Shown piece after piece: positions 1-59,588 of a stretch of DNA of 59,588 nucleotides; positions within the stretch are counted from its first letter, which is position 1; the number at the start of each line of letters is the position of its first letter. This stretch comes from a virus (taxonomy: Duplodnaviria > Caudoviricetes): the IMG/VR virus record IMGVR_UViG_3300022841_000019, positions 1-59,588 of that record. The stretch is one strand, 5' to 3'. The notes below the pieces were generated by a model. It did not search any database and had not been told where the DNA came from. It worked only from the letters and a program-made list of their open reading frames with translations. The position numbers were made by a program, and so were the translations under genes.

Positions 1-69
1 AAAGGAGAAATGGATTTCTTTGATTGGTGGTGGAATAGCATCCCTGTTTTTCAGTATTTAATATTATAT
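1..69 (+). CDS. 3' end of an upstream gene (partial)
   Basis: Open frame KGEMDFFDWWWNSIPVFQYLII* from base 1 to TAA at 67-69. Confidence 0.4.
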
Positions 70-74
70 AATTT

Positions 75-263
75 ATGAATTGTTTTAAAAACATAATTAC
101 AAATATTTTAGGTTTAATATTTTGGGGGTTTGCAATTAAAGATGCAAACTCCTTAGAGCCTTCTATAACTTTTATAACTTCATTGGTTGTAATTGGTGTA
201 GCTTTATTCCTGTTTAAAAATGAAACGTTAATCGATTTGATTAAAATAGCTGAAGTAACTTAA
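75..263 (+). CDS. small membrane protein (two hydrophobic segments)
   Basis: 62 aa ORF with two hydrophobic stretches. Confidence 0.5.
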   Translation: MNCFKNIITNILGLIFWGFAIKDANSLEPSITFITSLVVIGVALFLFKNETLIDLIKIAEVT

Positions 264-315
264 AAATAAAAAGTGTAACTATATTGTTATAAAACAATCA
301 AATTAAATAAAAATT

Positions 316-582
316 ATGAGTGATTTAAAAAAAATTACAAAAGAAGAACTGGAGTCAATTAAACAACAGCAGGCTAAGCTACAGATATCATTAATCGATA
401 TTGGATTTATTGAAACTAAAAAACACGAAGCAATAAGTGTTTATGTAGAAGCAACTAGAAATCTAGAAGAAACAAAAAGAGAGTTAGAAAATGTATACGG
501 TAAGGTTAATATTGATTTAACTGATGGAAGCTATACTTTTATAGAGGAAAAAGAATTGTTAAACAATCTAGAAAAAGTATAA
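316..582 (+). CDS. hypothetical coiled-coil phage protein
   Basis: 88 aa ORF, A-rich leader, coupled to the next gene (TAATG). Confidence 0.65.
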   Translation: MSDLKKITKEELESIKQQQAKLQISLIDIGFIETKKHEAISVYVEATRNLEETKRELENVYGKVNIDLTDGSYTFIEEKELLNNLEKV

Positions 583-809
583 TGAGCTCTATTATAAGGA
601 AAATAAGTATAGGGTCTGATTACAAAAACGATGCAATGCACTATGCTGTTGGTCAAAGTGTTTATGGAGGCCACATTATATCAGCTATTATACACGATGA
701 AGAGCCAAACTCTTACAGTATATATATTAAAAAAAATGACGAAGTAATGCCATGGAAAAAGTTTAACTCTAACATGGCAATAGCTGTTGAATACGATCTT
801 GAGTATTAA
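582..809 (+). CDS. hypothetical phage protein
   Basis: 75 aa, stop/start overlap on both sides. Confidence 0.65.
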   Translation: MSSIIRKISIGSDYKNDAMHYAVGQSVYGGHIISAIIHDEEPNSYSIYIKKNDEVMPWKKFNSNMAIAVEYDLEY

Positions 810-1414
810 TGAGAAGTCTGTATGATTTTATAGTTAAACCTGTAAAAAGTAGATATGAAAACGAGAAAGATATTAACGGTAAAAAACTAATACTTAATAC
901 GAGTATAGAAGAGTTTAAATTTATAAGTAAAGAAGCTATTGTAATATCAACACCGTTGGTTTATGATACGCCAATAAAACCTGGTGATAAAATAATTATA
1001 CATCACAATGTTTTTAGACGTTATTACAATCAAAAAGGCGAAGCGGTAGATAGTAGTAAGATGTTTGCTGAAAATTTATTTTTTTGTCAGCTAGACCAGG
1101 TTTATCTTTACAAAAAAGATAACGAATGGATTGCCTTAGGAGAAAGATGCTTTGTTTCTCCCGTTAAAAATTTAGATGAGTTGTCTTTAGATACTGAAAG
1201 AAAAGGCGTTGGTATAGTAAAGATTAGTAATAACTCGTTACGATCGCTTGGTGTAAAAAAAGGTTGTTTAGTTGGTTTTAAATCAGGTAGAGAATTCGAG
1301 TTTATTGTAAATGACAGTAAGCTGTATTGCATGGAATCAAATGATATTTTATTAAATTATGGATACGAGAGAAACGAAAAAGAACATAATAGCAGCTGGG
1401 CAAAAAGCAGTTGA
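809..1414 (+). CDS. tandem GroES-like (co-chaperonin fold) protein
   Basis: C-half ALGERCFVSP...GVKKGCLVGF...EFIVNDSKLYCMESNDIL matches the GroES pattern PLGDRVLV...VKVGDKVLF...EIKVDGEEYLIMRESDIL; N-half FIVKP...IKPGDKIII is a second degenerate copy. Confidence 0.6.
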   Translation: MRSLYDFIVKPVKSRYENEKDINGKKLILNTSIEEFKFISKEAIVISTPLVYDTPIKPGDKIIIHHNVFRRYYNQKGEAVDSSKMFAENLFFCQLDQVYLYKKDNEWIALGERCFVSPVKNLDELSLDTERKGVGIVKISNNSLRSLGVKKGCLVGFKSGREFEFIVNDSKLYCMESNDILLNYGYERNEKEHNSSWAKSS

Positions 1415-1634
1415 AGAGTTGATAAAAGTAGCTGAAGAAAAGATACTTGATTCAGGTGAGGATATTACCGCGGATAGGCTTAAAAACGCTGCTGCTACAA
1501 AAAAGCTAGCTATATTTGATGCTTTTGAAATACTTAACAGAATAGAATTGGAGAGCAATATCTTAGAGGATGGTTTAAAAGAATTTAAACAAGAAAAACC
1601 TTTTAAAGGCTTTGCTGAAGGAAGATCTAAATGA
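1359..1634 (+). CDS. putative terminase small subunit
   Basis: Helical 91 aa ORF overlapping the start of the large terminase; positional inference. Confidence 0.45.
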   Translation: MDTRETKKNIIAAGQKAVEELIKVAEEKILDSGEDITADRLKNAAATKKLAIFDAFEILNRIELESNILEDGLKEFKQEKPFKGFAEGRSK

Positions 1635-3859
1635 TATACCAACAAACACTAGTAAAAAAGCTAGAAAATTATATAAAACCAAATCTATTAGAAAAAAATA
1701 ATAGATACAAGAAATGGGCTAGAGGATACAACTCTGATATAGACGCTATAGTAATAAGTAATGACGGCACTATTGGCGAGGTTATAGAAATACAAAACCT
1801 TAAGATAGCTTTACCTTTAAAACCAAAAAAAGTTTACAAATGCTCTGATAGTAAAAAGGAGCAAAAGTGGGACAAGCTAGAGTGCCCTAAAGAATTAGAA
1901 AAAATAAAAAGTGTATTTGACTGGGATAGATGTACAAACCAATTTAAAGAAAAATGGTACGACTATATCGATAGCGAATTCAAAAAGAGAGAAGAGGGCT
2001 TTTGGTTTTACAACAATGGGGAGCCAACTTATATAACAGGAACACATTATATGTATCTTCAATGGTCTAAGATAGACGTTGGAGCTGCTGACTACAGGGA
2101 ATCTAATAGAGTATTTTATATATTCTGGGAAGCTTGCAAAGTTGATAATAGATGCTATGGAATGTGTTACCTCAAGAATAGACGATCCGGTTTTTCTTTT
2201 ATGGCTTCAGGTGAAGTGGTCAACCAAGCGACTATATCAAGTGACTCTAGGTTTGGTATATTATCAAAATCTGGAGGCGATGCAAAGAAAATGTTTACGG
2301 ATAAGGTTGTACCTATATCTATTAACTATCCTTTCTTTTTTAAACCTATACAGGATGGTATGGATAGACCTAAAACAGAGCTTGCTTATAGAATACCGGC
2401 ATCGAAACTAACTAGGAAAAAGTTCAATGAAGGGACTATGGACGAAGAAGTTGCTGGGCTAGATACCACTATTGACTGGAAAAACACAGGGGACAACTCT
2501 TACGATGGTGAAAAACTTAAGATGTTAGTACACGATGAAAGCGGTAAATGGGAGAGACCCGATAACATATTAAATAACTGGAGAGTTACTAAAACCTGTT
2601 TAAGATTAGGTAGCAGGATTGTTGGTAAATGCATGATGGGTTCAACATCTAACGCGTTAGACAAAGGTGGTAAGAATTTTAAAAAACTATATGAGTCTTC
2701 AAATGTCACAAACAGAAACCGCAATGGTCAAACTAGCTCGGGATTATATTCTTTGTTCATACCTATGGAATGGAACTACGAAGGATTCATTGATTCTCAT
2801 GGGCTACCTGTATTCGATAAACCAAAGAAAAACGTTATAGATGCGAGCGGTCAAGCTATAGAATACGGAGTTATAGAACATTGGGAGAATGAAGTTGATG
2901 GTTTAAAGAATGATCAAGATGGTTTAAATGAATACTATCGTCAGTTTCCCAGAACAGAAAAACACGCTTTTAGAGATGAAGCTAAATTATCTCTTTTTAA
3001 TCTAACTAAAATATATGAACAGATAGATTATAACGAAGATTTAGCAAACAGTAAAATGGTTACTAGAGGATCTTTTCAGTGGCAGAACGGAATAAGGGAT
3101 ACTTTAGTTCAGTTTGTTCCTAATAAAGATGGTAGATTTTTGATTAGTTGGGTTCCACCTGCTAATTTGCAGAATAGAGTTATAGTAAAAAACGGCGTTA
3201 AACACCCTGGAAACGAACACTTAGGTGCTTTTGGTTGTGATAGTTACGATATATCTGGAACAGTTGATAAAAGAGGTTCTAATGGCGCTTTAGCTGGTTT
3301 AACTAAGTACAGTATGGATGAAGCTCCTGTTAATATGTTTTTTTTAGAGTATATAGCTAGGCCTCAAACTGCAGAGATATTTTTTGAAGAAGTTTTGATG
3401 GCTTGTGTATTCTACGGTATGCCTATACTTTGCGAGAATAATAAACCTAGGTTATTATATCATTTTAAACGAAGAGGTTATAGAGGTTTCTCTATGAACA
3501 GACCTGATAAAATTTGGAGCAACTTATCAGTTACAGAAAAAGAAATAGGTGGTATACCTAACTCTAGTGAAGATGTAAAACAAGCACACGCTTCCGCTAT
3601 TGAATCTTACATTAATGATTTTGTGGGAGCAACAGAAAGAGGTTATGGAAATATGTATTTTCAAGAAACCTTAGAAGATTGGTCTAGATTTGATATAAAC
3701 AATAGAACAAAGTTTGATGCTACTATAAGCTCAGGATTAGCTATAATGGCTTGTAACAAAAACAGATATACACCAGTTTTTAAACAAGATAAAACACCGG
3801 TTTCAATATCTTTTGGTAGATATAACAATTCAGGTAATACCTCAAAAATAATAACATAA
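1631..3859 (+). CDS. terL: terminase large subunit
   Basis: Walker A-like KNRRSGFS, Walker B LVHDESGKW, coupling motif GST, nuclease motif FGCDSYD and a later D. Confidence 0.9.
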   Translation: MIYQQTLVKKLENYIKPNLLEKNNRYKKWARGYNSDIDAIVISNDGTIGEVIEIQNLKIALPLKPKKVYKCSDSKKEQKWDKLECPKELEKIKSVFDWDRCTNQFKEKWYDYIDSEFKKREEGFWFYNNGEPTYITGTHYMYLQWSKIDVGAADYRESNRVFYIFWEACKVDNRCYGMCYLKNRRSGFSFMASGEVVNQATISSDSRFGILSKSGGDAKKMFTDKVVPISINYPFFFKPIQDGMDRPKTELAYRIPASKLTRKKFNEGTMDEEVAGLDTTIDWKNTGDNSYDGEKLKMLVHDESGKWERPDNILNNWRVTKTCLRLGSRIVGKCMMGSTSNALDKGGKNFKKLYESSNVTNRNRNGQTSSGLYSLFIPMEWNYEGFIDSHGLPVFDKPKKNVIDASGQAIEYGVIEHWENEVDGLKNDQDGLNEYYRQFPRTEKHAFRDEAKLSLFNLTKIYEQIDYNEDLANSKMVTRGSFQWQNGIRDTLVQFVPNKDGRFLISWVPPANLQNRVIVKNGVKHPGNEHLGAFGCDSYDISGTVDKRGSNGALAGLTKYSMDEAPVNMFFLEYIARPQTAEIFFEEVLMACVFYGMPILCENNKPRLLYHFKRRGYRGFSMNRPDKIWSNLSVTEKEIGGIPNSSEDVKQAHASAIESYINDFVGATERGYGNMYFQETLEDWSRFDINNRTKFDATISSGLAIMACNKNRYTPVFKQDKTPVSISFGRYNNSGNTSKIIT

Positions 3860-6277
3860 ATGATTTACAAAACTGTAAATAGTACATTTCCAAGTCAGGT
3901 AGTACCCGATTCAGAGAAGCAAAGCTACGAATACGGAAGAGCTGTTGGTAATGGTATAGAAAACGAATGGTTCCGCGGTGATCGTGGAGCTGGTTCAGGA
4001 GGAAGGTTTGGTAGCAACTGGCAGAGCTTTCATAGACTAAGGTTATATGCAAGAGGAGAACAATCTGTACAAAAATACAAAGACGAGTTATCTGTTAACG
4101 GGGATTTATCTTACCTTAATTTAGATTGGCAGCCGGTTGCTGTTTTATCTAAGTTCGTAGATATCGTTATTAACGGTATGACTGATAAAGGTTATAAAAT
4201 AAAATCGTTCGCTACAGATCCTTACGCTTTAAAAGCTAGAACTGATTACGCTGCAAATGTGTTAAGAGACATGAACGCTAGAGAGCTTATTGAGGAATTT
4301 AAGCAAACTTTAGGAGTTGATTTATATAGTACAAATGATCCATCCAATTTACCTCAATCAAGAGATGAACTAGATTTATATATACAATTAAATTACAAGC
4401 AAAGCATTGAAATAGCTGAAGAAGAAGTTATTGACAACGTGTTAGAATTTAATAGATACGAAGAGACAAAAAAAAGATTAGCACAAGATTTAACTATATT
4501 GGGTATTGCTTGCGTTAAAACAGGTTTCAATTTATCAGAAGGTGTTACCGTTAGTTATGTGGACCCAGCTAATTTAGTTTACTCTTACACCGAAGACCCT
4601 AATTTTGAAGACATATATTATGTAGGCGAAGTCAAAGGGGTTTCTTTGTCTGAGCTTAAGAAACAGTTTTCTCACTTAACTAATGAAGAGCTAGAGGAAA
4701 TACAAAAATATCCAGGCTCACAGAATAATATTAGACAACAAGGAAATCAAGATGGTAACTATGATACGGTACAGGTTTTATATTTTGAATACAAAACTTA
4801 CACAAATCAAGTATTTAAAATAAAGCAAACAGAATACGGGTTAGAGAAAGCAATAGAAAAGAATGATGGTTTTGATCCACCGGTTAATGATAACTTTAGT
4901 AAAGTTTCTAGATCTATAGAAGTTATTTATAGTGGAGCTAAGATATTAGGCCACGATAAAATGTTAAAGTGGGAGCTGGCTGAAAACATGACTAGACCGT
5001 ATAGTGATCAAACTAAAGTAGAAATGAATTACGCTATATCTGCTCCTAGAATGTATAAAGGCAGAATAGATAGTTTAGTTAGTAAATGTATTGGTTTCGC
5101 TGATATGATTCAAATAACACATCTTAAAATACAACAGGTATTATCTAAAATGGTTCCTGACGGTATATTTATAGACGTAGATGGTTTAGCTGAGGTAGAC
5201 TTAGGTAATGGAACTTCTTACAACCCTCAAGAAGCTTTAAATATGTACTTTCAAACAGGTAGTATAGTTGGTAGATCTTTAACGCAAGATGGTGATCCTA
5301 ACAGAGGTAAAATACCAATCCAAGAGCTACAGTCGTCTTCAGGTATAAATAAAATACAAGCGCTAATACAGACTTATCAATACTATTTACAAATGATAAG
5401 AGATGTCACGGGATTGAACGAAGCTCGAGATGGTAGCATGCCTGCAAAAGATTCTTTAGTTGGTTTACAAAAGCTAGCGGCAGCTAATTCAAACGTAGCT
5501 ACAAAACATATACTACAGTCATTAATGTACGTTACCATTAGAACGTGTGAAAATATAAGTTTAAGGGTTGCTGATATGTTAGATTTCCCTCTAACTAAAA
5601 ACGCGTTAATGAATAGTATCAATGCAGTTAACACTGCTAGTTTAGAAGAAATATCTAAATTAAACATGCACGAGTTTGGTATATTTTTAGAACTAGAACC
5701 AGACGAAGAAGAGAAAGCTCAGTTAGAAAGAAATATTCAAATAGCTTTACAGACTCAGAGTATTGATCTAAGCGACGCTATAGACATCAGAGAAATAAGG
5801 AATTTAAAGTTAGCAAACCAATTTCTAAAACATAGGCAAAAAATAAAGAAAGAAGAAGTTAGAAAAGCTCAACTAGAAAATATTCAAGCTCAAGCTCAAG
5901 CAAACTCAGAGACAGCTGAAAGAGCGGCTCTGGCAGAAGTGCAGAAACAGCAGGCTTTAGCTCAAACAGAATTACAAATAGAGCAAGGAAAGTCTCAGTT
6001 CAGAGTACAGCAGATGCAGCAGGAGGCAGAAATAAAGAAACAATTAATGGCAGAGGAGTTTAATTACAACATGCAATTAGCTCAGATAAGAGCAAATGCT
6101 GAGTATGGAAAAGAAAAAGAAAAAGAAGACCGTAAAGATCAAAGAACAAAAATACAAGCAACTCAACAATCAGAGTTGATCGATCAAAGGAAAAAGGACT
6201 CTGTACCAAAAAACTTTGAATCATCTAGTAATGATGTACTAGGTGGTTTTGGTCTAGGAGGTTTTGAACCTAGATAA
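3860..6277 (+). CDS. portal protein
   Basis: 805 aa directly after TerL, Q/E-rich coiled-coil C-terminus typical of podovirus portals. Confidence 0.8.
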   Translation: MIYKTVNSTFPSQVVPDSEKQSYEYGRAVGNGIENEWFRGDRGAGSGGRFGSNWQSFHRLRLYARGEQSVQKYKDELSVNGDLSYLNLDWQPVAVLSKFVDIVINGMTDKGYKIKSFATDPYALKARTDYAANVLRDMNARELIEEFKQTLGVDLYSTNDPSNLPQSRDELDLYIQLNYKQSIEIAEEEVIDNVLEFNRYEETKKRLAQDLTILGIACVKTGFNLSEGVTVSYVDPANLVYSYTEDPNFEDIYYVGEVKGVSLSELKKQFSHLTNEELEEIQKYPGSQNNIRQQGNQDGNYDTVQVLYFEYKTYTNQVFKIKQTEYGLEKAIEKNDGFDPPVNDNFSKVSRSIEVIYSGAKILGHDKMLKWELAENMTRPYSDQTKVEMNYAISAPRMYKGRIDSLVSKCIGFADMIQITHLKIQQVLSKMVPDGIFIDVDGLAEVDLGNGTSYNPQEALNMYFQTGSIVGRSLTQDGDPNRGKIPIQELQSSSGINKIQALIQTYQYYLQMIRDVTGLNEARDGSMPAKDSLVGLQKLAAANSNVATKHILQSLMYVTIRTCENISLRVADMLDFPLTKNALMNSINAVNTASLEEISKLNMHEFGIFLELEPDEEEKAQLERNIQIALQTQSIDLSDAIDIREIRNLKLANQFLKHRQKIKKEEVRKAQLENIQAQAQANSETAERAALAEVQKQQALAQTELQIEQGKSQFRVQQMQQEAEIKKQLMAEEFNYNMQLAQIRANAEYGKEKEKEDRKDQRTKIQATQQSELIDQRKKDSVPKNFESSSNDVLGGFGLGGFEPR

Positions 6278-6305
6278 AATTTTAACTATTTAATTATATT
6301 ATATT

Positions 6306-7466
6306 ATGGAAGTAAAGCAAGAAGGAGATTTCAAAATGAAATCAAAACCAAGAACGCCAAAAAAACTAAACAAGCCTAACGAAATAGCTGAGGTTAAAAT
6401 AAATAACGTAGCTGAAGAAAGTCAAGGTATTGTAGTGCCAGAGGTGACTCAGATTGTAATAAAAAAAGAAGACGCTAGTGTTATACAAGAACAAAAAGTA
6501 GAGCCATTAAGTCTAAAAGAAGAAGAGGAAGTTTTTCCTGACGTTAGCGATGTAGAGCAAGTAATGCAAGAGATTACAGAGCAAGAATCTGTATCTACAA
6601 TTAAAGAGCTACAGCCAGTTATTGCTGAAGACAAACCAATTGGGAAACCTTTACCGGAAAACATAGAAAAATTAGTTTCTTTCATGCAAGATACCGGGGG
6701 CACTTTAGAAGACTACGTTAGATTGAATTCTGATTACTCTAACGTAAATGAAGAAACTCTTTTGAGAGAGTATTACAAAAAAACAAAACCTCACTTAGAT
6801 GCTGAGGATATAGATATCATCTTAGAGGATTTTTCATATGACGAAGACTTGGACGATGACAGAGAAATACGCAAAACAAAAATTGCGTTAAAAGAGGAAG
6901 TTGCAAAAGCAAAAAGTTTTTTAGAGCAAACAAAGAGTAAATACTACGACGAGATCAAGTTGAGACCAGGCGTAACTCAAGAGCAACAAAAAGCGGTTGA
7001 CTTTTTCAATAGACACAACGAAAATCAAGTAGAAGCAGAACAGAAGCACGGAGAGTTTTTAAGTAAAACTAAACAAATGTTTAACAACGATTTCAAAGGT
7101 TTTGATTTCAACGTTGGTGAAAAAAAGTTTAGGTATAATGTTAAAAACCCAAACGAGGTAGCCGAAGCGCAATCTGACATCTCAAACTTTATAGGAAAGT
7201 TCCTTGACAAAAGTGGAGGAGTATCAGATCACGTAGGTTATCATAAAGCTTTGTATGCTGCTAGAAACGCAGACACTATGGCTCAGCATTTTTATGAGCA
7301 AGGTAAAGCAGATGCCATTAAAGAGGTAGTAGCTAAATCAAAAAACATAACCACAGAACCAAGGCAGACGTCAGCAGGTAATGTATTTGTTAATGGTTTA
7401 CAGGTTAAAGCTATTAGTGGTCTTGATTCTTCAAAACTTAAAATTAAAACAAAAAAATTTAACTAA
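6306..7466 (+). CDS. putative capsid scaffolding protein
   Basis: Acidic low-complexity N-terminus, helical, located between portal and MCP. Confidence 0.55.
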   Translation: MEVKQEGDFKMKSKPRTPKKLNKPNEIAEVKINNVAEESQGIVVPEVTQIVIKKEDASVIQEQKVEPLSLKEEEEVFPDVSDVEQVMQEITEQESVSTIKELQPVIAEDKPIGKPLPENIEKLVSFMQDTGGTLEDYVRLNSDYSNVNEETLLREYYKKTKPHLDAEDIDIILEDFSYDEDLDDDREIRKTKIALKEEVAKAKSFLEQTKSKYYDEIKLRPGVTQEQQKAVDFFNRHNENQVEAEQKHGEFLSKTKQMFNNDFKGFDFNVGEKKFRYNVKNPNEVAEAQSDISNFIGKFLDKSGGVSDHVGYHKALYAARNADTMAQHFYEQGKADAIKEVVAKSKNITTEPRQTSAGNVFVNGLQVKAISGLDSSKLKIKTKKFN

Positions 7467-7478
7467 AACAAAAAAATT

Positions 7479-8945
7479 ATGGCAATAAGTCCTGCATACG
7501 GTTCAATTAAACCGTCTCAAGCTCAACAAACATTAGTTGACAATTATTTATCATTTGACTCTGCTTCAGGCGGAGGAACTTTCGCACAACAGTATCTACC
7601 TGAGATCTATGAACAAGAAATAGAGCGCTATGGAAACAGAACTTTATCTGGATTCTTACGTATGGTTGGAGCTGAAATGCCTATGACTTCAGATCAAATT
7701 ATCTGGTCAGAGCAAAATAGATTACACGTGTCTTACGATGATGTAACTGTAACTGATGGAGATACTTTAACAATCAACAACATTAGCGCTACACCTGGTG
7801 CTGGTTTTGTTCAAAACGTAGTATCTAAAAATCAAACTTTAGTTGTTATCAACCCTGTCACTGGGAAAGAAGCTAAGGTTATTGTGAAAGCACAACCTGC
7901 AAATGGATCTGCATCTACTATTGATGTTGCTACTTATGGTTCTGCTAGTTTAACAGTTGCTAACGGAGCTGGAAACCCTGCGCCTTTTATCGCGGGTGAC
8001 GCAGTTAAGATCTTCGTTTATGGATCTGAATATGCTAAAGGTTCTCAAACTCCAAATAGCGAGTATACTAGTATCGAGCCTTCTTTCACTCAATACTCTA
8101 ATTCACCAATCATAATTAGAAACAAGTACACTGTATCTGGATCTGACATGGCTCAAATTGGTTGGGTTAATGTTGGGACTGAAGACGGAACTGGTGGATA
8201 TTTGTGGTATTTAAAAGCTGAGTCTGAAACTAGACTACGTTTTGAAGACTACTTAGAAATGTCTGTAGTTGAGGCTAAAAAAGTAGTTGCTGCTGATGGT
8301 GTTAGCGGTTATAACGCAAATCTATCTGGTACTCAAGGTTTATTTGAAGCTATTGAAGATAGAGGTAATGTTCAAACTGGATTTACAGCTGCTACTGGGT
8401 TAGGTGATTTTGACGCTATTTTGAAAAACTTAGATACTCAAGGGGCTATTGAAGAGAACATGTTATTCTTAAACAGACAAACATCTTTAGATTTTGACGA
8501 TATGTTATCTGAAGTTTCTTCTGGAGCTGCTGGAGGTACTGGTTATGGTTTATTTGAAAACTCTGAAGATATGGCTTTGAACTTAGGTTTCTCTGGATTC
8601 AGAAGAGGTTCTTATGATTTCTATAAAACTGACTGGAAATACTTAAATGATGCTTCTACAAGAGGTGGTTTAGATTATACAATCCAAGGTATTGAAGGAG
8701 TATTAATTCCTGCTGGAACTTCAACTGTATATGATCAAATCTTAGGAACTAACATTAGACGTCCTTTCTTACATGTTCGTTATAGAGCTTCTCAAGCTGA
8801 CGACCGTAAAATGAAGTCTTGGTTAACTGGTTCTGCTGGTGGAGCAATGACATCTGATTTAGATGCTATGGAGGTTAACTTCTTATCTGAAAGATGTTTA
8901 TGTGTACAAGGAGCAAACAACTTTGTTATCTTTAAAGGAGCATAG
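7479..8945 (+). CDS. major capsid protein
   Basis: 488 aa, strongly biased codon usage (GCT/TCT/ACT), followed by a terminator, position after the scaffold. Confidence 0.8.
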   Translation: MAISPAYGSIKPSQAQQTLVDNYLSFDSASGGGTFAQQYLPEIYEQEIERYGNRTLSGFLRMVGAEMPMTSDQIIWSEQNRLHVSYDDVTVTDGDTLTINNISATPGAGFVQNVVSKNQTLVVINPVTGKEAKVIVKAQPANGSASTIDVATYGSASLTVANGAGNPAPFIAGDAVKIFVYGSEYAKGSQTPNSEYTSIEPSFTQYSNSPIIIRNKYTVSGSDMAQIGWVNVGTEDGTGGYLWYLKAESETRLRFEDYLEMSVVEAKKVVAADGVSGYNANLSGTQGLFEAIEDRGNVQTGFTAATGLGDFDAILKNLDTQGAIEENMLFLNRQTSLDFDDMLSEVSSGAAGGTGYGLFENSEDMALNLGFSGFRRGSYDFYKTDWKYLNDASTRGGLDYTIQGIEGVLIPAGTSTVYDQILGTNIRRPFLHVRYRASQADDRKMKSWLTGSAGGAMTSDLDAMEVNFLSERCLCVQGANNFVIFKGA

Positions 8946-8956
8946 TAATTACAAGT

Positions 8957-9003
8957 GTGATAGTTACCCTCGTTAAATTTACGGGGGTAATTGTTACTCT
9001 TAT
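8957..9003 (+). terminator. intrinsic terminator after MCP
   Basis: GTGATAGTTACCCTCGT-TAAATTT-ACGGGGGTAATTGTTAC hairpin (G-U pairs on +) followed by TCTTTA. Confidence 0.75.
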
Positions 9004-9033
9004 TATTTTATAAATTTTTAATCTTATTATATC

Positions 9034-9867
9034 ATGGCTAAACAAGTCTTAGCAAAAACAACTGAGGTTGCGCCTCAAGAAGAGAGTATAAAGCAAGTAA
9101 CTTTAAAAGAAATAAAACAACCAATCGTACCAAGTTGGGAAATTAAAGATAGAACTTATTTTTTACTAGGTGGTAAATCACCGTTAACACATACAATACC
9201 TTCTAAGCATACTAGAAAATATTCTTTATTATGGTTCGACAGCGAGACTAACGAACAAGAAGAGTTAAGGTATGCAACAAATCAAACATCGCCATTAGTT
9301 AGTAAACAAAAAGGCGAAGTTACACTTGGACACATTATGTTCAAAAACGGAACTTTATCTGTTCCTAAAGAAAAACAAAACTTACAAAAGTTATTATCAA
9401 TGTACCATCCTTTAAAAGAAAAAGTTTATGAGGAATTTAGTGCAATTGAGGTAGCTATTGATGAACTAGATGCTTTAGAATTACAATTAGACGCTTTAAA
9501 TGCAGCTAGAGAAATGGAATTAGATCAAGCTGAAGCAATATTACGCGTAGAGGTTGGCTCTAGGGTATCTAATATGAGTTCTAAAGAGCTTAAAAGAGAT
9601 TTATTGTTGTTTGCTAAGAGAAACCCTATTTTGTTCTTAGAGCTAGCTAATGACGATAATGTACAGTTAAGAAACATTGCTGTTCGAGCGGTTGAAGATA
9701 GGATTATACTTTTATCTCAAGACCAAAGAACTTTTACTTGGGCGTCTACGGGTCGTAAATTAATGAATGTACCTTTTGATGAAAACCCTTACTCTGCAAT
9801 GGCAGCATTCTTTAAGACTGACGAAGGTATTGAAATCTTCAAGTCTGTAGAGAAAAAATTAAAATAG
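9034..9867 (+). CDS. virion structural/assembly protein
   Basis: 277 aa in the head-tail block. Confidence 0.6.
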   Translation: MAKQVLAKTTEVAPQEESIKQVTLKEIKQPIVPSWEIKDRTYFLLGGKSPLTHTIPSKHTRKYSLLWFDSETNEQEELRYATNQTSPLVSKQKGEVTLGHIMFKNGTLSVPKEKQNLQKLLSMYHPLKEKVYEEFSAIEVAIDELDALELQLDALNAAREMELDQAEAILRVEVGSRVSNMSSKELKRDLLLFAKRNPILFLELANDDNVQLRNIAVRAVEDRIILLSQDQRTFTWASTGRKLMNVPFDENPYSAMAAFFKTDEGIEIFKSVEKKLK

Positions 9868-9879
9868 TGTGTGATAATT

Positions 9880-9918
9880 ATGTAATAAGGAGGTTGCTTT
9901 GTGTGACCTCCATTACAT
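9880..9918 (+). promoter_or_regulatory. intergenic RNA hairpin (processing/attenuation?)
   Basis: ATGTAAT-AA-GGAGGTTGC-TTTGT-GTGACCTCC-ATTACAT; no U-tract. Confidence 0.5.
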
Positions 9919-9934
9919 TATAATAAAAATAGTA

Positions 9935-10696
9935 ATGGCAATAAACGTAGATACAGTATATAAAACAGTTCTGTTGATATTAAATAAAGAACAACGGGGC
10001 TTAATGACTCCGGATGAATTTAATAAAACAGCTACTCAAGTGCAGCTCGATATATTTGAGCAGTATTTTGAAGATATAAACCAGCAACTACGGGTGCCAC
10101 AATCAGATTACGACTACTCTGATAGACAGATGAGTATCGATGAAAAAATATCACCTTTTAAGACAGAGGGTAATTGCGTTTATTCTTCTGGTAAATTTAA
10201 TCTACCAGTAATAGATATTAGTGGTAATGTAGTTATCAATTCAGGGTCAGAACCATTAACAGGGCAAGTTGCTTTTTACAAGTTAGGAGCTGTTGTGTAT
10301 TCTCCGGTAATTGGTTTTCCTACAGAAATACAAATATTACAACGTAATGATTTTTACAATATAGAAAGATCGCCATTAACGGCATCTACAAAAGATTTCC
10401 CTACGTTTTTATACGAGGGTAATAAGCTGACAGTAAGACCGGTTAGTATAACTTCAAGCGTTTCAGCTAGTTTCTTAAGGAAACCTAAAAACGTTTTATG
10501 GTCATATACCATTGGTACCGTTGGGCAGTATTTATACAATAGCTCAGCTTCGGAACAGTTTGAACTAAATGCTTCAGAACAAGTTAATGTTATACTTAGA
10601 GTGTTACTATACTCAGGCGTTATAGTTAAGGACCCTCAAATAATTCAAGTTGCTGCTTCGGAAATTCAACAAAACGAACAAAATAAAAAAAGCTAA
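9935..10696 (+). CDS. tail ring/adaptor (tail tubular-like) protein
   Basis: Start MAINVD preferred over upstream TTG, which lies in the hairpin; position in the podovirus tail block. Confidence 0.55.
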   Translation: MAINVDTVYKTVLLILNKEQRGLMTPDEFNKTATQVQLDIFEQYFEDINQQLRVPQSDYDYSDRQMSIDEKISPFKTEGNCVYSSGKFNLPVIDISGNVVINSGSEPLTGQVAFYKLGAVVYSPVIGFPTEIQILQRNDFYNIERSPLTASTKDFPTFLYEGNKLTVRPVSITSSVSASFLRKPKNVLWSYTIGTVGQYLYNSSASEQFELNASEQVNVILRVLLYSGVIVKDPQIIQVAASEIQQNEQNKKS

Positions 10697-10699
10697 TAA

Positions 10700-11905
10700 A
10701 TGTCATTGATAAAAGAAACAAATCAACAGTACTACGAAGGAGCTCAAAAATTTTTAGTACCTGGAGATAGCCCGTATCAAAAATTTACAACTACCTTTAA
10801 TACAGAATTGGTTTTTGGAGGAAGCACTGCTTGGAGCCCAACAGATACAAACTACGCTTTAAATAACTTTAAAATATACTTTGCAGGTGCAGGGGTTTTG
10901 CAATATACTGAATTTATACTTCCTTACTCTGTAAGTGGAAATACAATAACCATAGATGAAGACTTGAACGAAAACGATAGTATTGTTGTCCAGTTAAAAA
11001 AACTAGACGGCGGTAACTATGGTTCAACATATTTTGAAAAAGCTCATGGAGACACGGTTGAAAAAAACTATGGATCGTACGCCTACACTAAATTAAATGA
11101 CATTATAAATAACTTTATAGTAGCATACGTTGGTGTCGGTAAATTAATACCTAGCGTTAAAAGAACTGATGTTATATTCCACGCTAAAAGAGCGATGCAG
11201 GAGTTCAGCTATGATACTTTAAAAAGTGTAAACTCTCAAGAGTTAACTATACCAAGTAATCTAAGCTTAGCTATACCTCAGGATTATGTTAACTATGTAA
11301 ACTTGTATTGGGTAGATACTAGAGGTGTTAAGCATGTCATAATGCCAACTAGGTTGACCAGTAATCCAACGGAAGTGCCATTACAAGCAAATAGCGGCTC
11401 CCCAGTTCAGGATGATTTCGGGGACAACCTCGAAGTGACATCCATAACAGAAGATAGATGGAAAAACAACAACATAAACACAAGTAGCGACTCTTCTTTG
11501 TATTGGGAATCTTATTATGGTTTAGGTAATTCAAGAACTGGTCAACTATATGGTTTAGACCCAGAAAATTCTAATGCCAACGGATCTTACACTATAAACG
11601 AAAGAGAAAACAAGTTTTCGTTCTCATCTGATTTAGTTGACAAAGTAATCATTTTAGAGTACCTTTCTGATGGTTTATCAACAAGCCTAGACACTAGAGT
11701 CCCTAAGCTGGCCGAAGAGGCTATGTACGCTTATATCAGCCATGCTATAATTGCTTCAAGAATAAATCAACCAGAATACGTTGTTAATAGATTAAAGAGA
11801 GAGAAAAGCGCTAAACTTAGAAACGCTAAAATAAGATTATCAAATATCAAAATTAGCGAAATAACTCAGGTTATGCGAGGTAAATCTAAGTGGATAAAAC
11901 ATTAA
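10700..11905 (+). CDS. tail structural protein
   Basis: 401 aa, tail block. Confidence 0.55.
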   Translation: MSLIKETNQQYYEGAQKFLVPGDSPYQKFTTTFNTELVFGGSTAWSPTDTNYALNNFKIYFAGAGVLQYTEFILPYSVSGNTITIDEDLNENDSIVVQLKKLDGGNYGSTYFEKAHGDTVEKNYGSYAYTKLNDIINNFIVAYVGVGKLIPSVKRTDVIFHAKRAMQEFSYDTLKSVNSQELTIPSNLSLAIPQDYVNYVNLYWVDTRGVKHVIMPTRLTSNPTEVPLQANSGSPVQDDFGDNLEVTSITEDRWKNNNINTSSDSSLYWESYYGLGNSRTGQLYGLDPENSNANGSYTINERENKFSFSSDLVDKVIILEYLSDGLSTSLDTRVPKLAEEAMYAYISHAIIASRINQPEYVVNRLKREKSAKLRNAKIRLSNIKISEITQVMRGKSKWIKH

Positions 11906-11911
11906 AATTAA

Positions 11912-14900
11912 ATGGGAGAAGTTAAAAACGCTTTTATAAAGTCTAAAATGAACAAAGACCTTGACGACAGATTGATACCGTCAGGTGAATATAGAAACGC
12001 TATAAATGCTCAGGTCAGTAAATCCGAAGGCTCAGATGTTGGTGCTTTAGAAAATGTACTTGGAAATAAAGAAGTTGCCAACTTAACTAATGGCGTCGCT
12101 AACGTATCTTCTATAGGATATTTTGCCGACGAATTTAGTGGTAATGTTTATATATTTTTAACAGATAACACTAGTAGTTCTTATATTCCAACTGGAACTG
12201 GTTCTAACCACTTTATATTTAGTTACAATATAAATAATAATGTTGTAACAAAGTTAGTTGAAGGAGCTTTTTTAAACTTCAGTAAATTAAACCCAATATT
12301 TGGTGTAAACTTATTAGAAAAATTGTTATTTTGGACAGACAATAGAAATCAACCTAGGAAAATAAATGTACAAAATCCATTAGGTTATTATACTATAGAA
12401 GAGCATATATCTGTTGCTAAATATTATCCATATAGAGCTATTGATTTATATTCAGAAAGCGCTTTAGTTGCTGATGAATATGAATCAACAATGAAAGATG
12501 TTGTTAGTAAAAACTTACCTAATGGTGGTTCTGCCACTTGCTCAAGTGTCATAAGTTCAAGTACGTTTTCAATAAATGATTTTTCTCTTTCTATACAAAT
12601 ATATCCAAATGCACCACAGCAAGGATTTACTATAGGTTATGTTAATAGTAATAGTGAAATAATAGATTTAGAAGAAACTGTAGTGTCTTACAATGTCGCA
12701 ACTCTTGAAGTAACTTTAACTGGCGATGTGACTATACCTTTGGTAGGCACAGCAACTGAATTAGTATTTAACATAAACCCTTATTATGAAAGTGATTACT
12801 CTGGTGATGATACTTTTTTAGAAGATAAATTTGTTAGATTTAGTTATAGATTTAGATTTGATGATGGAGAGTATTCTTTAATAGCTCCATTTACTCAAGT
12901 TTGCTTTATACCAAGGCAAGATGGTTACTTTCTTAATACAACAGAACTAAAAGGCGATGAGAAAGAAACTTTTGAATCTACTATAGTTAAGTTTATGGAA
13001 AATAAAGTAAACAAAATATACTTACAAGTACCATTGCCTTGTCCTGGTGAAGACTTGTTAACTTATTTTCATATTACTGATATAGATATAATATACAAAG
13101 AATCAAATGGGCTAGCTTTACAAGTTGTTGAAACAATACCAGTAGAAGATATAACAATAGCTGAAAATGTTTTTGAGTATGTTTATTCTGCAAAAAAACC
13201 ATATAAGACATTACCATCAAGCGAAATAACTAGAGTTTACGATAAAATACCAGTCAAAGCTTTAGCACAAGAAATAATAAGTAATAGGGTTGTTTACGGT
13301 AATTACCTCAACAAACAAGATCCTCCTAGTTTTTTAAATTACAACGTAGCAGCCACTCAAAAATCTGAATTCAACTTGTTAAATAATTTTACTAGTTCTA
13401 TAGAGTACCCTAGTAGTAGTTTAAAAATGAATAGAAACTATCAAGTTGGCTTTGTTTTAGCTGATAAATTTGGTAGACAATCTACAGTTATACTATCAAA
13501 CAATAAAGATGGTATTAAAATTGAAGGTGTTAATTATTCAGGATCAACATTTTATCAACCATACTTTAATGAAGTAATTGGTAGCGTTGTCGATACTTGG
13601 AGAGGTAGTTCTATAAAAGTATTGTTAAGAGACCCTATAACTGACAATATTTATAACAATAATATAAATTCAGAGTCATATAATCCTTTAGGTTGGTATT
13701 CTTACAAGGTGGTTGTTAAGCAAACAGAACAAGAGTATTATAATGTATATACTGCTGGAGCTTTAAAAGGTGATCCATTTGCCCCTACTCAAGATTTATC
13801 TTTCACGTACTTGTCACTATTAAATGATAATATAAATAAAGTTCCTAGAGACTTATCTGAAGTTGGACCAATGCAGGATCAATTTAGAAGTTCTATAAGA
13901 CTATTTGGTAGAGTTGAAATAACAGAAAGAAGCGCTACTAATATTGGTAACGAGCAATTTTACCCAGGTAAAACATTTTTTACATCTACAGCCATACAAA
14001 ATTTATTTGAATTATTTGGTGTAGATAGAGCAAACCCTCCTGTTGGTGGTTTCGCAGAACTATATATCATGCAAAACGCAGGTTCAAATCCTATAACAAC
14101 ACAACTAACCACTTCTCAAAATATAGATAAACAGTTTGGTATAGTATATGATGGCATGGTTGGCGGAGGACCTATGAGTAATTTGTCTGTTTTTGAAACA
14201 AATCCAGAAACATCTAGATTAGATATTTTTTGGGAAACATCCACTTCTGGCGTTATATCAGAAATCAACACTGCTGTTACAGATGGTGTTAATATAGCTA
14301 GTGGTTTTAGTAGCGTATTCAATGTTTCTGGATTTAACGAGTCTATATCTATAGATGAAGATATTTCTAGTTTTGATTTTACTTTAGTTGACTCAGGGGG
14401 ATTTGATGTGCCAACAGCTAATATAGATAGTTTTGTTTTAACTTCAGTATTTAATACTCAAACTACACCACAAAACGTTTCAAGTTACTTTACTTTATAC
14501 GAAACTGGTGTAAGTGGTTTTTATAATATAAAAGTTAACAGCGACTTTATTGAAAACGTTTATTTTGGAAGTAGTTTAGGTGTTAGAGTTTGGGACTTTA
14601 AATTTACAGCTGTAATAAACGATATTACATCTATTGTAAACAAACGTATAACTTTAAACAATGTAGCTCCGGTAATGGATCCTACAACTAATTTTTCAAT
14701 AAATATATTAAGTTCAGACGTAACTTTAACTACATTGACAGCTTTAAACGGAGCTAATACAGAAAGTCCAAATAAAGGTAGAGATTTAAACTGGACAATA
14801 GTTTCTCAAATTGGAGCAGCTGGAGGTAGTGGTGAATATTTTTATTTAAGTGTAACAGATACAAGCGACTTGTCAACATGTAGATTAAGGAATAATTTAG

Positions 14901-15340
14901 TAGATACTTTACCAGCAGATAATTATGAAGTGGTTTTAAGAGTTCAGGACGCTGGTGGCGCTTTTGATGAAATTACTATAACTGTCAGTAATTCAGTTGA
15001 AGTTCTTTCTGTTAAAGAATATAATTTAACAGTAGATTTTGAAAGCTATTTATTTACAATAGTAGAAGCAAATTATCCAACAGATTTAGATAAACAAGGA
15101 TTTTACGTTTGGTTAGATACCTGGAGTGATCTCGTGATCAATAATGGCGGCTTTACAATTCTTCTAGATTATACTAGTAGTGCTAAAATTGGTTGCCCTA
15201 CCTTTCCAAACAAATGGATTTTTAAACATTCAGAAAACACAGCTATTAATCAAGCGATAGAATGTGTATATGGTTTTACGTTTGAATTACCTACTGTTAC
15301 AAATATTGATTTCTCTGGATACGGCTTTGAAATAGTGTAA
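11912..15340 (+). CDS. tail stabilization/nozzle-like protein with C-terminal Ig/cadherin-like extension
   Basis: N-terminal MNKDLDDRL..GEYR.A.N, LFWTDNRNQPRKIN and RFSYRF motifs like crAss-type stabilization proteins; beta-rich C-terminus. Confidence 0.6.
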   Translation: MGEVKNAFIKSKMNKDLDDRLIPSGEYRNAINAQVSKSEGSDVGALENVLGNKEVANLTNGVANVSSIGYFADEFSGNVYIFLTDNTSSSYIPTGTGSNHFIFSYNINNNVVTKLVEGAFLNFSKLNPIFGVNLLEKLLFWTDNRNQPRKINVQNPLGYYTIEEHISVAKYYPYRAIDLYSESALVADEYESTMKDVVSKNLPNGGSATCSSVISSSTFSINDFSLSIQIYPNAPQQGFTIGYVNSNSEIIDLEETVVSYNVATLEVTLTGDVTIPLVGTATELVFNINPYYESDYSGDDTFLEDKFVRFSYRFRFDDGEYSLIAPFTQVCFIPRQDGYFLNTTELKGDEKETFESTIVKFMENKVNKIYLQVPLPCPGEDLLTYFHITDIDIIYKESNGLALQVVETIPVEDITIAENVFEYVYSAKKPYKTLPSSEITRVYDKIPVKALAQEIISNRVVYGNYLNKQDPPSFLNYNVAATQKSEFNLLNNFTSSIEYPSSSLKMNRNYQVGFVLADKFGRQSTVILSNNKDGIKIEGVNYSGSTFYQPYFNEVIGSVVDTWRGSSIKVLLRDPITDNIYNNNINSESYNPLGWYSYKVVVKQTEQEYYNVYTAGALKGDPFAPTQDLSFTYLSLLNDNINKVPRDLSEVGPMQDQFRSSIRLFGRVEITERSATNIGNEQFYPGKTFFTSTAIQNLFELFGVDRANPPVGGFAELYIMQNAGSNPITTQLTTSQNIDKQFGIVYDGMVGGGPMSNLSVFETNPETSRLDIFWETSTSGVISEINTAVTDGVNIASGFSSVFNVSGFNESISIDEDISSFDFTLVDSGGFDVPTANIDSFVLTSVFNTQTTPQNVSSYFTLYETGVSGFYNIKVNSDFIENVYFGSSLGVRVWDFKFTAVINDITSIVNKRITLNNVAPVMDPTTNFSINILSSDVTLTTLTALNGANTESPNKGRDLNWTIVSQIGAAGGSGEYFYLSVTDTSDLSTCRLRNNLVDTLPADNYEVVLRVQDAGGAFDEITITVSNSVEVLSVKEYNLTVDFESYLFTIVEANYPTDLDKQGFYVWLDTWSDLVINNGGFTILLDYTSSAKIGCPTFPNKWIFKHSENTAINQAIECVYGFTFELPTVTNIDFSGYGFEIV

Positions 15341-15367
15341 TAAAATACAAAAATAAGTGATAATTAT

Positions 15368-16813
15368 ATGGGAGCAGTTATAGAAGTAAAATATTTTAAT
15401 ACTTTTTTACTAAGAAAAACAAATACGGTTATAGAAGAAACAGATCAAGCTCCCGCTTGGAATGGTTCTTTTGGCGTGCCTCCTACTTTAGGTGGTTATC
15501 CTCAAATAGATCCAGTTTCAACAACAGGTAATAATTGGATTATAGAAGAGTCTAGAATAAGAGGTGGTTTTAATAACACTAACGTTGATTATGGTGTTAG
15601 AGCGTATTTAGTTGATGAAGAAGCAAAGGGATCAGTTAGAGGTAATTCTTTAATATACTCTGGAATATTCAATTCAAGAACTGGTATTAACAATACAAAT
15701 GTGTTTTCAGTAGCTGAAGAAATAACTAAGTCAGCAGATCCAGCTAACGGTACTATTCAAAAACTATATGCTGAAGACACTAATTTAATAATATTTCAAG
15801 AAGCTAAAGTATCTAGAGCTTTAATAGATAAAGACGCTATATACACAGCTGAAGGCGGTGGTAGTATTACAAACGTAAACACGACTATAGGAACAATACA
15901 ACCTTATGGTGGAAATTTTGGTATAAGTAGAGACCCAGGAAGTTTTGCTACTTACGGTTATAGAAAATACTTTACAGATAAAAATAGAAACGCTGTTTTA
16001 AGGTTATCTATGGACGGTTTGACAGAAATATCAAACTACGGTATGAGTGATTACTTTAGAGATGAATTTGCTAATATGGATATAAACTCGGCTCCTGGTA
16101 TTATAACTGCTGGCTGGGATATATACAATAAGCAATATGTTTTATCAACACAGCAAAACCCTATATTTTCAAACCCAACCTACAATACTTTATCTTTCGA
16201 TGAAAGCGTTTTAGGTTTTACTAGTTTCTTTACGTATAAGCCTGACCAATTATTTAGTTTGAGGAATGGTTTTTATAGTTTAAAAAATGGTAAAATTTGG
16301 AAACATTATCAAGAAACAAATAACGAATCGCTACCAATAAAAAGAGGTAGTTTCTATGGGAATAATGATTACGACTCTACAAAAACATCAATAACTTTTA
16401 TATTCAATCCTAGTGTTAGTTTGTCTAAGGTATTTAAAACAATAAATTACGAAGGTAGTAATGGTTGGAAAGTTGACAGTTTTGAATCAGATCCTACAGG
16501 TAAAACATTGCAAGGTGGAAATTACATATTTACAAGTGATAAAGCAAACCCTATATACAGTTACAGTGAAGGTGTTTATGTAGATGGTGGTGTAACTTAC
16601 AGAGTTGGTTTTGATAGAAAAGAAAATAAGTATCACGCGGTTATAGTAAACAACAGTATACCTACAGGGGGAGAAATTTTATGGGGCAATAGTATGTCAG
16701 GTATAAAAGGCTACTTTGCTACAGTTACATTATCAACAGATCAAACTACTAATTTAGGAGGTTTAAAAGAACTATTTGCGGTTTCATCTAACTACATTGA
16801 ATCATCATATTAA
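15368..16813 (+). CDS. tail stabilization protein, second part
   Basis: YGGNFGISRDPGSFA..YFTD, SKVFKTINYEG motifs; beta-propeller-like composition. Confidence 0.55.
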   Translation: MGAVIEVKYFNTFLLRKTNTVIEETDQAPAWNGSFGVPPTLGGYPQIDPVSTTGNNWIIEESRIRGGFNNTNVDYGVRAYLVDEEAKGSVRGNSLIYSGIFNSRTGINNTNVFSVAEEITKSADPANGTIQKLYAEDTNLIIFQEAKVSRALIDKDAIYTAEGGGSITNVNTTIGTIQPYGGNFGISRDPGSFATYGYRKYFTDKNRNAVLRLSMDGLTEISNYGMSDYFRDEFANMDINSAPGIITAGWDIYNKQYVLSTQQNPIFSNPTYNTLSFDESVLGFTSFFTYKPDQLFSLRNGFYSLKNGKIWKHYQETNNESLPIKRGSFYGNNDYDSTKTSITFIFNPSVSLSKVFKTINYEGSNGWKVDSFESDPTGKTLQGGNYIFTSDKANPIYSYSEGVYVDGGVTYRVGFDRKENKYHAVIVNNSIPTGGEILWGNSMSGIKGYFATVTLSTDQTTNLGGLKELFAVSSNYIESSY

Positions 16814-16815
16814 AT

Positions 16816-17292
16816 ATGAGCAATAAACTAGAAACAATAAAGTATAACAAATTAGCTAGAGCAGAAGATTTTAGAAACAAAATAACAAGCTTAGAGAATA
16901 CTATGCTTTTATCCAGTGACAAAAACATCGTAAAAGGTAACTCAGAATCATTCCCTTTAACTCATTCGTTTTCAGAGGGGGTTTATATTAGAGAAATGTC
17001 GATGCTTAAAGACGGTGTTGTTATAGGTAAGATACATAATAAAAGCCATACTTGGTTTTTAATGAAGGGTAAAATAAAAGTAGCAACAGAAGAAGAGGTA
17101 GTAACGTACTCTGCTCCTACGTACGTAAACGCTAAAGCCGGCGCTAAAAGGATTATAATAGCTATGGAAGATTCCGTTTTCGTTAACGTGCATCCAAACC
17201 CTGGCAATATAACGGACATTAAAAAATTAGAGGATATGCTCACTTGCAAAAGCTACGAAGCGTATGAGCAGTATAAATTAAAAAAAATATAG
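16816..17292 (+). CDS. cupin-fold protein
   Basis: H.F..GVYIRE...GKIH...H..FLMKG...AP..V...G.KR cupin-like pattern. Confidence 0.55.
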   Translation: MSNKLETIKYNKLARAEDFRNKITSLENTMLLSSDKNIVKGNSESFPLTHSFSEGVYIREMSMLKDGVVIGKIHNKSHTWFLMKGKIKVATEEEVVTYSAPTYVNAKAGAKRIIIAMEDSVFVNVHPNPGNITDIKKLEDMLTCKSYEAYEQYKLKKI

Positions 17293-17295
17293 ATT

Positions 17296-18039
17296 ATGAG
17301 CATGGTAACCGCAGGTCTGATAACAGGTGGCTTAAATATTGTTAGTGGGCTTTTCGGAGCTGCTAGCGCTAACAGAAGAGCAAAAGCTGCTGCAAACGAA
17401 AAAAGAGATTTAGTTAAAAAACTAGAATCACTTGAAAACAGTAGGCAAGAGATAATAAATCCATACTCTAATGTAAGCGACACTTCCTCTATGATTACAA
17501 ACCCTTTTGCTAATTTGGGAGTAGCTACTCAAGCAGCAGAAATGCAAGCTGAAGAAGCTGATATAGCCTTAGCTAACACGTTAGACGCTATTAGATCTAC
17601 AGGGGCAAGCGCTGGTGGAGCAACAGCTTTAGCTCAAGCGGCTTTGCAATCAAAGAAAGGTATTTCAGCAAGTATAGAAATGCAAGAAGCTCAAAACGAA
17701 AAACTAAGAGCACAAGGACAACAAGCTTTAGAACAAGTGAAAATGGGTGAAGCTATTAGACTACAACAAGCAGATGTAGCTGGTCAACAGTTTCAATTTG
17801 GAGTTAGAGAAAATAGACAAGTGGAACAGCTAGACAGGGTATCGTCTCAAATAGCAGGGTCAGAAGCTAGACAAACACAAGCTCAGTCAGATGTAACAGG
17901 AGCAATAACCGGAGCTATAGGAGGTGTGACCAGCGTTGTTGGGAACATGTACTCAGCAGGAGCTTTTAGTTCTAACACCCAAAGACCAGTTGCTAGAACA
18001 TTAGGATTAAATGCACTTGGTGTACAAAACGTAATATAA
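17296..18039 (+). CDS. putative ejection (internal virion) protein
   Basis: A/Q/G-rich helical protein with hydrophobic glycine-rich termini, placed before the giant protein. Confidence 0.55.
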   Translation: MSMVTAGLITGGLNIVSGLFGAASANRRAKAAANEKRDLVKKLESLENSRQEIINPYSNVSDTSSMITNPFANLGVATQAAEMQAEEADIALANTLDAIRSTGASAGGATALAQAALQSKKGISASIEMQEAQNEKLRAQGQQALEQVKMGEAIRLQQADVAGQQFQFGVRENRQVEQLDRVSSQIAGSEARQTQAQSDVTGAITGAIGGVTSVVGNMYSAGAFSSNTQRPVARTLGLNALGVQNVI

Positions 18040-18046
18040 TTATAAA

Positions 18047-19516
18047 ATGAGTTATAGAAATCCACAACAAGTAGTAGATACACAATCTGCTCAACATATA
18101 GCTAACCTACAACAGACTGTTTCTGGTGCATTTTCTAATGTGGCTAGTAGATATGCTGAGGAAAATAAAAATAAACAAAAGCAGTTTAAAGAAAGACAGC
18201 TTAAGAACGAACAAATAATAAAGAATAGTCAATCTGAAGAAGATTCAATAAGGTATAATTATCAAAAGTATAGAGCTGACAATCCAGCTTTAAATTTACC
18301 CGAAGTTTTACCTGCTTTTATCGATGAATATAGTGATATAAAAAACTCACTAGATTTAGGTACAATTACAGATCCTAAAGAGCAGTCTAGATTGAGAGAT
18401 AGGTTAGCTAAACTAAGGACTTTACCAGAACAAATTGTTAATGGTATAAAAGCTTTTTCTGAATTTGAGTTAACACGTAAGGATGCTTTTGGTAAATTAA
18501 ATAAACAAGGAGGTATTGATGTTACTTTAACTGATCCGAAACTACTTGAAGATGTTAATATATTTATGAATAACTCTCCTGGAACAAGAAAAATAGATAT
18601 AAGTGAGGATTATAATGGTAACATAAATGTAGACTACTTAATACATTCAACTGATGAAAAAGGAAATTCTATTGGAGAAGCTAGAAGATACCCGCAAGCG
18701 TATCTTAAAGATCTAATAGCAGGAAAAGTAGAAGGAGCTATAGTTACAGTGCCAGACAAAACAAAATCTTTAGAAAGCGCCAACGAGATGCTTATGACTA
18801 AAGAACCAATTACAGATAAAAAAATATACAAAAAAGACTTTTTAACTAGAAAAACAGTAGATAGAGGAGCATATGTAGAGTTGGTTGAGGTTATTGATAT
18901 CAATAAAGTTAAAGAGCAAGTTTACACTTCTTTAAATTCTGATATACAATCAATGAAACCAATTGAGCTGGCATCGTATTATAATAATATATTAAACCCT
19001 AATGGAGAAAAAATTAGCACAGATGACTTTATAGATAAAGAAAAAGGTGATAAACTAAAAAAAGATATAGCGGCTTTATATGTTGACGAGTACGTTAAGA
19101 GATTTAATGGATACGAGGTGTCTATAAGTAAAACAACTAAAGAAAAGCAAACAACTGAAAAAATAGACAAAGATTTTGTTGCTAAAGATCAAGTGAAAGA
19201 AGACGCAATTGCCACTTATGAAGAATACAAAAAAGACCCAGTAGGCACCTATGAGTTTTTAACTGGAGTAACTCCTAAATATAACAGAGGTAAAAATGTT
19301 ATAACAATAGATGTACCTGGTGAAACAGAAGAGGAAAACGAAGAGATTAGATATGACATGAATATAGCTTCGCAAAGGAATAGATTTTATAAAAAGCTAC
19401 TAGATTACACTAGCAACGCTAAAGGAACCTCAGAATACGCTAGATCTTTTAGAAGTAACTTTGAGGCAACTTTAAAGAAAGGTACTTCAAAAAAACTAGG
19501 TGATGATTTTCAATAA
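18047..19516 (+). CDS. putative internal virion protein
   Basis: 489 aa charged helical protein in the ejectosome position. Confidence 0.5.
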   Translation: MSYRNPQQVVDTQSAQHIANLQQTVSGAFSNVASRYAEENKNKQKQFKERQLKNEQIIKNSQSEEDSIRYNYQKYRADNPALNLPEVLPAFIDEYSDIKNSLDLGTITDPKEQSRLRDRLAKLRTLPEQIVNGIKAFSEFELTRKDAFGKLNKQGGIDVTLTDPKLLEDVNIFMNNSPGTRKIDISEDYNGNINVDYLIHSTDEKGNSIGEARRYPQAYLKDLIAGKVEGAIVTVPDKTKSLESANEMLMTKEPITDKKIYKKDFLTRKTVDRGAYVELVEVIDINKVKEQVYTSLNSDIQSMKPIELASYYNNILNPNGEKISTDDFIDKEKGDKLKKDIAALYVDEYVKRFNGYEVSISKTTKEKQTTEKIDKDFVAKDQVKEDAIATYEEYKKDPVGTYEFLTGVTPKYNRGKNVITIDVPGETEEENEEIRYDMNIASQRNRFYKKLLDYTSNAKGTSEYARSFRSNFEATLKKGTSKKLGDDFQ

Positions 19517-19565
19517 TTACACGCCGCTGTAAACCCAGATAAACAACTTAAACATATTTATTATA

Positions 19566-22500
19566 ATGTTCGAATTTAACGGAAAACAATACTCACTAGA
19601 TCAACTACAAGCTATAGCTAATGAAAAAGGTTATACGTTTGAAGAATTACTTTCAAAAAACCCTACTATAAAAGAAATAAAACAAGAATCACCAGTTGGT
19701 GGTTTTTTTGGTGAAGAAGTAAAGACAAACGCTGTTGTGGGACCGGTTGCAAATGCAACAGCGAAACAAGGAGTAGCAACAGATACGGTTTTAGGTTCGG
19801 GAAACACTTCTTCGGCATTACAAGATTCTGATACTGAACTTAAAAAACCAACTTTAGATCAATTTGAGAAAATGTCTCTTGATCAAAAAAGAAAATTAAA
19901 TTTCAGTGATAGACAAAGATTAACAGCCGAAAGAGATTTAAAAGCTAAAAACAGCAGGCAGTTAGATAAAACCAAAGAAGCTTCAGTAAAAAAAATAAGC
20001 ACTGATCAAGCTTTGTTTAATTTTGAACAAAGAACTGGTCAAAAGGCTAGCTCTATAATGGACTTAACAGATAGCGATTACGGTGCTCCGCCTCAGTTGC
20101 AGAAATTTAAACCAGTAGATAAATTAGAAACATATAAAAGAAATAGAAATAGATTAAACGAGCTTCAACTAGAAAAAGATAAGTTAAGAAAAAAAGCTGA
20201 AGTTACTTCTTACGAGACTATGGATCCAATGGAAAGCGTAAATTACGTTAAGAAAACCATGAAAGATTTTGATGAAACCGTAGCCAACGAGGTAAAAGTA
20301 ATGAATCTTAATCCTGACTTTAAACTAAGAAACGATGCTATTATTCAGTTATCTAGAAACTCAAATAACAATAGAGCGACTGGCGACGTTGCTTCTGACC
20401 TATCTAGTGAGGCTGGTGTTTTGAATTTATTCAAAGGAAAAAGTTACTATAAGAACCTAGAGTCAACAGAGACAATAAAATTAAACGACGAGGTTGAAGA
20501 TGCAGTAATTAATAATTTAGACGAAAGGTCTTTACAGAAACTAGCAGGCGGTTTTTACACTTTACAAGAAAAAGAAAACTTGATTAATAACGTAAAAATA
20601 CCTTTAATTAAAGAAAAAGAAAAAGAGATTTCTACTGCAGTTGAAAAACTAACTATAGAAACTGAGAGTAAAATGTATAATTATTCTAAAGAAATAAATA
20701 ACATAAATGCATTAATAAAAGACGTAGTAAGTGGTAAACAAAAAGACGAGCAGGGTAGGTATATTTTAAACGAAGAAGACTCTAGCGCCTATAATATTTT
20801 AGTTAGTAAATACGAAAACACAAATAGCAAGATAAGGTCCACTGCAGAAAACTATGATTACTTCAAGAAAGACGCTGCTAACAAATTTAATTCATATCAA
20901 GGTGAACTAGGTGTTGACCTAGCTAAGCAGACTATGAATAACAACTTTAAACTAAGTAGCGACGCTGATAGTTTTAGAGAAAAATACGCAGGTGATGGTT
21001 TTTGGAACGCTACGAAAGACATAGTTGGTGGTGATTTAGTACAAGGCTTGTATCAAACTGTTAAAAAAGCAACAGTAGGGTCAGGTTCTTGGGTTTTATC
21101 TAGTTTCGGTGATATGTTTCAAGACCAAGATAATTACTCTAGTTTTGACGCTTTTAGAGACATTGTTGGTAACTGGACAAACAACACTATGGTACCTCAA
21201 TCAACTGATGAAAAATTTAGTATAACAAAAGAAGAAGGTGGTTTTAAAGGTTTTGAAGCCAGAAACTACGCTAAACTAGGTGTTAGTATGGTTCCTTTTA
21301 CTGGTTATCTAATATCTGAAGTTAGAAAAGGTAATTACACTGGTTTAAAAGACGCTTTAGGTAAAACATATATAAATCTAGGAGCTAAAGGAAAAGTGCT
21401 TCCACAGGCTTCACAAAAACTTAAAGATAATATAATAATGGTTGATGCTACTTTCAGGGCCACCATAATAGATAATCAAAAACAAGCAGAACTACTAGGT
21501 TTAAACGGGTTGCAAGCTACGGCTTACGCTACAGCTATATCAAGCACTGAGGCTTTAGTACAAAGTATAATGCCAGATGCTCAATTTCTAAAAGGAGTTG
21601 GAGGTAAAACAATAAAAGAAGCTTTTGCTGGCACGTTAAAAACCGCCGCAAACAAAGAAGGCGTTAAGTCTGCTGTTAAAGAATTTAGTACTGGAATTTT
21701 AAAAGAATACGCGGAAGAAGAGATAACTTTGGGTGCTAACATTCTTACAGACGCTTCTTTTGGTTTAGCACTACCTAAAGCTAGTGAGTTTTTAAATCAA
21801 CAAATAGAATTGACAATGGGTACTTTAATGCTTAGTGGTTCTATGGGTACGGTTGGAGCAAAAAATACGTTTAGTAACCAAAAAAAATTAATATACAATC
21901 AAATATCAGAAAACATAAATGGTCTAGAACTTCACTTGATGACCATGTACAAATACACGAAAGACAGCGAATCTAAAGAAAAGATAAACGACGCTATAGT
22001 GTTTTCTAGAGATATTAAAAAAGCTATAGAATCTTCTCCAGAAAACGTTACATCTGAACAGATAGACTTGTTAGTTGAAAAAAGCAAATTAATACAAGAA
22101 AAAGAAAAAACAGATCCAGCTTTTTATAGCGAAATTGATGAAAAAATAAATAAAATAGATAAAGACATAAAGCAGGGAGGTGTAAAAAGAGATATTTTAT
22201 CTAAAATAGAAAAAGACATTGAAAACGTACAAAAAAATGCCGCTAAAATTGGTGTTAATATAGGTGAAGTTATAGCGCTTGAAGATGATGTTAATGAAAG
22301 CTCTGCTGATAAAATGAAAAAAATACTCTTAGACTCTGGTTTAAGCGAAGAACGATCTGAAGAAAGTAAAGGCAACCTAGGTGTTTTTATTACTAACAAA
22401 GAAGGTAAGGAGATTTTAGTTATAAATAAAACCGTTGCTATAAAAGAAAGCGTTGTTACAACAGGTCAACACGAGTTTTTACATAAATTACTAAGATATA

Positions 22501-25500
22501 ACTTTGCTGAAGATTCTAAGTCTTTAAATGAAGGTGTTGAATTACTTAAAAATGTAATACAATCTTTACCAGAAAGCCAAGGTGTAGAATTTAAAGATAG
22601 ACTATCTTCTTACGAAAAAGACTACGAAGACAAAAAAATAACTAAAGATAATTTTTACGAAGAATATATAACTTTATTTTCAGAAGCTCTATCTCGTGAA
22701 GATGTAAAACCTGATAAATCTACCTACACTAAGATAAAAGATTATTTTAGAAGACAATTTCAAGACGTCGGATTAATTAAAATTAAGTTCAATGAAAGCG
22801 AAAACTCTGTCGTTAATTTCATAGAAGATTATAATAAAGCTTTTCAAAAAGGAAAAATTGGAAAAGAATTTGTTATTAAGAAAAGTGCAAATGTAGATGA
22901 AAAAATAGCAAAACAAACTATATCAGAGAGTAAAAGTATTGCTGATATTGAAACTAAAATAGAGGATCTTACAGATCGATACTACAACGGCGAGATGGAC
23001 GACATCGAGTACGAGCAAGAATTAGGTAACTTAGAATCTAAATTAGAAGCTGCTAAAAGAGCGCCTATTGAAGAGAAAGTTGTTTCTAAGCCAAGTACAT
23101 TAGATAACAAAAACAACACAGAAGAGGTTATTAAAAAAGCCTCTGAAAAAGTATTTAAAGAAACAGAAGTATCAGATAAAAACAAGGACATATCTAAAAA
23201 AAATGAAGATATTTCTAACGAAATACTAGAGTTAAAAGCTAATAGCGTTTCTGACATAAAAGACCCTGAGAAGCGTAAAGCTATAGTCAACAGGCTAGGT
23301 GAAAACAATCTAGGTGCTGTAACTAATCTAGCTAAAAAAGCGGCAGCTGTAGGAAAAGACTTAGCTATAGATAGTGGTCTTAAGGTTGGTTATGATGAAT
23401 TCTTTTCTGGATTCAGTGAAGAGTTATCTGCTCTTATTAACACGTATAAAGTGTTAGTAGACGGTAAGAAAGTTCCTTTCGGTGCTTACATGAAGAAAAA
23501 CTTAAGCTTAAGATACGGGCAAATACTAGACAAAGCCTTAAAAGGTAAAATACAAAACACACAAAGCCTAGACTTAGAGGCTGGATCAGTAGGGTCAACT
23601 AGAGAACTAGCGGATGAAGGATCTAGAGATTTCGACGCCTACACTAGCGCTGAAAGAGGTTTACCAGCTGGTGAACTAATTGACGTAACTACTTTTAATA
23701 ACGTAAAAGACAAGATAGGTACAATAAAAGACATAGTAAAAACAGAGAATATAGACATAGCTAATTTAACTTACAAAAAAGTTGTTGATCAATATGCTGG
23801 ACCAGTTGGAGCAGCTATCTTAGGAGTGTATAGCACTGATCCTAACAACGCTTTTGATGTAGACATGAACAAGAAGTTAGCTGAGAGAATAGATGGCACT
23901 AGAACGCTTAACTACGGTAAAGACACCGGAGGTGAAGCAGAGGTTAGAGCTATGCAAAAACTGTTTTTAAACTATAACGACGCTGTTAAATTCATAAAAA
24001 CTATACCTGAGTTTAATATAGCTCCGTTTGAGACAACAGTGGATAAACAGGGGAAATCTATAGATTTAACTACAGACGCTAAAGGTTACAGTGTAGGGAC
24101 TTCAAGTGTTTTATTGAACCAATTATACGACGTGTACGTTGATCCTAAGTCTAAAAGCAGCGACAAAGACGTTAAAAATAGAGCTATAACTTCTCCATCT
24201 GGTAGAGGTAAAGGTAAAACTTCTCAAGTAGCTAAAGTATATAGATTAAAGGACAAATATAGAGGTAGAGTATCTAAAGAAGCAGTAAAAGAATTACAGA
24301 AAACAATAGGTATTACAGAAGCTGGTGAGGCTTTTATACCAATGAAAGGTGTTAACAGAACTAAATTTGGTACGGCTTTACAGGGTTTAACCAAGATATA
24401 TGCCGCGAACGTAGCTAACACTATAATTAGAAAAGATATTGTAGAAAAAGGTATCACATCTGATAAAAAACCTACAGAAAAAGTATTAGCTGATATTGGC
24501 GGGGGTAAATCCAGGGTAATGTTTAGCAAGAACGCTAAAAAGTCCTACGAAACTAGCTTAGCTAAGAATAGACCCTCAATGAAAGACGCTGCTGGACAAG
24601 TAGATAAACTGTTTTTATGGGTGGATAATTTAAACGTACCTAAAAATAAAAAAAGTAAATTTGAAAAGCTAGCTTTTTACTATATGAACAATGGTTTTGT
24701 AATACTTCCAGAAGATGGCTACAAAGTGATACAAGCTGAAAGAATATCTTCTATAAAGAAAATAGACCCATATAGCTATAAAAACCCTAACGAAATACTA
24801 GAACAGTTCTCAGGTGAGATTAAGCCAATGAAAATTAACCCTGATGAAGTAAATTCATTTAGCAATAAAAAAGTATTAGAAAATGGTTTAGTTGTTTACG
24901 ATGTTAAGGACGACAAGCAAGGTCAGCTTGATGTTAGAGCTGCTGTAGATAGTACTTGGGGTGTAAAGTCTAACCCTTGGTGCTTAATAGCTAGAACTAT
25001 AAAAAGTAAAGACAGTTTAAACCAAAAGATTCTTGATTTATGGGGAGAACAAGGTGTTGGTTGGTATGATTTTGAAGATTTTAGTTCTATTAAAGAAGCT
25101 CGTAAAGCTGCTAGTAAATACGAAAAAAGTGGTGAGTACGAAAAAATAACAGTAACTTCTGAGGTAGAGTACGACGAGTCCAGTAAGCAGTTTATTTCTT
25201 TAGATTCTTTGAATAAAGAAAAAGCTAAACTAAAAGAACTAGGATTCATGTTTAAGCCAGTTGTAGAACTACCAGGACTTCAAACAAAGCTTGGTAAAGT
25301 TTACATACTAACTTATTACAAGGAGGAAAGCGGAACTGTTGTAATGCGAAGAGATTTCAACAAAAGTAAAAAACACCCTATTAAAAATGTTTTCTTTAAA
25401 GAGAAAGAGACTGAAGCTAAATCTATTTTAAGTAATCTAAATGAATTAGATAATTCATTTAGATTGTTTGAAAGTTATAACTCTGATGGTAATGGCTATA

Positions 25501-28500
25501 AAATAGCTTTTACACCAAACAATAAGCTAGTATCTCTTAGAGACGGAAACGATAAGTTTTGGTGGGACCGTATGGATGCCGCGTTCAAAAACACAGATGA
25601 GTTAATTGAAGCTAACTATACAGATAAAAAAGGTGATATAAAATTCAGCAAGAATCTTGAAGTTAGGTTTTCTAAAGCGTTTGACAAGTCAGATGTGAAA
25701 ATTCTTACTAATACAGTAAATAACCAACTACTAAGTGATGAAACCAAAGAAGCATTATCTAGTGTCATCGAAGAAGGAAATAGCAATATAATAGATGTTT
25801 TAAAAGCAATAGATCAAATAGCTAAAGTAGAGATTACAGAAAAAGACCGTAGAGAATTTCAAGCAGAAAGTGTAAACAACCTAGTGTCTTCTTATAGACC
25901 TAGTGATCAATCTATAATACTAAAAGCGTTTAGTAATTATAGAGATACATATATTAAAGAGTATGAGCGGTTTGGACTTAGTGTAGTTTATTCAGACTTG
26001 AAATCTAATTTAAGTAAAACAAATAGCAGTGACGAAAATAGAGCGGAATTAATAAAAGAATTTCTATACTTTGCTTCTAGATCAGCTAAGTCAAGTAAGT
26101 TAGAGAAAGTTCCTAGTAATTATGATTTCTTTAATAAGTATATAAAACCTATAAAAATAGCTGTAGATTTAGGTTTTAAAGTAAAAAGAGAAGATGGTAA
26201 GTCATTTATTTACTATAAAGACGAATTGCTAAGAGGCATGTTGGATATTACTAACGAGATTAAAAAAACTGGTTTCACTCCAGCTACTGTTATTGAAATT
26301 GAGGCTCAAGCAGCGGCATCTGTTAATTACATTATTAAAGCTATATCAGACCAAAATGGTGATATTAATAAAATAAAATCAGTTATAGCTTTTCTTTCTT
26401 TAGATCAAAGAGGTCCAATACGTAAGCTTTCTAAACCTGGAGCGCAAATGCAAGGCGTAAAACCTAAAGACATGTATTTAGAACACGCTACAACAGTTCT
26501 AAAGATTAAAAAACAACTACTAGAGTTTGGCGAAAAAGGCAATGAAGCTTCTTTGAGAAGTTATTTGAAAGGAGTTTATGTTAACCTTATATCTAAAGAA
26601 CTAAACAGCGTTCTCTCTAAGAGTAATCTACAAGAGGCAGATGCTTCAAGATACTCTAACACAGAAGCTCAGTCGATAATTAGCAAAGCTATTAAAGAAA
26701 ATAAAATACTTCAAATAGCTCCTGTCAACACGGGTTTAGGAAAATATAACGAAGAAGTTAATAGCGACGCGCGATTCAGTAAAAACTTAAGTAGAGAATT
26801 TAACAAGATAATAGAAAATAAAACCGGCATACTAGCTACGGAGACAATATCTGAAGTAAAAGCTAAAATGATAGCAGATAGCCAACGTCGTTTCAATATA
26901 TTTATACCACCATCGGCTGAAGATTTTGTTGGGCTATTGTACTACACACTAGGTAAAGGTAAAATTGGTGATCAGCAGATGCAGTTTTACAAAAGAACAT
27001 TACTAGACCCATATGCTAGAGCGAATCAAGCCATATCAAGAGATAGGAATGCCTTTGGTAGAAGATTTAAAGAGATAAAAAAAGAATTCAAAGTTACACC
27101 GAAAGACCTTAAAGAAAAAACTCCAGATGGACTATTTACTAGAGAGCAAGCTGCTCGTGTTTGGATATGGAATAGCATAGGGATAGAAGCTCCAGGTTTA
27201 AGTAAAACAGATATTAGTGAATTGGTTAAATACGTCGATGCTGACGCAAATTTATCTGAATTCGCTGCTCAAGTAATGAGGTTGAACCCAGGTAAAAAAT
27301 ATCTTTCACCTAGTGACACGTGGATAACAGGTAACATAACAACTGATCTACTAGAGGTGTTAAACACAACTAGAAGAAAAATGCATTTAGAGCAATGGCA
27401 AAAAAACGTTGATGCTATTTTCTCAGTAGAAAACCTAAACAAGTTAGAAGCTTCTTATGGGACACAGTACCGTAAAGCAATGGAAAACACGTTAAGGAGA
27501 ATGAAAACCGGTAAGAACAGAGATTACGGTACCGATACTCTAACAGGTAGAGTTACAGACTGGGTAAATGGCTCTGTTGGCGCTATAATGTTCTTAAATA
27601 CTAGATCAGCAGTTTTACAAACAATATCTGCTATAAACTTTATAAACTTTACAGATAATAACGTTTTAGCCGCTGGTAAAGCTCTAGCTAATCAAAAGCA
27701 GTACTGGAGTGATTTTTCAACTCTTTTTAAATCTGAATACTTGATTGACAGGAGAGATGGTTTGAAAGTAAATGTAAACGAAGCTGATATAGCGGATATA
27801 GCTAAAGAAAAAGGCGCTAGAGGAGCTTTAAACTATTTGTTAAAACTAGGCTTTACGCCAACGCAGGTAGCTGATAGCTTTGCTATTGCATCAGGTGGTT
27901 CTACTTTCTATAGAAACAGAATTAATTCTTTAATTAAAAAAGGAATGGATCCATTAGCAGCAGAAAAACTAGCTATGAGGGATTTTATAGAGACAGCTGA
28001 AGAATCTCAACAATCTAGTAGACCAGATAAAATAAGTCAACAACAAGCAGGTCCTTTAGGGCGTATTATACTAGCTTTTGCTAACACACCAGCCCAGTAT
28101 GCTAGACTTATTAAAAAAGCCGCTAGCGATCTTAAAAACGGCAGAGGAGACGCTAAGTCTAACATATCTAAGATACTTTACTATGGGGTTGTTCAAAATA
28201 TTATATTTACAACGCTGCAACAGGCTGTTTTTGCTATGACATTTGGAGACGAAGAAGAGGAAGACAAGAAAACAGTGGATGTAGTTAATAGTATGATAGA
28301 CGGTATAGCTAGAGGTACGGGTATCGGTGGAGCTATATTTTCAGTTGTTAAAAACACAGCTTTAAAGCTATATAGAGACAGTGAAAAGAAAAACCCTAAA
28401 TATGAAGATGGTTTTTTAGAGTTATTAAAGATAGCACCTCCAATATCTTCTAAGATTCAAAAGTTTAGAGCAGCTGGTAGAACAATGTCTTGGGAGATGG

Positions 28501-28772
28501 ATGAAATTAAAGAACAAGGAGTTAGCTTATCTAGCCCAGCTGTTAAAGCAGGTGGTAAAGTTGTATCTGCTGCTTTTAATTTTCCATCAGATAGAATTAT
28601 ACAAAAAGTAGAAAACCTAGTTGACGCATCTAATAGCGAGATAGAGACGTATAAGAGATTAGCTTTAATAGGTGGTTGGTCAGCTTGGGAATTAGATATA
28701 AAAAAAGAAGAGGAAAAAAAGAAGAAAAAAACAAAAAATAACTTAAACTTAAAAACTAAGATAGAAAGATAG
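19566..28772 (+). CDS. giant (3068 aa) multidomain ejected/polyvalent virion protein with zincin and sigma-region-2-like domains
   Basis: HEFLH at aa 969-973 with downstream EE; ENNLGAVTNLAKK...VPFGAY at aa ~1246-1308; four xFSK linkers; no DxDxD RNA polymerase motif seen. Confidence 0.7.
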   Translation: MFEFNGKQYSLDQLQAIANEKGYTFEELLSKNPTIKEIKQESPVGGFFGEEVKTNAVVGPVANATAKQGVATDTVLGSGNTSSALQDSDTELKKPTLDQFEKMSLDQKRKLNFSDRQRLTAERDLKAKNSRQLDKTKEASVKKISTDQALFNFEQRTGQKASSIMDLTDSDYGAPPQLQKFKPVDKLETYKRNRNRLNELQLEKDKLRKKAEVTSYETMDPMESVNYVKKTMKDFDETVANEVKVMNLNPDFKLRNDAIIQLSRNSNNNRATGDVASDLSSEAGVLNLFKGKSYYKNLESTETIKLNDEVEDAVINNLDERSLQKLAGGFYTLQEKENLINNVKIPLIKEKEKEISTAVEKLTIETESKMYNYSKEINNINALIKDVVSGKQKDEQGRYILNEEDSSAYNILVSKYENTNSKIRSTAENYDYFKKDAANKFNSYQGELGVDLAKQTMNNNFKLSSDADSFREKYAGDGFWNATKDIVGGDLVQGLYQTVKKATVGSGSWVLSSFGDMFQDQDNYSSFDAFRDIVGNWTNNTMVPQSTDEKFSITKEEGGFKGFEARNYAKLGVSMVPFTGYLISEVRKGNYTGLKDALGKTYINLGAKGKVLPQASQKLKDNIIMVDATFRATIIDNQKQAELLGLNGLQATAYATAISSTEALVQSIMPDAQFLKGVGGKTIKEAFAGTLKTAANKEGVKSAVKEFSTGILKEYAEEEITLGANILTDASFGLALPKASEFLNQQIELTMGTLMLSGSMGTVGAKNTFSNQKKLIYNQISENINGLELHLMTMYKYTKDSESKEKINDAIVFSRDIKKAIESSPENVTSEQIDLLVEKSKLIQEKEKTDPAFYSEIDEKINKIDKDIKQGGVKRDILSKIEKDIENVQKNAAKIGVNIGEVIALEDDVNESSADKMKKILLDSGLSEERSEESKGNLGVFITNKEGKEILVINKTVAIKESVVTTGQHEFLHKLLRYNFAEDSKSLNEGVELLKNVIQSLPESQGVEFKDRLSSYEKDYEDKKITKDNFYEEYITLFSEALSREDVKPDKSTYTKIKDYFRRQFQDVGLIKIKFNESENSVVNFIEDYNKAFQKGKIGKEFVIKKSANVDEKIAKQTISESKSIADIETKIEDLTDRYYNGEMDDIEYEQELGNLESKLEAAKRAPIEEKVVSKPSTLDNKNNTEEVIKKASEKVFKETEVSDKNKDISKKNEDISNEILELKANSVSDIKDPEKRKAIVNRLGENNLGAVTNLAKKAAAVGKDLAIDSGLKVGYDEFFSGFSEELSALINTYKVLVDGKKVPFGAYMKKNLSLRYGQILDKALKGKIQNTQSLDLEAGSVGSTRELADEGSRDFDAYTSAERGLPAGELIDVTTFNNVKDKIGTIKDIVKTENIDIANLTYKKVVDQYAGPVGAAILGVYSTDPNNAFDVDMNKKLAERIDGTRTLNYGKDTGGEAEVRAMQKLFLNYNDAVKFIKTIPEFNIAPFETTVDKQGKSIDLTTDAKGYSVGTSSVLLNQLYDVYVDPKSKSSDKDVKNRAITSPSGRGKGKTSQVAKVYRLKDKYRGRVSKEAVKELQKTIGITEAGEAFIPMKGVNRTKFGTALQGLTKIYAANVANTIIRKDIVEKGITSDKKPTEKVLADIGGGKSRVMFSKNAKKSYETSLAKNRPSMKDAAGQVDKLFLWVDNLNVPKNKKSKFEKLAFYYMNNGFVILPEDGYKVIQAERISSIKKIDPYSYKNPNEILEQFSGEIKPMKINPDEVNSFSNKKVLENGLVVYDVKDDKQGQLDVRAAVDSTWGVKSNPWCLIARTIKSKDSLNQKILDLWGEQGVGWYDFEDFSSIKEARKAASKYEKSGEYEKITVTSEVEYDESSKQFISLDSLNKEKAKLKELGFMFKPVVELPGLQTKLGKVYILTYYKEESGTVVMRRDFNKSKKHPIKNVFFKEKETEAKSILSNLNELDNSFRLFESYNSDGNGYKIAFTPNNKLVSLRDGNDKFWWDRMDAAFKNTDELIEANYTDKKGDIKFSKNLEVRFSKAFDKSDVKILTNTVNNQLLSDETKEALSSVIEEGNSNIIDVLKAIDQIAKVEITEKDRREFQAESVNNLVSSYRPSDQSIILKAFSNYRDTYIKEYERFGLSVVYSDLKSNLSKTNSSDENRAELIKEFLYFASRSAKSSKLEKVPSNYDFFNKYIKPIKIAVDLGFKVKREDGKSFIYYKDELLRGMLDITNEIKKTGFTPATVIEIEAQAAASVNYIIKAISDQNGDINKIKSVIAFLSLDQRGPIRKLSKPGAQMQGVKPKDMYLEHATTVLKIKKQLLEFGEKGNEASLRSYLKGVYVNLISKELNSVLSKSNLQEADASRYSNTEAQSIISKAIKENKILQIAPVNTGLGKYNEEVNSDARFSKNLSREFNKIIENKTGILATETISEVKAKMIADSQRRFNIFIPPSAEDFVGLLYYTLGKGKIGDQQMQFYKRTLLDPYARANQAISRDRNAFGRRFKEIKKEFKVTPKDLKEKTPDGLFTREQAARVWIWNSIGIEAPGLSKTDISELVKYVDADANLSEFAAQVMRLNPGKKYLSPSDTWITGNITTDLLEVLNTTRRKMHLEQWQKNVDAIFSVENLNKLEASYGTQYRKAMENTLRRMKTGKNRDYGTDTLTGRVTDWVNGSVGAIMFLNTRSAVLQTISAINFINFTDNNVLAAGKALANQKQYWSDFSTLFKSEYLIDRRDGLKVNVNEADIADIAKEKGARGALNYLLKLGFTPTQVADSFAIASGGSTFYRNRINSLIKKGMDPLAAEKLAMRDFIETAEESQQSSRPDKISQQQAGPLGRIILAFANTPAQYARLIKKAASDLKNGRGDAKSNISKILYYGVVQNIIFTTLQQAVFAMTFGDEEEEDKKTVDVVNSMIDGIARGTGIGGAIFSVVKNTALKLYRDSEKKNPKYEDGFLELLKIAPPISSKIQKFRAAGRTMSWEMDEIKEQGVSLSSPAVKAGGKVVSAAFNFPSDRIIQKVENLVDASNSEIETYKRLALIGGWSAWELDIKKEEEKKKKKTKNNLNLKTKIER

Positions 28773-28774
28773 AT

Positions 28775-28972
28775 ATGAGGAAACCAGGACCAGAGGATAG
28801 ATCATTTTGGGATAACGAGGCTAGATTAAAAGCTGTAGGTAAAGGTATGAACAGTCCTTTAAACTTAAAAGACGCTTGTTATTACAAAGTAAAGAAACAA
28901 TACGATGTTTTTCCATCCGCATACGCTAGTGGTGCAATAGCTAAATGTAGAAAAAATAAAAGTAGCAAATAA
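28775..28972 (+). CDS. small basic protein
   Basis: 65 aa, DACY.KVK..Y.VFPSAYASGAI.KCRK. Confidence 0.6.
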   Translation: MRKPGPEDRSFWDNEARLKAVGKGMNSPLNLKDACYYKVKKQYDVFPSAYASGAIAKCRKNKSSK

Positions 28973-29244
28973 TGTATAACTCACCATTAAATAAAGTTCG
29001 TAAAACCGAGAAAGGGGCATCGTTAAAAAGATGGTTTGCAGAAGAGTGGAAAGATGAAAAAGGAAATACTTGTGGATCATCTGATAGAAAAGGAACTAAA
29101 GTATGTAGACCATCTAAAAGAGTCACTAAAGACTCTCCAAAGTCATGGAATGAAATGACTTCTTTAGAAAAAAGTAAAGTTGTTAGCGCTAAAAAGAAGG
29201 TTGGAATGGGTAAAAGAAGATCTTCAAGTAGCAACGTAAGTTAA
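28972..29244 (+). CDS. small basic protein
   Basis: 90 aa, LKRWF.EEW...CG...CRP; coupled to the previous gene. Confidence 0.6.
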   Translation: MYNSPLNKVRKTEKGASLKRWFAEEWKDEKGNTCGSSDRKGTKVCRPSKRVTKDSPKSWNEMTSLEKSKVVSAKKKVGMGKRRSSSSNVS

Positions 29245-29282
29245 GGGATAAATTAAATAGGCGTACCATACCTAAAATTCCT

Positions 29283-29318
29283 AAAAAAAAGAGGATCTCG
29301 ATTGAGGTCCTCTTTTTT
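29283..29318. terminator. bidirectional intrinsic terminator at the convergence of both arms
   Basis: A8-GAGGATCTC-GATT-GAGGTCCTC-T6. Confidence 0.9.
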
Positions 29319-29344
29319 AATTAGAAAAGTGTATAGCATAGCTC

Positions 29345-31096
29345 TTAGCCATCACAACTTATACAATCCTCGCTCATAGCAGCAGCTGCGATATCGCCAC
29401 GTAAAACGCTTTCTGTTCTAGTGTAATATAAAGTTTTAACACCTTTTTTCCAGGCTTCCATGTGAACTTTGTTGATCCATTTTGGCGTAGCTTCACTAGG
29501 AAAAGCAAGGTTTAAACTAACGGATTGATCAATATACTGTTGGCGTATTCCAGCTTGATTAACTAATTCCAATTGGTTAATCTCTTTGAAAGTTCGATAC
29601 ACTTCTTTAGCGGGGATAGAATGCATACCCACAGTAACATCGTCAAGCTCCATAATATCCTCAACAGAGCCTCCGTCAGCCAGTATTTTATTCCAGATTT
29701 TTTCATTGTTTATTTTGTGTTTTTTTAATAATTTAACTAATGTAGGGTTTTTACGTATAAAAGTTCCTTTTGCTGACTGTTCGGTAAAAACATTCGCGGC
29801 CCAAGGTTCTACTCCTGGTGAAACATTCCCGCTAAGCTTACTATTACTAACGGTAGGAGCAATAGCGCGAAGATGAGTATTACGCATACCTGTACCAACA
29901 CACCAAAGAGGTTCACCATATATCTCGGCAAGAGCCATTGAAGCGCGTTCGCTTTCGATTTTAATTTGCGAAAAAATCTTCCTAGTTTCAAACTGAGCCA
30001 GTAAACCTTCAAAGGGAATTCCTTTTTCTTGGAGATACGTGTGCCATCCAAGAACTCCCAATCCCAATGCTCTCCCTTTCTGGGCGGAACGAATCGAATT
30101 CTCGAAGCCTCGTAACCCTTTGGCTCGTTGAATAAATTCTTCCATAACTCCATCAAGAAAGTAGATAGAGTCATATATAAGGTTAGTGTCTTTCCATTCT
30201 TCATATTTTGCTAAATTTAATGATGATAAACAACAAACAAAGCTGTGATTTTCATCGGTGTGTAATGTGATTTCAGAACATATGTTAGTCATATGAACTT
30301 TTAATCCGTTGTGTTTATATGCTTGAGGATTCGCTTTGTTAACGTTTCCCTTAAACATAATGTATGGTTCACCAGTTGCTTTTCTTTTTCTAAGAAGTTT
30401 GCTCCATCTAGTTCTTGCCTCTGCGTCACCGGATTCCAGTCTACGCATAAACTTATCTCCAACAACAGCGCATTGGTGAAGATTAAGCGACTGTCTATTG
30501 ACATCTCCCTTAGGTTCTCTGATTTCAAGCCAGTCTTCGAAATCGTCATGCTCGATATTAATATTAATCGAAGCAGCTCCTCGTCTAACTGATCCTTGAT
30601 TAGTGGCCAAGATAGTTGAATCGTAGATTTTACAAAATGGTACGACTCCATCTGATGTTCCATTGCCTGTTATTTTAGTTCCAGCGGCTCTAATTTGATT
30701 TATACCGATACCAACTCCACCGCCGTGTTTAGCGAGTAGCATCATCTCTAGATTTTTAGTTCCGATATCTTGTATCGAATCAGCAACGTCAATACCAAAA
30801 CAACTAATAGGTAAGCCGCGATCAGTCCCAGTGTTTGAGAGTACAGGACTAGCAAGGCACAACCAACCATTCCAGATATAATCGAAAAACTTATTAGCCA
30901 TTTCAGGTTTATATAATCTTTTAGCAACCGCTTCAGCGACTCTACGGTATGCTTCTTTGGGCGTTTCTCCGTTATGTAGATATCCCCCGGATATTGTCTT
31001 CTTGTATACGTCGTTATCACCCCACGTTGGAAAATCTTCTCCCTTGATCCAGTTCGGGTCCCATCCTGATTTATTCTTGATTTCATTTCCAGTCAT
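29345..31096 (-). CDS. nrdA: ribonucleotide reductase class Ia alpha subunit
   Basis: ISCF, GGGVG, TNICSEI, APT.S.S motifs, C-terminal YY and CxxC; no ATP-cone. Confidence 0.95.
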   Translation of the reverse strand: MTGNEIKNKSGWDPNWIKGEDFPTWGDNDVYKKTISGGYLHNGETPKEAYRRVAEAVAKRLYKPEMANKFFDYIWNGWLCLASPVLSNTGTDRGLPISCFGIDVADSIQDIGTKNLEMMLLAKHGGGVGIGINQIRAAGTKITGNGTSDGVVPFCKIYDSTILATNQGSVRRGAASININIEHDDFEDWLEIREPKGDVNRQSLNLHQCAVVGDKFMRRLESGDAEARTRWSKLLRKRKATGEPYIMFKGNVNKANPQAYKHNGLKVHMTNICSEITLHTDENHSFVCCLSSLNLAKYEEWKDTNLIYDSIYFLDGVMEEFIQRAKGLRGFENSIRSAQKGRALGLGVLGWHTYLQEKGIPFEGLLAQFETRKIFSQIKIESERASMALAEIYGEPLWCVGTGMRNTHLRAIAPTVSNSKLSGNVSPGVEPWAANVFTEQSAKGTFIRKNPTLVKLLKKHKINNEKIWNKILADGGSVEDIMELDDVTVGMHSIPAKEVYRTFKEINQLELVNQAGIRQQYIDQSVSLNLAFPSEATPKWINKVHMEAWKKGVKTLYYTRTESVLRGDIAAAAMSEDCISCDG

Positions 31097-31224
31097 TATT
31101 TATTTTTTGTATTTCATTCATTATTTCCTTATCTACCTCTAAGTCTAAAGACTCATCTCTATTTAATATCCACATATCTCCTTCCCACCTTAATAAACCA
31201 GGCGTAAAATCATTAGTGTCCATA

Positions 31225-31449
31225 TTATATTTCTAGCTTTTTGTTTTCAACTTCATCAATCTCTTTAGCTTTATTTGTGATAGCTTTTATAGCTTTATCA
31301 TAACCAGGCATTAACTTAACAGTTTCAAGCGTACCTACAGCTAAATCTCTAAGATGTGAGTTTTCATTTAATAATCTCTGCACTACAGCTATTAGTGCTT
31401 GTGTTTTTTTATCTTGTAGATCAGATCTACTTTGTTTTAATTTAGTCAT
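31225..31449 (-). CDS. hypothetical protein
   Basis: 74 aa ORF between the nrd genes. Confidence 0.55.
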   Translation of the reverse strand: MTKLKQSRSDLQDKKTQALIAVVQRLLNENSHLRDLAVGTLETVKLMPGYDKAIKAITNKAKEIDEVENKKLEI

Positions 31450-31507
31450 TTATTATTAATTTAAGTGTTTATATATTTCTTCATTCGAGACGGGTCTGAC
31501 ATTATAT

Positions 31508-32476
31508 TTACCATATATTATCGTAGTCTTCATTTTCCCCAGCTTTTGAATAATCTGTCGACCTAATAGCGAAAAAATCAGTATGAGTGACCCCCCCGGT
31601 AAGATGATAGAACCAATTAAGATTATTTGCTGCTTTAACGTCATAAGCGAAATAGTTTCCAAGGTCGACATAACCCAATTCCACAAGTTTTTCATTTGTT
31701 CTCTTCTTTATAAAGTGTTTAAGGTCGTTTGATGAGATACCTTCTATGTCACCCATTTCAAACATTTTGTCAATATAATTTGTTTCTAGTTTTACCATTG
31801 CCTCTGCAGATGTTATAATATCCTCTCTACAAAGATTTAGTAATTGATTATCTTCTTCACACATATGTCTAAACAATTGACAACCCATTTTACTATGAAG
31901 AGATTCATCTCTCACAGACCATTTCATCTGTTGTCCGATACCCTTAAGTAAATTACGCAACTGAAAAGAATACAGAACTGCAAAAGCGGAATAGAGAGAT
32001 ACGCCCTCAGCGAAGGCTGAAAAGACAGCCAAAGATTTAGCGATACCAGTGCGGCTTGTACCACTATATGCAACCAGGTTATTAAACCTTTCAGCAGTTG
32101 CTGGTTCGTGTAAAAAAGCCTCATAGTCTTCTAATTTTAATGTTTCGTTTAAATAACTGTAAGCTACCGCGTGGACTGTTTCTTGTGATCCAAACATCAT
32201 AGCCATTTGTTGTATCTCGTGTTTAGGGAACCAACTAACAACTTTCTGGGTCCAGTAATCCGACACTGCACATTCTGTTTGAGCAAAGCCAAGAAGTATA
32301 TTCCCAACTAAGTTTTTTTCTTTTTCATCTAGCTTTTCATTCCAGTCTTTGATATCGCTTTGCATTGATATCTCTGTGTGTAACCAAAAAGCCTGAGCTT
32401 GTTTAAGCCAACCTTCAGTGTAATACTCTGGGTGCTCAAAGGGTTTGTAAGCAACTCGTGGTGTAAATAATGACAT
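31508..32476 (-). CDS. nrdB: ribonucleotide reductase class I beta subunit
   Basis: W...E, E.VH..AY, EG..LYS.F, DESLH di-metal motifs; C-terminal DFF...Y. Confidence 0.95.
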   Translation of the reverse strand: MSLFTPRVAYKPFEHPEYYTEGWLKQAQAFWLHTEISMQSDIKDWNEKLDEKEKNLVGNILLGFAQTECAVSDYWTQKVVSWFPKHEIQQMAMMFGSQETVHAVAYSYLNETLKLEDYEAFLHEPATAERFNNLVAYSGTSRTGIAKSLAVFSAFAEGVSLYSAFAVLYSFQLRNLLKGIGQQMKWSVRDESLHSKMGCQLFRHMCEEDNQLLNLCREDIITSAEAMVKLETNYIDKMFEMGDIEGISSNDLKHFIKKRTNEKLVELGYVDLGNYFAYDVKAANNLNWFYHLTGGVTHTDFFAIRSTDYSKAGENEDYDNIW

Positions 32477-32479
32477 ATT

Positions 32480-32635
32480 TTATTTATTTATTTTATTAGT
32501 GATTTTGTACTTACCAACCAATTCTTGGTAATCTATTTTCTCTCCTGTGCAACTATTAAATATTATTATAACCTCGTTTTTAAAGAAGTTTGTTAGAAAC
32601 TCTTCAAAAGCTACTCTCTCATCAAATAATCCCAT
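32480..32635 (-). CDS. 51-aa ORF whose first 10 residues resemble the NrdB N-terminus
   Basis: MGLFDERVAF versus MSLFTPRVAY; translated by hand, below the ORF-track cut-off. Confidence 0.4.
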   Translation of the reverse strand: MGLFDERVAFEEFLTNFFKNEVIIIFNSCTGEKIDYQELVGKYKITNKINK

Positions 32636-33245
32636 ATGTTATCTATATTGTTTATACCATTTTAAACCTAATTTTATGGATATGAAAATCCATAGTATTA
32701 TAATTGTTATTTCTATCATTTAGCTTATTAAAAGTTATACTTTGTAGCAACATAGTGATGTTTAAAGTCACTATGTTACTATGAAAGGTAACTATTTATT
32801 CTATTAAGTATGTTACTGTTTGTAATTCATTTTCCCATGCGGATATATAAGCTAACATATCTCCTTTTGTAGTAGATTTGCTAACGTTTTTCATATCACT
32901 AAGTACATTACCTACGTACATTTTAGCGAGCTCCACTTTAGATTCGTATTCTTCAGGGGTCATTTATAAATGGTTAAAGCAATATCAAAGAACGGTATGT
33001 ATAGCACATGGATAGTGTAGTCATGCTCGGGATAACTTCTAATACCAATACACACCCCTGGGTATGAGCCTACCTCAATTGACCAAGCTACTTCATTTTG
33101 TTCGTTTTCTTCGTTTTCTTCTATAAACATTGTATTCCGTATTTATCTTGTTGTTTAACTAATTCCTTGTATTTTACTATACCCTTTGTTTCCCAGCTCC
33201 ATTTTATGAACCTCTCTATTTGTCGCTCAGCATATTTTTGCTCAG

Positions 33246-33704
33246 CTAACCTTTTCTTTTCAAAAGGATTAATCTTACGGTCTCGTTGCATTCAGCTTGA
33301 CTTTGTGGTTTATATAAGGTTACACCAGGAAACTCATTAACTATTAATAGTTTAAACAACTTCCATCTCATAGGAAAGCTATCATTAGCTCTTCCTTTTG
33401 TTTCAATTATAAAGTCCTCACCAATAAAATCTGGCGTATACTTAATAGGTAGTATTCTTTTACCTCCTCTATTAATGTAATCACCTTTTCCATTAGCTTG
33501 TCTTTCGTACACTTCGTTCTCGAAATGAAACCCACTAAGCAGAACAAAAGTTTCTCCTTCGTATTTAGACTTTATTTTAGCCTCTTTTAAAGCCATGTAC
33601 ATATGCTTTTCAAGACCCGAAGCAAAGTCGATACCATCAAATGATACCTTCTTTGCTCTAACTGGACCTTTTTTAGCGCTACCTCTTTTATAAGGCTTCT
33701 GCAT
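33246..33704 (-). CDS. T7 endonuclease I-like PD-(D/E)XK nuclease / Holliday junction resolvase
   Basis: FASGLE...YE...YTPDF..IIETKG; start set at MQKP. Confidence 0.75.
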   Translation of the reverse strand: MQKPYKRGSAKKGPVRAKKVSFDGIDFASGLEKHMYMALKEAKIKSKYEGETFVLLSGFHFENEVYERQANGKGDYINRGGKRILPIKYTPDFIGEDFIIETKGRANDSFPMRWKLFKLLIVNEFPGVTLYKPQSQAECNETVRLILLKRKG

Positions 33705-34032
33705 CTTTATTTTTTTTATCGTGACAACCACGGGGCTTCTTAACGTAGTGCTCCCCGTTGTTACCATTTTGAGCTATTATATTTATACGTTTAAGTTCTA
33801 TGTCTTCAGATAAATCAGACAACTCTTCTTTAGCTGCTTGAAGATAAAGTATTGCGTCCATTAACTCTTCTTGCACATCGTTTAGATACCCAAATAGGTT
33901 TTTATGACCACCGGTTCTTTCGCTATCTAACGTTCTACCGTATTTAGCAAAGCCCACGTTGGATCTTTCTACAAACTTATTAACTACCCGTCTAACGACT
34001 GGATCTCTAAATTCTATTTTCTCTATACTCAT
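33688..34032 (-). CDS. all-alpha NTP pyrophosphatase-like phage protein
   Basis: G..KYG.TL...QEELMDAILY motif. Confidence 0.5.
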   Translation of the reverse strand: MSIEKIEFRDPVVRRVVNKFVERSNVGFAKYGRTLDSERTGGHKNLFGYLNDVQEELMDAILYLQAAKEELSDLSEDIELKRINIIAQNGNNGEHYVKKPRGCHDKKNKDAEAL

Positions 34033-34033
34033 T

Positions 34034-34804
34034 TTATAATGTTTGTTTTACAAATGTTCCGTTAATCATCTCGCCTTTTCTACCTTTAATAACGTCATAA
34101 GCACTTGTGACGCAGTCTTCTATTCTTAGATTTTCTAAAGCAGCTAAGTTTGTTAAAACAACAACAATATCACCAATAGCATCTATAATCTCTGCTTTAT
34201 CATTCTTAAGCAAAGCCTCAGCTAGTTCGCCAGCTTCTTCCATTAGTTTTAGATATTGAGTTTTTGAATCACCTTTAGCGTATATACCTTTTTCTTTAGC
34301 CCAAGTCCTTATTAAATCATAAACGTTTCTTTCGTTTTCCTCATAGAAAGGTTTTTCACTCTTAAATTCATTGGCCATAGCCTTGTTATACACATATGAT
34401 CTACCACTGTTGTACATGGAAGTTTTAGCATTAGCTACTATTGATTTAATGTTGTCTTTTGTTATAGTGAATTCACCATGAGCCGTACTCCACTTTAAAC
34501 CCAAAGCATCTAGTAATCTGCCTTTTAATTTATTAAGTGGAACTGGAAATGTAGTTGTTTGTTCTGTTATGTTAATGTCCATTTTTTTGTTTTTATTGAT
34601 TAAATTTTTATAAGATTGTCGGTCTACTTTGTAGCCATAAGACTTTTGAAGTTCTATCTCCATAGTTGATATATAATCTATATCGTCGCTAGTAAGTAGA
34701 ACTTCGTATTCGTCTAAAGCGTAACCTTGTTGCTTCGTAACCCTGTTAATAAGATCACGTGTTACTCCTATTTTTTTACCGAATATGTGATAGATGTTGT
34801 ACAT
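34034..34804 (-). CDS. MazG-like NTP pyrophosphohydrolase with GIY-YIG-like N-terminus
   Basis: C-terminal KLMEEAGELAEA...DAIGD MazG motif; N-terminal YNIYHI..KIGVT.DL..R. Confidence 0.7.
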   Translation of the reverse strand: MYNIYHIFGKKIGVTRDLINRVTKQQGYALDEYEVLLTSDDIDYISTMEIELQKSYGYKVDRQSYKNLINKNKKMDINITEQTTTFPVPLNKLKGRLLDALGLKWSTAHGEFTITKDNIKSIVANAKTSMYNSGRSYVYNKAMANEFKSEKPFYEENERNVYDLIRTWAKEKGIYAKGDSKTQYLKLMEEAGELAEALLKNDKAEIIDAIGDIVVVLTNLAALENLRIEDCVTSAYDVIKGRKGEMINGTFVKQTL

Positions 34805-34808
34805 TTTA

Positions 34809-35450
34809 TTATATTTTATCGTTATACAAATGCAAGTTATGCGCGTGGTGATAATACGTACCAACGTTGAAACCTGTCATCTTAGACATTAAAACCTGTA
34901 GACGTGAAAAACAATACTGATCAATACAGAAACCGTACCAGAGGTCATTAGAACGCATATAGACTGACATATTTAGTTTGTTATCTACAACCGTGAACTG
35001 AACAGCATAAGTACAAGGCGTGTCGTTAGTGTATTTGTCATGCTCTTTACCATCGTAAATACTAATAGTTGCTTGTCTAGTGCTTGGGTTTTGTCTCAGT
35101 TTTTTAGCTACGTAACCTATTTGATCGTTTCTCATCCATTGATATCCATAATTAGAATTAACATCACCAAATTCATCGGCCATACGTTTCCATATAGGAG
35201 GTATTTTACCGTATATTTCTCCAAGCTTCTTTATATTAGGATCACCAGATACATACCAGGCCCATTCTGCTTTCGCGTAGTCTATATTGAATTTACGCTC
35301 AACGTTATGTATAGCATTATCCATTGGGTTTTCTAATGTAAATCCTACATTGAATAAAGCCTTAGTGTTACTAAAATTAACACCATCAGTAATAATCTTG
35401 TCGTGAAAGTACTCATACGCTTCGTTTGCATTTTTAAACTTTGTTTTCAT
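34809..35450 (-). CDS. thymidylate synthase-family enzyme, dCMP hydroxymethylase/methylase-like
   Basis: NYGYQW, RQA, DTPC, QF, MRSND...G...D, H...NLHLY; Asp at the position equivalent to E. coli ThyA Asn177. Confidence 0.8.
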   Translation of the reverse strand: MKTKFKNANEAYEYFHDKIITDGVNFSNTKALFNVGFTLENPMDNAIHNVERKFNIDYAKAEWAWYVSGDPNIKKLGEIYGKIPPIWKRMADEFGDVNSNYGYQWMRNDQIGYVAKKLRQNPSTRQATISIYDGKEHDKYTNDTPCTYAVQFTVVDNKLNMSVYMRSNDLWYGFCIDQYCFSRLQVLMSKMTGFNVGTYYHHAHNLHLYNDKI

Positions 35451-35688
35451 ATTTATTAAAATAATATTTATAGTATTCGTACATTTTAGGCCATACACTA
35501 CCTTTGATATATGTTTTAGGGTCTTTATTACTTACCCCTTTGTTTTTAATAACCATACCCCATCTACCTTCAGATATAGCGAAAGGGCTAATAAGTATAT
35601 CGTTACGCATACACCACAACCAGGCTTCAGTATCTGTTTTGTTAGGGGTGTAATCACCCATATCAAAAGGACTTTTTCTAGCTGCCAT
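35434..35688 (-). CDS. hypothetical protein
   Basis: 84 aa, coupled between primase-helicase and the ThyA-like gene. Confidence 0.55.
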   Translation of the reverse strand: MAARKSPFDMGDYTPNKTDTEAWLWCMRNDILISPFAISEGRWGMVIKNKGVSNKDPKTYIKGSVWPKMYEYYKYYFNKYENKV

Positions 35689-35690
35689 AC

Positions 35691-37412
35691 CTACTCCCAA
35701 GGCATTTTATCACCACTTATATCTAGTTGTTGGTGAGGTATAAAACAACCTGAGGCTGGCTCCCATTTAAAATGAGACTCAGCGCCATTTTCGCCTAAGT
35801 TTTGAAACTTAACTTTCAAGACTTTAGCTTTAACTGTTTTCTTGTCATAATCCCTGTGAACTAATATACCATGGTAACTAGCATCATACCACTCTCCTCC
35901 TCCTTTAATGTTGTACATAGTTGGTTCTTCTATTTTACCGTCTTTGTCTTTATACATTTTAGTTGGATGAGCTACAATAAAGACTAACACATCATACTTT
36001 TTAGCAAATATCTCTATCTTAGCTAAGTACTCCATAGTGTACCTATTCACATCGTCAGAACCACCAACGTCTCTAACTTTATTAAATGGATCAATAACTA
36101 AACACTTAATACCTTTACGTTTAACAAGCTCAGCTCCTTTACGTAGAACCGAGTCTAATGTGTAACGCTCCATATCTATGTGAAAGAAATTAGAGTTACA
36201 ATGATCTGCTATTTGATTCCATCGATCACCACCAATATCATCTTTAGTTGGCATACCTTGCCAAACTTTACGCATTAACTTATGAGCGTGTAAATAAGTC
36301 GGTTGATTCTCTGGTGAAGCAAACGCCGTTTTCCAGCCGTAATTAGCATTATACCCAACAACCATTTGGTCGACAAAATCACTTTTTCCGGAAGACGGAA
36401 TACCAGTAACAGTAATGAATTGACCAGTGTAAGTTGAAAATATACTATCAAAATGCTCAAGACCAACTTGAAATCCTGGCTTGAACCCGTTACGAACAAA
36501 GTCGGTAATCTCTCCTTCAATATCTCTGAAAGTCGTAACATTCTCCATAGGTACCGGCTTTGCGCTTGATACTCTTTCTGATAACTTTTCTTTTCCATAT
36601 TTAATTAAGTATTCGTTAGCATCTTTACAGTCTTCAAAGGTAGCTATGTAACAAACTTCAGACCCTAGTCTACGTATTAATTCTGCTTGCAAAGCCTGAC
36701 CAGCTTCATCTGAGTCGCATGCTAAAATAATTTTATCTTTGCCTTCAAAATAATCAATACAGTTATCTAAGTAATCTAAATTGTTAGAGTTCAACGTAGC
36801 TCCATTAGGAACTGATATAACGTTTTTTACACCGGCCTCATGTAAAGCTAATACATCCATCTCGCCTTCAACTATAATACAGTGATCAAAACCAACTATA
36901 CTATTTATATTGTAAAATACTTTTTCAGCTCCTTTATATAGCTTAAAGTTTTTTCTACCATCACGGTATTTAACATTTACTAATTGATCACCTATTATAT
37001 AATTAAACTTTATAACGTTCTCTGTCTTCTGAGTCTGTGGCATCCATTCAGGGCCTTCAGAAACATTAAGATCTTTGAGCGTTTGTTCAGATATACCTCT
37101 AACATTAAACCAATCAACTACCTTAGAACTAGGAGGCTTAATGGATTTTAAAGCTTCAACATCTGGTCTTATGTAAACTTTTTCAGATTCACCTTTACGC
37201 TTGTAAGTATTCAATTGAAAACTTGTATTGCAATTGTGACATGTGCCTAAACCTCTCTGCCAATCGTAAGAAGCACATTGTGCTTTTTGATTTTTAGCTT
37301 TTCTATCAGACGAACAGAGGGGACAAACTCCTTGTTTCTTCCCCTCTTCTAATTTGTGAATATTAAATTCATCTATCTGAAAGCCATTAACTTCCGTATG
37401 TTCTACTTGCAT
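35691..37412 (-). CDS. T7 gp4/Twinkle-like primase-helicase
   Basis: Zn finger CPLC...CHNC, TOPRIM EGEMD and DSD, Walker A TGIPSSGKS, LVIDP, VAHP. Confidence 0.95.
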   Translation of the reverse strand: MQVEHTEVNGFQIDEFNIHKLEEGKKQGVCPLCSSDRKAKNQKAQCASYDWQRGLGTCHNCNTSFQLNTYKRKGESEKVYIRPDVEALKSIKPPSSKVVDWFNVRGISEQTLKDLNVSEGPEWMPQTQKTENVIKFNYIIGDQLVNVKYRDGRKNFKLYKGAEKVFYNINSIVGFDHCIIVEGEMDVLALHEAGVKNVISVPNGATLNSNNLDYLDNCIDYFEGKDKIILACDSDEAGQALQAELIRRLGSEVCYIATFEDCKDANEYLIKYGKEKLSERVSSAKPVPMENVTTFRDIEGEITDFVRNGFKPGFQVGLEHFDSIFSTYTGQFITVTGIPSSGKSDFVDQMVVGYNANYGWKTAFASPENQPTYLHAHKLMRKVWQGMPTKDDIGGDRWNQIADHCNSNFFHIDMERYTLDSVLRKGAELVKRKGIKCLVIDPFNKVRDVGGSDDVNRYTMEYLAKIEIFAKKYDVLVFIVAHPTKMYKDKDGKIEEPTMYNIKGGGEWYDASYHGILVHRDYDKKTVKAKVLKVKFQNLGENGAESHFKWEPASGCFIPHQQLDISGDKMPWE

Positions 37413-37471
37413 TATATCTAATTGAATATGATTTGTTAATATTTCAGTGTTTTATATTCATTTGAATATAA

Positions 37472-37792
37472 TTAAAACGGTAGATCATCATCGACAGCGC
37501 TTACACTTGCTTGCTGATATTGTCCGTTACCACCATTTTCATCCCTAGGTGCGGTCTGTACGTTTGTACCGTTTGTCCATACGACTTTGATGTTGCCAAG
37601 ATAAACCTTAGGAGCTTTCGCTTCACGTTCTTCTTTAGATTGTTCCACTGTAACTGGACCTTGATTTCCATAGTTGTCAACTTCATCGTTTATTGTAATT
37701 GTGATTGGTAAATACGATCCTTTTTTTCCTTTGTAGATCTTGTCTTTAGGAATGTCGTTTAAGTTAATGTTTGCTTTAATAATACTTGCCAT
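37472..37792 (-). CDS. ssb: single-stranded DNA-binding protein
   Basis: OB-like beta core with acidic C-terminal tail DDDLPF. Confidence 0.75.
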   Translation of the reverse strand: MASIIKANINLNDIPKDKIYKGKKGSYLPITITINDEVDNYGNQGPVTVEQSKEEREAKAPKVYLGNIKVVWTNGTNVQTAPRDENGGNGQYQQASVSAVDDDLPF

Positions 37793-37835
37793 AATTTTAC
37801 TGTTTTAATTGATTAATTTAATTTAATTTTAATAA

Positions 37836-37865
37836 TATTATCTTTAGTTGATCGTATTTTATTTG
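37836..37865 (-). promoter_or_regulatory. phage early-type promoter P1
   Basis: CAAA-N5-TACG-N10-GATAATA upstream of ssb. Confidence 0.75.
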
Positions 37866-38603
37866 TCAAAGTGTTTTATCTATAAAATAAGCTTTAGGAT
37901 CAAATGATTTGTCTGTGTATTTTTTATAATTTAACACAGCTTGCTCTACTTTTTCCTTGCCTCTAGCTAAAAAAGATGGAGAGCAGTCAAATATACCTAA
38001 TCTTTTACTTTTTTTACAAAGAACTACAAAAATAAAATCCATTTTAAAATATTCTGAATAGATATATGCTTGTGAGTCGTAATTATACTCTTTAGCTGAA
38101 CTAGCAAATCTATCTATATCACCAGTTGTTTTAAGATCCACTATGAATCTTTGAGTATTGTTTTTAATGTCAGCTTTTAACTTCCACCAAGCACCTGATA
38201 GCTTTATTAATCCAGGAACCTCGTACTCAACATCTACATCTTGAACAAGATCCCTAGCTGTCGGGTTGCTTAACATAATATTAACTAAGTCTCGCAATTC
38301 CCTCTCTTCGTTTTTTAATAAACATATTTCCCCGTTTGACTCTTCTTTATATATCTTTGTATTCCTAGATGAAGCTTCTATAATTTTAAAATTAATTACT
38401 TTTTCTGGTTCTAAGACTAAGTTATGAAAGAATTGTCCTTTTACTAAGTTTATATGAGGTTCTGTTTTTTTTCCAAAATTCAAAGGATCTTTATCTAAAA
38501 CCCTTATGTTGGAGTTACTTAAGAACTGCTGTCCAAACTCACCATAGTAGTTCGAGTCGTCTCTAAGCTTTTTTAAAATATCATCTTTCTTTTCATCTGT
38601 CAT
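37866..38603 (-). CDS. RecE/exonuclease VIII-like PD-(D/E)XK exonuclease
   Basis: LSNS, G..FH, E, KLKADI...IVDLKTT, YDSQAYIY. Confidence 0.8.
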   Translation of the reverse strand: MTDEKKDDILKKLRDDSNYYGEFGQQFLSNSNIRVLDKDPLNFGKKTEPHINLVKGQFFHNLVLEPEKVINFKIIEASSRNTKIYKEESNGEICLLKNEERELRDLVNIMLSNPTARDLVQDVDVEYEVPGLIKLSGAWWKLKADIKNNTQRFIVDLKTTGDIDRFASSAKEYNYDSQAYIYSEYFKMDFIFVVLCKKSKRLGIFDCSPSFLARGKEKVEQAVLNYKKYTDKSFDPKAYFIDKTL

Positions 38604-38604
38604 A

Positions 38605-39135
38605 TTATTCTAGAGTTTTTAAGATATCTGGAGATATTTCATACTTGCTTTTAACGTCAGCTATAGAAAACTTACCGCTTTTAATTGCTGCTTTAGCTTT
38701 GATTAACGCTTCTCCACTTAATAAAGGTTTTTTAGCAACCACTTTATCATGCGTGTTAGTTGCGTCGCTGTCAGCTGTGTCATCTATTAAAAATAAATTA
38801 CCAAGAGCATATTTCTTACCATAAGAAGACGCGCTACCAAACTTCTGTGGCGCGTTCATACCTTTTTGGTCCATGTCAACAGCAACTAAAGCTATAGCAG
38901 TTATGTATTCTAACCCGTCAGATATCTTCGCATGAGATTCCATTATTAAATTACCGCTGATGTCTTGGATAGTTTCGTTGATAACTACAGTTACGTTGTA
39001 TTCTATTAAAAAAGGCTTTAGAGCCTCTAGAATGTCTTCAGCTGAACGATAATTGTATTTACCGAAAGAATTATACTTGCTTTTTTTAGCTTTTAAGCTT
39101 GATTGAATTTTTGAAAGTTTTTCGTTTATTTTCAT
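38605..39135 (-). CDS. ERF-family single-strand annealing protein
   Basis: YNYRSAEDI, GSASSYGKKYAL..LF.I.D..DSD. Confidence 0.85.
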   Translation of the reverse strand: MKINEKLSKIQSSLKAKKSKYNSFGKYNYRSAEDILEALKPFLIEYNVTVVINETIQDISGNLIMESHAKISDGLEYITAIALVAVDMDQKGMNAPQKFGSASSYGKKYALGNLFLIDDTADSDATNTHDKVVAKKPLLSGEALIKAKAAIKSGKFSIADVKSKYEISPDILKTLE

Positions 39136-39188
39136 ACTTATATAATTACATATTTATTGGTTGATTTACGTGTATAGCATAGCTTAAT

Positions 39189-39965
39189 TTACAGATAATC
39201 AATCACTTGCGAGTGATCTACGTTATCTATTAATCTTTGTATTGCTTGTCTTTTTAGTTCTGATACGCGAACGTAAGAACTTACTCCTTCAATGTTTAAA
39301 GCATCGGCTATATGTTTGGCTGATTTTTTATCACAGTCTAAACCATAAGACAATCTTAGAACTTCATATTCGTTACCTACTAAATGTTTTTTCATTAAAC
39401 TCTTTAGATAAGAATTTAATAACTCCATATTATACGGCTCTGATTCATCTCTTATAGATTCAGCCCAAGAACTATGGTCTTCGTTAGATTTTTCACCAGC
39501 ATTGAAAGACGTATCTATACTTGTAAATATAGAGTTAAAAAACAACGCAACCATTTTTTCATCTTTAGGGTTACTACGTATTTCATTTAACTTATGCTCT
39601 GGTATTCTCATATCTCCTCTAACCATATCTATCCTGCGTCTTATAAGACCTTTGATGCGTTTGCTAAAGAAAGATTTAAGCGTACGTTCTACATCTAAGG
39701 AGTTTTCTAAAACTTTCCAGTCTAACTTATCCACAGCCCGTATTAGTCCCTCAGAACCAATCTGTATTATGTCGTTGATACTTAATACACCGGAAGCTTG
39801 CTGTGTTGTAGAGAATTTACGGCTTAAGTTTTCTACTAAAGGTAAAAACTTTATAATCAGTTCGTCTCTAGTATACTCATTCCATTTTGATTGTTTTATA
39901 TTAGATATAGATTTTTTTAAATCTTCTTTATACCTGATATAATTCTGTACATTATAGTTTTTCAT
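39189..39965 (-). CDS. sigma-70 family RNA polymerase sigma factor (probably late)
   Basis: Region 2 ELI..FLPLV..LSRKF...DIIQIG.EGLIRAVDK, RIP; region 4 VLRLSYGL...IA..L...RVSEL...AI.RL. Confidence 0.85.
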   Translation of the reverse strand: MKNYNVQNYIRYKEDLKKSISNIKQSKWNEYTRDELIIKFLPLVENLSRKFSTTQQASGVLSINDIIQIGSEGLIRAVDKLDWKVLENSLDVERTLKSFFSKRIKGLIRRRIDMVRGDMRIPEHKLNEIRSNPKDEKMVALFFNSIFTSIDTSFNAGEKSNEDHSSWAESIRDESEPYNMELLNSYLKSLMKKHLVGNEYEVLRLSYGLDCDKKSAKHIADALNIEGVSSYVRVSELKRQAIQRLIDNVDHSQVIDYL

Positions 39966-40045
39966 AGTCTTCTATTATTTTAAAAGCTCTTGCCATTTTT
40001 TCATCATCAGCGTAGTATATATTACCTATACTAGCCATCCACTTG

Positions 40046-40309
40046 TTAAACTTGTCCGCCATATAGTTTATCTATTTTATCTTCCACTCTTTTGATCTCT
40101 ACCAGTACATCTATTAACAACTCATTGTGTTTAAGTGACTTGTTTAGATATCCTTTTAAAGCATATTTTAGGTTGTGGTAATAATAGTTATTTGTGAACT
40201 CATAAGTCTCCTTAGAACCGTCTAGTTTTGTCTTAATTCGGTCCTCGTGATACTGCAGCACTACGTTGTTATCATCACTTAGTATTCTATAGTTGTCGTC
40301 GATCTTCAT
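40046..40309 (-). CDS. hypothetical protein
   Basis: 87 aa, directly behind promoter P2. Confidence 0.6.
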   Translation of the reverse strand: MKIDDNYRILSDDNNVVLQYHEDRIKTKLDGSKETYEFTNNYYYHNLKYALKGYLNKSLKHNELLIDVLVEIKRVEDKIDKLYGGQV

Positions 40310-40326
40310 ATTTGTTTCATTTAATA

Positions 40327-40356
40327 TATTATCAATTAGCGTTCGTATTTTATTTG
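40327..40356 (-). promoter_or_regulatory. phage early-type promoter P2
   Basis: Consensus match, exact spacing. Confidence 0.75.
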
Positions 40357-40432
40357 CGATTAAGTTGTTCTTCTTGTTCTTAATGCCTGTCCTAGCGTTA
40401 CTTTTGGTCTCTTTTGAATCCTTTCTTTAGTT

Positions 40433-40756
40433 TTATCTTTCCTTGTCTCTGTCTTTGTTATCATACTTTGTTAATTTATAAGTGCTGTTTGTTGTTTTGA
40501 ACTCCACGTAAGTAGGAGTTTGTTTAATTATTTCTGTAATAAAAGTTGTTCGCCACGTGAAGAACCTATCGAATGGTGACATTAGCAGGCTAAACCCTAT
40601 CCTAGGCTCATCTCGTTCTTTTTTAAAAGTACCATCCTTATTCCATTCCAACCATGTGATATCTTTAGATTCTTTAACCAGTTTGTCATGTTCTCTAACT
40701 AGCGTCCAGTTATCTCTGATATCAACAGGTATTGTTATTTGGTTTATCTTAGTCAT
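40433..40756 (-). CDS. hypothetical protein
   Basis: ORF with W.TT.ITEI....FKT.NS.Y motif; start MTKIN. Confidence 0.55.
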   Translation of the reverse strand: MTKINQITIPVDIRDNWTLVREHDKLVKESKDITWLEWNKDGTFKKERDEPRIGFSLLMSPFDRFFTWRTTFITEIIKQTPTYVEFKTTNSTYKLTKYDNKDRDKER

Positions 40757-40964
40757 CTGTATTAAGTTTATGTTCTTCAAGTAAATCATACATTGCTTCT
40801 TTATAACTCTCTAAAGTGAAATCAGTTTCATCATGCTTCCATTTTCTCCAAAAATTATGTTTAAGTTCCCAAATAAATCCAGCCATGTCAGATGCTTTTA
40901 TGCATTCCTTATGAGATATTTTATCGTCCTCGTTATCTAAGTCAAATTCTAGTATTGCTTTCAT
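40749..40964 (-). CDS. hypothetical protein
   Basis: 71 aa, MKAILEFDL. Confidence 0.55.
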   Translation of the reverse strand: MKAILEFDLDNEDDKISHKECIKASDMAGFIWELKHNFWRKWKHDETDFTLESYKEAMYDLLEEHKLNTDD

Positions 40965-41392
40965 AATGTTACTTTTATATTACCTGTATCTTTTGTTACT
41001 AAATGAACGCTTGAGTCAACTGTTATATTACTCCTTGTTTCATCTGCTTTCCAAAATTCATGTCGAATCACTTGAATGATATCATAGGCTTCTCTACAAG
41101 ATTCATTTACTTTTTTATTATGAATACCCCAACTACCATTACGTGGGTGCGATGGATCTTGCATCAACATATTCCGTGGATGTATTAACATTGCATCTAC
41201 TGAATCTCTAACTTGATGAAACCTATTGTAATCTGTTCTTCCGTTCATTAACTTTAATTCATTAGACAAATGTCTTTCAAATGTTGGATGCTCTTTGATA
41301 ACTTCAAACTGCCCTATCCCTACTCTTGAGTAGAAATCTAATGCTCTTTGAATCAATCTTAATTGATTATTATTTAATTCTATTCTTGCCAT
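40961..41392 (-). CDS. hypothetical protein
   Basis: 143 aa, coupled. Confidence 0.6.
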   Translation of the reverse strand: MARIELNNNQLRLIQRALDFYSRVGIGQFEVIKEHPTFERHLSNELKLMNGRTDYNRFHQVRDSVDAMLIHPRNMLMQDPSHPRNGSWGIHNKKVNESCREAYDIIQVIRHEFWKADETRSNITVDSSVHLVTKDTGNIKVTL

Positions 41393-41394
41393 AA

Positions 41395-42072
41395 TTATAT
41401 TTCTAATATATTTCCGTTACTACTTAATCTACCAAACTTACCATCAGTTACCACAGACCCATTTGAGAATATAGTATTCTGAGTAGCTAATTGCATAGTT
41501 CCAGCATTAGTTATATCCACATTGTTATGGATATGACCGAAACACACCAACTTTAAGTTAGGTAATTTTAATACTCTCTTTTTTAATGCTGAACACCCGC
41601 AGAATTCTACTTCATGATTTCGGTTATACGCTAAATCCAAGATTCCTTTAGGTGGTCCATGCACCACTACAATATTTGTGTCGTCTGGTATCTGTTGCCA
41701 TACTTTATCTAACTTAGATCTTTGCTTCATAAAAGACCAATTCCCAAAAGAAGGTGTATGGGGGCTTCCCCATATCTTAACACCTTCAATAGTAATACTA
41801 TTATTTTCAAGATATATAATACCGTTATCATTAAAATCAGCTTCAATTACTAATTTAGACTCAATACTCGAATCGTGGTTTCCAGCTACAAATATCTTAT
41901 GTTCAATAGGCAGTGTTTTAAACCAATGTATAAAATCTCTTACTTCAGGTTCATTAGTATAAGGAGATCTAGGATTAGAACAGTCACCACTAAAGATGAC
42001 TATATCTATTCCTTCAGGTATTTCTAATAATTTGTGGTACGTGTGAGTATCACTTATGTGCCATATTTTCAT
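41395..42072 (-). CDS. calcineurin-like metallophosphoesterase
   Basis: SDTH, GD, GNHD, HGPP, GHIH. Confidence 0.9.
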   Translation of the reverse strand: MKIWHISDTHTYHKLLEIPEGIDIVIFSGDCSNPRSPYTNEPEVRDFIHWFKTLPIEHKIFVAGNHDSSIESKLVIEADFNDNGIIYLENNSITIEGVKIWGSPHTPSFGNWSFMKQRSKLDKVWQQIPDDTNIVVVHGPPKGILDLAYNRNHEVEFCGCSALKKRVLKLPNLKLVCFGHIHNNVDITNAGTMQLATQNTIFSNGSVVTDGKFGRLSSNGNILEI

Positions 42073-42124
42073 ATTGTTTGTTTTTAGTTTGATTTAGAAA
42101 CTATTAGTTGGTATATAGCACTAA

Positions 42125-42373
42125 TTATAAACCTTTGTTAATAGCATTTATAAGTTTTCTAACGTGCTTTGTCTTATAAAACCTTATTGGTTCTTGTGTG
42201 TTAAATATTTCTACAAAACATTTCTTTTCATCGCTATCACTAGAAATTAAACAAAATTCTTCATGCTCTTTATAAAAATCATAAATAAAATAAATAAATT
42301 CTTTGTCCCCTGATTCCTCTGCTGAAACATATTCTTTTTTAAATCCTAATTTCTCTAAATCTTTAAAATTCAT
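42125..42373 (-). CDS. hypothetical protein
   Basis: 82 aa. Confidence 0.5.
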   Translation of the reverse strand: MNFKDLEKLGFKKEYVSAEESGDKEFIYFIYDFYKEHEEFCLISSDSDEKKCFVEIFNTQEPIRFYKTKHVRKLINAINKGL

Positions 42374-42990
42374 AATTGTTGGTTTAATAGTTCTTTCTCT
42401 TTTTTTAATTCATTACTCATGTTTCTATGTATTGTCCTTGTTGAACATTCTAAAGATTTAGCTAATCCGCTAATAGTTATCTTAGATCCTAAGTCGTGAG
42501 TATCAAGCATGCATTGATAAATATCATCTTCATGTATCTTTTTACCACGACCTATAATTTGACCTACTATTTTTAATTTCTCTTCAGTGGTTAAACCGGT
42601 GAACTCATTGAAAATGATTTTTCTTAGCTTGTTTTTAGGTGGCTTTTCTAAGTCACACATGCTAACCTCATATATTATGTTGTTAAGTAGTTGCTCTGGT
42701 ATTTCAAAAGTTACAAAACCATTTGTTTTCTCAGCTATATGAGCTACTACTTGCTTAAACTGATCTTGATCAAGGCTTGGGTTTAAATACCATAATACTA
42801 ACATGTGCCATTTTAAAGACTTATATGTAGTAATCTTAGCTCTTGATCTAAACAATTCATAACATTCATTAGTTCCTTCTTCGTAATAATTACCCCATTC
42901 AAAAGTGCTGGTTGGTTTATCACTAATAGGACCTCTACGGTATATAATTCTTCGTCTATTCAATATTTCTAGATTTCTAATGTGTGACAT
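42370..42990 (-). CDS. DNA-binding protein with C-terminal HTH (candidate initiator/regulator)
   Basis: ITISGLAKSLECSTRTIHRNM HTH; start codon lies inside TGTGACA element copy 1. Confidence 0.65.
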   Translation of the reverse strand: MSHIRNLEILNRRRIIYRRGPISDKPTSTFEWGNYYEEGTNECYELFRSRAKITTYKSLKWHMLVLWYLNPSLDQDQFKQVVAHIAEKTNGFVTFEIPEQLLNNIIYEVSMCDLEKPPKNKLRKIIFNEFTGLTTEEKLKIVGQIIGRGKKIHEDDIYQCMLDTHDLGSKITISGLAKSLECSTRTIHRNMSNELKKEKELLNQQL

Positions 42991-43033
42991 AAGCCCCTTA
43001 CTAATTAGTCTAATACCCTAATGTCACAGTTTT
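42981..43033 (-). repeat. TGTGACA-N32-TGTCACA element, copy 1 (inverted relative to copies 2 and 3)
   Basis: Reverse complement: AAAACTGTGACATTAGGGTATTAGACTAATTAGTAAGGGGCTTATGTCACACA. Confidence 0.85.
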
Positions 43034-43137
43034 CAAAAGCCTCATGTGTTTCATAAAAAAATTTATTTTCAATAAATTCTTCGTAGGCTTGGTCGTGCAT
43101 TGTTTCTAATAATTCTTTAGTCCGTCCCATATACAGG

Positions 43138-43422
43138 CTATTTTAACCTGTTGTTAAGTTTTTTTATCTCAGCATCAATAATAATTGCTTTATTGTAGTT
43201 TTCATCTTCTAAAGCTTTCGCTAACTCAATTTTAAGCTCTTTAATTTTTAATAGATTTTTTTCGTTAACATCTACCTTAGTTAAAATAGCTGTGCTATCA
43301 GATACGTAATTCTGCATATCAGCCTGGAACTCAATATCCCATTCTTTTTGTTTTGTTTCAATTACATCTAAAACCTTTTCTGCAACTAAAGCTGCGAATT
43401 TATTCATTTCATTTTCAGTCAT
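43138..43422 (-). CDS. hypothetical protein with UVR-like C-terminal helical hairpin
   Basis: LAKALEDENYNKAIIIDAEIKKL. Confidence 0.55.
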   Translation of the reverse strand: MTENEMNKFAALVAEKVLDVIETKQKEWDIEFQADMQNYVSDSTAILTKVDVNEKNLLKIKELKIELAKALEDENYNKAIIIDAEIKKLNNRLK

Positions 43423-43442
43423 ATATTGTTTATTTATACAGT

Positions 43443-43472
43443 TATTATCCGTTAGTCAACGTATTTTGTTTG
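43443..43472 (-). promoter_or_regulatory. phage early-type promoter P3
   Basis: Consensus match, exact spacing. Confidence 0.75.
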
Positions 43473-43693
43473 AAACCTGTAACAAATTCAAACTTCTTGA
43501 AGATATAGTTATTAAGGAATCTACCCTTAGAACTAGCCTCAAACAAACCTCTCCAGTAAAAACGCGGCACACCTAGGTATGTATATACGCTTTTGTTGTT
43601 AAAACATACTGTCATTTCTTTTCTACTTACGTCATATTCAGCGCTGTGTATAGCACTAGAATTAACTAAAACTATTTCAATCTTGTTTTTCAT
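43445..43693 (-). CDS. KTSC domain protein
   Basis: V.SSAI....YD....M.V.F....Y.Y.GVP......L..A.SKGRF.N..I. Confidence 0.85.
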   Translation of the reverse strand: MKNKIEIVLVNSSAIHSAEYDVSRKEMTVCFNNKSVYTYLGVPRFYWRGLFEASSKGRFLNNYIFKKFEFVTGFKQNTLTNG

Positions 43694-43723
43694 TTTATTA
43701 TACTTGTTTTGTTTATATATTAA

Positions 43724-43921
43724 TTATTCTTCCTCTTCTTCTGACAATTCAAATTGTCTTAATATTATTTTAATAGCTTGTTCTCTAGTTATTGGATCAA
43801 TTCCTTCTATTTTAGAGTCTTTATCACTATAGACGCCGTGTGAATCATTCCACTCTAAGACATCTATTAGCTCTAATCTATCCATTTGAATTACTTCTTC
43901 TATTGTTATATTATGATACAT
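43724..43921 (-). CDS. small acidic protein
   Basis: 65 aa. Confidence 0.5.
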   Translation of the reverse strand: MYHNITIEEVIQMDRLELIDVLEWNDSHGVYSDKDSKIEGIDPITREQAIKIILRQFELSEEEEE

Positions 43922-44086
43922 GATGTTATTTGTATTTAGTGAAATATTAATCCTACTTTTTTAATAAATTGTTTATATTCTATCATTTATGTTATATTTA
44001 TTTAATTGTTCGTTCTCTACTACTTGAAATGTATTAATGTTATGTACAAATATTGTTTGTTCTTGCTCCTTCATTATCTTATTATT

Positions 44087-44677
44087 TTAATTATTGTTTC
44101 TTAATATGTTCCATATTATTGCTTGATACTGATATCCTTTTAAACCTAATTTGTTTGCTTTGTTTATTGTTAGTTCCTTAATTTGTTGGTATGCTAATTT
44201 ACCTATTGAAGCACTATTAATTTTTATAGACTTATTCATGCACGCCCTTAAATGCCATATATCAATCGTTAAATGTGCATCACTTAATAAAGCTATATTA
44301 TATACAAAATTATATGTTTTAAGACTCTTACTTGTTATATGTATATTGTTGTTAACAATATTAAATGCCTTAAATTTATTTGTGTGAAAAGTGCAAACTT
44401 TTATATCTTCCGCAGGTACATTGTTTTTTATTGCTTCAAAAACTTTGTAAGCATCCAATATGTTTTGTTGCCATAAATTACGTGGTGATAAAGCAGAAAT
44501 GACACTTGCAGCTATAAAAGTATTGCTATCATATTTTGTTGCAATATCTTTGCAGATATCGTTAGCATCTTTGTACCAAACTAAACCGCTTTTAAAATCT
44601 TCTTCATTAGCTAAATTAAAATAATAGTCTAAATTTTTACTAATTTTTGATAGTTGGTATCTTGTTAATTTTTTCAT
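44087..44677 (-). CDS. conserved phage protein, DNA glycosylase-like helical fold suspected
   Basis: WY..A, ALSP...W..N, TIDIW..RA, QAI.W pattern. Confidence 0.5.
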   Translation of the reverse strand: MKKLTRYQLSKISKNLDYYFNLANEEDFKSGLVWYKDANDICKDIATKYDSNTFIAASVISALSPRNLWQQNILDAYKVFEAIKNNVPAEDIKVCTFHTNKFKAFNIVNNNIHITSKSLKTYNFVYNIALLSDAHLTIDIWHLRACMNKSIKINSASIGKLAYQQIKELTINKANKLGLKGYQYQAIIWNILRNNN

Positions 44678-44690
44678 TGGTTTAGTTATT

Positions 44691-45047
44691 TTATAATATC
44701 ATTACTTTATTGGTTAATGTATCAAAAATTGCTTTTTGTTTGTTTGTTGTTGCTGCTATTAAAGCAAAACTTAAATTGTCAATGTGCAAATTAGCGTCAA
44801 TAAAATATATATTTGTTTCTGTATCCATCCATCCGCCAATGCTACAAAATTGCTTCGATTCAATTGTTTTATTAATATTATTCCTTAAATCCGTATCATT
44901 TGAAGGGTTAACGCCCTTGTATAAGTTTTTAATACTTACTATGTATCTACTTTTTGAACTATTTAATTTAATGGTGAAATTCTGTTTATTAATACAGTTA
45001 TTTAAAATTAACTGAATTTTGTCTAAATTGTTATTTAATCGTGCCAT
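44691..45047 (-). CDS. hypothetical phage protein
   Basis: 118 aa, GGW.D....YFID...NKQKAIFD. Confidence 0.55.
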   Translation of the reverse strand: MARLNNNLDKIQLILNNCINKQNFTIKLNSSKSRYIVSIKNLYKGVNPSNDTDLRNNINKTIESKQFCSIGGWMDTETNIYFIDANLHIDNLSFALIAATTNKQKAIFDTLTNKVMIL

Positions 45048-45085
45048 CTTGTTTATGTTTTATAATTTTATTGTTTTAACTCTAG

Positions 45086-45157
45086 TTTTCCCACAAGGAA
45101 TCGAACCTCGAATGTCTGCATCAAAAGCAGATGTGTTACCAATTACACCATGGGAAA
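45086..45157 (-). tRNA. tRNA-Gln(UUG)
   Basis: Acceptor TTTCCCA/TGGGAAA, D arm GTGT-AATTGGTA-ACAC, anticodon arm TCTGC-TTTTGAT-GCAGA, T arm CGAGG-TTCGATT-CCTTG; followed by CTA, not CCA. Confidence 0.92.
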
Positions 45158-45492
45158 TAATAACCGCGGGCTGTATGAGACGACAAAGTTATTGTTGAAT
45201 AACTCCCAAGTAGTTGCCAAAACTACGATTTACTCTCTCAATAGAGCGTCTTATTAGATAGCGGCTGCATTGTTCTTTTGTATACCGTCGTAATGCTTGA
45301 CAACGGATGTAAGGCTCCCACTTTCCTTACTTGTTAGTCTAAAGTTTTTCTCTTTCCAGAAGCAGGTGACTAAATTATACTTTAACCTGAGTGGTTTTAA
45401 ATGCTAATCCCGTAGATTAACCGGGCAACTTAAGGTATTGCCTTTGATGGAATTACATCCTTACCAGGTCCTCCACCCTTTGAGCGGGGACT
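45158..45492 (-). ncRNA. large multi-junction structured RNA, family unknown
   Basis: ORF-free in the supplied track; one hairpin plus three multi-way junctions, each with three hairpins; several mismatches on + become G-U pairs on -. Confidence 0.7.
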
Positions 45493-45760
45493 AGTCTAAA
45501 AGCACGTAATAAGCATCTACATTGGCTCTCCTGAACCAATTTAAACCTTTATGAAAATTATTAATTAGTTCTTTTGTTACTGACTTAGGTTGGAGTTCCA
45601 TAACTAACTGTGCCCCTATTATAAAGTCGTACATAGATAATTCTGCTCCAGTAAGATCGTAACTAGCTCCGCTGAACGGGTTAGTTACAGTTTCACCAGA
45701 CGTGTATAGCACGCCATCAAACCATTTAGGTAATAATTGTTCTTTAGTATTATTGCTCAT
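45491..45760 (-). CDS. hypothetical early protein
   Basis: NPFSG...ELS.YD...W F...N..AY..LLD. Confidence 0.6.
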   Translation of the reverse strand: MSNNTKEQLLPKWFDGVLYTSGETVTNPFSGASYDLTGAELSMYDFIIGAQLVMELQPKSVTKELINNFHKGLNWFRRANVDAYYVLLD

Positions 45761-46193
45761 TATATCCTTCATTTAATAGTTCTTCTGTTATACTTTCTAA
45801 TGCTGTGTCATAAATACTACCATATAATGAATGCATTGCCTCCATTACATAATCTTCTTCTAAATCGCCTATGAAGATTTTACCACCCCCGCTTGAGTTT
45901 TTAATTCCCTCACATAAACAACCAGCTAAATCGCGATCATAATAGTGAACGTCCTCATTTATACTTATTTTGTCAGGGTTATAGGTTGCAATAAATACTT
46001 CGTAGCCATCTTGGGTACTCTCTGTATATATATAGTAATCCAAATTCCTTTCCCAGTCATCTGTTAATTCTACATTGTGATGATCTAAAACTAAATCCAT
46101 TAGTCTTTCGTCGTCATTGCACACGTCTTCACCAAATCCACTAGCCTTTAGTCTTTCGTTAATTAATTCGATTGTAATTAGTTTATTTGTCAT
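45750..46193 (-). CDS. acidic early protein
   Basis: 147 aa, D/E-rich. Confidence 0.6.
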   Translation of the reverse strand: MTNKLITIELINERLKASGFGEDVCNDDERLMDLVLDHHNVELTDDWERNLDYYIYTESTQDGYEVFIATYNPDKISINEDVHYYDRDLAGCLCEGIKNSSGGGKIFIGDLEEDYVMEAMHSLYGSIYDTALESITEELLNEGYNEQ

Positions 46194-46202
46194 GGTTGTT
46201 TA

Positions 46203-46589
46203 TTATACGGTTAAAGATTCTTTGTTTATTTCTTTCATGCCTCTATTTTTTATTAGATAATTTTTTAGATATAGTAATCTATCTATCTCTTGCGGAATCA
46301 ATACTCTAATAGTTCCTACGGATGATCGAACCAATAACCTACCTAAGTTACGATACATGTAATCTGTCATACGTTGACGAGTTAAGTTTAACTGATAACA
46401 AGTGTGTTTATCATATGTACGTACTATACCTGATTTATATACAGCGAAAAACTCATCTCCGTATTTAAACGCTATAGTTCCGTTTTTTAATTGCCTATCA
46501 CTGGTTACATTGTTTACAGCATAGCTTGTTGTTAACTCTTTAACGAACACAGCTACTTGTAGTTCTGCGTATGATTTATAATTTCTCAT
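46203..46589 (-). CDS. hypothetical early protein
   Basis: 128 aa. Confidence 0.55.
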   Translation of the reverse strand: MRNYKSYAELQVAVFVKELTTSYAVNNVTSDRQLKNGTIAFKYGDEFFAVYKSGIVRTYDKHTCYQLNLTRQRMTDYMYRNLGRLLVRSSVGTIRVLIPQEIDRLLYLKNYLIKNRGMKEINKESLTV

Positions 46590-46794
46590 CTGTTTCTATT
46601 AATTTAGTTATGTAATTCCATATTTTTATTTCTTTCTTTGTGCCTTCTATAAGTAGTACCAACTCTCTTCTAGTTATACAACCGTAAAAACCTGCTAATA
46701 AATCTTGCTTATATGTGGACAACTCAATGTCTAACATTGTTAGCCGCGCAAACGCTTTATCGCTTGCTCTTTCTACAATCTCTTGCCTTGTCAT
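46576..46794 (-). CDS. hypothetical early protein
   Basis: Start moved to MTRQ, downstream of promoter P4. Confidence 0.55.
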   Translation of the reverse strand: MTRQEIVERASDKAFARLTMLDIELSTYKQDLLAGFYGCITRRELVLLIEGTKKEIKIWNYITKLIETDEKL

Positions 46795-46820
46795 ACTGTT
46801 TAATTCGTTTGTTATATCAT

Positions 46821-46850
46821 TATTATCTACCATAGTTCGTATTTTATTTG
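46821..46850 (-). promoter_or_regulatory. phage early-type promoter P4
   Basis: Consensus match, exact spacing. Confidence 0.75.
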
Positions 46851-46928
46851 TTTCTATTTATCTCTATTGCTTTTTAAGCCCCTTCTTAAACTCAGGCTTC
46901 AACCTACTCCATAGTGTTTTACTCATAA

Positions 46929-47237
46929 CTATTTTATTAATTTAACTAATATATTCCTTGCTTTATCAGTACTCTTTTTATCTACACCACCAATATGGAA
47001 ACTATATTCTCTGTCTAGATCAAGAGGTCTGTATTCTTTCCAATCATACACTGTAAACTGTAGGTCTTTACCTGCTTGAAAACTAAAATCAAAGTTAGTT
47101 TTATCTTCACCATCATTATAGTCATTATAAGATAGGTTGTTTTTCTTAGCTAGGTCTAGTAAACTATTAGGTGTTGTATCTATAGTTGTACCATGAAAGC
47201 TACTCTGTTCCCATTTAATTACTTCTGTTAACTTCAT
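46929..47237 (-). CDS. hypothetical early protein
   Basis: DK....F....FTVYDWK....FHIGG motif common in phages. Confidence 0.65.
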   Translation of the reverse strand: MKLTEVIKWEQSSFHGTTIDTTPNSLLDLAKKNNLSYNDYNDGEDKTNFDFSFQAGKDLQFTVYDWKEYRPLDLDREYSFHIGGVDKKSTDKARNILVKLIK

Positions 47238-47248
47238 TATTTATATTT

Positions 47249-47350
47249 TAGTAACTAGTGAGGAATCGAACCTCATACCCGTCGGTAGTCTGCAAGACTT
47301 CAAGCTCGTGAAAACGTTTACTTAATTCAAGTTGCAACCATACCTAGTTG
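47249..47350 (-). ncRNA. tRNA-like RNA with canonical T arm and acceptor stem but non-canonical body
   Basis: AACTAG/CTAGTT stem, TGAGG-TTCGATT-CCTCA, ends ACTA like the tRNA-Gln. Confidence 0.6.
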
Positions 47351-47464
47351 TCGGTTTTCGAGTTAAAGAGCCATCTACCGTAAAACTCTTGATTATATTA
47401 AAGGATCTTCGTCAGCTTAACAATTTAAAATACCATTCCCGTACTGAGCCTTTCACCGTAATCT

Positions 47465-47671
47465 TTATATAGTTATAAACAAGTCTCCAAAATATCTAAC
47501 CTCGCAAGCTGAGCATATGTCGCTGGCTGTGCCAAATCTTACGTCAGTAAAGTAGTTGTTATCTGCAAGTGTTTCCATGCACTCCTCATAAGTTCTTGGG
47601 AATTTTAATTTAAAGTCTTCCATTTTTTGGATAAACTCTGGCTTTAATCTTTGTAAAAGTGATAATTGCAT
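47465..47671 (-). CDS. hypothetical early protein
   Basis: Start MQLSLL, downstream of P5. Confidence 0.55.
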   Translation of the reverse strand: MQLSLLQRLKPEFIQKMEDFKLKFPRTYEECMETLADNNYFTDVRFGTASDICSACEVRYFGDLFITI

Positions 47672-47695
47672 AATGTTAATTTTAATATTCATATA

Positions 47696-47725
47696 TATTA
47701 TCGATCAGTGATCGTGTTTCGTTTG
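47696..47725 (-). promoter_or_regulatory. phage early-type promoter P5
   Basis: CAAA-N5-CACG-N10-GATAATA; near-identical to P6. Confidence 0.75.
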
Positions 47726-47746
47726 AAAAACGCTTGTAATGTGCGC

Positions 47747-47956
47747 TTAATACGGCTCGTTATTGTGATCCCACAGTCTATTATTGGCAAAACCCTTGCC
47801 TTTAGTACCTGATCCTTTAGATTTAACTAATACTTTGTTGTACTCTTTAATACTTAGACCCCTAGCGTAACCGTGTATAGCAACTAACGCTAAGTGGTTC
47901 ATAGATCTTTCTTTTTTATTATTCTCAAGAATTGCTAGTACCTTGTTTTTATCCAT
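47747..47956 (-). CDS. small basic early protein
   Basis: 69 aa. Confidence 0.5.
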   Translation of the reverse strand: MDKNKVLAILENNKKERSMNHLALVAIHGYARGLSIKEYNKVLVKSKGSGTKGKGFANNRLWDHNNEPY

Positions 47957-47965
47957 GTCTATTAG

Positions 47966-48151
47966 TTATTTAATGCTTTTTAAAAGTAGCTTTAACGCTT
48001 TTTTAAAGATCTTTTTATTTAATTCATCGTACTCAACGCCGTGTAGACGTACGCTAGCGGTTTGCCACTCTATATTATCAATTATGAAGTCCTTGGTTAA
48101 TATAGCTGTGTTCTCTGCTATTTCTTTTATTTTTTTATTTGACAAACTCAT
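47966..48151 (-). CDS. hypothetical early protein
   Basis: 61 aa. Confidence 0.5.
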   Translation of the reverse strand: MSLSNKKIKEIAENTAILTKDFIIDNIEWQTASVRLHGVEYDELNKKIFKKALKLLLKSIK

Positions 48152-48155
48152 AGGT

Positions 48156-48350
48156 TTAAACGGGTAAGTAAGTTAGACCTTTGTAGTTAAACCAGCTGTT
48201 AATACCGTCTTTGTCATCTATTTTATCAAATATAAAGCCGAAGTTTAAAGGTAATGATCCTACTTCATAACCTTTATATTTAACAGCGACAGATTCATTA
48301 TCTTTTTTTATTTGCAAAGTGGTTTTACTTGTAAATTTAATTTGTTTCAT
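48156..48350 (-). CDS. hypothetical early protein
   Basis: Start MKQIK, downstream of P6. Confidence 0.55.
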   Translation of the reverse strand: MKQIKFTSKTTLQIKKDNESVAVKYKGYEVGSLPLNFGFIFDKIDDKDGINSWFNYKGLTYLPV

Positions 48351-48376
48351 GGTATATTTATTTATCGTTACATATA

Positions 48377-48406
48377 TATTATCGATCAGTGATCGTATTT
48401 CGTTTG
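48377..48406 (-). promoter_or_regulatory. phage early-type promoter P6
   Basis: Consensus match, exact spacing. Confidence 0.8.
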
Positions 48407-48413
48407 AAAACAA

Positions 48414-48707
48414 CTAATCTAACTCCCAGTTTTCTTTGTTTAGGAACGATTCTACGTTCTTAGACCTATTCAAACGTTCAGCAGCATAGGTTTTATACTC
48501 GTCAAAATAATAGTCTATTAGATCTTGAGTTTCTTGCTCGCTGTAAGCTACAAACTGCTTTACGTGGTAGTCGTGTAAAAGATCTTTATCGTTACAAGTG
48601 TACTCTGTGATCGTGGATTCAGTCTGCTTTTCCAAGTTGTACTGAACGCGGCTACTAATTGTGTATAGCACGCCGCGATAGAAATTCTTTTTACTTATTG
48701 TACTCAT
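48414..48707 (-). CDS. hypothetical early protein
   Basis: 97 aa. Confidence 0.55.
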   Translation of the reverse strand: MSTISKKNFYRGVLYTISSRVQYNLEKQTESTITEYTCNDKDLLHDYHVKQFVAYSEQETQDLIDYYFDEYKTYAAERLNRSKNVESFLNKENWELD

Positions 48708-49263
48708 TATAGATCAATTTTTTAATAATACCATCTACGACTGAAACTGTAGTACCACTAACTTCTGTATTATCTTTTAGAATAAATCTCGCACGAGGTA
48801 ATTTGCTAAGACCTAAGGAAACTAGTATTTCATTTAAGCACCAATCTCGTTGTATTATCTGGAAATCACTTGCAGTAGTTTTCTTTTCACACTTAGCAAG
48901 CTCTATCTTTAAAAAGTTTATTCTATCTTCTACACTATAGCTAGACAGCTCGTTTTCAATAAATCCAATGATTGTTTTTTCCACTAAACAATAAACACCA
49001 CTCTGTAGATCAGAGTAATTGTTTTTAAATAACTTACTGTATAAATTTCTAAACTCTGAGTAGTTTGTATCATCACCACCTATTGACCATTGCATATCGC
49101 ACTCTAAGTCTTCTATGGTCCTAACTTCTTTATCACCGATTATTTGAGTGTGAATATTTCCCGTGGCTTCAACTTGCGCTGTTATAAGTTTGTTCACTTC
49201 TACTACTACATCGTAGTTAAATCTTATCCAATCTGGTTTCTTTGTAATTGCTTTAATTTTCAT
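48691..49263 (-). CDS. hypothetical early protein
   Basis: 190 aa behind P7. Confidence 0.6.
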   Translation of the reverse strand: MKIKAITKKPDWIRFNYDVVVEVNKLITAQVEATGNIHTQIIGDKEVRTIEDLECDMQWSIGGDDTNYSEFRNLYSKLFKNNYSDLQSGVYCLVEKTIIGFIENELSSYSVEDRINFLKIELAKCEKKTTASDFQIIQRDWCLNEILVSLGLSKLPRARFILKDNTEVSGTTVSVVDGIIKKLIYNEYNK

Positions 49264-49292
49264 CTTTTGTTTTATTGTATTAAATTCAGTTA

Positions 49293-49322
49293 TATTATCT
49301 ATTAGTGATCGTATTTTTATTG
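49293..49322 (-). promoter_or_regulatory. phage early-type promoter P7
   Basis: CAAT-N5-TACG-N10-GATAATA. Confidence 0.75.
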
Positions 49323-49323
49323 T

Positions 49324-49518
49324 TTAGAATAAAGAACTGTAAACACACTCGCTCACAAAATCTAAGTGATCTGAGTTTATCTCATCGAGCATTTCCTCTG
49401 ACATATCTTCACCATTATACTCTGCCGACTCAATAAAAGCATCGACAAAATCTGGGTAGTCACTTGCGTCTATTCCGTCGACACTTACGTTGGTTACTAA
49501 TTTAAAATCTATAATCAT
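49324..49518 (-). CDS. small acidic early protein
   Basis: GID..DYPDFVDAFI.SA; very acidic. Confidence 0.6.
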   Translation of the reverse strand: MIIDFKLVTNVSVDGIDASDYPDFVDAFIESAEYNGEDMSEEMLDEINSDHLDFVSECVYSSLF

Positions 49519-49838
49519 TACTCTATTTCGTTTAAGTCTTCTTTTAATCTACTTATAAAGGAATCTTCTCCATCGTCTCCTGATAAATACCAATCTATTC
49601 TGTTGACATATGCTTCCGCTTGCTTTAAGATCTTGACTGCTTTTTTAAATTCTTCTTGAATATCCTTTCTGTAAGTATAATTATATCTTTCTTCTGGATG
49701 TTCTTCAAGGTATTCATCACAAAAGGAATAAAGCTCTTTTTTAGATATCTCTTCACCTTGGCTGTCTAACGTTGTTTGGATGTTATCCGCTATTTCTCCA
49801 ATTCTAAACTGGTGGTATTCAAACATTCCTCCGCTCAT
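49518..49838 (-). CDS. hypothetical early protein
   Basis: MSGG.F.Y...IDWYLSGDDGE motif. Confidence 0.65.
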   Translation of the reverse strand: MSGGMFEYHQFRIGEIADNIQTTLDSQGEEISKKELYSFCDEYLEEHPEERYNYTYRKDIQEEFKKAVKILKQAEAYVNRIDWYLSGDDGEDSFISRLKEDLNEIE

Positions 49839-49875
49839 TTTTTCTTGTTGTTTTTATATGTATTATTTACATCGA

Positions 49876-49905
49876 TATTATCGATTACTTTACGTATTTC
49901 TACTG
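49876..49905 (-). promoter_or_regulatory. phage early-type promoter P8
   Basis: CAGT-N5-TACG-N10-GATAATA. Confidence 0.7.
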
Positions 49906-50052
49906 TAGACAGTATACTATCTCTTTATTGAGTGTATAATTCTTGACCATAACTTTAATTCTTCATTGACTTCCTTTAGTGTAAGGATTAAATTGTGCGT
50001 AAATTTTCTCATTTTTAGTATGTTTTAAAAGGTGTATAATTATTTGTTTGTA

Positions 50053-50089
50053 GAAAAGGTTAGAGAGATATAAAACTACCTCTCTGACC
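50053..50089 (-). terminator. intrinsic terminator after the first early paralog
   Basis: GGTCAGAGAGG-N10-TCTCTCTAACC-TTTTC on the minus strand. Confidence 0.7.
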
Positions 50090-50091
50090 AT

Positions 50092-50328
50092 CTAAGACTG
50101 CTCTACGATCAAGAACGGTCTTACTACTGTTGGTATTGAAGCACTTGAAGTGTAACTTTTATACTTTTCCCAGCAAGGCATTTTTTCTAGTTTCTCTTGC
50201 ATTGCAGCGAAGGCGTCGTCATGGTTGTACTTCGATACTTTTCCATTGCTGAAGGTAACTTCTATTATTTGGTTTTTACCGATTAGTGATTTTCTAATGA
50301 AAAATCTTTTTGAACTTAGTGTACTCAT
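50092..50328 (-). CDS. early protein, paralog A
   Basis: 53/76 identical residues to 50801-51031 (hand count). Confidence 0.75.
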   Translation of the reverse strand: MSTLSSKRFFIRKSLIGKNQIIEVTFSNGKVSKYNHDDAFAAMQEKLEKMPCWEKYKSYTSSASIPTVVRPFLIVEQS

Positions 50329-50370
50329 AATTTATTTATTTTAAGGTTTATATTTATTTATTTACAACTA

Positions 50371-50400
50371 TATTATCTGTTAGTGGTCGTATTTAATTTG
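50371..50400 (-). promoter_or_regulatory. phage early-type promoter P9
   Basis: Consensus match, exact spacing. Confidence 0.8.
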
Positions 50401-50458
50401 TAACTTCTTATAATTCTCATAAACTCTTTGTTTTTGTTATTAGTTTTTGTTACATATA

Positions 50459-50488
50459 TATTATCTGACGATGTTCGTATAATTTTTG
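50459..50488 (-). promoter_or_regulatory. phage early-type promoter P10
   Basis: Consensus match, exact spacing. Confidence 0.75.
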
Positions 50489-50576
50489 TACAAGTGCTAT
50501 ACACAGTGTATAATTCTTGAGCAACTCGTAGGGCGGAGTATACTCTTCCGATCTTGTTGCAGAACCAGGCTGTTGT

Positions 50577-50633
50577 AAAAGTGTGACACTAGGTAGTTAA
50601 GTATAACTAGTAAGGGGCTAATGTCACAGTTTT
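50577..50633 (+). repeat. TGTGACA-N33-TGTCACA element, copy 2
   Basis: AAAAGTGTGACACTAGGTAGTTAAGTATAACTAGTAAGGGGCTAATGTCACAGTTTT. Confidence 0.85.
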
Positions 50634-50772
50634 AAGATGAAGATCCGAAGGCTTCTATAGCTCTTTCGATTGTCAATTGATCTTCAGTTTTAAAGACCTT
50701 CTCTTCTGATTGCCAGAAAGCAGACTCATATGTCGATCCATCTGATCTTGTTATTGTTTTTATTATATACAT
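50632..50772 (-). CDS. 46-aa early protein
   Basis: MYIIKTITRSDGSTYESAFWQSEEKVFKTEDQLTIERAIEAFGSSS*, translated by hand. Confidence 0.45.
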   Translation of the reverse strand: MYIIKTITRSDGSTYESAFWQSEEKVFKTEDQLTIERAIEAFGSSS

Positions 50773-50800
50773 ATTATTTAGTTTAGATTATTTGAAAGTA

Positions 50801-51031
50801 TTAGTCTGTGATTAACACAGATCTAACACTCACTGGAATACTTGCGCTTGAAGTATACGATTTGTATTTCTCCCAACAATTCATACTGTTCAATTTATCT
50901 TTCATAACATCATATGCCTGGTCGTGATTATACTTCGATACATTACCATTTTTGAATGTAACTTCTATGATCTGATTTTGACCGATTAATGACTTTCTTA
51001 CTAAGAATCTTTTTGATTTTAAAATTTCCAT
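50801..51031 (-). CDS. early protein, paralog B
   Basis: Paralog of 50092-50328; first gene of the early arm. Confidence 0.75.
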   Translation of the reverse strand: MEILKSKRFLVRKSLIGQNQIIEVTFKNGNVSKYNHDQAYDVMKDKLNSMNCWEKYKSYTSSASIPVSVRSVLITD

Positions 51032-51074
51032 TTGACTTGATTTTATTATTATTATTATTATTTATATTCAACTA

Positions 51075-51104
51075 TATTATCTGATAGATGTTGTAGATTA
51101 TTTG
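51075..51104 (-). promoter_or_regulatory. phage early-type promoter P11
   Basis: CAAA-N5-TACA-N10-GATAATA. Confidence 0.65.
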
Positions 51105-51143
51105 AGGTTAAAATTTTGATTATTATTATTTTAATTACATAGA

Positions 51144-51173
51144 TATTATCTGAGACCAGCAGTAGAAAGCTTG
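51144..51173 (-). promoter_or_regulatory. phage early-type promoter P12
   Basis: CAAG-N5-TACT-N10-GATAATA. Confidence 0.6.
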
Positions 51174-51417
51174 TATGCTATACATTTTCCTACGGAAAAA
51201 GAAATGCGATCGCGATAGTAGTCTCGTAATAAAAACGTGAAATACATACCGAAAACGATAACAAAACGTGAAAAACCATACGATTACCGAAAAAACACAG
51301 GGGGACCCGGCAAATTGAAACGTATTTGGGTTTTGAAGCAGGAGCTCTACGGTAGAGGGCAACCCCCTAGTTCTAGACATTTAACAAAAATTTTTTAGAA
51401 AAAAATTACACCAGCAT

Positions 51418-51470
51418 AAAACTGTGACATTAGGCTATTAGATATATATAGTAAGGGGCTATTGTCACAC
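51418..51470 (+). repeat. TGTGACA-N33-TGTCACA element, copy 3
   Basis: AAAACTGTGACATTAGGCTATTAGATATATATAGTAAGGGGCTATTGTCACAC. Confidence 0.85.
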
Positions 51471-51527
51471 TGTTGGTCACTTGTAAGAGTTTTTATTAAC
51501 ATGTAAGTATTAAAGGTATAATAATAC

Positions 51528-51809
51528 ATGATTAAAATGGGTAAACAGAAATTAAGTCCTGTCGCTGCTAAAGCGAAAGCAGTTAGAGATTTAGCTTACG
51601 CTAACACAGATAATAGAAAAGCTAAGAGAGCGGATAGTCAGATGAAGAGGAGAGAAGCTGTGAAGAGTAAAGGGGTTGCTTTTTTAATAGGTAAGGATTA
51701 TGATCACAATACAGGTAAATTTGTGTCATCGTCACACAATAGAGGTGGTACGCAAAGCAAGAATAAGAAAGATGGTACAAAAGCGGAGTATAAGCAAAGC
51801 AAAAAATAA
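51528..51809 (+). CDS. small basic protein with minimal HNH-like motif
   Basis: KDYDH....VSSSHNRG; first gene of the late arm. Confidence 0.55.
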   Translation: MIKMGKQKLSPVAAKAKAVRDLAYANTDNRKAKRADSQMKRREAVKSKGVAFLIGKDYDHNTGKFVSSSHNRGGTQSKNKKDGTKAEYKQSKK

Positions 51810-51812
51810 AAC

Positions 51813-52550
51813 ATGGCAAAAATATCAAGTTACCCGTTAATTACTCCAAAAGCAAGTGATCTTATAGTGGTGACACAAACTTATGATCCTAATGCGGTTA
51901 ACCCTGTGCTTGGTAATCCGACTAAATCAGCAACCTTAGGATCAGTAGCCGATTTAATAGATTCATCCAGCAAGATTAGTAGTATCGGTTTAAGGTTCAC
52001 TTGGTCGTTGAACGATCCGTTGTATAGAGTAGCTTCAGCTCACATCGGAAGCGATGGAGCTTATAGTAAGTTAGGAGTAGATTTTGACAACTTAGTGTTA
52101 AATAGCGGTTCTACGTACAAATTATTAATAGAGAGAAACAAGAGACCTGGTATTAAAGGTGCTTTACCAGATTTGTTTACTAGATATAGAAAAGGTGGAT
52201 ATAAATCACCTAACACTACGCAGATATTACCAGCCCCTTATACGGATAGATTAAGCGAAATACCTATAACAGCTGTAACAGGTCAGTTGTTTGATTTTAG
52301 GTTTGATTTATTTTTCAGAGCAGGAGGAGATCACTTTCCTACGCCAGCTGGTTTTTCTTTAAAAATCTCATCTAATGGATCCTCAACATCTAACGTATCA
52401 AAAAAGCAACATATAGCTCTTAGAGTGCAAGAAACAACAAATGGCGTTGTGACTACCTCTAGTATATTAGGGGAATTGTCTTTGGTCGGTTCGTATTCAC
52501 AACACTTAGCTGAGAGTGAGATACGTAGGGTTACATTTAGATATAAATAA
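51813..52550 (+). CDS. putative virion accessory protein
   Basis: MAKISSYP...DL...TK N-terminus shared with the next ORF. Confidence 0.55.
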   Translation: MAKISSYPLITPKASDLIVVTQTYDPNAVNPVLGNPTKSATLGSVADLIDSSSKISSIGLRFTWSLNDPLYRVASAHIGSDGAYSKLGVDFDNLVLNSGSTYKLLIERNKRPGIKGALPDLFTRYRKGGYKSPNTTQILPAPYTDRLSEIPITAVTGQLFDFRFDLFFRAGGDHFPTPAGFSLKISSNGSSTSNVSKKQHIALRVQETTNGVVTTSSILGELSLVGSYSQHLAESEIRRVTFRYK

Positions 52551-52574
52551 TACACATAAAATTGAGTATCTAAT

Positions 52575-52688
52575 AAGTCGCCCAATGGGGTGGCGCAAGC
52601 GGGAACCCTAGCGGGATCTCACAGGGGTGCTCTCTAATATGTAAATTCCTTTCCAATATATAGAACACTAATGTTTTGTGTGTGGGAA
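52575..52688 (+). ncRNA. structured intergenic RNA element
   Basis: GTCGCCC-AATG-GGGTGGC, GGGAACCC-TAGC-GGGATCTC and a 12-bp hairpin with four G-U pairs. Confidence 0.4.
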
Positions 52689-52706
52689 AATTAATTAAAC
52701 AATACG

Positions 52707-53288
52707 ATGGCAATAATAGATACATACCCTATAAACTTAACGGTTGCTCTAACTGATATACTAATAGGTTCGGACGGAACAAACCGTACAACTAAGAATT
52801 TCATAGTAAGTGACTTATTGGATTTGAAAGGTGAAGGAACACCTAAGCAAATTCTAATGTGGTCGCCTACAGGAACTGAATTAGTGGATTCCCCTTTGAG
52901 AGTAGCTACAACTGGAGGTGGACATAACCAAGTTATCCTTGATAATACTGATAGATTTATAATAGATAAGCTTTCCACATCGACAGCAGGTGATCCAGAA
53001 TACCTTATAACTCAAGATGGTAACTATAAGTTCAGCATGGGGTGGGATGACGATGGTGGAGGATTCGGTTATCTATACAACTGGTCTGGAGCAGGAATTA
53101 AACTTGGATCAGCAGGTAACAACCCTGTTTTAGAGATACTAACCTCAGGAATACCTAAGGTAGAAGTGTCTGGAGGGCTATCAGTTAGCGAGATTACCGA
53201 GTACACAGATAACACAGCAGCTATAGCAGCAGGTTTAACAACTGGAGCATTTTATAGAACTGGTGACTTGTTAAAAATAGTACATTAG
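52707..53288 (+). CDS. putative fibre/decoration protein
   Basis: MAIIDTYP N-terminus; C-terminal Y.DN.AA.AAGL..G.FYRTG..LKIV motif of phage fibre proteins. Confidence 0.55.
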   Translation: MAIIDTYPINLTVALTDILIGSDGTNRTTKNFIVSDLLDLKGEGTPKQILMWSPTGTELVDSPLRVATTGGGHNQVILDNTDRFIIDKLSTSTAGDPEYLITQDGNYKFSMGWDDDGGGFGYLYNWSGAGIKLGSAGNNPVLEILTSGIPKVEVSGGLSVSEITEYTDNTAAIAAGLTTGAFYRTGDLLKIVH

Positions 53289-53367
53289 TAGAATACGGAG
53301 TAAAAATACCCTAATCCGAGTAATGATAACCATATAGTAACAAATCAAATTTAATTAAATAAAAAAA

Positions 53368-54909
53368 ATGACAGATAAGATAGTTAAAAACCTAAACTTT
53401 GGAGACGAAGCCAAGGTAAAGATATTTGAAGGAATAAACAAACTCACGAAAGCAGTAGGATCTACTTTAGGGCCAAGCGGGCAATGCGTGATACTAGAAG
53501 ATTCAAACGGTAGACCAATAATCACTAAAGATGGTGTTACCGTAGCTGATTCAATAACACTGTTAGACCCAGTGGAAAATATGGGTGCTACGCTTCTAAA
53601 GGAAGCTGCTAGAAAAACTGTAAGAGAAGCTGGAGACGGAACAACAACAGCTACAGTACTAGCACACTCTATATTAAGTAAAGCCTACGAGGCGTCAAAG
53701 TCGCATAATATAAGGGTCATTAAAAATGGTATTGATTCAGCTGTAGAAAAGGTTATTAGTTACTTAGAGAGCAAAGCTGTTAAAGTTGAGGGAGACATGT
53801 TAGATGACGTAGCTTCTATCTCTTGTAATAATGACAAAGAATTAGGTTCCATTATTGGAGCCGCGTTTAAAGAAGCTGGTGAAAATGGTGTAGTTACAAT
53901 GGAGACTACAGACGCTGAGCGGACAACATTTGAGTTAGTTAATGGAGTGCAGTACGATAAAGGATTAACTAATTCACATTTTATAACAAGCATCGACAAA
54001 AGAGTTGCAGAATTAGAAAAACCTCTTGTGCTACTATTGGAATCACCTGTAGATTCAATCAGGCAAATTCAATCAGTTTTAGAGTATGTTATTCAGAACA
54101 ATAAACCGCTTTTGATTATTGGAGATTTAGATCCTAAGGTTATGTCTACTTTAGCTATGAACAAAGTGAAGGGTAACATAAAGATAAACGTAATCAGTGC
54201 ACCGACATACGGTATCAATAAGAAAGACATGCTATCTGATTTATCTATACTAACCGGAGCTACTATTATAAACGAAGACCTAGGCGATGATTTAGATGTA
54301 ATAAAACCTGAGTTGTTAGGTACATGTTATAAGTCTGTAACTAGTGATTACGAAACTATACTTCAGGTAGATAACGATACTGATGAAATTAATACTTTAA
54401 TAGCCGAGGTTAAATCTCAGTTAGAATCTTCTAAGTCACCTGGTGATGTAATTAGGTTAGAAAAAAGATTAGCTAGACTATCTGGTAAAGTAGCAGTTGT
54501 TCAAGTTGGATCAAATTCTGAAATAGAACTAAAAGAAAAAGCAGATAGAGTTGAAGACGCTATATGCGCTACTAAAGCCGCTATAAAGGAAGGTATATTA
54601 CCTGGAGGCGGTGTTGCTTTGCTAGACGCTATGAGAGCTATAAAAGCAGAGAATATAGGCGAAGAAATATTGCTAGAAGCTATCAAGGCTCCTTATGAAA
54701 AGATAATGAGTAATGCTGGTATTGAAAATCTTTTACCAACCGAGTATGGCTTTGGTATAGACGCTATATCTGGCCTGATGATAGACATGATTAAGTCAGG
54801 AATTATTGATCCATTGCTAGTTACTAAAAGCGCTCTTAAAAACGCTGCGTCAGTTGCTACAACTATATTATCAACAGACTGTGTAATTAACAACTTAAGA
54901 ATTACATAA
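53368..54909 (+). CDS. groEL: phage-encoded chaperonin GroEL
   Basis: TLGP.G, ITKDGVTVA, GDGTTTATVLA, RVEDA, GGGVA, IIDP; no GGM tail. Confidence 0.97.
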   Translation: MTDKIVKNLNFGDEAKVKIFEGINKLTKAVGSTLGPSGQCVILEDSNGRPIITKDGVTVADSITLLDPVENMGATLLKEAARKTVREAGDGTTTATVLAHSILSKAYEASKSHNIRVIKNGIDSAVEKVISYLESKAVKVEGDMLDDVASISCNNDKELGSIIGAAFKEAGENGVVTMETTDAERTTFELVNGVQYDKGLTNSHFITSIDKRVAELEKPLVLLLESPVDSIRQIQSVLEYVIQNNKPLLIIGDLDPKVMSTLAMNKVKGNIKINVISAPTYGINKKDMLSDLSILTGATIINEDLGDDLDVIKPELLGTCYKSVTSDYETILQVDNDTDEINTLIAEVKSQLESSKSPGDVIRLEKRLARLSGKVAVVQVGSNSEIELKEKADRVEDAICATKAAIKEGILPGGGVALLDAMRAIKAENIGEEILLEAIKAPYEKIMSNAGIENLLPTEYGFGIDAISGLMIDMIKSGIIDPLLVTKSALKNAASVATTILSTDCVINNLRIT

Positions 54910-55172
54910 TGAAAGCTGTAGGTAACAATATACTAATAAAAAAAGCAAAAGAAGAAACCATCTCTAAAACAGAGGGTGGTTTGCTTTTGACAGGTAAACA
55001 AAAGCAAGACTTAAGATATAAACAAGCTACAGTTGTAAACTATGGCGATTTAGTTCAAGGCATTAAAGAAGGTGATGAGATCTATTACGATATGCATGCT
55101 GGACATAGAATTGAAATAGACAATGATGTTCTTTACGTTATAACAATAAGAGATGTTGTTGTTGTGTTATGA
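54909..55172 (+). CDS. groES: co-chaperonin GroES
   Basis: MKAVGNNILIK...KTEGGLLL...IKEGDEI...DVV; coupled to groEL. Confidence 0.9.
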   Translation: MKAVGNNILIKKAKEETISKTEGGLLLTGKQKQDLRYKQATVVNYGDLVQGIKEGDEIYYDMHAGHRIEIDNDVLYVITIRDVVVVL

Positions 55173-55612
55173 GACTAAGCGCTGGTGAAATAAGAGATAT
55201 AAATCTTTTAAAACATTACAGAATAATACGAAAATGGGCGTGTAAAAATAACGCTTTAAACGACGCAGATTTAGAATTACTTATATATCTAGACTGTACA
55301 GACATGTTTACCAAAGAAGACTTTAAAATAGGGACTTACTCTTATAGTTGGGATAACAGAAGATGGAACAGGTTGCTTAAGGAAGAATGGATAACTGTAT
55401 GGAGAAAAAGAAATAGAACAACACAAAAGTTCCACATATACAAAGTATCTTTTAAAGGCAAGCAACTAATAAGTAGAGTTTATAGAATGATGCTAGGCCA
55501 AGAAGATATACCCACTAGTACTAAAAGAAATAGTATTATGAAAGGTAGAACATACACAGACAAAGTATTAATTACTTCTATAGAAAACGTTAATAAAGAT
55601 AAAACTAGATAA
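55169..55612 (+). CDS. putative winged-helix protein
   Basis: L...DLELLIYL...RLLKEEWI...Y.VS.KG pattern. Confidence 0.5.
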   Translation: MRLSAGEIRDINLLKHYRIIRKWACKNNALNDADLELLIYLDCTDMFTKEDFKIGTYSYSWDNRRWNRLLKEEWITVWRKRNRTTQKFHIYKVSFKGKQLISRVYRMMLGQEDIPTSTKRNSIMKGRTYTDKVLITSIENVNKDKTR

Positions 55613-55613
55613 A

Positions 55614-55835
55614 ATGCAAAACGAATTAATGAGCGCAAACCCAGTAACAGATGCCCCAGTTGAATACACTACACAGTTACCAATACCTGCTAACGAACTA
55701 GGTAATGCTAAACCAGTATTTAATCAAAGTCAACAAACCGCTGCTCAAGGGGTTTTTGGGGATTCAAATCAGAGACAAAGTTCTCTAGGTGGTAATGCGC
55801 CATTATTTAAAAAATCTTGCGGAAACTGTAAATAA
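55614..55835 (+). CDS. small late protein
   Basis: 73 aa. Confidence 0.5.
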   Translation: MQNELMSANPVTDAPVEYTTQLPIPANELGNAKPVFNQSQQTAAQGVFGDSNQRQSSLGGNAPLFKKSCGNCK

Positions 55836-55842
55836 CAAAAAA

Positions 55843-56049
55843 ATGAAAGACATGGATAAACAATCAGGCGGGCAAGTTGGTGAAAACACTTTATGGGATG
55901 GGCCACTTAGTCAAGCAAATAGACCTCACGGTCAAGGATCAAGTTCTGGATCAAAAGGTATGAAGCTAAAGTTAATGCAGCCTTGTGGTTGTATTAGTAG
56001 CTGCTCTTGTACTATTTCAATACCTATAACTTCTAGAGCAAAAGGATAA
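55843..56049 (+). CDS. small late protein
   Basis: Start MKDMD; WDGPL motif, Cys-rich tail. Confidence 0.5.
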   Translation: MKDMDKQSGGQVGENTLWDGPLSQANRPHGQGSSSGSKGMKLKLMQPCGCISSCSCTISIPITSRAKG

Positions 56050-56051
56050 CC

Positions 56052-56327
56052 GTGGCAGCTAAAGCTAATAAGTCTGAAATGGCTTGCAACTCTCCTAAGA
56101 GAACTTCGGGGCATCCTAAGAAATCGCACATCGTAAAAGCTTGCTTAGGTAGTGTTGAAAAGATTATTAGATTCGGAGAGCAAGGAGCTAGTACCGCGGG
56201 TAAACCGAAAGAAGGTGAGTCTGACAAAATGAAAGCTAAGAGAGCTTCGTTTAAAGCAAGGCACGGTAAAAATATAGCTAAAGGTAAAATGTCTGCAGCG
56301 TATTGGGCTGATAAAGTTAAATGGTAG
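56052..56327 (+). CDS. small basic phage protein
   Basis: IIRFG.QG...RASFKARH...SAAYWA motif; GTG start. Confidence 0.65.
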   Translation: MAAKANKSEMACNSPKRTSGHPKKSHIVKACLGSVEKIIRFGEQGASTAGKPKEGESDKMKAKRASFKARHGKNIAKGKMSAAYWADKVKW

Positions 56328-56330
56328 AAT

Positions 56331-56645
56331 ATGGCATATAGAATGAAACTTGGTAGAATTTCTATAGATAACACACCTATATATTTAGTCGACACTGGAG
56401 ATGGTGTTATGGGTCAAGCTACTAAAAATGGTTCTATATTACTAGATAAAAACTTAAGTAAGCAAGATCAGAAAGATGTTATAAGTCACGAGAAGGTTCA
56501 TTTAAACCAAATGAAAAGAGGTGATCTAGATTATGATGACGATTATGTTTACTGGAAGGGAAAAAAACACTCAAGATCATCTATGGACGAAGGCAATAAA
56601 AACCTACCTTGGGAGCGAGAGGCTTACAAATACTCAAAAAAGTAA
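56331..56645 (+). CDS. small zincin-like metallopeptidase
   Basis: SHEKVH (HExxH) and LPWE.EAY. Confidence 0.7.
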   Translation: MAYRMKLGRISIDNTPIYLVDTGDGVMGQATKNGSILLDKNLSKQDQKDVISHEKVHLNQMKRGDLDYDDDYVYWKGKKHSRSSMDEGNKNLPWEREAYKYSKK

Positions 56646-56667
56646 AAAAACAATTAAATCAAGTATA

Positions 56668-57012
56668 ATGAGAAAATTAGTAATAACAGTATTAATATTA
56701 TTCTGCTTCAATAACTTAAGATCGCAGGAGCAATTTAACGGTATTTGGCACAGTGAAGATTCGTCTTACTTAACTTTTTTGCTTTGCAACAGTAGCGAGT
56801 GTTTAGAAGCTTTAAATATAAGCTTAGATGAACATAGAAGCATAAAAGAGAATATAATAAAGAAAAAAAAAGACACTTTATTTACAAGTCTTTATAATAA
56901 AAAAAATAAATATTCAGTTAGTATAAAGTATTATTTAAAAAGTAAAGACACTTTGATTAGCGAATACAGTGGAGATTTAAAAAAGAAAATAATACTAACA
57001 AAAATAATTTAA
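56668..57012 (+). CDS. secreted/periplasmic protein
   Basis: Signal peptide MRKLVITVLILFCF...SQ, then F.G.W. Confidence 0.5.
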   Translation: MRKLVITVLILFCFNNLRSQEQFNGIWHSEDSSYLTFLLCNSSECLEALNISLDEHRSIKENIIKKKKDTLFTSLYNKKNKYSVSIKYYLKSKDTLISEYSGDLKKKIILTKII

Positions 57013-57015
57013 AAA

Positions 57016-57351
57016 ATGAACGCACCTTTTAAAATGAAACCAGGTAGAGGCAATCTACCTAAAACAGGTAAAGATATTCCTTTAAATATGAAATCCCCTA
57101 CTTATCAAACAGATCCAGATCCAAAAACAGGTGCTGAAAAAGCTAAAATTGGTGAAGTTCCTGGTATAGATGAATTAAAAGAGAGGTTTAAAGGCAAGTA
57201 TACAGTAAGAGCTAAAGAAGGTAAAACTAATGAATACTCTTTATCTGATAAACTAGGCGGAAGCGTTAGCTATAGCCCAGGAGCTAAAGTAGAGGACAAG
57301 GGCAAGGATATCGCTTTCATTATAAAAAATTCGTTGAAAAAAAATAAATAA
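57016..57351 (+). CDS. small basic late protein
   Basis: 111 aa, MNAPFKMK. Confidence 0.55.
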   Translation: MNAPFKMKPGRGNLPKTGKDIPLNMKSPTYQTDPDPKTGAEKAKIGEVPGIDELKERFKGKYTVRAKEGKTNEYSLSDKLGGSVSYSPGAKVEDKGKDIAFIIKNSLKKNK

Positions 57352-57382
57352 GCTTTTTCAGTTTGTTTAAACTATACTTAAC

Positions 57383-57577
57383 ATGAGCAGAAAAGAAAGA
57401 TTAGACTTGTTTCTATCAAGGTGGATAAGTAGAAAACTAACAGTATTTATGATTGCTTCCGTTGCTTTATTCAGCGGAAGTATTCAATCTAATGACTGGG
57501 TTATAGTTGCTACGGCTTATATATCTTTACAAGGAATAACTGATATTGTTGAAAGATTATATAATGCTAAAAAATGA
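57383..57577 (+). CDS. putative holin
   Basis: SRKL followed by two hydrophobic helices and YI..QG..D; adjacent to lysis genes. Confidence 0.6.
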   Translation: MSRKERLDLFLSRWISRKLTVFMIASVALFSGSIQSNDWVIVATAYISLQGITDIVERLYNAKK

Positions 57578-57741
57578 ATATAGAAGATTTTAAATTATAT
57601 ACGTTAAACGCTTCTGCGTTAGCTGTTTCTTTTACAGGAGCGGAAAGAGCTTTAAAAATATTGCTATTATGTGTTTCAATAGTTTATACAGTTTTAAAAA
57701 TCATTGAAATGAATAAACTAAATAAAGATGAAACTAAGTAA
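57574..57741 (+). CDS. putative holin/antiholin (55 aa)
   Basis: MNIEDFKLYTLNASALAVSFTGAERALKILLLCVSIVYTVLKII..., hydrophobic; translated by hand. Confidence 0.55.
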   Translation: MNIEDFKLYTLNASALAVSFTGAERALKILLLCVSIVYTVLKIIEMNKLNKDETK

Positions 57742-57889
57742 AAATTTTAGTAAGTAAGAATTTGATAGTGGTGACGGAGCGGAAATGCCTGCTAAGGTTT
57801 TAGTTAATATTAAAAAGCTAGTTCACACTTTGCAGATTATTAGAGACACAATTGGTAAGACAATAGATATTGTTAGACAAAGAAAAGAA
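57728..57889 (+). pseudogene. truncated peptidase M15A-type endolysin remnant
   Basis: MKLSKNFSK*EFDSGDGAEMP..VL.NI..L...LQIIRD.IGK.I; in-frame TAA at 57755-57757; breaks before the SGYR catalytic part. Confidence 0.7.
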
Positions 57890-58372
57890 ATGATTACAAA
57901 AGTATCAAAAGAATTACTAGACTTCTTGAAGGAGTTTGAGAGTTTTGTAGGCAAACCTTATTTATGCCCAGCTAATGTACCCACTATTGGTTATGGTACT
58001 ACGTATTATTTTGACACAAAAAAACGTGTTACAATGGCTGATAAGCCTATTAGCGAAGATGAAGCTCTAAGATTAAAGTTAGGTCATATTAATAAAGTAT
58101 TTGCACCTTTAGTAAATAAACTTTGTAGAAACGACTTAAAACAAAACGAGTTTGACGCTTTGGTTTCTTTTGTTTACAATGCAGGAGCAACTTATATTTC
58201 TAAAAATGGAACTAAGAAATATTATAATTTATTTAGAAACGTAAATACAAAGTTAAGCGGAAAAGAAATGTTTAATTATTGGTCAAATTGTGCAGTAACA
58301 GGTGGTGGCATTAGATTAAATGGATTAATACGTAGACGTAAACGAGAAGTTGAAATGTATTTAAAACAATAA
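57890..58372 (+). CDS. endolysin, GH24 phage lysozyme
   Basis: E-x8-C-x5-T triad (ESFVGKPYLCPANVPTIGYG), QNEFDALVSFVYN.G, GL.RRR..E. Confidence 0.92.
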   Translation: MITKVSKELLDFLKEFESFVGKPYLCPANVPTIGYGTTYYFDTKKRVTMADKPISEDEALRLKLGHINKVFAPLVNKLCRNDLKQNEFDALVSFVYNAGATYISKNGTKKYYNLFRNVNTKLSGKEMFNYWSNCAVTGGGIRLNGLIRRRKREVEMYLKQ

Positions 58373-58374
58373 CA

Positions 58375-58818
58375 ATGAAGCTACAAAACAAATCTTACAT
58401 ATTTTTGCTTTTATTTTTTTTTATCGGTTGTAACGCTTCAAAATCTACTATTGAGTATAAAGAGCGTATTGTCAAAGATACAATTATACAAACAAAAAAA
58501 GAAATATTAGTAGAAAGATTTACTGATACATTAACAATAAAAGAACCTTGTGATAGCTTAGGTAATTTAAAGCCATTTAAGCAAGTTATTTCCACTAACC
58601 AAGGTAAAGTGTCTATACAAGGAAAAAACAACCTTATAACAGCTGAAATTGACTTAAAAGAATACAGAAAGATTTGGGAGACTGAATACAAAAGTAAATT
58701 AGATAAAAATACAGTAATTAAAGAAAAAGAAGTTATTCGCTATAAGATACCAATCTGGATAATATTACTATGCCCTATTTTATATGGCTTAGGTTATATA
58801 ACTAGTAGGTTTAACTAA
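58375..58818 (+). CDS. unimolecular spanin (u-spanin)
   Basis: N-terminal lipobox FFIG-C plus C-terminal TM helix, directly after the endolysin. Confidence 0.75.
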   Translation: MKLQNKSYIFLLLFFFIGCNASKSTIEYKERIVKDTIIQTKKEILVERFTDTLTIKEPCDSLGNLKPFKQVISTNQGKVSIQGKNNLITAEIDLKEYRKIWETEYKSKLDKNTVIKEKEVIRYKIPIWIILLCPILYGLGYITSRFN

Positions 58819-58839
58819 AAATAAATAAAAACAATAAAT

Positions 58840-59106
58840 ATGGGAACATTCGGAAATCAACCGGAATTTGCAACTAAAGTAGATGCGGTTGTCGCTTTGC
58901 CTCTTGAAAATATAAAATCAGGAGCTATCTATGTAGGTAAAATTTTAAGTGCTAGCTCAGATGCTAGTATAACAGTAAGGCCAGTTGGTAATAGTGCAGA
59001 TGTTACTTTTTCAGGTATAACGTCTGGATCTTTTATACCAGTTATAGTAAGTAAGATAACATCATCTATTAATATAGATAATAGTAGTATATTAATTATT
59101 TATTAA
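58840..59106 (+). CDS. small beta-rich virion protein
   Basis: IYVG...VTF.G...GSFIPV.V pattern. Confidence 0.6.
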   Translation: MGTFGNQPEFATKVDAVVALPLENIKSGAIYVGKILSASSDASITVRPVGNSADVTFSGITSGSFIPVIVSKITSSINIDNSSILIIY

Positions 59107-59107
59107 C

Positions 59108-59332
59108 ATGATAGGTATAGGTATAGGTGTAACTTGGTCAGCCAGGGAAGTAAACAGATTAAATACGTTAACTAGACGCTACGCTCAAAGAGTAATTGCT
59201 GACGGTGGAACAGTAGAAGCAATAAACTGTGTAAACTCAGCGTATTATAATAAATACAACTGGGATTATTACTTTAGGGTAGTAGACGATGGTGGAGTAG
59301 TTGAATCCCTAGAATGTGTGCCTTTATATTAA
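59108..59332 (+). CDS. small virion-associated protein with internal repeat
   Basis: RV.ADGG.VE..C motif occurs twice. Confidence 0.55.
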   Translation: MIGIGIGVTWSAREVNRLNTLTRRYAQRVIADGGTVEAINCVNSAYYNKYNWDYYFRVVDDGGVVESLECVPLY

Positions 59333-59356
59333 TAATAAATAAATAAAATAAATAAT

Positions 59357-59588
59357 ATGGCATCAATACCAAGCATATCATTAATACCAAGTGGTTATAA
59401 AGCAAGTAAATTATACAGCGATCTACCTACTAACGGTAACGCTGATTTAACCGTTGTACGAAACAGTACAGCAAACAGAATAAACAAAGACGGTCTTATC
59501 GAATCTATGGCAGTTAACGTGCCTTTATTAGACCATTCAAACGGTACTTGTCCTAGTTTATTATTACAACCACAGTCTACAAATTTAA
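59357..59588 (+). CDS. fibre/spike protein (partial, runs off the window)
   Basis: MASIPSISLIPSGYKASKLYS...R.S.A.R.N..GLIE....VP.LD.....CPSLLL.PQSTNL. Confidence 0.65.
   Translation, partial: MASIPSISLIPSGYKASKLYSDLPTNGNADLTVVRNSTANRINKDGLIESMAVNVPLLDHSNGTCPSLLLQPQSTNL

What the first reader, a model, noticed from the sequence alone, without database searches (positions are those of the whole stretch)
23270..23580. Sigma-factor region-2-like domain inside the giant virion protein: candidate injected sigma factor
Seen: KRKAIVNRLGENNLGAVTNLAKK...YDEFFSGFSEELSALINTYK...GKKVPFGAYMKKNL...ILD aligns by eye with sigma70 region 2 (ARxxLxExNLxLVxxIAKKY...DLIQEGxxGLxxAVxxFD...GxxFxTYAxxxI), followed by an SLD motif. 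The giant protein has no DxDxD polymerase motif, yet the early arm uses a promoter unlike the Bacteroidota TAnnTTTG consensus, and the free sigma gene itself lies downstream of such a promoter (P2). Inference: the virion delivers a sigma-like factor that redirects host RNA polymerase at entry, an alternative to the virion RNAP strategy of N4 and crAss-like phages.
Basis: partly seen in the sequence, partly recalled or inferred. Interest (0 to 1): 0.85.

Follow-up and report, generated by a model that had tools for sequence, protein, structure and literature searches.

The report
Sigma-factor domain inside giant phage protein
A 3068-residue, probably injected, protein of an uncultured phage of marine Flavobacteriia contains a real sigma-factor domain, so the phage may carry its own transcription-starting factor into the cell.

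Summary
Four kinds of evidence agree.

- Fold: an AlphaFold2 model (pLDDT 79) has sigma factors in all 21 top rows of a search of 48,161 PDB chains (Z 9.0-6.7).
- Direct profile link: the family profile finds a small bona fide sigma (hhalign 96.4%).
- Link through a sister type: the sister form of the module in related giants matches PDB sigma factors by sequence (21 of 27 hits, best E 0.0011) and matches the window's type (hhalign 97.6%).
- Language model: protein-language-model neighbours are Sigma70_r2 clusters.

Pfam itself fails on the window's sequence. The module is detectable in at least 58 of 81 related giant proteins.

The interpretation as an injected sigma that redirects host RNA polymerase is plausible but unproven.

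- For it: no phage polymerase was found, and there are 10 phage-specific early promoters (AAATACGA-N9-GATAATAT).
- Against it: no sigma4 is nearby, and a free full-length sigma (39189-39965, -) is found in 14 of 14 near-complete relatives.
- Open: virion delivery rests on synteny and domain content alone.

I put sigma2 homology at about 0.9 and the injected-sigma mechanism at about 0.35-0.4.

The parts
19566..28772 (+). Giant ORF, 3068 aa (P0001). It is modular ('polyvalent'-like) and is the last large gene of the structural arm.
   Evidence: 63 homologues of 1901-4020 aa. At least 561 related IMG/VR stretches.
22470..22484 (+). HEFLH (aa 969-973). This HExxH motif is conserved in the family and is a candidate zincin-type peptidase site.
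   Evidence: E970 and H973 are nearly invariant in A1. The peptidase fold was not tested.
23133..23600 (+). Sigma2-like module, aa 1190-1345 (regions 1.2 to 2.4). The finding's 23270-23580 lies inside it.
23175..23231 (+). Helix aa 1204-1222, equivalent to sigma region 1.2 (invariant N1213).
   Evidence: Model helix 15-33. It aligns with the RpoS 'partial region 1.2 and region 2' fragment 5h6x_B over model 15-135. Invariant columns.
23265..23357 (+). Helix aa 1234-1264, equivalent to region 2.1 (L..NNLGAV..LAKKAA; N1247 invariant). It is followed by an 11-residue insertion (aa 1265-1275) that canonical sigmas lack.
   Evidence: The variant modules lack the insertion.
23391..23444 (+). Helix aa 1276-1293, equivalent to region 2.2, the core-binding helix in sigma factors.
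23478..23585 (+). Helix aa 1305-1340, equivalent to regions 2.3/2.4 (PFGAYM..NL.LRY..IL; F1305 invariant, Y1308 at least 90%). Its first half is among the best-conserved stretches between module types.
23733..24560 (+). Module B, aa 1390-1665. It is confidently folded but has no known fold. It is not a sigma3 or sigma4 domain and ends in ...VMFSK.
   Evidence: A3. AF2 pLDDT 81.8, pTM 0.82. Best VIA Z 2.5, and no Foldseek hit at E<=0.001 (best E 0.56). hhalign against P0148 gives 0.2%.
26748..28769 (+). C-terminal domain, aa 2395-3068. It is the most conserved part of the family (49-59% identity to relatives).
   Evidence: A1 and A5. No Pfam or PDB sequence relative. Atlas leads to LPD38/LPD39 only.
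39189..39965 (-). Free full-length phage sigma factor, 258 aa.
   Evidence: Sigma70_r2 at 17.4-18.3 bits, below the cut-off of 24. phmmer to sigma28/FliA 1rp3_A gives E 1.4e-5 over residues 22-245. Present in 14 of 14 relatives that are at least 90% complete.
37835..37859 (-). Early-type promoter motif AAATACGA-N9-GATAATAT.
40326..40350 (-). Early-type promoter motif. It lies upstream of ORF 40046-40309 and of the free sigma gene.
47695..47719 (-). Early-type promoter motif (AAACACGA box).
48376..48400 (-). Early-type promoter motif.
49292..49316 (-). Early-type promoter motif.
49875..49899 (-). Early-type promoter motif (ACGT box).
50370..50394 (-). Early-type promoter motif.
50458..50482 (-). 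Early-type promoter motif (TTATACGA box).
51074..51081 (-). CAGATAATATAGTTG element without the canonical upstream box.
51143..51150 (-). CAGATAATATCTATG element without the upstream box.

Best explanation
SHOWN: aa 1190-1345 of the giant protein are a diverged but genuine sigma-70-family sigma2 domain (regions 1.2-2.4). It has an 11-residue insertion between 2.1 and 2.2. It sits at a fixed central position, after an HExxH motif, in a family of 2000-4000-aa modular proteins encoded at the end of the structural operon of podovirus-like phages related to Flavobacterium, Cellulophaga and Maribacter phages. INFERRED (most likely mechanism, about 0.35-0.4): the giant protein is an internal-virion or ejection protein, the positional analogue of T7 gp16 and N4 gp50. 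After ejection, and possibly after processing, its sigma2 domain docks on the beta-prime clamp helices of host core RNA polymerase. It then acts as a sigma2-only initiation factor or tether, in the manner of T4 gp55. This would load host polymerase on the incoming DNA at the phage-specific early promoters (AAATACGA-N9-GATAATAT-N3-TG), before the phage's own free sigma (39189-39965) is made. The free sigma would then serve the later promoters. In this reading the phage follows the N4 logic (a virion factor, then an expressed factor) but borrows the host's catalytic core instead of packaging a polymerase.
For: Domain identity. The AF2 model has sigma factors in its top 21 of 48,161 PDB chains. 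The Foldseek top hit is the SigE N-terminal domain, prob 0.89 but E 0.64. In BFVD, five of the top six hits are phage sigma factors, E 0.075-0.25. The A2 profile finds P0148, a Pfam-valid sigma. A4 matches A2 at 97.6%. A4 against PDB gives 21 sigma factors among 27 hits. The Atlas gives 26 of 30 Sigma70_r2 neighbours. As a negative control from the same protein, module B is folded with higher confidence and finds nothing (best Z 2.5).

Constraint. The module is detectable in at least 58 of 81 related giants, always at a central position, while flanking modules differ. The 2.2-2.3 junction and the first half of the 2.3/2.4 helix are the best conserved between types: 27.5% and 25.3%, against 7-16.5% elsewhere. 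F1305 is invariant and Y1308 at least 90% conserved in the F-x-x-Y signature.

Context. The gene follows terminase, portal and five ORFs that hit PHROGs annotated 'virion structural protein'. Homologues carry an N-terminal glucosaminidase (P0058, E 4e-10) and Zeta-toxin/AAA_33 domains, as in injected polyvalent proteins (PMC5512222, abstract and passages). No D.D.D motif was found in the giant protein and no PF00940 match in the window.

Promoters. GATAATAT occurs 18 times against 5.06 expected, and 0 of 100 shuffles reach 18. Eleven copies are on the minus strand between 37.8 and 51.2 kb. Ten of them lie upstream of ORFs, and eight of these carry the box exactly 9 nt upstream. They crowd upstream of the free sigma gene, so something present at entry must read them. 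TAnnTTTG is not enriched (81 against 89.3; full pattern 7 against 4.28).
Against: Pfam Sigma70_r2 is not met by the window's sequence. Only 1 of 23 A2 members (E 0.011) and 2 of 16 A4 members (E 0.0052) touch it. No Foldseek E<=0.001. The Z values (9.0 and below) are in the range that helical bundles can reach by common arrangement, so only the exclusivity of sigma hits gives them weight. No sigma3/sigma4 or other known DNA-binding fold lies downstream. Packaging and ejection are not shown. PHROGs gives no hit, no cultured phage in INPHARED has a homologue, and the syntenic Elemovirus 'structural protein' shares no detectable sequence. The free sigma is full length and is present in 14 of 14 near-complete relatives at 58-72% identity. 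It or the host holoenzyme could read the motif, which partly resembles TAnnnnTG. GATAATAT clusters recur in relatives whose giants carry very different module types, or none detected (G012, G022). In the window's clade the two positions that I align by eye, from the, 71 and 73 alignments, with the Gln-Glu pair of the sigma70 core-binding helix (residue role recalled, not tested) are Ser-Gly. 23 of 81 giants remain without a detectable module, and 3 of those are truncated ORFs.
Confidence: 0.38

Rival explanations
1. RNA-polymerase-binding decoy or inhibitor. The ejected sigma2 domain binds the host beta-prime clamp helices only to displace or block the host sigma (host shut-off, or freeing core for the phage's free sigma). 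It does not read promoters. The early GATAATAT promoters are read by the host holoenzyme or another factor.
For: It is a sigma2-only domain with no sigma4 or DNA-binding partner nearby. It diverges quickly between phage lineages, 7-27% identity, while the free sigma stays at 58-72% and the C-terminal domain at 49-59%, as expected for a host-interaction surface. Polyvalent injected proteins are described as carrying host-modifying effectors, including ones that act on RNA polymerase (PMC5512222 and PMC7824862, passages). A full free sigma exists that would benefit from freed core.
Against: The stretch equivalent to the DNA-melting region 2.3 is better conserved between types than the 2.2 helix equivalent to the core-binding surface (25-27% against 16.5%). 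The canonical host promoter element is not enriched anywhere in the phage, so host-holoenzyme reading of early genes has no obvious target.
Confidence: 0.2
2. Exapted sigma2 fold with no RNA polymerase role. The domain is a descendant of a sigma, but it now binds single-stranded or melted DNA at the genome end (piloting or protecting the entering DNA), or it is simply a structural spacer of the giant internal protein.
For: Only sigma2 is kept. The window's clade carries a large insertion and the sequence is very diverged, so Pfam fails. The residues aligned by eye with the core-binding Gln-Glu pair are not kept in the window's clade (roles recalled). In known sigmas, sigma2 is a single-stranded-DNA-binding module (3ugo title).
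Against: The module persists at the same place in at least 58 of 81 giants despite extreme divergence, and the F-x-x-aromatic signature is retained. This argues for a specific, selected function. No independent evidence for DNA-end binding exists.
Confidence: 0.2
3. The giant protein is not delivered at all. It is made late and acts inside the infected cell, for example as an assembly factor or a late regulator that holds RNA polymerase, so the sigma2 domain works late and not at entry.
For: Virion location is inferred only from gene order and domain content. There is no PHROG, no proteomic record and no cultured homologue.
Against: The position after the tail genes, the size, the HExxH motif and homologues with an N-terminal peptidoglycan hydrolase all match known ejection or internal-virion proteins (PMC5512222 passages).
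Confidence: 0.1
4. Chance resemblance: an unrelated helical bundle that merely looks like sigma2.
For: All Z values are at most 9.0 and Foldseek E-values are above 0.05. Pfam fails.
Against: Independent methods converge: structure, profile-sequence, profile-profile and the language model. The register is the same in all, and a control domain from the same protein finds nothing.
Confidence: 0.05

Closest known systems
Sigma-70 family sigma2 domain (regions 1.2-2.4) of group 3/4 sigmas (SigB, SigE, sigma-K, sigma32, RpoS)
   Same: The same helical fold and order of helices. Sequence-profile similarity through the variant modules and P0148. The conserved asparagine of the 2.1 helix and the F-x-x-Y/W signature of 2.3.
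   Different: It is embedded in the middle of a 3068-aa protein. The window's clade has an 11-residue insertion between 2.1 and 2.2. No sigma3/sigma4 was found. It is below Pfam's threshold.
T4 gp55-type late sigma (a sigma2-only initiation factor; function recalled)
   Same: It is a sigma2-only protein that directs host core to a long -10-like element with no -35 recognition. A chain of the T4 gp45-dependent activation complex (7d7d_F) is among the structural hits, Z 7.4. A Campylobacter phage 'sigma factor for late transcription' is the top BFVD hit.
   Different: gp55 is a free, newly made 185-aa protein acting late with gp33 and gp45. Here the domain is part of a giant, putatively pre-made virion protein.
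Coliphage N4 gp50 virion RNA polymerase and its ejectosome (PMC4496689 and PMC13434306, abstracts in search listings; PMC5512222, passages)
   Same: It is a giant protein of about 3000-3500 aa in a podovirus. It has an HExxH peptidase-like motif N-terminal to a transcription module, and a proposed role in starting early transcription at entry.
   Different: N4 carries a complete T7-like polymerase. Here there is no polymerase (no PF00940 match; no D.D.D), only a sigma2 domain that would need host core. No sequence similarity was detected.
Polyvalent proteins of phages and conjugative elements (Iyer et al. 2017, PMC5512222)
   Same: It is a very large, modular protein with an HExxH motif. Homologues swap in a peptidoglycan hydrolase and Zeta-toxin/AAA_33 domains, and it is encoded with the virion genes. 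The Atlas points to LPD38/LPD39 clusters for the C-terminal domain (a lead only).
   Different: No LPD Pfam family reaches threshold here. The word 'sigma' does not occur in the main text of that paper (0 occurrences), so a sigma domain is not among the modules described there.
Free phage sigma factors such as phiEco32 gp36 / phage 7-11 (PMC8948821, abstract in a search listing)
   Same: A phage-encoded sigma redirects host core to phage promoters. The window has such a gene too (39189-39965).
   Different: Those are small, expressed proteins used for middle or late genes, and none is reported as part of a virion protein.

Membership tests
Sigma-70 family, sigma2 domain (Pfam PF04542 Sigma70_r2) | Sigma2 fold: region 1.2 helix plus the 2.1, 2.2 and 2.3/2.4 helices in order | tested here: met
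   AF2 model pLDDT 79. The top 21 of 48,161 PDB chains are sigma factors: Z 9.0-6.7, rmsd 2.4-4.9 A in 20 of the 21 rows (7.8 A for 9fo6_F), 80-120 aligned residues.
Sigma-70 family, sigma2 domain (Pfam PF04542 Sigma70_r2) | Score above Pfam's gathering threshold (24 bits) | tested here: not met
   No hit for the window's sequence at E<=10. 1 of 23 A2 members at E 0.011 and 2 of 16 A4 members at E 0.0052, all below the cut-off.
Sigma-70 family, sigma2 domain (Pfam PF04542 Sigma70_r2) | Statistically supported profile similarity to accepted members | tested here: met
   A2 against P0148, which passes Pfam r2 and r4: hmmsearch E 1.5e-4 over 1.84e9 proteins and hhalign 96.4%. A4 against A2: 97.6%. 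A4 against PDB: SigB E 0.0011, SigE 0.0036, sigma-K 0.0059.
Sigma-70 family, sigma2 domain (Pfam PF04542 Sigma70_r2) | Conserved region 2.3 aromatic signature (F-x-x-Y/W) | tested here: met
   F1305 is invariant and Y1308 at least 90% conserved in 46 giants. A related pattern is found in 30 of 39 HMM-positive giants and in 2 of 42 others.
Complete sigma factor (promoter-specificity subunit) | Sigma4 (or another -35 / flap-binding domain) | tested here: inconclusive
   The adjacent 276 aa fold confidently but match no known fold, and hhalign to the sigma4 part of P0148 gives 0.2%. Pfam finds no r4 in the whole protein. The rest of the protein was not folded.
Complete sigma factor (promoter-specificity subunit) | Binding to core RNA polymerase (beta-prime clamp helices) and promoter-specific initiation | not testable with these tools
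   This needs pull-down or in-vitro transcription with host core.
N4-like / T7-like virion RNA polymerase | Single-subunit polymerase domain (PF00940) | tested here: not met
   No match in the window at E<=1. The tool's control genomes also gave nothing, so the test is weak. Pfam on the whole protein gives none.
crAss-like virion RNA polymerase | DxDxD catalytic motif in a double-psi beta-barrel | tested here: not met
   No D.D.D string in the 3068 aa. The fold was not examined.
Polyvalent (injected multidomain) proteins, Iyer et al. 2017 | Very large multidomain protein with a zincin-like HExxH and swappable effector domains, encoded with virion genes | tested here: met
   HEFLH at aa 969-973, conserved. 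Homologues carry Glucosaminidase, Zeta_toxin/AAA_33 and DUF5763. The gene follows the structural genes. The peptidase fold itself was not tested.
Polyvalent (injected multidomain) proteins, Iyer et al. 2017 | Presence in the virion and delivery into the host | not testable with these tools
   Only synteny with the Elemovirus 'structural protein', which has no sequence similarity.

The most novel reading that the evidence does not exclude
A widespread group of uncultured marine Flavobacteriia podoviruses packages a sigma-factor domain in its giant ejection protein. This would be a third strategy for early phage transcription, beside 'use the host holoenzyme' and 'inject a whole RNA polymerase'. 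The virion delivers only the specificity/melting subunit. That subunit captures host core at the cell entry site, starts transcription at GATAATAT-type early promoters (perhaps also pulling the genome in), and is later succeeded by the phage's free sigma.
Probability: 0.3. Interest if true: 0.9.

Novelty: new variant of a known kind. Interest (0 to 1): 0.72.

Why it matters
Phages without a virion polymerase are assumed to depend on the host holoenzyme for their first transcripts. A pre-made sigma domain delivered with the DNA would break that rule. It would explain how phages of Bacteroidota, whose housekeeping sigma reads an unusual promoter, can use promoters of their own from the first minute. 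It would also add a new class of module, a transcription initiation factor, to the repertoire of injected polyvalent proteins.

The module is common. There are 99 clusters at 50% identity for the window's type alone. It is present in at least 58 of 81 related viral contigs, drawn from at least 561 related stretches in IMG/VR. It has escaped annotation because Pfam does not see it.

It is directly testable with a 156-residue fragment and host core polymerase.

Tried and rejected
- **Complex prediction.** I ran the module (A2) with residues 200-350 of Flavobacterium johnsoniae beta-prime (Swiss-Prot RPOC_FLAJ1). The score was 0.28, under the mark of 0.32, and the controls were not run. This gives no verdict and I draw nothing from it.
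- **Pfam and PHROGs** on the whole protein and on three fragments found nothing relevant.
- **A2 profile against PDB sequences** gave 3 hits at E<=10, none a sigma.
- **BLAST against INPHARED phages** found no match for the whole gene (DNA), aa 1000-2000 or the C-terminal domain.
- **Is the module a copy of the phage's own sigma?** It does not look so: hhalign gives 0.4% for A2 and 1.0% for A4, although the register is right.
- **Does the downstream module B supply sigma3/sigma4?** No support.
- **Co-occurrence test.** I first found the A2-type module in only 7 of 81 loci and 10 of 25 records, and read it as a rare cassette. Weak hits at the same profile positions then led to the variant type A4, and the count rose to 39, then 41, then 58 of 81. 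The 'cassette' reading is rejected. Because the module, the free sigma and GATAATAT clusters are all widespread, co-occurrence cannot tell which factor reads the promoters. The closest A2-type relatives (G001, G003-G005) are 54-87% complete and mostly lack the early arm.
- **C-terminal domain.** The profile has no PDB sequence relative.
- **Cluster look-up.** It gave no names for P0148, P0001 or P0003.
- **Literature.** Five full-text searches and a term search inside PMC5512222 found no report of a sigma domain in a virion or polyvalent protein. Supplementary files could not be seen, and the domain tables of Iyer et al. 2017 may bear on this.
Full report
**What the window is.** The window is a whole IMG/VR virus record of 59,588 bp, estimated 93% complete. 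Genes on the plus strand from about 0.8 to 29.2 kb are structural:
- terminase, 1631-3859;
- portal, 3860-6277;
- five ORFs that hit PHROGs annotated 'virion structural protein', up to 16813.

The portal's relatives are podovirus-type phages of Flavobacterium (68 records), Cellulophaga (15), Tenacibaculum (2) and Maribacter (1), at 41-51% identity. The minus-strand arm 51.4 -> 29.3 kb holds small early-type ORFs, then a sigma gene, ERF, a PD-(D/E)XK protein, primase-helicase, MazG and ribonucleotide reductase. The last large gene of the structural arm is ORF 19566-28772, 3068 aa.

**Checking the observation.** Pfam and PHROGs see nothing there, even at E<=10. The stretch is nevertheless the conserved core of a family:
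- 63 giant proteins share aa 1180-1480, and the most distant ones share only aa ~1192-1370;
- an exhaustive profile search found 99 clusters at E<=0.001, 70 at E<=1e-10 and 34 at E<=1e-30, mostly proteins of 2000-3700 aa.

**Fold.** I aligned 23 members (A2). AlphaFold2 gave a four-helix model: pLDDT 79, pTM 0.68, helices 15-33, 45-75, 87-104 and 116-151.
- A Foldseek-independent comparison with 48,161 PDB chains put sigma factors in all 21 top rows: sigma32 Z 9.0 (rmsd 3.2 A, 99 residues), SigB 8.9, RpoS region 1.2-2 fragment 8.5, SigE N-terminal domain 8.3, SigA domain 2 8.3, pro-sigma-K 8.3, and on to SigK 6.7.
- One of these rows, 3les, is a scaffold whose chain the PDB names 'RNA polymerase sigma factor'. 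Three rows are chain F of holoenzyme entries, which I take to be the sigma.
- The first unrelated protein is at rank 22.
- Foldseek agrees in rank but not in statistics. Against PDB the top hit is the SigE N-terminal domain (E 0.64, prob 0.89). Against BFVD, five of the top six hits are phage sigma factors (E 0.075-0.25).
- Z values of this size can arise between helical bundles, so the fold result alone would not be enough.

**Sequence.** Three results link the module to sigma factors by sequence.
1. Among the 99 profile hits, I scanned the 10 short ones that might be free-standing proteins. One of the 10, P0148 (196 aa; profile E 1.5e-4), is a real sigma: Sigma70_r2 31.6 bits (cut-off 24) and Sigma70_r4 24.3 bits (cut-off 24.1). 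The other nine carry no sigma family. hhalign of A2 against P0148 gives 96.4%, E 1.3e-9 over 53 columns that span regions 2.2-2.3.
2. Weak hits of the A2 profile at the same profile positions in many 'negative' giants revealed a sister form of the module without the insertion (consensus ...EQFKPI..KIVE.R..APGFDRQLLTDEIETG.RGI.DLI.EY.PES.VPLAAYINKFLPARAIEAS.R). I aligned it as A4, 16 sequences. A4 matches A2 at 97.6%, E 4e-12, and P0148 at 86.4%. As a plain HMM it hits PDB sigma factors: 27 sequences at E<=10, of which 21 are sigma factors, and the eight best are all sigma (SigB 0.0011, SigE 0.0036, sigma-K 0.0059).
3. Protein-language-model neighbours of the window's 156 residues are Sigma70_r2 clusters in 26 of 30 hits. 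The top score is 0.95, but the number of shared features is low (119-138 of 256).

I conclude that aa 1190-1345 is a true, very diverged sigma2 domain (regions 1.2 to 2.4), with probability about 0.9. The window's clade has an 11-residue insertion between 2.1 and 2.2. P0148 has this insertion too, and A4 lacks it.

**How general it is.** My first count, 7 of 81 related loci with the A2-type profile, suggested a rare cassette. That was wrong.
- With a combined, iterated profile the count is 39 of 81.
- A simple signature adds 2 more. It is found in 30 of 39 positives and 2 of 42 negatives.
- Iteration seeded from A4 with filters off brings it to 58 of 81. Of the 23 that remain negative, 3 are truncated ORFs.
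- The new hits lie at the same central position and show the same pattern.

Iterated profiles can drift, so 58 is my best estimate and not a hard number. Between the two main types, identity is 7-16.5% in most segments. It is 27.5% in the 2.2-2.3 loop and 25.3% in the first half of the 2.3/2.4 helix. For comparison, the C-terminal domain of the same proteins is 49-59% identical to the window's.

**What surrounds the module in the protein.**
- Upstream there is a conserved HEFLH at aa 969-973.
- Downstream, aa 1390-1665 (A3) folds with higher confidence (pLDDT 81.8, pTM 0.82) but matches no known fold. The best Z is 2.5, Foldseek has no hit at E<=0.001 (best E 0.56), and it shows no similarity to the sigma4 part of P0148. 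This result serves as a negative control for the fold search. It also means that no sigma4 lies next door.
- The C-terminal 670 aa are the best-conserved part and have no Pfam or PDB relative. The Atlas gives only leads, to 'large polyvalent protein' domains LPD38/LPD39.
- Homologues carry an N-terminal glucosaminidase (P0058, E 4e-10), Zeta-toxin/AAA_33 domains (P0057, P0063) or DUF5763 (P0062).
- The protein has no D.D.D motif, and the window has no T7-like polymerase match (this is a weak test, because the tool's controls were silent too).

This architecture matches the 'polyvalent proteins' of Iyer et al. 2017 (PMC5512222; I read the abstract and passages). Those authors also note that N4-like virion polymerases are always fused to HExxH peptidase domains. 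The word 'sigma' does not occur in the main text of that paper.

**Is it a virion protein?** This is inferred, not shown.
- The gene sits where podoviruses keep their internal or ejection proteins, after the tail genes and behind three ORFs of 158, 247 and 489 aa.
- In Flavobacterium phage elemoA the same position holds a 3694-aa 'structural protein'. It shares no detectable sequence with this one.
- No cultured phage in INPHARED has a homologue.

**Promoters.**
- GATAATAT occurs 18 times against 5.06 expected, and 0 of 100 shuffles reach 18.
- Fifteen copies are on the minus strand. Eleven of these lie between 37.8 and 51.2 kb, and ten of those lie upstream of ORFs with common flanks.
- Eight have the full form AAATACGA-N9-GATAATAT. 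Eight of the ten also have TG three bases after the element.
- Nine of the ten lie upstream of the free sigma gene, the nearest at 40326-40350. Only one (37835-37859) lies beyond it.
- The canonical Bacteroidota elements are not enriched: TAnnTTTG 81 against 89.3 expected, and TTTG-N17-23-TAnnTTTG 7 against 4.28.
- The motif's tail, TA-N4-TG, does overlap the host consensus in form, so reading by the host sigma cannot be excluded.

**The free sigma.** It is a complete sigma. phmmer to sigma28/FliA gives E 1.4e-5 over residues 22-245, and Pfam r2 gives 17-18 bits, below the cut-off. It is a core gene, present in 17 of 25 related records and in 14 of 14 that are at least 90% complete, at 58-72% identity. 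It is not detectably close to the giant's module.

**Can comparison tell who reads the promoters?** No. One-strand GATAATAT clusters recur next to the sigma gene in relatives, for example:

| Record | Copies | Control count |
|---|---|---|
| G008 | 16 | <=2 |
| G017 | 14 | <=4 |
| G021 | 13 | <=4 |
| G014 | 10 | <=2 |

. Their giants carry various module types, and two records with milder enrichment (G012, G022) have no detectable module. The closest A2-type relatives are incomplete and lack most of the early arm. So the module, the free sigma and the motif are all broadly shared.

**Mechanism.** I commit to the following reading, at about 0.35-0.4.
- The giant protein is an ejected internal protein.
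- Its sigma2 domain engages host core polymerase and works as a sigma2-only initiation factor or tether, as T4 gp55 does for late genes. It acts at the early promoters of the entering DNA.
- The free sigma takes over later.

What is shown is the domain identity, its conservation, the absence of a polymerase, and the promoter class and its placement. What is inferred is packaging, core binding and promoter reading. The main rivals are:
- a polymerase-binding decoy that only displaces the host sigma (0.2);
- an exapted fold with a DNA-end or structural role (0.2);
- a protein that is not delivered at all (0.1);
- chance resemblance (0.05).

**Novelty.** Five full-text searches found no description of a sigma domain in a virion, ejection or polyvalent protein. 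Supplementary tables could not be read. The domain family is known, but the context is new, so I rate this a new variant of a known kind. If the mechanism holds, it would be a new early-transcription strategy.

Noticed in passing
window 23733-24560 (aa 1390-1665 of the giant protein): This module is conserved in at least 15 related loci. It folds confidently (pLDDT 81.8, pTM 0.82) but matches no solved structure (best Z 2.5 of 48,161 chains, and no Foldseek hit at E<=0.001, best E 0.56). It may be a new fold of unknown function right after the sigma2 domain.
   Followed up: partly
window 24522-24530, 25644-25652, 25668-25676, 26775-26783 (aa 1653, 2027, 2035, 2404): A short motif, hydrophobic-x-F-S-K followed by a small or polar residue, recurs at module borders of the giant protein. 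There are 4 FSK against 1.15 in shuffles (p about 0.03). It also recurs in homologues, often just before or after the sigma2 module, and as K-E-S-R-S-E in the variant type. It could be a linker or a processing site for the HExxH domain or a prohead protease.
   Followed up: partly
window 42983-43028, ~50580-50628, 51423-51469: There is a roughly 46-bp palindromic element, TGTGACA-TTAGCCCCTTACTA...TAGTGTCACA, at three sites. One lies in the divergent region between the two arms. Five half-sites match against 0.04 expected. It looks like an operator for a phage regulator.
   Followed up: partly
window ~273, ~8955, ~9869, ~15355 (+ strand intergenic): Seen by eye only: a second motif, (A/G)GTG(T)GATA(A/G)TTA(T/C), lies in front of structural genes. 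It shares the GATAAT core with the early motif and may be the late promoter class, possibly read by the free sigma.
   Followed up: no
window 26748-28769: The C-terminal 670 aa of the giant protein are extremely conserved (mean column identity 61% over 23 phages, about 130 invariant columns). They have no Pfam or PDB relative. The Atlas neighbours hint at LPD38/LPD39.
   Followed up: partly
protein P0148 (196 aa, from a 1371-bp contig): This small free-standing sigma (Pfam r2 + r4) shares the unusual insertion between regions 2.1 and 2.2 with the giant's module. It may be close to the ancestor of the module. Its genomic context is unknown.
   Followed up: partly
window 45085-45157 (-) and 47238-47464: ARAGORN calls a tRNA-Gln(ttg). 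A second intergenic stretch contains a T-arm-like GGTTCGATTCC but is not called as a tRNA.
   Followed up: no
window 53368-54909 (+): The phage encodes a GroEL-type chaperonin (Cpn60_TCP1, E 4e-59). Elemovirus, which has GroEL and GroES, does too.
   Followed up: no
window 54865-54872 (-): A full GATAATATAGTTG element lies antisense inside the chaperonin gene. It may be an antisense promoter or chance.
   Followed up: no

Follow-up and report, generated by a model that had tools for sequence, protein, structure and literature searches.

A short ThyA-family protein with a T4 gp42-type active site and an adjoining MazG fusion gene: a predicted dCMP hydroxymethylase from uncultured phages

The window analysed here, i.e. 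the whole stretch of 59,588 nucleotides of the virus record IMGVR_UViG_3300022841_000019, encodes a ThyA-family protein that is probably a T4 gp42-type folate-dependent dCMP 5-hydroxymethyltransferase of minimal size (213 aa), which together with a MazG partner predicted to hydrolyse dCTP would give rise to phage DNA containing 5-hydroxymethylcytosine (5hmC; Table 1). Because the active site matches that of gp42 and the adjoining gene encodes an enzyme that likely destroys dCTP, the DNA of this phage probably carries modified cytosine. An initial annotation had suggested a dCMP-using enzyme and possibly a cytosine-modified genome from a single residue, Asp177, and this suggestion is supported by both sequence and model evidence.

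Table 1. Location of the genes and diagnostic residues in the analysed window
Feature	Position	Strand	Basis or occurrence
Ribonucleotide reductase, large subunit	29345-31096	-	PF02867, E 2.7e-93; in 53/80 loci
Ribonucleotide reductase, small subunit	31508-32476	-	PF00268, E 6.9e-55; in 63/80 loci
114-aa protein, same gene string (orf114)	33688..34032	-	tblastn match in 72/80 related loci
256-aa fusion, candidate dCTP pyrophosphatase, directly downstream of the ThyA-like gene	34034..34804	-	Pfam, PHROG, structure comparison, synteny
ThyA-family gene, predicted dCMP hydroxymethylase (5hm-dCMP synthase)	34809..35450	-	PF00303, AF2 model, Foldseek, residue signature
Asp177 (in GFCID), cytosine-specificity residue, E. 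coli Asn177 position	GAT 34922..34920	-	Alignments
Asp169 in RSND motif	GAC 34944..34946	-	Sequence and alignment; RB69 gp48 control has N
Catalytic Cys146	TGT 35013-35015	-	Sequence
Asp143, three residues ahead of Cys146, equivalent of T4 gp42 Asp145	GAC 35022..35024	-	Sequence and alignment
Ser99-Asn100-Tyr101 in NSNYG, Ser-x-Tyr hydroxymethylation signature	35148..35156	-	Motif identical to T4 gp42
88-aa ORF upstream, end overlapping the ThyA-like start by 17 bases	35434..35700	-	Homologue in 39/80 loci

The ThyA-like open reading frame is complete, running from an ATG at position 35450 through 213 codons to a stop codon, and its translation contains the peptide MRSNDLWYGFCID. It matches the Pfam family PF00303 (Thymidylat_synt) with an E value of 3.8e-29 (102 bits, cut-off 24.3), the match ending at profile position 214 of 266, and the presence of C146, R166, S167, D169, H207 and Y209 together with a ThyA fold identifies the protein as a member of the thymidylate synthase superfamily. 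The AF2 model (pLDDT 88.8, pTM 0.87) is most similar to MilA among the PDB entries searched with Foldseek (TMq 0.86-0.87), followed by E. coli TS (0.78-0.79) and T4 dCH (0.73), with E values of 5.2e-14 or lower for all three. Only four residues follow the H207-L-Y209 motif, and the C-terminal tail of ThyA, which according to PMC6400193 closes off the active site when the hydride is transferred, is therefore absent; the corresponding region comprises 12 residues in RB69 gp48, 17 in BF486P2 gp32, 28 in T4 gp42, 55 in E. coli ThyA and 61 in PaMx74 TS. We considered a split or intron-interrupted gene because ThyA runs about 55 residues further, and rejected it: the 120 close homologues are 198-226 aa long, the alignment columns of the last residues are occupied in all 120 and well conserved (K212 in 119/120, I213 in 111/120), and the next gene starts 5 bases past the stop codon. 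A megablast search of positions 34000-37500 against phage records yielded no match at the DNA level.

Asp177 (codon 34920-34922) stands where E. coli ThyA has Asn177. In comparisons with solved structures (phmmer) its counterpart is the Asn of GVPFN in ThyA (6auj) and the Asp of GAVSD in MilA (5b6d), and the respective column of the MAFFT alignments contains N in E. coli ThyA and SPO1 gp29, and D in T4 gp42, RB69 gp48, PaMx74 TS and the protein studied here. The residue is D in 120/120 close homologues and in all 136 non-reference rows of a wider set, so that a chance substitution can be dismissed. The change N177D is associated with the use of dCMP in PMC13326640, and in the environmental contigs treated in PMC8670742 positions 177 and 147 are those that differ most between cytosine-modified and unmodified sequences.

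The remainder of the active site points in the same direction. In one alignment with controls, the protein and T4 gp42 have S99, Y101, D143, C146, T147, R166, S167, D169, D177, H207 and Y209 in common, whereas positions 99/143/147/169/177 read P/L/H/D/N in E. coli ThyA (dTMP), T/E/T/N/D in RB69 gp48 (5-hydroxy-dCMP), A/D/N/D/N in SPO1 gp29 (dUMP) and A/N/P/D/D in PaMx74 TS (5mC-type). Each signature residue is found in 119-120 of the 120 close homologues, with S99, Y101, D143, D169 and D177 invariant (120/120). An Asp three residues before the Cys and a Ser-x-Tyr motif (T4 Ser94/Tyr96, which coordinate water) form the dCMP hydroxymethylase signature described in PMC6400193, which also reports that T4 D145N is inactive. 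The equivalent of T4 gp42 Asp145 is regarded as the water-activating residue of hydroxymethylases (PMC6400193, PMC13326640), and L143D/E tracks a hydroxymethyl product, a relationship that PMC13326640 gives as a correlation only. Asp177, D143, Ser-x-Tyr and the lack of a ThyA-type C-terminal tail, the features of T4 gp42-type enzymes under published signature rules resting on few characterised enzymes, are all present in the protein, and in place of Asn177, His147 and Leu143 of canonical, tailed ThyA it has D, T and D.

The likeness to T4 gp42 (dCH; PDB 1b49/1b5d/1b5e) thus extends over the fold and all diagnostic residues, including the Thr immediately after the Cys, the RSND motif and H-x-Y, and the ThyA C-terminal tail is missing in both. 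The two proteins differ in overall sequence (26% identity) and in the still shorter C-terminus of the phage protein studied here, and T4 Arg220, a pterin contact in PMC6400193, corresponds to D211 by our reading of the MAFFT alignment; the limited identity and the change at Arg220 count against the gp42-type reading.

Among the proteins of cultured phages, gp32 of Bacteroides phage BF486P2 (WAX06796.1) comes closest; it is annotated as deoxycytidylate 5-hydroxymethyltransferase, shows 45.8% (tblastn) or 47% (alignment) identity, and shares the signature as well as the shortness of the C-terminus. This phage infects a gut Bacteroides host, and a dUTPase gene and another ThyA-like gene lie near gp32. 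We found no literature on the 5-hydroxymethyl deoxycytidine chemistry of BF486P2 DNA, nor on a dCMP hydroxymethylase of marine Flavobacteriia. A phylogenetic tree was built with FastTree from the best matches of the protein and six references; with its long reference branches the tree was used to place the protein in its clade, not for deep relationships. The protein falls into a clade of 34 rows (support 96) together with BF486P2 gp32, and T4 gp42 stands on a long branch outside this clade, which likewise counts against the gp42-type reading. Relatives were found in at least 566 IMG/VR contigs, and many of the matches originate from ocean surveys; judged by its sequence, the protein is a further enzyme with the T4 gp42 signature, from an abundant marine clade. 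The primase-helicase in the window has its nearest counterpart in Cellulophaga phage phi10:1, and the hosts of these phages are therefore probably Flavobacteriia.

The gene directly downstream, which had been missed by the initial annotation, encodes a MazG-type pyrophosphatase domain as part of a 256-aa fusion. A T5orf172/GIY-YIG-like region (residues ~1-70) is followed by a conserved middle domain without assigned fold and a C-terminal MazG/PRA-PH domain (~156-256). The latter is recognised by PF01503 (E 3.9e-7) and PF03819 (E 8.3e-7), each of which is found in 28/28 fusion orthologues, and the fusion matches a MazG-like PHROG with an E value of 9e-37. Structure comparison with VIA, whose alignments spanned only residues ~156-243, revealed a MazG four-helix fold with Z 9.6 to MazG 1vmg (81 residues aligned, rmsd 2.3); S-2L MazZ was matched with Z 9.0. 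When the whole fusion model was searched with Foldseek, nothing reached E <= 0.001, mouse and human dCTPase being among the top rows with weak E values of about 0.04. E189, E190, E193 and D208, which we take to be the metal ligands (EExxE...D motifs), are invariant in the alignment of the fusion orthologues (A3). In the N-terminal domain, T5orf172 was detected in 11/28 orthologues (best E 2.1e-5) and MUG113 likewise in 11/28, both families presumably belonging to the GIY-YIG clan, and the copy in the window did not reach E 0.1; an atlas lead to a T5orf172/GIY-YIG-like identity also exists for this domain.

In 80/80 related IMG/VR loci the ThyA-like gene is followed downstream by a MazG/PRA-PH fusion gene in the same orientation, with a gap of 63 nt or less in 76/80, and on account of this co-occurrence we consider it a candidate dCTPase. 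Together with the published co-occurrence of TS and PRA-PH in cytosine-modified contigs (PMC8670742), this synteny suggests dCTP as the most likely substrate of the MazG/PRA-PH domain, with dCMP as the product. The substrate of this MazG domain is not readable from sequence alone, which counts against a firm assignment as dCTPase. The all-alpha NTP pyrophosphatases T4 gp56 and mammalian DCTPP1 act on dCTP and lack the T5orf172/GIY-YIG-like and middle domains of the fusion; what the fusion has in common with them is the MazG-type four-helix fold at its C-terminus. No significant BLASTP match to T4 gp56 was obtained (best E 0.043), and profile comparisons of alignment A3 with T4 gp56 (2.2% probability) and with the neighbour of PaMx74 TS (1.1%) provided no evidence for a relationship.

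By analogy with T4 gp42, Cys146 would attack C6 of dCMP, the N3/N4 face of the cytosine being recognised by Asp177 and methylene-tetrahydrofolate being held by Asp169 and Trp87. After methylene transfer, a water molecule placed by Asp143 and Ser99/Tyr101 would react with the exocyclic methylene, taking the place of the hydride, and the products would be 5hm-dCMP and tetrahydrofolate. By turning dCTP into dCMP, the MazG/PRA-PH domain would feed the hydroxymethylase and at the same time bar unmodified dCTP from replication, the role played by gp56 in T4. A host enzyme or a phage kinase that escaped recognition would then phosphorylate 5hm-dCMP, and the modified nucleotide would be incorporated by a polymerase encoded outside the window, so that cytosine would be wholly or largely 5hmC, without a recognisable glycosylation step.

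The ribonucleotide reductase genes, which supply deoxynucleotides, lie in the same minus-strand block as the ThyA-like gene. For orf114 we obtained only function-unknown PHROGs, no Pfam match and no named atlas cluster, and neither Pfam nor PHROG matches were found for the 88-aa ORF upstream. The initial annotation had recognised no glycosyltransferase, dNMP kinase or dCMP deaminase in the window, and this held as far as the searches reached: six-frame family searches detected no dCMP deaminase, thymidylate kinase, GT1 or GT2 glycosyltransferase, a Pfam scan of 49 ORFs of the window found none of these either, and a family search and the Pfam and PHROG scans recognised no dNMP kinase for 5hm-dCMP. 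T4, by comparison, has a separate dCTPase (gp56, dUTPase_2 family), a dNMP kinase and glucosyltransferases, the last two types being those not recognised here. As a phage kinase phosphorylates the 5-modified dCMP in T4 and RB69 (PMC13326640), the lack of a recognised phage dNMP kinase counts against the 5hmC reading. Two fusions in distant homologues with the same signature speak for it: P0189, described below, and P0237, in which TS is joined with a thymidylate-kinase-like domain (E 2.6e-7). Neither DNA polymerase A nor B was found in the window, and a host polymerase would therefore need to accept the modified dNTP. The completeness of the virus record is put at 93%, and genes may thus be missing. 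A ThyX gene was likewise not found in the window, which in the absence of a dCMP deaminase leaves no second route to dTMP; we counted this for the 5hmC reading.

A more far-reaching proposal, which we regard as rather unlikely, is a self-sufficient two-gene cassette for cytosine replacement, made up of the GIY-YIG-like/MazG fusion gene and the ThyA-like gene, that does without a kinase, glycosyltransferase or polymerase of the phage. Within it, dCTP would be removed by the MazG domain, the fused nuclease-like domain would attack DNA with unmodified dC, as T4 endonuclease II does, and host kinases and the host replisome would perform the remaining steps. If real, such a cassette would explain the presence of the module on many different marine phage backbones.

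Alternatively, 5hm-dCMP might be an intermediate only, with the incorporated 5hmC being further decorated with an amino acid, a phosphate, a carbamoyl group or an unusual sugar by an unannotated phage protein. Systems that add groups to 5hmC have been described (PMC8670742; PMC13326640), a TET-associated glycosyltransferase (TAGT; PF20691, E 2.2e-12) is fused to TS in one distant homologue with the same signature (P0189), and many ORFs of 140-250 aa in the window have no family match and could provide such an activity (e.g. 40961-41392, 42370-42990, 48691-49263, 51813-52550 and 52707-53288, as well as a DUF7178 protein at 44087-44677). However, in the sequences flanking the module at the 80 related loci orf143, the DUF7178 gene, orf190, orf245 and orf193 were never found (0/80 each) and only orf206 recurred (43/80), and no GT1, GT2, carbamoyltransferase or kinase domain was detected among the scanned ORFs, which makes further decoration unlikely.

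The initial annotation had left the choice between unglycosylated 5hmC and 5mC, the latter being the outcome if the enzyme were a dCMP methyltransferase of the Xp12/PaMx74 type that makes 5-methyl-dCMP. Taken by itself, Asp177 would agree with this; in 10.1101/2024.12.05.627091, 5mdC was obtained with five of the seven deaminase-associated D177 TS homologues examined; and phage PaMx74, which is reported there to carry 5mC, pairs its TS homologue with an adjoining PRA-PH gene (Pfam E 9e-16) in the same way. The residues around the active site nevertheless speak against this type: where our protein has D143, S99 and T147, and agrees with T4 gp42 in these and in D169, PaMx74 TS has N, A and P, and only the four residues mentioned above stand against the 61-residue C-terminal region of PaMx74 TS. 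The 5mC-type features (Asp177, a non-acidic residue 143, a retained C-terminal region) were judged from this one reference rather than from a curated signature. Of the two options 5hmC is thus the favoured one, and we consider 5mC improbable.

An ordinary thymidylate synthase, or a dTMP feeder acting on dUMP directly or via deamination of a modified cytosine nucleotide, would leave the genome canonical. Phages often carry ThyA for dTMP supply, the window contains ribonucleotide reductase genes and no other thymidylate synthase, and one of five related contigs encodes a protein of the dCMP-deaminase family about 7 kb from the module. Yet Asn177, His147 and Leu143 of ThyA are all replaced and the folate-closing tail is missing. 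The unusual dTMP route that had been suggested at first needs a cytosine deaminase (10.1101/2024.12.05.627091), which is present neither in the window nor in 4/5 related contigs, and a function in dTMP supply is therefore highly improbable.

Very improbable as well are two other activities, the flavin-dependent synthesis of 5-hydroxy-dCMP seen with RB69 gp48 and the hydroxymethylation of the ribonucleotide CMP seen with MilA, in spite of the short C-terminus, Asp177 and acidic residue 143 shared with RB69 gp48 and DLP3 gp80, and of MilA being the best structural match and also having Asp at the positions of 177 and 143 (mildiomycin biosynthesis; PDB 5jnh, 5b6d). The gp48 and gp80 enzymes use flavin and O2 and have Asn169, and D169N is the mark of 5-hydroxy-dCMP synthases, found in the tested 5hoC synthases (PMC13326640); Asp169 is retained in our protein and all its close homologues, which therefore do not show this change. 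Deoxyribose substrates go along with Ser and Arg rather than with Ala176 and Lys133 of MilA, which favour ribose and are accompanied by an extra five-helix C-terminal domain (PMC5175136), and instead of the MilA/BcmA residues (Ala at the Ser167 and Lys at the Arg126 position) our protein has S167 and R125, no extra domain, and a gene located within a phage block of replication and nucleotide metabolism.

If the predicted hydroxymethylation of dCMP takes place, cytosine is replaced by 5hmC, with a minimal set of enzymes, in a large group of marine phages that has yet to be cultured, which would bear on the escape of phages from restriction and CRISPR and might bias virome sequencing by enzyme-based or nanopore-based methods. 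The 213-aa protein would also represent a compact dCMP hydroxymethylase for biotechnology, and a clade so distant from T4 would allow the published rules for residues 143, 169 and 177 and for the Ser-x-Tyr motif to be tested cleanly.

The ThyA-like protein matches the thymidylate synthase family of Pfam (PF00303, E = 3.8e-29, profile positions 47-214 of 266) and four PHROG thymidylate synthase families. Because it scores far under every NCBIfam ThyA equivalog cut-off (e.g. 83.5 bits versus 327), it is, as judged by sequence, a member of the ThyA superfamily, yet not an orthodox ThyA. It stops four residues past an H207-L-Y209 motif; E. coli ThyA continues for 55 residues more. A split or intron-bearing gene could be rejected since the homologues are similarly long, the terminal residues are kept (K212 in 119 and I213 in 111 of 120 close homologues) and only 5 bases separate the stop from the start of the downstream gene. 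The protein is thus whole and not truncated.

The peptide quoted in the initial annotation was found in the translated open reading frame, and the Asp which it had placed at the position of E. coli ThyA Asn177 was confirmed. This is residue 177 of the protein, the Asp of GFCID (GAT codon at 34922-34920, minus strand), whose active-site numbering coincides by chance with that of E. coli ThyA. In phmmer alignments to solved structures, Asp177 aligns with Asn in a bacterial ThyA (6auj) and with Asp in MilA (5b6d), and MAFFT alignments with E. coli ThyA, T4 gp42, RB69 gp48, SPO1 gp29 and the PaMx74 thymidylate synthase (TS) homologue agree on this column. Asp177 is present in all 120 sequences from the homologue search (69-83% identity, 198-226 aa, several from ocean surveys) and in 136 of 136 rows of a wider set, which comprises the query, 12 of its 119 close homologues and, out of the best 150 representatives of 50% clusters, the 123 that are at least 190 aa long (the other 27 were left out as fragments). 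It is not a chance substitution.

Asp177 by itself no longer tells the product, as passages of three papers show (PMC13326640, PMC6400193, PMC8670742). According to the first (NAR 2026), dCMP use is conferred by N177D, the product correlates with position 143, being methyl with a bulky Leu and hydroxymethyl with Asp or Glu (T4, MilA), and Asn at 169 is the mark of 5-hydroxy-dCMP synthases that depend on flavin, RB69 gp48 among them. The relevant part of the T4 dCH ternary-complex paper (IUCrJ 2019, PMC6400193) describes the D145N mutant of T4 as inactive, and that of MetaGPA (eLife 2021, PMC8670742) reports that cytosine-modified and unmodified environmental contigs differ most at 177 and 147. 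We compared positions 99/101/143/147/169/177 in one alignment of six proteins, in which the controls fit the published residue rules: E. coli ThyA has P/Y/L/H/D/N, RB69 gp48 T/Y/E/T/N/D, the dUMP hydroxymethylase SPO1 gp29 A/Y/D/N/D/N and the PaMx74 TS A/Y/N/P/D/D. The query reads S/Y/D/T/D/D and is identical to T4 gp42 (S/Y/D/T/D/D) at all six positions; their local motifs agree as well, with NSNYG shared by the two and MRSNDLWYGFCID in the query corresponding to MRSNDVVFGFRND in T4. Each signature residue is retained in 119-120 of the 120 close homologues, and D/T/D/D at 143/147/169/177 occurs in 125 of the 136 wider rows, the remaining 11 deviating at 143 or 147 only. The ribose preference of MilA is ascribed to Ala176 and Lys133 in the pertinent section of PMC5175136; the query is in the deoxyribose state, with Ser167 and Arg125. 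From Asp177 the initial annotation had derived three possibilities, 5hmC, 5mC or an unusual dTMP route; the match to T4 gp42 favours the first, while the other two are disfavoured.

An AlphaFold2 model of the protein (29 sequences; mean pLDDT 88.8, pTM 0.87) retrieved MilA first in a Foldseek search of the PDB (TMq 0.86-0.87), then bacterial ThyA (0.77-0.79) and T4 dCH (0.72-0.74), all with E <= 1e-13. The modelled fold supports superfamily membership but alone does not pick the subfamily. The phylogeny with ThyA, gp42 and a dUMP hydroxymethylase that had been proposed was run with FastTree as an exploratory analysis; no deep conclusions are drawn from it because it contains only the query's own best hits and six references. 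The query belongs to a clade of 15 rows (support 100) whose proteins are 204-224 aa long and end 4-5 residues past Y209. This is nested in a larger clade of 34 rows (support 96), most of them with short tails, that includes gp32 of Bacteroides phage BF486P2, the closest cultured-phage protein (45.8% identity). T4 gp42 is placed apart from these, on a long branch among D/T/D/D proteins, and its grouping is without support. In the cultured gut phage BF486P2 (OP172667.1), two genes are ThyA-like (3168-3929 and 6001-6681), both D/T/D/D at 143/147/169/177, with a dUTPase gene between them.

Two distant D/T/D/D homologues are informative because of their fusions to further domains. In P0189 the extra domain is N-terminal, a TET-associated glycosyltransferase (TAGT; PF20691, E = 2.2e-12), and in P0237 it is C-terminal and thymidylate-kinase-like (E = 2.6e-7). 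The two fusion partners represent the two downstream steps of a 5hmC pathway, 5hmC being what TAGT enzymes act on. A further D177 TS homologue, P0264, is also fused to a thymidylate-kinase-like domain, with a match under the Pfam cut-off.

Directly downstream lies a gene missed by the initial annotation, encoding a fusion protein in which the C-terminal third has matches to PRA-PH (E = 3.9e-7), MazG (E = 8.3e-7) and MazG-like PHROGs (E = 9e-37). In a model built from an alignment of 27 orthologues (mean pLDDT 87.9; pTM 0.41, because the domain orientation is unfixed), residues 156-256 align by VIA-align with Sulfolobus MazG (Z 9.6, rmsd 2.3 over 81 residues) and cyanophage S-2L MazZ (Z 9.0); Foldseek with the whole model placed mouse and human dCTP pyrophosphatase among the top rows, with E of only about 0.04. 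The N-terminal 70 residues show a Y-x-Y-H-I-P-G-K-K-I-G-V-T ... R pattern. Of 28 orthologues, 11 match T5orf172 and 11 match MUG113, both families of the GIY-YIG clan (best E = 2.1e-5), whereas the copy in the window does not come under E = 0.1; the protein atlas points the same way. No family was assigned to the middle domain. By analogy with T4 gp56, the MazG domain would convert dCTP to dCMP. Co-occurrence of TS homologues with PRA-PH in cytosine-modified contigs is noted in part of PMC8670742, and the D177 TS homologue of PaMx74 is likewise paired with a PRA-PH gene, in reversed gene order. The latter (NC_028809.1, 2277-3074, minus strand) encodes a 265-aa PRA-PH-family protein (E = 9e-16) and overlaps the start of the TS homologue.

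An IMG/VR scan gave at least 599 pattern matches, at least 566 of them encoding a relative. In all of the best 80 loci kept, a fusion-gene homologue lies downstream on the same strand, covered by one full-length alignment in 78, in two pieces in one and by the MazG part only in another. The gap between the tblastn alignments of the two genes is at most 63 nt in 76 loci and 293-800 nt in the other four. Other genes of the window recur in the flanks of these loci, at lower frequency than the fusion gene (Table); despite its conservation, no function could be assigned to orf114, the gene for a 114-aa protein, from Pfam, PHROGs or the atlas.

Table. Features of the window and their occurrence in the best 80 related loci
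Feature	Position	Strand	Evidence or remark	Loci with homologue
ThyA-family ORF, 213 codons	34809-35450	-	ATG start at 35450	
Fusion protein, 256 aa	34034-34804	-		
orf114	33688-34032	-		72 (flanks)
DUF1064 nuclease				70 (flanks)
Primase-helicase				69 (flanks)
RNR small subunit				63 (flanks)
RNR large subunit				53 (flanks)
GroES-like	809-1414	+	PHROG annotated co-chaperonin GroES, E 2e-26	
Muzzle-like, 481 aa	15368-16813	+	crAss-virus muzzle domains PF25729 (E 2.4e-9), PF25731 (E 6.3e-7)	
3068-aa ORF	19566-28772	+	no Pfam match	35
Sigma-factor-like	39189-39965	-	PHROG 351 (E 1.2e-16), weak Pfam Sigma70_r2	47
Calcineurin-like phosphoesterase	41395-42072	-	early block, E 8.7e-16	
DUF7178 protein	44087-44677	-	early block, E 5.6e-30	
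tRNA-Gln (TTG)	45085-45157	-	lone tRNA, early block	
Cpn60/GroEL-family chaperonin	53368-54909	+	PF00118, E 3.7e-59	

When the window was searched in six frames for ThyX, dCMP deaminase, DNA polymerases A and B, thymidylate kinase, GT1 and GT2, none was found, in agreement with the initial annotation, which had recognised no glycosyltransferase, dNMP kinase or dCMP deaminase. None of these families was found among 49 window ORFs searched against Pfam and 21 against PHROGs, scans which left out about two dozen ORFs of less than 100 aa; the estimated completeness of the record is 93%. A route from 5mC to thymidine is described in part of a preprint (10.1101/2024.12.05.627091), which also says that phage PaMx74 carries 5mC in place of C; this route is disfavoured here, its deaminase being missing from the window. 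For the proposed hydroxymethylation pathway, the main gap is the missing kinase. The window does encode primase-helicase, ERF recombinase, PDDEXK nuclease and RNR genes. When five of the 80 loci, on 58-72 kb contigs, were searched over the whole contig, a dCMP-deaminase-family gene was found in one and a family A polymerase in one, the latter being absent from two of three related contigs at least 90% complete. The module of ThyA-like and fusion gene therefore sits on varied phage backbones.

The record (59,588 bases, GC 28-36%) encodes a primase-helicase closest to that of Cellulophaga phage phi10:1 (44% identity), which suggests a Flavobacteriia host. The muzzle-like gene, with the 3068-aa ORF just downstream, is a hint that this marine phage has a crAss-like virion module. 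The GroEL-like gene is at one end of the linear record and the GroES-like gene at the other; the two would adjoin if the genome were circularly permuted. Neither the DUF7178 protein nor the phosphoesterase was found in the flanks of the 80 loci.

The residue logic, the association of TS with PRA-PH and cytosine-modified environmental phages are already in print; our literature search found neither the abundant marine clade nor the fused partner. The gene probably belongs to the dCMP hydroxymethylase group, as a minimal form that is coupled to a conserved partner of MazG type. That the phage genome would be fully substituted we hold with somewhat less confidence than the function of the enzyme.

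Follow-up and report, generated by a model that had tools for sequence, protein, structure and literature searches.

What does a palindromic element of 46-47 bp do that a phage carries once across the start codon of a gene encoding a helix-turn-helix (HTH) protein and again at the opposite border of its early genes? We addressed this question in a complete 59.6-kb (59,588 nt) viral record of an uncultured phage, here called the window, which by sequence comparison is kin to Flavobacterium and Cellulophaga podophages. An ORF scan recognised genes for a primase-helicase, an ERF recombinase, a PDDEXK-like nuclease and a ribonucleotide reductase. The 3068-aa ORF of the window lacks a DxDxD motif like that of the crAss virion polymerase, and no RNA run contains the sequence.

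Three copies of the element and their neighbourhood

The pattern TGTGACA-N{25,45}-TGTCACA matches the 59588 bases at 42983-43028, 50582-50628 and 51423-51469 and nowhere else, and none of 100 dinucleotide-preserving shuffles of the window reached three matches (mean 0), bearing out the three copies with inverted 7-bp ends reported in the first-pass annotation. The heptamers are separated by 32, 33 and 33 bp in copies 1, 2 and 3. The sequence TAGTAAGGGGCT occurs exactly three times in the window, once per copy; with up to two mismatches it has 5 matches compared to 4.5 expected, so that only the exact 12-mer in its context is notable. This 12-mer, which had been described as invariant, and the shared TAGG box do not vary within this genome but do so across 98 aligned copies from relatives.

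Copy 1 (42983..43028, minus strand) is a 46-bp quasi-palindrome with an orientation opposite to that of copies 2 and 3. As first noted, the ATG of the 206-aa HTH ORF (42370..42990, minus strand) falls within it, namely in the outward arm (read on the minus strand as AGTAAGGGGCTTA-TGTCACA), where the TG of this codon forms the first two bases of the heptamer. The last codons (..ENCDIRVLD-stop) of a 41-aa ORF (43005..43130, minus strand) cross the inner arm; a similar ORF (MGRTKEL..) is present in some relatives only. Copy 3 (51423..51469, plus strand) is the outermost copy and lies at the early/late strand-divergence point with its GTAAGGGGCT arm towards the late genes, 58 bp before the first plus-strand ORF (51528). 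Copies 1 and 3 border an early block of 8.4 kb and are inverted repeats of each other at this distance (25 nt at 96%). Copy 2 (50582..50628, plus strand), oriented as copy 3, had also been assigned to the divergence point, but is located 841 bp deeper in the early block, where one early transcription unit gives way to another. It shows 79% identity to copy 3 over 58 nt, adjoins a paralogue of the gene beside copy 3 (78-aa and 76-aa ORFs) and probably arose together with the tandem duplication of the 76/78-aa gene.

Two repeated promoter-like motifs are found around these copies. The early-promoter-like motif, P_E, is present 12 times in the window, always on the minus strand, from 37822 to 51153. 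Two P_E motifs (51048..51153, minus strand) head the first early unit, ~270-370 bp from copy 3. Directly upstream of the HTH gene there is no promoter-like motif of its own kind, the nearest P_E being at 43406..43474 (minus strand). Just upstream of the HTH-proximal copy, 19 of 52 relatives carry a lineage-specific hairpin. The late-promoter-like motif GTAAGTATTAAAGGTATAAT (51503..51522, plus strand) lies 33 nt outward of copy 3, before the first late-strand gene, which encodes a basic 93-aa ORF (51528..51809, plus strand) for which relatives keep an MGKQKLSP ATG start (51540). In relatives this motif is found within 100 nt outward of 12/49 distal copies compared to inward of 1/52, at offsets clustering at 22-24, 32-34 and 46. 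A candidate for its reader is the phage sigma-70-family factor encoded in the middle gene block (39189..39965, minus strand). The element itself contains neither a P_E nor a late-type motif.

Conservation, geometry and polarity in related phages

From 185 relatives found we fetched the best 80 and compared these 80 loci. The position of copy 1 is kept, the HTH start codon being overlapped by the element in 77/80 loci. With nhmmer the element was detected at the HTH start in 68/80; ten of the 12 misses were inspected, and nine of these have a diverged copy at this place. In locus L031 an inserted HNH cassette has shifted the element 1.1 kb from the HTH start, and L034 and L036 were judged to be displaced likewise from identical hit coordinates. 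Element and gene co-occur: each of the 12 records with an element and a completeness of at least 90% encodes the HTH protein, and the more distant relative MW202828.1 (TerL 64% identical) has neither. This co-occurrence is confounded by common ancestry. One to three further copies are located 5-10 kb upstream of the HTH-proximal copy and are inverted to it in 51/51 cases. Searched with the strict pattern, 12 near-complete relatives have one to three matches apiece. Almost all of these matches are either at the HTH start or 5-10 kb upstream of it; the others include two look-alikes without the AG..CT features, and a single genome (G039) has one extra copy ~18 kb from the HTH gene.

Alignment of 98 copies from relatives yields the consensus AAAsTGTGACAwwAGsnnnTTAAg..(A/T-rich)..wAGTAAnrGGCTAwTGTCACAsTTTT. 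No variation is seen in the columns GAC, G, TA, C and GTC, of which GAC/GTC and G/C are symmetric, and the inner and outer heptamers are equally conserved. Among 70 copies with exact heptamers 25, 26 and 19 are 46, 47 and 48 bp long, with the heptamer centres 39-41 bp apart; two inverted ~20-bp half-sites (TGTGACA-ww-AGsC-nn-TTAm) lie around a short A/T-rich centre. The palindrome also has a polarity: all 51 distal copies match the arm profiles of the HTH-proximal copies only if read outward, the GTAA-bearing arm pointing outward in 51/51. Across the 98 copies 72.1% of cells are paired compared to a shuffle mean of 74.6%, the observed covariation score was reached by 500/500 column shuffles, and there are no compensatory base-pair changes. 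Sequence being kept without compensatory changes fits a protein site on duplex DNA and not a hairpin; comparative sequence analysis suggests that the element is most likely a protein-binding site on double-stranded DNA.

The HTH protein

The 206-aa protein belongs to a virus-only, uncharacterised family and, judging from its AlphaFold2 model (mean pLDDT 84.5), is built to bind DNA. In the model an N-terminal basic segment and a three-helix bundle, making the N-terminal part mostly helical, are followed by a C-terminal tri-helical HTH, in agreement with the helical domain plus C-terminal HTH initially read from the sequence. The C-terminal part from residue 148 to 206 can be superposed on HTH heads of the TetR/IdeR type (best Z 6.6, rmsd 2.7, 53 residues aligned), and family comparison reveals invariant basic segments. 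Pfam gives only a sub-threshold match to HTH_11 (18.4 bits compared to a cut-off of 25); NCBIfam, PHROGs and PDB sequence searches give no match, no named regulator family (CI/Cro HTH_3, TetR, MarR etc.) is matched above threshold, and structure searches returned no fold relative indicating a function.

The element as a proposed operator of the HTH protein

The reading we prefer, to which we give an even chance of being right, is that the copies are operator sites of the HTH protein. The element is a palindrome with conserved symmetric half-sites and one site lies at the putative regulator's own gene, both of which are features of operators; the half-site distance of ~40 bp is unusual for a simple dimeric one. 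The overlap with the HTH start codon across relatives, the presence of the gene in the near-complete element-bearing records and the absence of both in MW202828.1 fit the first-pass proposal of cognate sites of an autoregulated protein. What the sequences show is the sites, how they are conserved and oriented, and that they are linked to the gene; from this we infer that the HTH protein binds the element, that it acts by repression or activation, and when it does so.

According to this model the HTH gene is probably read from the early promoter ~420 bp upstream, and its product would accumulate and then bind the copies of the element. Occupation of the copy over the HTH start would create a roadblock to incoming RNA polymerase and so limit the output of the HTH gene and of the five genes that follow it without promoters of their own. 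Copy 2, between early units, would be bound as well. At the outermost copy the outer edge is 33 bp upstream of the late-promoter-like motif and the site centre ~80 bp before the predicted late start, so that a bound regulator could act on the first late promoter. In this way the element marks both borders of the early block, always with the same arm outward. Copy 3 is ~270 bp from the nearest early promoter and therefore cannot repress it by occlusion, and the four other plus-strand late-promoter-like motifs of the window are without an element, which is thus no general late switch.

Alternative explanations

An outward-facing promoter inside the element, with or without an operator, is an explanation we regard as rather unlikely. 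Here, a -35-like box (GTGACA) would be formed by the inner heptamer, and a -10-like box would end in the wAGT from the conserved AGTAA. With a start point a few bases short of the outer heptamer, the products would be an HTH mRNA nearly devoid of a leader in one direction and the late transcript in the other, read by the host RNA polymerase or the phage sigma factor. The constant outward direction of the GTAA-bearing arm suits a promoter, as does GTGACA-17-TATAGT (10 of 12), which a sigma-70-style scan finds inside copy 3 reading outward; the other heptamer match of this quality, GTGACA-16-TATACT in copy 2, points inward to the early genes. If the hairpins upstream of the HTH-proximal copy end early transcripts, as they could, a separate promoter would be required there for the HTH gene. 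According to a preprint (bioRxiv 10.1101/2020.03.07.982082), E. coli sigma-70 polymerase reads -35/-10-like blocks in the middle promoters of a Cellulophaga phage. However, applying a -10 criterion (A at -11, T at -7, four or more of six positions matched, 16-18 bp spacer) we found outward boxes in 31/51 distal and 21/47 proximal copies and inward boxes in 18/51 and 32/47, and thus no directional enrichment. A plain promoter also gives no reason for the equal conservation of the two heptamers, since the outer one would be located past the start. The late genes own a recurring motif, one copy of it next to copy 3, the element resembles neither of the repeated promoter-like motifs of the genome, and copy 2 would fire antisense into early genes.

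It is similarly doubtful, and in our judgement unlikely, that the copies are replication origins with the HTH protein as initiator or origin-binding protein, inverted boxes flanking a melting A/T-rich centre and the copy at the HTH start doubling as an autoregulatory site. The phage encodes replication genes, a block of which is headed by the HTH gene, yet the scanned ORFs of the window include no recognised DNA polymerase or initiator. The cumulative GC skew is lowest at ~50-51 kb, in the region of copies 2 and 3, but this minimum coincides with the coding-strand switch, an equally good explanation for it. In a genome with 65-70% A+T along its whole length, an A/T-rich centre does not stand out. 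The origin/initiator pair suggested in the first-pass annotation is not supported, each copy being a single palindrome lacking iterons or tandem sites, and a site over a start codon within a transcription unit is typical of regulation. The proposed likeness to ColE2-type Rep is within the noise: the N-terminal bundle weakly resembles primase helper domains (Z 3.5-4.1) and the ColE2-P9 Rep DNA-binding domain (3vw4_B; rank 32, Z 3.4, rmsd 6.8) in a search with a best Z of 5.0, these matches being below the tool's stated noise level. Rep, DnaA, helicase-loader and primase families were not found in the HTH protein or 15 distant homologues, and fused forms of more than 256 aa are absent among the best 150 of 377 family representatives.

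Less probable still is that the early block is looped by the multi-module HTH protein bridging the inverted border sites, or that the palindromes are origins of the herpes-oriS type. A loop of this kind would shut away the dozen early promoters and place the set-up of the first late promoter at its base, making one small protein and two to four sites a whole-block early-to-late switch. If the oriS-like reading were true, the recogniser would be a new kind of origin-binding protein.

We consider it very improbable that the copies serve in recombination, with inversion of the 8.4-kb early block, or in packaging, or that they are genome ends. As inverted repeats, copies 1 and 3 would suit an inversion, and the C-terminal HTH of some family members gives weak matches to the resolvase-type HTH_7, but catalytic families of resolvases, integrases and transposases were not found in the HTH protein (E up to 0.01), and the mostly helical N-terminal part of the model has no match to a recombinase core. 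In 53 related assemblies, every one of the 117 P_E motifs upstream of the HTH gene has the orientation of this gene, and contigs from four public runs, which can hide rare forms, are collinear across the three copies, their only joint being an unrelated 378-bp indel without strand change; these data speak against the inversion raised in the first-pass annotation. The packaging sites it had also considered fare no better: 21/50 loci with the motif are at most 1 kb away from a contig end, but these ends fall at varied points in the repeat-rich first kilobase of the early block, the two relatives with assembled terminal repeats end at different places relative to the element, and the TerL gene and the small ORF upstream of it are 10 kb off.

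Equally remote is a hairpin or cruciform, e.g. a bidirectional intrinsic terminator of A-tract, stem and T-tract insulating the early block, for although flanks often read AAAAs...sTTTT and the folding of the single strands is better than that of shuffles (z -3.7, -5.8, -1.9), column shuffles exceed the copies in pairing and covariation, inner arms often fail to complement each other (e.g. AGCCCC opposite ACCCT), the heptamer cores are conserved as sequence, a terminator scan flags 0/3 copies, and A/T tracts are absent from the HTH-proximal copies.

Comparison with known systems

Autoregulated HTH regulators with palindromic operators are exemplified by lambda CI and Cro, and roadblock sites within transcription units by PurR and CcpA. 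The element shares with these the inverted half-sites, a site at the own gene, few sites in control regions per genome and the HTH protein. It differs in size, being 46-48 bp with cores ~40 bp apart compared to 14-20 bp in total, in covering a start codon instead of a recognisable promoter, in its fixed polarity and in an unmatched protein family. In Bacillus phage phi29 the sites of p4 lie between divergent early (A2b/A2c) and late (A3) promoters. Both systems have inverted-repeat sites between oppositely transcribed early and late genes, with the site centre ~80 bp upstream of a late start, which in our phage is only predicted, and in both one small phage protein would do both jobs. No homology to the p4 system was seen. 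Unlike the p4 sites, the element is not seen to overlap an early promoter (nearest P_E ~270 bp away), and a further site, at a distance of 8.4 kb, covers the start codon of the putative regulator.

Herpes simplex oriS, bound by UL9, is a palindromic origin with two inverted initiator boxes and an A/T-rich spacer. Compared to oriS/UL9 and to ColE2 Rep with its origin (PDB 3vw4), the element is alike in its ~45 bp with two inverted boxes and an A/T-rich centre in its several copies per genome and in its location between divergent genes, but differs in that the HTH protein has no helicase or primase domain and likeness to ColE2 Rep stops at Z 3.4. The middle promoters of the crAss-like Cellulophaga phage phi14:2, as described in the preprint (bioRxiv 10.1101/2020.03.07.982082), are extended multi-block motifs with -35/-10-like parts; the two systems share this design and come from Flavobacteriia phages. 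The phi14:2 motifs head many middle genes, whereas the element is palindromic and present two to four times per genome; the many-copy motifs of the window genome are the separate P_E and late-type motifs. The proposed logic of controlling gene timing by docking sites is familiar; the sequence of the site and the protein family are new.

Results

Copies of the element and gene layout

Searching the 59,588-bp window for TGTGACA-N{25,45}-TGTCACA returns matches at 42983-43028 (copy 1), 50582-50628 (copy 2) and 51423-51469 (copy 3) only, 100 shuffles of the window contain none, and TAGTAAGGGGCT occurs exactly three times, once in each copy, bearing out the three elements proposed in the first-pass annotation. 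The inverted copy 1 covers the start codon of the gene for the 206-aa HTH protein (ORF 42370..42990, minus strand), as had also been proposed, its outer heptamer starting with the TG of the ATG. Copies 2 and 3 had both been placed at the divergence point; this holds for copy 3, which lies at the strand switch, but not for copy 2, which is located 841 bp inside the early block. Copy 2 seems to belong to a tandem duplication because it adjoins a 78-aa paralogue (50092-50328, minus strand) of the 76-aa gene after copy 3 (50801-51031, minus strand), each of these small early genes being downstream of one element copy, and the arrangement indicates that a gene-plus-element unit was probably duplicated in tandem.

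Two further repeats were noted in this region. The box GTAGGRCGGAGTMTACTCTTCCG, an imperfect palindrome at 50528-50552, is conserved near the distal copies, i.e. those 5-10 kb upstream of the HTH gene, of six related loci (L021, L037, L038, L041, L051, L062) at a distance of at most about 60 nt, the side of the element varying among genomes. Two direct repeats of AAAACGTGAAAnAC..ATAC, 33 bp apart, lie at 51233-51300 in the non-coding divergence region of 500 bp. Near them is a GC-rich stem with a minus-strand T-run, whose folding is not above that of shuffles (z -0.76), and a small RNA in the non-coding stretch 51154-51417 was rejected on this fold result.

The 59,588 bp are the entire IMG/VR virus record, classed as linear and estimated to be 93% complete. 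Late and structural genes run on the plus strand from 51.5 kb round to 28.8 kb (GroEL/GroES, endolysin, terminase, portal, capsid and tail proteins and a 3068-aa ORF). The early block extends on the minus strand from 51.0 down to 43.0 kb with about 25 small ORFs and a tRNA-Gln (anticodon TTG, 45085-45157, minus strand). It is followed on the same strand, from 43.0 down to 29.3 kb, by the HTH gene, a phosphoesterase, a sigma-70-family factor (39189..39965), an ERF recombinase, a PDDEXK-like (DUF3799) protein, a primase-helicase, a MazG-like pyrophosphatase and a ribonucleotide reductase. Contigs of the public runs X1, X2 and X4 have a form skipping 378 bp at 46868-47247, which removes the 102-aa ORF 46929..47237 and therefore represents presence/absence variation in the early block. 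The 3068-aa ORF (19566-28772, plus strand) ends the structural block and has a 3859-aa counterpart at the same position in MW202828.1; it was discarded as a candidate virion RNA polymerase, having no match in Pfam, PHROGs or NCBIfam and no DxDxD motif.

The terminase large subunit shares 45% identity with Flavobacterium 'elemo' podophages and Cellulophaga phages and 64% with the uncultured phage MW202828.1, and 89 matching phage records include 68 from Flavobacterium, 15 from Cellulophaga, two from Tenacibaculum and one from Maribacter. This terminase kinship suggests a host within the Flavobacteriia. The public runs containing the window sequence are labelled salt-lake metagenome, and the 24 runs listed include no RNA data set.

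Conservation of the element with the HTH gene

Of the 185 relatives of the HTH protein in the viral contig collection, the 80 best loci were retrieved for comparison. A profile built from the element matches 133 of 134 sequences, three of them pieces of the window, and the element's 21-nt core is found exactly in 50 stretches of the collection. The profile places a copy at the HTH start in 68 of the 80 loci, and inspection of ten of the remaining 12 showed that nine carry a diverged copy at that position, so that the element covers the HTH ATG in 77 of 80 loci. In L031 the copy lies 1.1 kb upstream of the gene because a 143-aa HTH ORF and a 174-aa HNH-like ORF have been inserted between the two, and L034 and L036 share its profile-match coordinates. 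The insertion (L031 8863-10000, same in L034 and L036) sits exactly between element and HTH coding sequence, its 143-aa ORF having a C-terminal HTH, and the HTH gene of these three loci has gained a new 5' end there.

Related loci carry one to three further copies 5-10 kb upstream of the HTH gene and none within 10 kb downstream of it (80 loci). The 12 near-complete relatives have one to three strict-pattern copies per genome, nearly all at the HTH start or 5-10 kb upstream, the exceptions being two look-alikes without the AG..CT features and, in the relative G039, an extra copy some 18 kb away from the HTH gene. The HTH gene is present in 22 of 48 records with the exact motif and in 12/12 of those at least 90% complete, while MW202828.1, which has the same overall layout as the window, lacks both protein and element. 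Gene and element thus co-occur in relatives, which fits the proposed pairing but is confounded by their common ancestry. A tblastn search of the HTH protein against 50,697 phage records gave no match, and therefore no cultured relative is known.

A four-sequence alignment retrieved one locus with a distant homologue, L135, in which the gene follows GroEL/GroES and which has no such element, and the distant homologue P0121 as sole query retrieved none; this single case is too few to judge co-variation of site and protein. The intergenic region of L135 (1088-1175) holds four to five tandem direct repeats of AGTCGCATCGTGyC, whose GTCGCA core is like heptamer variants of the element, a resemblance that, as a single case, may be coincidence.

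Anatomy and polarity of the element

In 98 aligned copies the arms follow TGTGACA-ww-AGsC-nn-TTA(A/C) around a variable, A/T-rich centre; GAC, G, TA, C and GTC do not vary, with GAC/GTC and G/C as mirror partners. Copies with exact heptamers (n=70) are 46 bp (25), 47 bp (26) or 48 bp (19) long. The element has not been selected as a hairpin. Pairing (72.1%) is lower than in column shuffles and so is covariation, 500/500 shuffles reaching the observed score, and the inner arms are often non-complementary.

The two arms differ slightly and this difference is kept, since arm profiles made from proximal copies, those at the HTH start, fit 51/51 distal copies in the outward orientation only. In every case, therefore, the AGTAAnnGGCT arm is turned outward from the early block, pointing to the HTH gene at one border and to the late genes at the other.

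Hairpins of -8 kcal/mol or stronger, formed by upstream flank and inner arm, occur at 19/52 proximal versus 1/49 distal copies of relatives (L052, L029, L057, L073, L058, L053 and others) and start 14 nt upstream of the copy, reaching 24 nt inside it. Their stems are lineage-specific (GGGG/CCCC, GAGG/CCTC, TATACAG/CTGTATA) with no T-tract after them, and the window's own copy 1 has no such hairpin.

The HTH protein

The AlphaFold2 model of the HTH protein (pLDDT 84.5) shows a basic, highly conserved and poorly structured N-terminus, a helical bundle at about residues 54-117, a basic conserved linker and a tri-helical HTH at 149-206. Pfam returns HTH_11 alone, below threshold, and profile searches in PHROGs, NCBIfam and PDB sequences gave nothing useful. 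The HTH head is the sole part with fold neighbours, heads of the TetR/IdeR type (best Z 6.6, VIA-align); the N-terminal part modelled alone stays within noise (best Z 5.0), ColE2 Rep ranking 32nd with Z 3.4, and Foldseek found no match at E up to 0.001 for the full-length model or the N-terminal domain. The family comprises 377 representative clusters (E up to 0.001), with a length of at most 256 aa in all of the best 150; 15 distant members have generic HTH matches only, and the ESM Atlas returns only unnamed clusters of the protein itself, 89-100% viral.

Promoter-like motifs around the element

An early/middle promoter-like motif of roughly 35 nt (..CAAAnnAAATACGAnCAnTnAnnGATAATATA..), termed P_E, has 12 copies between 37822 and 51153, all on the minus strand and 20-70 nt ahead of early/middle ORFs (e.g. 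48339-48408, 50336-50402); the nearest copy upstream of the HTH gene lies at 43406-43474. Upstream of the HTH gene in 53 related loci, 117/117 P_E motifs are on the same strand as that gene.

A late-type motif, GTAAnkA-N6-7-kATArw, has six matches versus 1.26 expected, the pattern having been derived from four of them, and five (275, 8945, 51503, 53320 and 57750, plus strand) lie in late intergenic regions. One is 33 nt outward of copy 3, immediately ahead of the first late gene, and in relatives the motif occurs within 100 nt outward of 12/49 distal copies versus inward of 1/52. The offsets cluster at 22-24, 32-34 and 46 nt, and there is a hint of helical phasing between motif and element, the cases being few and related. 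The motif may be a promoter recognised with the help of the phage sigma factor (39189..39965); a weight-matrix search yielded little apart from the sites it was trained on. Neither P_E nor the late-type motif occurs within the element.

Discussion

The sequence data fit a model in which the element would be a protein site on duplex DNA, functionally tied to the HTH gene. We give about even chances to the copies being operators of the HTH protein that combine three roles. The copy over the start codon would mediate autoregulation by blocking the path of transcription that arrives from the P_E 420 bp upstream, the outermost copy would control the first late promoter and the internal copies would keep early units apart.

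That the element instead contains an outward-facing promoter appears unlikely to us. Its fixed polarity and a sigma-70-like match reading outward in copy 3 agree with such a promoter, and the lineage-specific hairpins just upstream of 19/52 proximal copies keep the idea alive, but the other heptamer-based match of this type, in copy 2, reads inward, and -10-like boxes are not more frequent in the outward than in the inward direction (31 versus 18 of 51 distal, 21 versus 32 of 47 proximal copies). A promoter also leaves the equally conserved outer heptamer unexplained. About as unlikely is a replication origin with the HTH protein as its origin-binding protein, rated low because its positive support is limited to architecture, although the GC-skew minimum falls at 50-51 kb and the scanned ORFs include no recognisable polymerase or initiator. 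Inversion of the early block between copies, suggested in the first-pass annotation, is disfavoured, as the HTH protein matches no recombinase family, every early motif in the 53 assemblies is co-oriented with the HTH gene and public-run contigs (Logan) are collinear across the copies. The data give no indication of the packaging sites suggested alongside it, or of genome termini; 21/50 motif-bearing loci have a contig end no more than 1 kb away, and these break at scattered points where the early block begins, a repeat-rich stretch. A terminator or cruciform is improbable in view of the absent covariation and a terminator scan that flagged none of the three copies.

To our knowledge, the timing of gene expression has hardly been studied in phages of Flavobacteriia and other Bacteroidota, and promoters of these phages are unlike textbook ones. 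We found no paper describing a TGTGACA inverted repeat in a bacteriophage, and, among the titles and abstracts listed for the related Flavobacterium phages, none dealt with regulation. A related transcription study is the phi14:2 preprint (bioRxiv 10.1101/2020.03.07.982082).

The lineage is common in metagenomes, judging by its 185 relatives among the collected viral contigs and 377 family clusters, and offers a compact candidate regulator-site pair of a 206-aa protein and a 47-bp site with polarity fixed at both early-block borders. If the HTH protein binds the element, a virus-only protein family would obtain a function, the site would provide a landmark to annotate early, middle and late modules of uncultured phages and an orthogonal regulator-operator tool for Bacteroidota might result; if it is merely an ordinary autoregulatory operator, the gain would be modest. 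The logic is a familiar one, in which an HTH regulator has palindromic sites both at its own gene and where early genes meet late ones. The details that are new are a site geometry of 47 bp, a start codon lying within the site, a strictly outward polarity at the two early-block borders and the protein family.

What the first reader, a model, noticed from the sequence alone, without database searches (positions are those of the whole stretch)
45158..45492. Ornate ~330-nt structured RNA fused head-to-tail to tRNA-Gln
Seen on the minus strand: a 5' hairpin; junction 1 closed by CCTGG/TCAGG (45468-45386) holding GATG/CATC, GGCAA/TTGCC and GTTAATC/GATTAGC; junction 2 closed by GTATA/TATAC (45380-45280) holding TTAGTC/GACTAA, GTAAGG/CCTTAC and CCGTTGT/ACGACGG; junction 3 closed by GCCGC/GCGGT and TAAGACG/CGTCTCA (45265-45163) holding CTCT/AGAG, GTAGTT/AACTAC and AGTTATT/AATAACT. 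It ends 5 nt before the tRNA, so RNase P cleavage could define its 3' end. Known: large phage ncRNAs such as GOLLD and ROOL occur near tRNAs. I could not assign it to a known family.
Basis: partly seen in the sequence, partly recalled or inferred. Interest (0 to 1): 0.85.

Follow-up and report, generated by a model that had tools for sequence, protein, structure and literature searches.

The report
Patchwork of small phage RNA modules
The 335-base gap before a phage tRNA-Gln gene looks like a chain of separate tRNA-sized RNA modules rather than one large ornate RNA, and one module belongs to a conserved, apparently undescribed small RNA family found in the tRNA clusters of other phages.

Summary
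The gap is non-coding and GC-rich (41% against 33% for the genome). It ends 5 nt before a sound tRNA-Gln(UUG). Rfam has no match.

The interpretation as one ~330-nt RNA with three multi-stem junctions is not supported. Folding energy is ordinary (z = -1.1 for the whole region, -0.4 for the insert).

Comparison shows a mosaic:
- The closest relative (L084) lacks 45113-45464. It keeps only the first 27 nt, fused to a 67-nt tRNA-like gene.
- 50 more distant relatives lack the region altogether.
- 45308-45402 ("M2") recurs at 84-95% identity in 13 other viral contigs. In 9 of them it lies just upstream of tRNA-His, and in 7 of those it fills the tRNA-Met/tRNA-His spacer.
- 45403-45460 recurs in yet another context in salt-lake metagenome contigs.

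Best reading: a horizontally assembled tRNA-island made of cassettes M1, M2, M3 and tRNA-Gln, probably co-transcribed and cut apart by tRNA-processing enzymes. M2 is a new small RNA family of unknown role. M3 has no homologues. Expression could not be tested.

The parts
45403..45490 (-). Module M1 (88 nt).
   Evidence: The first 27 nt after the stop codon are identical in L084, although the ORF upstream is only 85.6% identical. Contigs in runs X7 and X8 match 45403-45460 with 7 differences in 58 nt. Their upstream flank reads UUACCC-AAA-GGGUAA-AGGACCUGG, so the hairpin is kept through two double changes (CC/GG to UU/AA). Their match stops exactly at 45403. No Rfam tRNA hit.
45308..45402 (-). 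Module M2 (95 nt), a member of a conserved small RNA family. Elements: 5' tail AUUUAAAACC; P1 CAGGU (45385-45389) with ACCUG (45363-45367), a pseudoknot; P2 UUAGUC (45368-45373) with GACUAA (45334-45339); a GNRA-capped hairpin UCU-GGAA-AGA (45351-45360); and a 3' hairpin GUAAGG-AAAGUGGGAG-CCUUAC (45309-45330).
   Evidence: The 22-mer of the 3' hairpin is found in 13 viral contigs. blastn identity over the module is 84-95%. The alignment has 7 distinct sequences. Pair counts: 96.3% of cells paired against 26-44% when slid; P1 has 2 covarying pairs and P2 has 1. No Rfam hit.
45158..45307 (-).
   Evidence: The helices are present. Domain 3 has z = -1.1. No homologue was found anywhere. The five 17-mer hits in viral contigs have unrelated flanks.
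45085..45157 (-). tRNA-Gln (anticodon UUG).
   Evidence: ARAGORN; Rfam RF00005 at 63.7 bits, E 1.5e-11.
45113..45464 (-). Stretch present in the window and absent from the closest relative L084, where 16 nt stand in its place. It covers most of M1, all of M2 and M3, and the 5' two-thirds of tRNA-Gln.
   Evidence: blastn and MAFFT alignment of the window against L084. The L084 product is a 67-nt tRNA-like sequence with anticodon CAU, scoring 34.8 bits on Rfam tRNA.

Best explanation
The gap is a composite tRNA-island, not one RNA. Three non-coding cassettes (M1 88 nt, M2 95 nt, M3 150 nt) and a tRNA-Gln gene were brought together by recombination at a tRNA-like gene, in the early-gene region of a ~60-kb phage from salt-lake metagenomes.

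M2 is a real conserved small RNA. It has a compact fold: an H-type pseudoknot P1/P2, a GNRA-capped hairpin inside it, and a 3' hairpin with an invariant 10-nt loop. In larger phages it occupies a tRNA slot between tRNA-Met and tRNA-His.

Inferred mechanism. The cassettes are transcribed with the flanking genes and the tRNA as one precursor. RNase P cuts at the 5' end of tRNA-Gln, and in the larger phages at tRNA-His. tRNA 3'-end processing of the upstream tRNA, where there is one, frees M2 as a discrete RNA of about 100 nt. M2 then acts in trans in some tRNA- or translation-related role.

What is shown: the modularity, the conservation, the covariation and the co-orientation with tRNAs. What is inferred: transcription, processing and function.
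For: 1. The island is variable among close relatives. L084 matches the flanks at 85.6% and 97.7% nt but lacks 45113-45464. L085 has neither an RNA nor a tRNA here. All 12 contigs with the upstream gene have no gap after it. 0 of 12 and 0 of 38 whole related records match the region at E<0.005; the best hit is a 22-nt match at E 0.0065.
2. M2 recurs on its own in 13 of 13 contigs found with its 22-mer. It lies between tRNA-Met(CAU) and tRNA-His(GUG) in 7, between a tRNA called Val and tRNA-His in 1, and directly before tRNA-His in 1 locus that is cut upstream. There is no tRNA within 700 nt in 4. It is always co-oriented with the tRNAs and fills the spacer.
3. M2's structure is supported by pair counts.
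4. M1 recurs without M2 in contigs of X7 and X8, and that match ends at 45403. M2 homologues start at 45402.
5. GC is raised to tRNA level.
6. The window and the M2-bearing large phages share other genes at 70-83% nt (window 40753-42073 and 49518-49868). They also co-occur in runs X6 and X9. Exchange between them is therefore plausible.
Against: - There is no expression or end-mapping data; no RNA run holds the sequence.
- M3, which is 45% of the region, has no homologue, so nothing shows that it is a functional RNA or a separate unit.
- The M2 alignment has only 7 distinct sequences. They were picked through an exact 22-mer, so the 3' hairpin is invariant by selection. P1 has an A-G mismatch in 2 of the 7.
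- The M1 homologue is known only from a 58-nt laid piece and 30-nt flanks.
A larger fold specific to this array is not excluded.
- No Logan contig in the four laid runs spans 45330-45334. Continuity across M2 therefore rests on the original assembly.
Confidence: 0.6

Rival explanations
1. One reading: one ornate ~330-nt structured RNA with three multi-stem junctions, made as a unit and released by RNase P cleavage at tRNA-Gln.
For: All helices are pairable. GC is raised across the whole gap. No terminator-like site lies inside. GOLLD and ROOL show that large phage RNAs sit near tRNA islands (PMC12286853, passages read).
Against: Whole-region z is -1.09 and insert z is -0.44. The fold is 8 kcal/mol above the MFE. 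Homology borders at 45402/45403 and 45307/45308 split both junction-closing helices. The TCAGG strand pairs inside M2 in the homologues. No other contig carries two of the modules together.
Confidence: 0.1
2. Mostly debris. The gap is a recombination scar of a decaying tRNA array. M2 hitch-hiked, M1 and M3 are non-functional remnants, and only tRNA-Gln matters to the phage.
For: The locus is hypervariable. L084 carries a malformed tRNA-like chimera at the same spot; ARAGORN does not call it and Rfam gives 34.8 bits with a shortened acceptor. M3 is an orphan. Thermodynamic scores are ordinary.
Against: GC of 41% is kept in a 33% genome. The 27-nt start of M1 is 27/27 identical to L084 beside an ORF that is 85.6% identical. 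Its hairpin covaries in a third sequence. M2 is 95% identical to copies in unrelated phages. The modules do not resemble tRNAs.
Confidence: 0.2
3. A cis-acting leader. The gap carries the promoter and/or processing signals for tRNA-Gln, or for the downstream 118-aa gene.
For: It lies directly upstream of the tRNA. There are sigma-70-like matches inside, for example TTTAAA-16-TATAAT at 45401-45374.
Against: Promoter-like matches number 11 against 8.8 expected from shuffles. M2 occurs in the middle of tRNA arrays and in other intergenic regions, not tied to tRNA-Gln. L084 and L085 express the same downstream gene without it.
Confidence: 0.1

Closest known systems
T4 RNAC and RNAD (small stable RNAs encoded in the phage T4 tRNA region)
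   Same: They are non-tRNA small RNAs encoded inside a phage tRNA cluster, transcribed with the tRNAs, of unknown role (PMC3014915, one passage read). This matches M2's position in a tRNA slot of large-phage arrays.
   Different: No sequence relation was seen. blastn of the region and of an M2 locus against 50,697 phage records hit only tRNAs. Transcription of M2 is not shown. I did not have the T4 RNAC/RNAD sequences or structures to compare directly.
GOLLD (RF01998) and ROOL (RF03087)
   Same: Phage or prophage structured RNAs often found near tRNA islands (PMC12286853 and PMC5737381, passages read).
   Different: No Rfam match even at E<=10. GOLLD often exceeds 800 nt and both are single large RNAs. 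Here the 335 nt break into independent modules of about 90-150 nt.
Phage tRNA arrays containing non-canonical tRNAs
   Same: The cassettes are tRNA-sized, co-oriented, tightly packed with tRNAs and exchanged between phages.
   Different: M1, M2 and M3 lack a T-loop and a cloverleaf. There is no Rfam tRNA hit and no ARAGORN call even at an 80% threshold with introns allowed.
MALAT1/mascRNA-type 3'-end formation by RNase P (recalled, not from a call)
   Same: An upstream RNA whose 3' end would be made by RNase P cutting at an adjacent tRNA(-like) structure.
   Different: That is a eukaryotic nuclear system. No processing data exist here.

Membership tests
GOLLD / ROOL (Rfam RF01998 / RF03087) | Match to the family covariance model | tested here: not met
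   cmscan of the whole window at gathering score gave only tRNA. cmscan of 44900-45700 at E<=10 gave no GOLLD or ROOL match.
GOLLD / ROOL | A single large RNA conserved as a unit (GOLLD often >800 nt) | tested here: not met
   The region is 335 nt, and its parts recur separately in other contigs. The size statement comes from PMC12286853.
tRNA (RF00005), for modules M1-M3 | Cloverleaf with T-loop, scored by covariance model or ARAGORN | tested here: not met
   Only tRNA-Gln is found at E<=10. ARAGORN at thresholds down to 80% and with introns finds only tRNA-Gln.
tmRNA / RNase P RNA / group I intron / small self-cleaving ribozymes (Rfam models) | Match to any of these covariance models | tested here: not met
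   No such match at E<=10 in the window region, at E<=1 in L204, L205 and L208, or at E<=10 in L209 6600-7020. ARAGORN's tmRNA search was negative.
Small non-tRNA RNAs of phage tRNA clusters (T4 RNAC/RNAD type) | Encoded within a tRNA cluster, on the same strand as the tRNAs | tested here: met
   M2 lies directly before tRNA-His in 9 of 13 loci and after tRNA-Met in 7, co-oriented. In the window it lies 150 nt upstream of tRNA-Gln.
Small non-tRNA RNAs of phage tRNA clusters (T4 RNAC/RNAD type) | Detected as a discrete stable transcript | not testable with these tools
   No RNA run holds the sequence. The laid runs are DNA contigs.
Small non-tRNA RNAs of phage tRNA clusters (T4 RNAC/RNAD type) | Sequence homology to T4 RNAC/RNAD | tested here: not met
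   blastn (distant mode) against 50,697 phage records returned only tRNA matches. No direct comparison with the T4 sequences was made.
HDV-like ribozyme (nested double pseudoknot) | P1-P2-P3-P1'-P4-P2' order with P3/L3 and a catalytic C | tested here: not met
   M2 has the order P1-P2-P1'-hairpin-P2' but has no P3; 0 nt lie between the P2 5' strand and the P1 3' strand. No Rfam hit. The fold definition is recalled.

The most novel reading that the evidence does not exclude
M2 is a new class of compact pseudoknotted small RNA that travels as a cassette in phage tRNA islands and is freed by the tRNA-processing machinery. It would have a phage-specific job, such as a decoy or modulator for host tRNA-targeting or translation factors, or a small ribozyme. 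On this reading the window's M1-M2-M3 array is a 'non-tRNA island' of several such cassettes, of which M1 and M3 are further, still rarer classes.
Probability: 0.3. Interest if true: 0.65.

Novelty: new variant of a known kind. Interest (0 to 1): 0.42.

Why it matters
Phage tRNA islands are known to hold tRNAs, and sometimes giant RNAs such as GOLLD and ROOL. T4 RNAC and RNAD show that small non-tRNA RNAs also live there, yet these have stayed without a function for decades.

M2 offers a second, independent example:
- It has a defined and conserved fold.
- It is exchanged at 95% identity between a 60-kb phage and roughly 160-kb phages of the same habitat.

That gives a tractable object for asking what non-tRNA cargo in tRNA islands does.

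For the scan itself there is a caution. Several adjacent tRNA-sized modules can be read by eye as one ornate RNA.

Tried and rejected
Searches for homologues that found nothing:
- Phage GenBank blastn of the region gave only tRNA-Gln hits. Megablast of 5 kb gave nothing.
- The downstream 118-aa ORF has no relative in viral contigs.
- Viral contigs pattern scans with 0 hits: the tRNA-Gln 3' half and the M1 hairpin pattern.
- The tRNA D-arm 17-mer gave 117+ loci, none with the insert.
- The domain-3 17-mer gave 5 loci, all chance matches with unrelated flanks.
- Genome contigs: the M2 22-mer and a degenerate M2 pattern both gave 0.
- nhmmer with the M2 profile over 216 loci found only the 13 known copies and the window.
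- Covariance model R1 over 100 tRNA-bearing loci gave two marginal hits (E 0.34 and 0.4). One of them, L107, shares the 11-nt start UAUUUAAAACC. Neither is claimed.

Ideas rejected:
- Degenerate tRNAs for domains 1-3.
- L084's tRNA-like gene as a copy of the large-phage tRNA-Met: only generic tRNA similarity.
- Coding remnants or micro-ORFs: nothing plausible.

Expression: no RNA holder listed.

Tools that did not serve:
- The look-up of sequencing runs was busy twice and answered the third time.
- Supplementary files of papers were not consulted. Rfam-external motif lists in the supplements of PMC5737381 could hold an M2-like motif that I could not see.

Full report
**Setting.** The window is a complete IMG/VR virus record of 59,588 bp, estimated 93% complete, with 33.2% GC. 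The finding lies in a run of small minus-strand genes. It sits between a 93-aa ORF (45491-45772) and a 118-aa ORF (44691-45047), neither with any Pfam or PHROG family. Further along the same strand are a metallophosphoesterase, a sigma-factor-like gene, a primase/helicase and ribonucleotide reductase genes.

**The observation.**
One has an A-C mismatch.
- tRNA-Gln(UUG) is at 45085-45157, 5 nt after the last helix.
- The gap has no ORF above 36 aa.
- Its GC is 41.2%, in the top 1.6% of 335-nt windows and about the same as the tRNA.
- Strict local hairpins are mildly enriched: 5 here, against a genome-window mean of 2.6 (9.8% reach 5) and a shuffle mean of 2.0 (3% reach 5).
- Folding energy is ordinary. 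The whole region has z = -1.09 and the insert z = -0.44. Domains 1, 2 and 3 have z = -2.1, -0.9 and -1.1, compared with -2.3 for tRNA-Gln.
- Rfam 15 gives only the tRNA, both at gathering score and at E<=10. ARAGORN with lowered thresholds and introns adds nothing.

**The locus in relatives.**
- Twelve viral contigs encode a relative of the 93-aa protein at 43-61% identity. In the 11 whose gene maps I examined (L013 was left out), the next gene follows directly, with no gap and no tRNA.
- blastn of the region against the 12 whole records, and against 38 further related records, gave nothing below E 0.005.
- A metagenome scan with the downstream 118-aa protein gave two close relatives.
- L084 aligns to window 46178-45465 at 85.6% and to 45112-44678 at 97.7%, but has 16 nt in place of 45464-45113.
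- The sequence L084 carries there (L084:2395-2461) is a 67-nt tRNA-like gene with anticodon CAU and a shortened acceptor stem. It scores 34.8 bits on Rfam tRNA, and ARAGORN does not call it.
Its T-arm and acceptor 3' strand match those of the window's tRNA-Gln at 31 of 33 positions.
- L085 has no RNA or tRNA at this site.
- The island is therefore a recent, variable insertion or replacement at a tRNA-like gene. The jump in identity across it (85.6% to 97.7%) marks a recombination joint.

**Parts of the region elsewhere.** Runs holding the sequence are salt-lake DNA metagenomes; no RNA holder is listed. Laying the contigs of X6-X9 on 44700-45900 showed contigs identical to the window, and also contigs of other genomes that match only pieces of it:
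- 45308-45402, with 4 differences and 1 gap in 95 nt (X6 record 5 and X9 record 24). Both flanks are unlike the window and read as a tRNA 3' end and a tRNA 5' end.
- 45308-45346 in another context (X6 record 6, X8 record 19).
- 45403-45460, with 7 differences in 58 nt (X7 record 11, X8 record 20). The upstream flank keeps the 5' hairpin through compensatory changes (CCGCUC-AAA-GGGUGG becomes UUACCC-AAA-GGGUAA). The match stops at 45403.

**The M2 family.**
- The 22-mer of the hairpin GUAAGG-AAAGUGGGAG-CCUUAC is found in 13 viral contigs. By CheckV these are fragments of 4-85% of larger genomes, the largest being 138.7 kb at 85% complete.
- blastn identity to window 45308-45402 is 94.7% over 95 nt in 4 loci and 84-92% over 48-75 nt in the other 9.
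- Position: M2 lies between tRNA-Met(CAU) and tRNA-His(GUG) in 7 loci (L204, L205, L206, L207, L212, L213, L214). It lies between a tRNA called Val(UAC) and tRNA-His in L216, and directly before tRNA-His in L211, which is cut upstream. In L208, L209, L210 and L215 there is no tRNA within 700 nt.
- Where tRNAs flank it, M2 is on their strand and fills the whole spacer. In L204, for example, tRNA-Met ends at 628, M2 runs 630-723, and tRNA-His starts at 730.
- Lengths are 96-129 nt. The longer forms carry an extra GAAA-capped hairpin.
- On the 7 distinct sequences, the proposed structure has 96.3% of cells paired, against 26-44% when the partners are slid. P1 (CRRGU/ACYNG, a pseudoknot with the loop of P2) has two pairs with changes on both sides, plus an A-G mismatch in 2 sequences. 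P2 (UYAGUC/GACURA) has one covarying pair (CG in 4, UA in 3). The 3' hairpin is invariant, which is expected because it was the search key.
- A small hairpin between P1' and P2' is GNRA-capped in the window and in five of the six distinct homologues, with different stems: UCU-GGAA-AGA, UCU-GCAA-AGA, CUC-GUAA-GAG, CUA-GAAA-UAG and CUC-GAAA-GAG. This is read directly; MAFFT misaligns it, so it was not counted. L205 has a different hairpin there.
- M2 has no Rfam match. It is absent from 50,697 GenBank phage records by blastn and from the genome collection by two patterns.
- A profile HMM and a covariance model found no further copies in the loci held.

- The homology borders (45464/45465, 45402/45403, 45307/45308) define M1 (45403-45490), M2 (45308-45402) and M3 (45158-45307).
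- The helix closing junction 1 (CCTGG at 45464-45468 with TCAGG at 45386-45390) joins M1 to M2. The helix closing junction 2 (GTATA at 45376-45380 with TATAC at 45280-45284) joins M2 to M3.
- In all 13 M2 loci the partner modules are absent. GTATA reads GGATA in 5 of the 6 distinct homologues. The CAGG of TCAGG is used by P1 inside M2.
- The junction scaffold is therefore not a conserved feature. In this one phage it remains physically possible.
The 5' hairpin is supported by covariation.
- The three hairpins of domain 1 lie in a segment that is conserved (88% identical in the X7/X8 contigs), but they could not be tested pair by pair.
- Domain 3 and the CCGTTGT hairpin (M3) have no homologue.

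**Most likely working.** The cassettes and tRNA-Gln are read through from the upstream genes. No terminator-like site lies in 44500-46300, and promoter-like matches are at the shuffle level. RNase P cutting at the tRNA 5' end gives the upstream RNA its 3' end. In the large phages, M2 is bounded by a tRNA on each side and would be released by the usual tRNA 5' and 3' processing. That step, and any function, are inference. [quoted passage not shown] GOLLD and ROOL share the genomic neighbourhood (PMC12286853 and PMC5737381, passages read), but neither their size nor their model fits.

The window shares other genes with the M2-bearing phages at 70-83% nt and co-occurs with them in runs X6 and X9. 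That fits recent cassette exchange.

**Caveats.**
- Only 7 distinct M2 sequences were available, and they were chosen by an exact 22-mer.
- The M1 homologue is known only from laid pieces.
- M3 is unexplained.
- There are no RNA data.
- Logan contigs in the four laid runs end within M2 (45330-45339), as expected at a sequence shared between genomes. Continuity there rests on the source assembly and on the fact that both flanks are neighbours in L084.

**Verdict.** The interpretation as a single ornate RNA is not supported. What is there is a patchwork tRNA-island, one cassette of which (M2) is a conserved, apparently undescribed small structured RNA family of phage tRNA clusters.

Noticed in passing
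window 47248-47349 (-), within the non-coding gap 47238-47464: A second RNA element, a member of a large family. 41 viral contigs hold its 21-nt T-arm/acceptor motif. The framework is 5' RCUAGGUAUGG, then a variable hairpin of about 20-70 nt (often with a conserved 16-nt loop UARACGUUUUYACGAG), then ACUACYGACGRGUA, a T-arm UGAGG-UUCGAUU-CCUCA and an acceptor 3' strand CUAGYU. The acceptor pairing covaries (AGCUAG/CUAGCU against AACUAG/CUAGUU). ARAGORN in default mode finds no tRNA in 40 of the 42 extracts; its two exceptions are ordinary tRNAs in L080 and a tRNA-Thr call in L051. Rfam gives no tRNA or other hit at E<=10.
   Followed up: partly
L012 560-835, L007 800-1075, G002 48740-48968 (-): In some relatives the tRNA-like element above is preceded by about 280 nt of conserved, GC-rich (47% in G011) non-coding sequence containing further T-arm-like hairpins. 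No Rfam hit at E<=1. Its position relative to the neighbouring genes differs between relatives.
   Followed up: partly
L084 660-850: The closest relative carries two tRNA-like elements in tandem. The second has an acceptor GGGGGUG/CACCUCC, which includes a G3-U70-type pair, and a T-arm GACGG-UUCGAAU-CCGUC. ARAGORN calls neither.
   Followed up: no
L208 2270-2330, L209 6640-6700 (-): In the four M2 loci without tRNAs, M2 is followed by another conserved non-coding stretch (GCCYGAUUCUAGUGCAUUAGAUAGGGAUCGAAGCACCCUGAUGACGGGU) that contains a CUGAUGA word. There is no hammerhead or other relevant Rfam hit.
   Followed up: partly
window 40753-42073 and 49518-49868: These genes, including the metallophosphoesterase at 41395-42072, are 70-83% identical in nucleotides to genes next to the tRNA array of the large M2-bearing phages (L207, L213). 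In those phages the phosphoesterase region is present twice.
   Followed up: no
L107 1642-1747 (-): A marginal hit of the M2 covariance model (23.2 bits, E 0.4) that starts with the same 11 nt, UAUUUAAAACC, and has a similar hairpin layout. It may be a distant relative of M2 or it may be chance.
   Followed up: no
window 50092-50328 and 50801-51031 (-): Two small ORFs both match the same stretch of L008 at 61% and 57% amino-acid identity. They are likely paralogues about 700 nt apart.
   Followed up: no
L007 810-860 against M2 (L209 6704-6818): The leader of the second RNA family shares the short words UCAGGUUUAA and GUGGGAGCC with M2, in the same order. nhmmer sees no relation.
   Followed up: no
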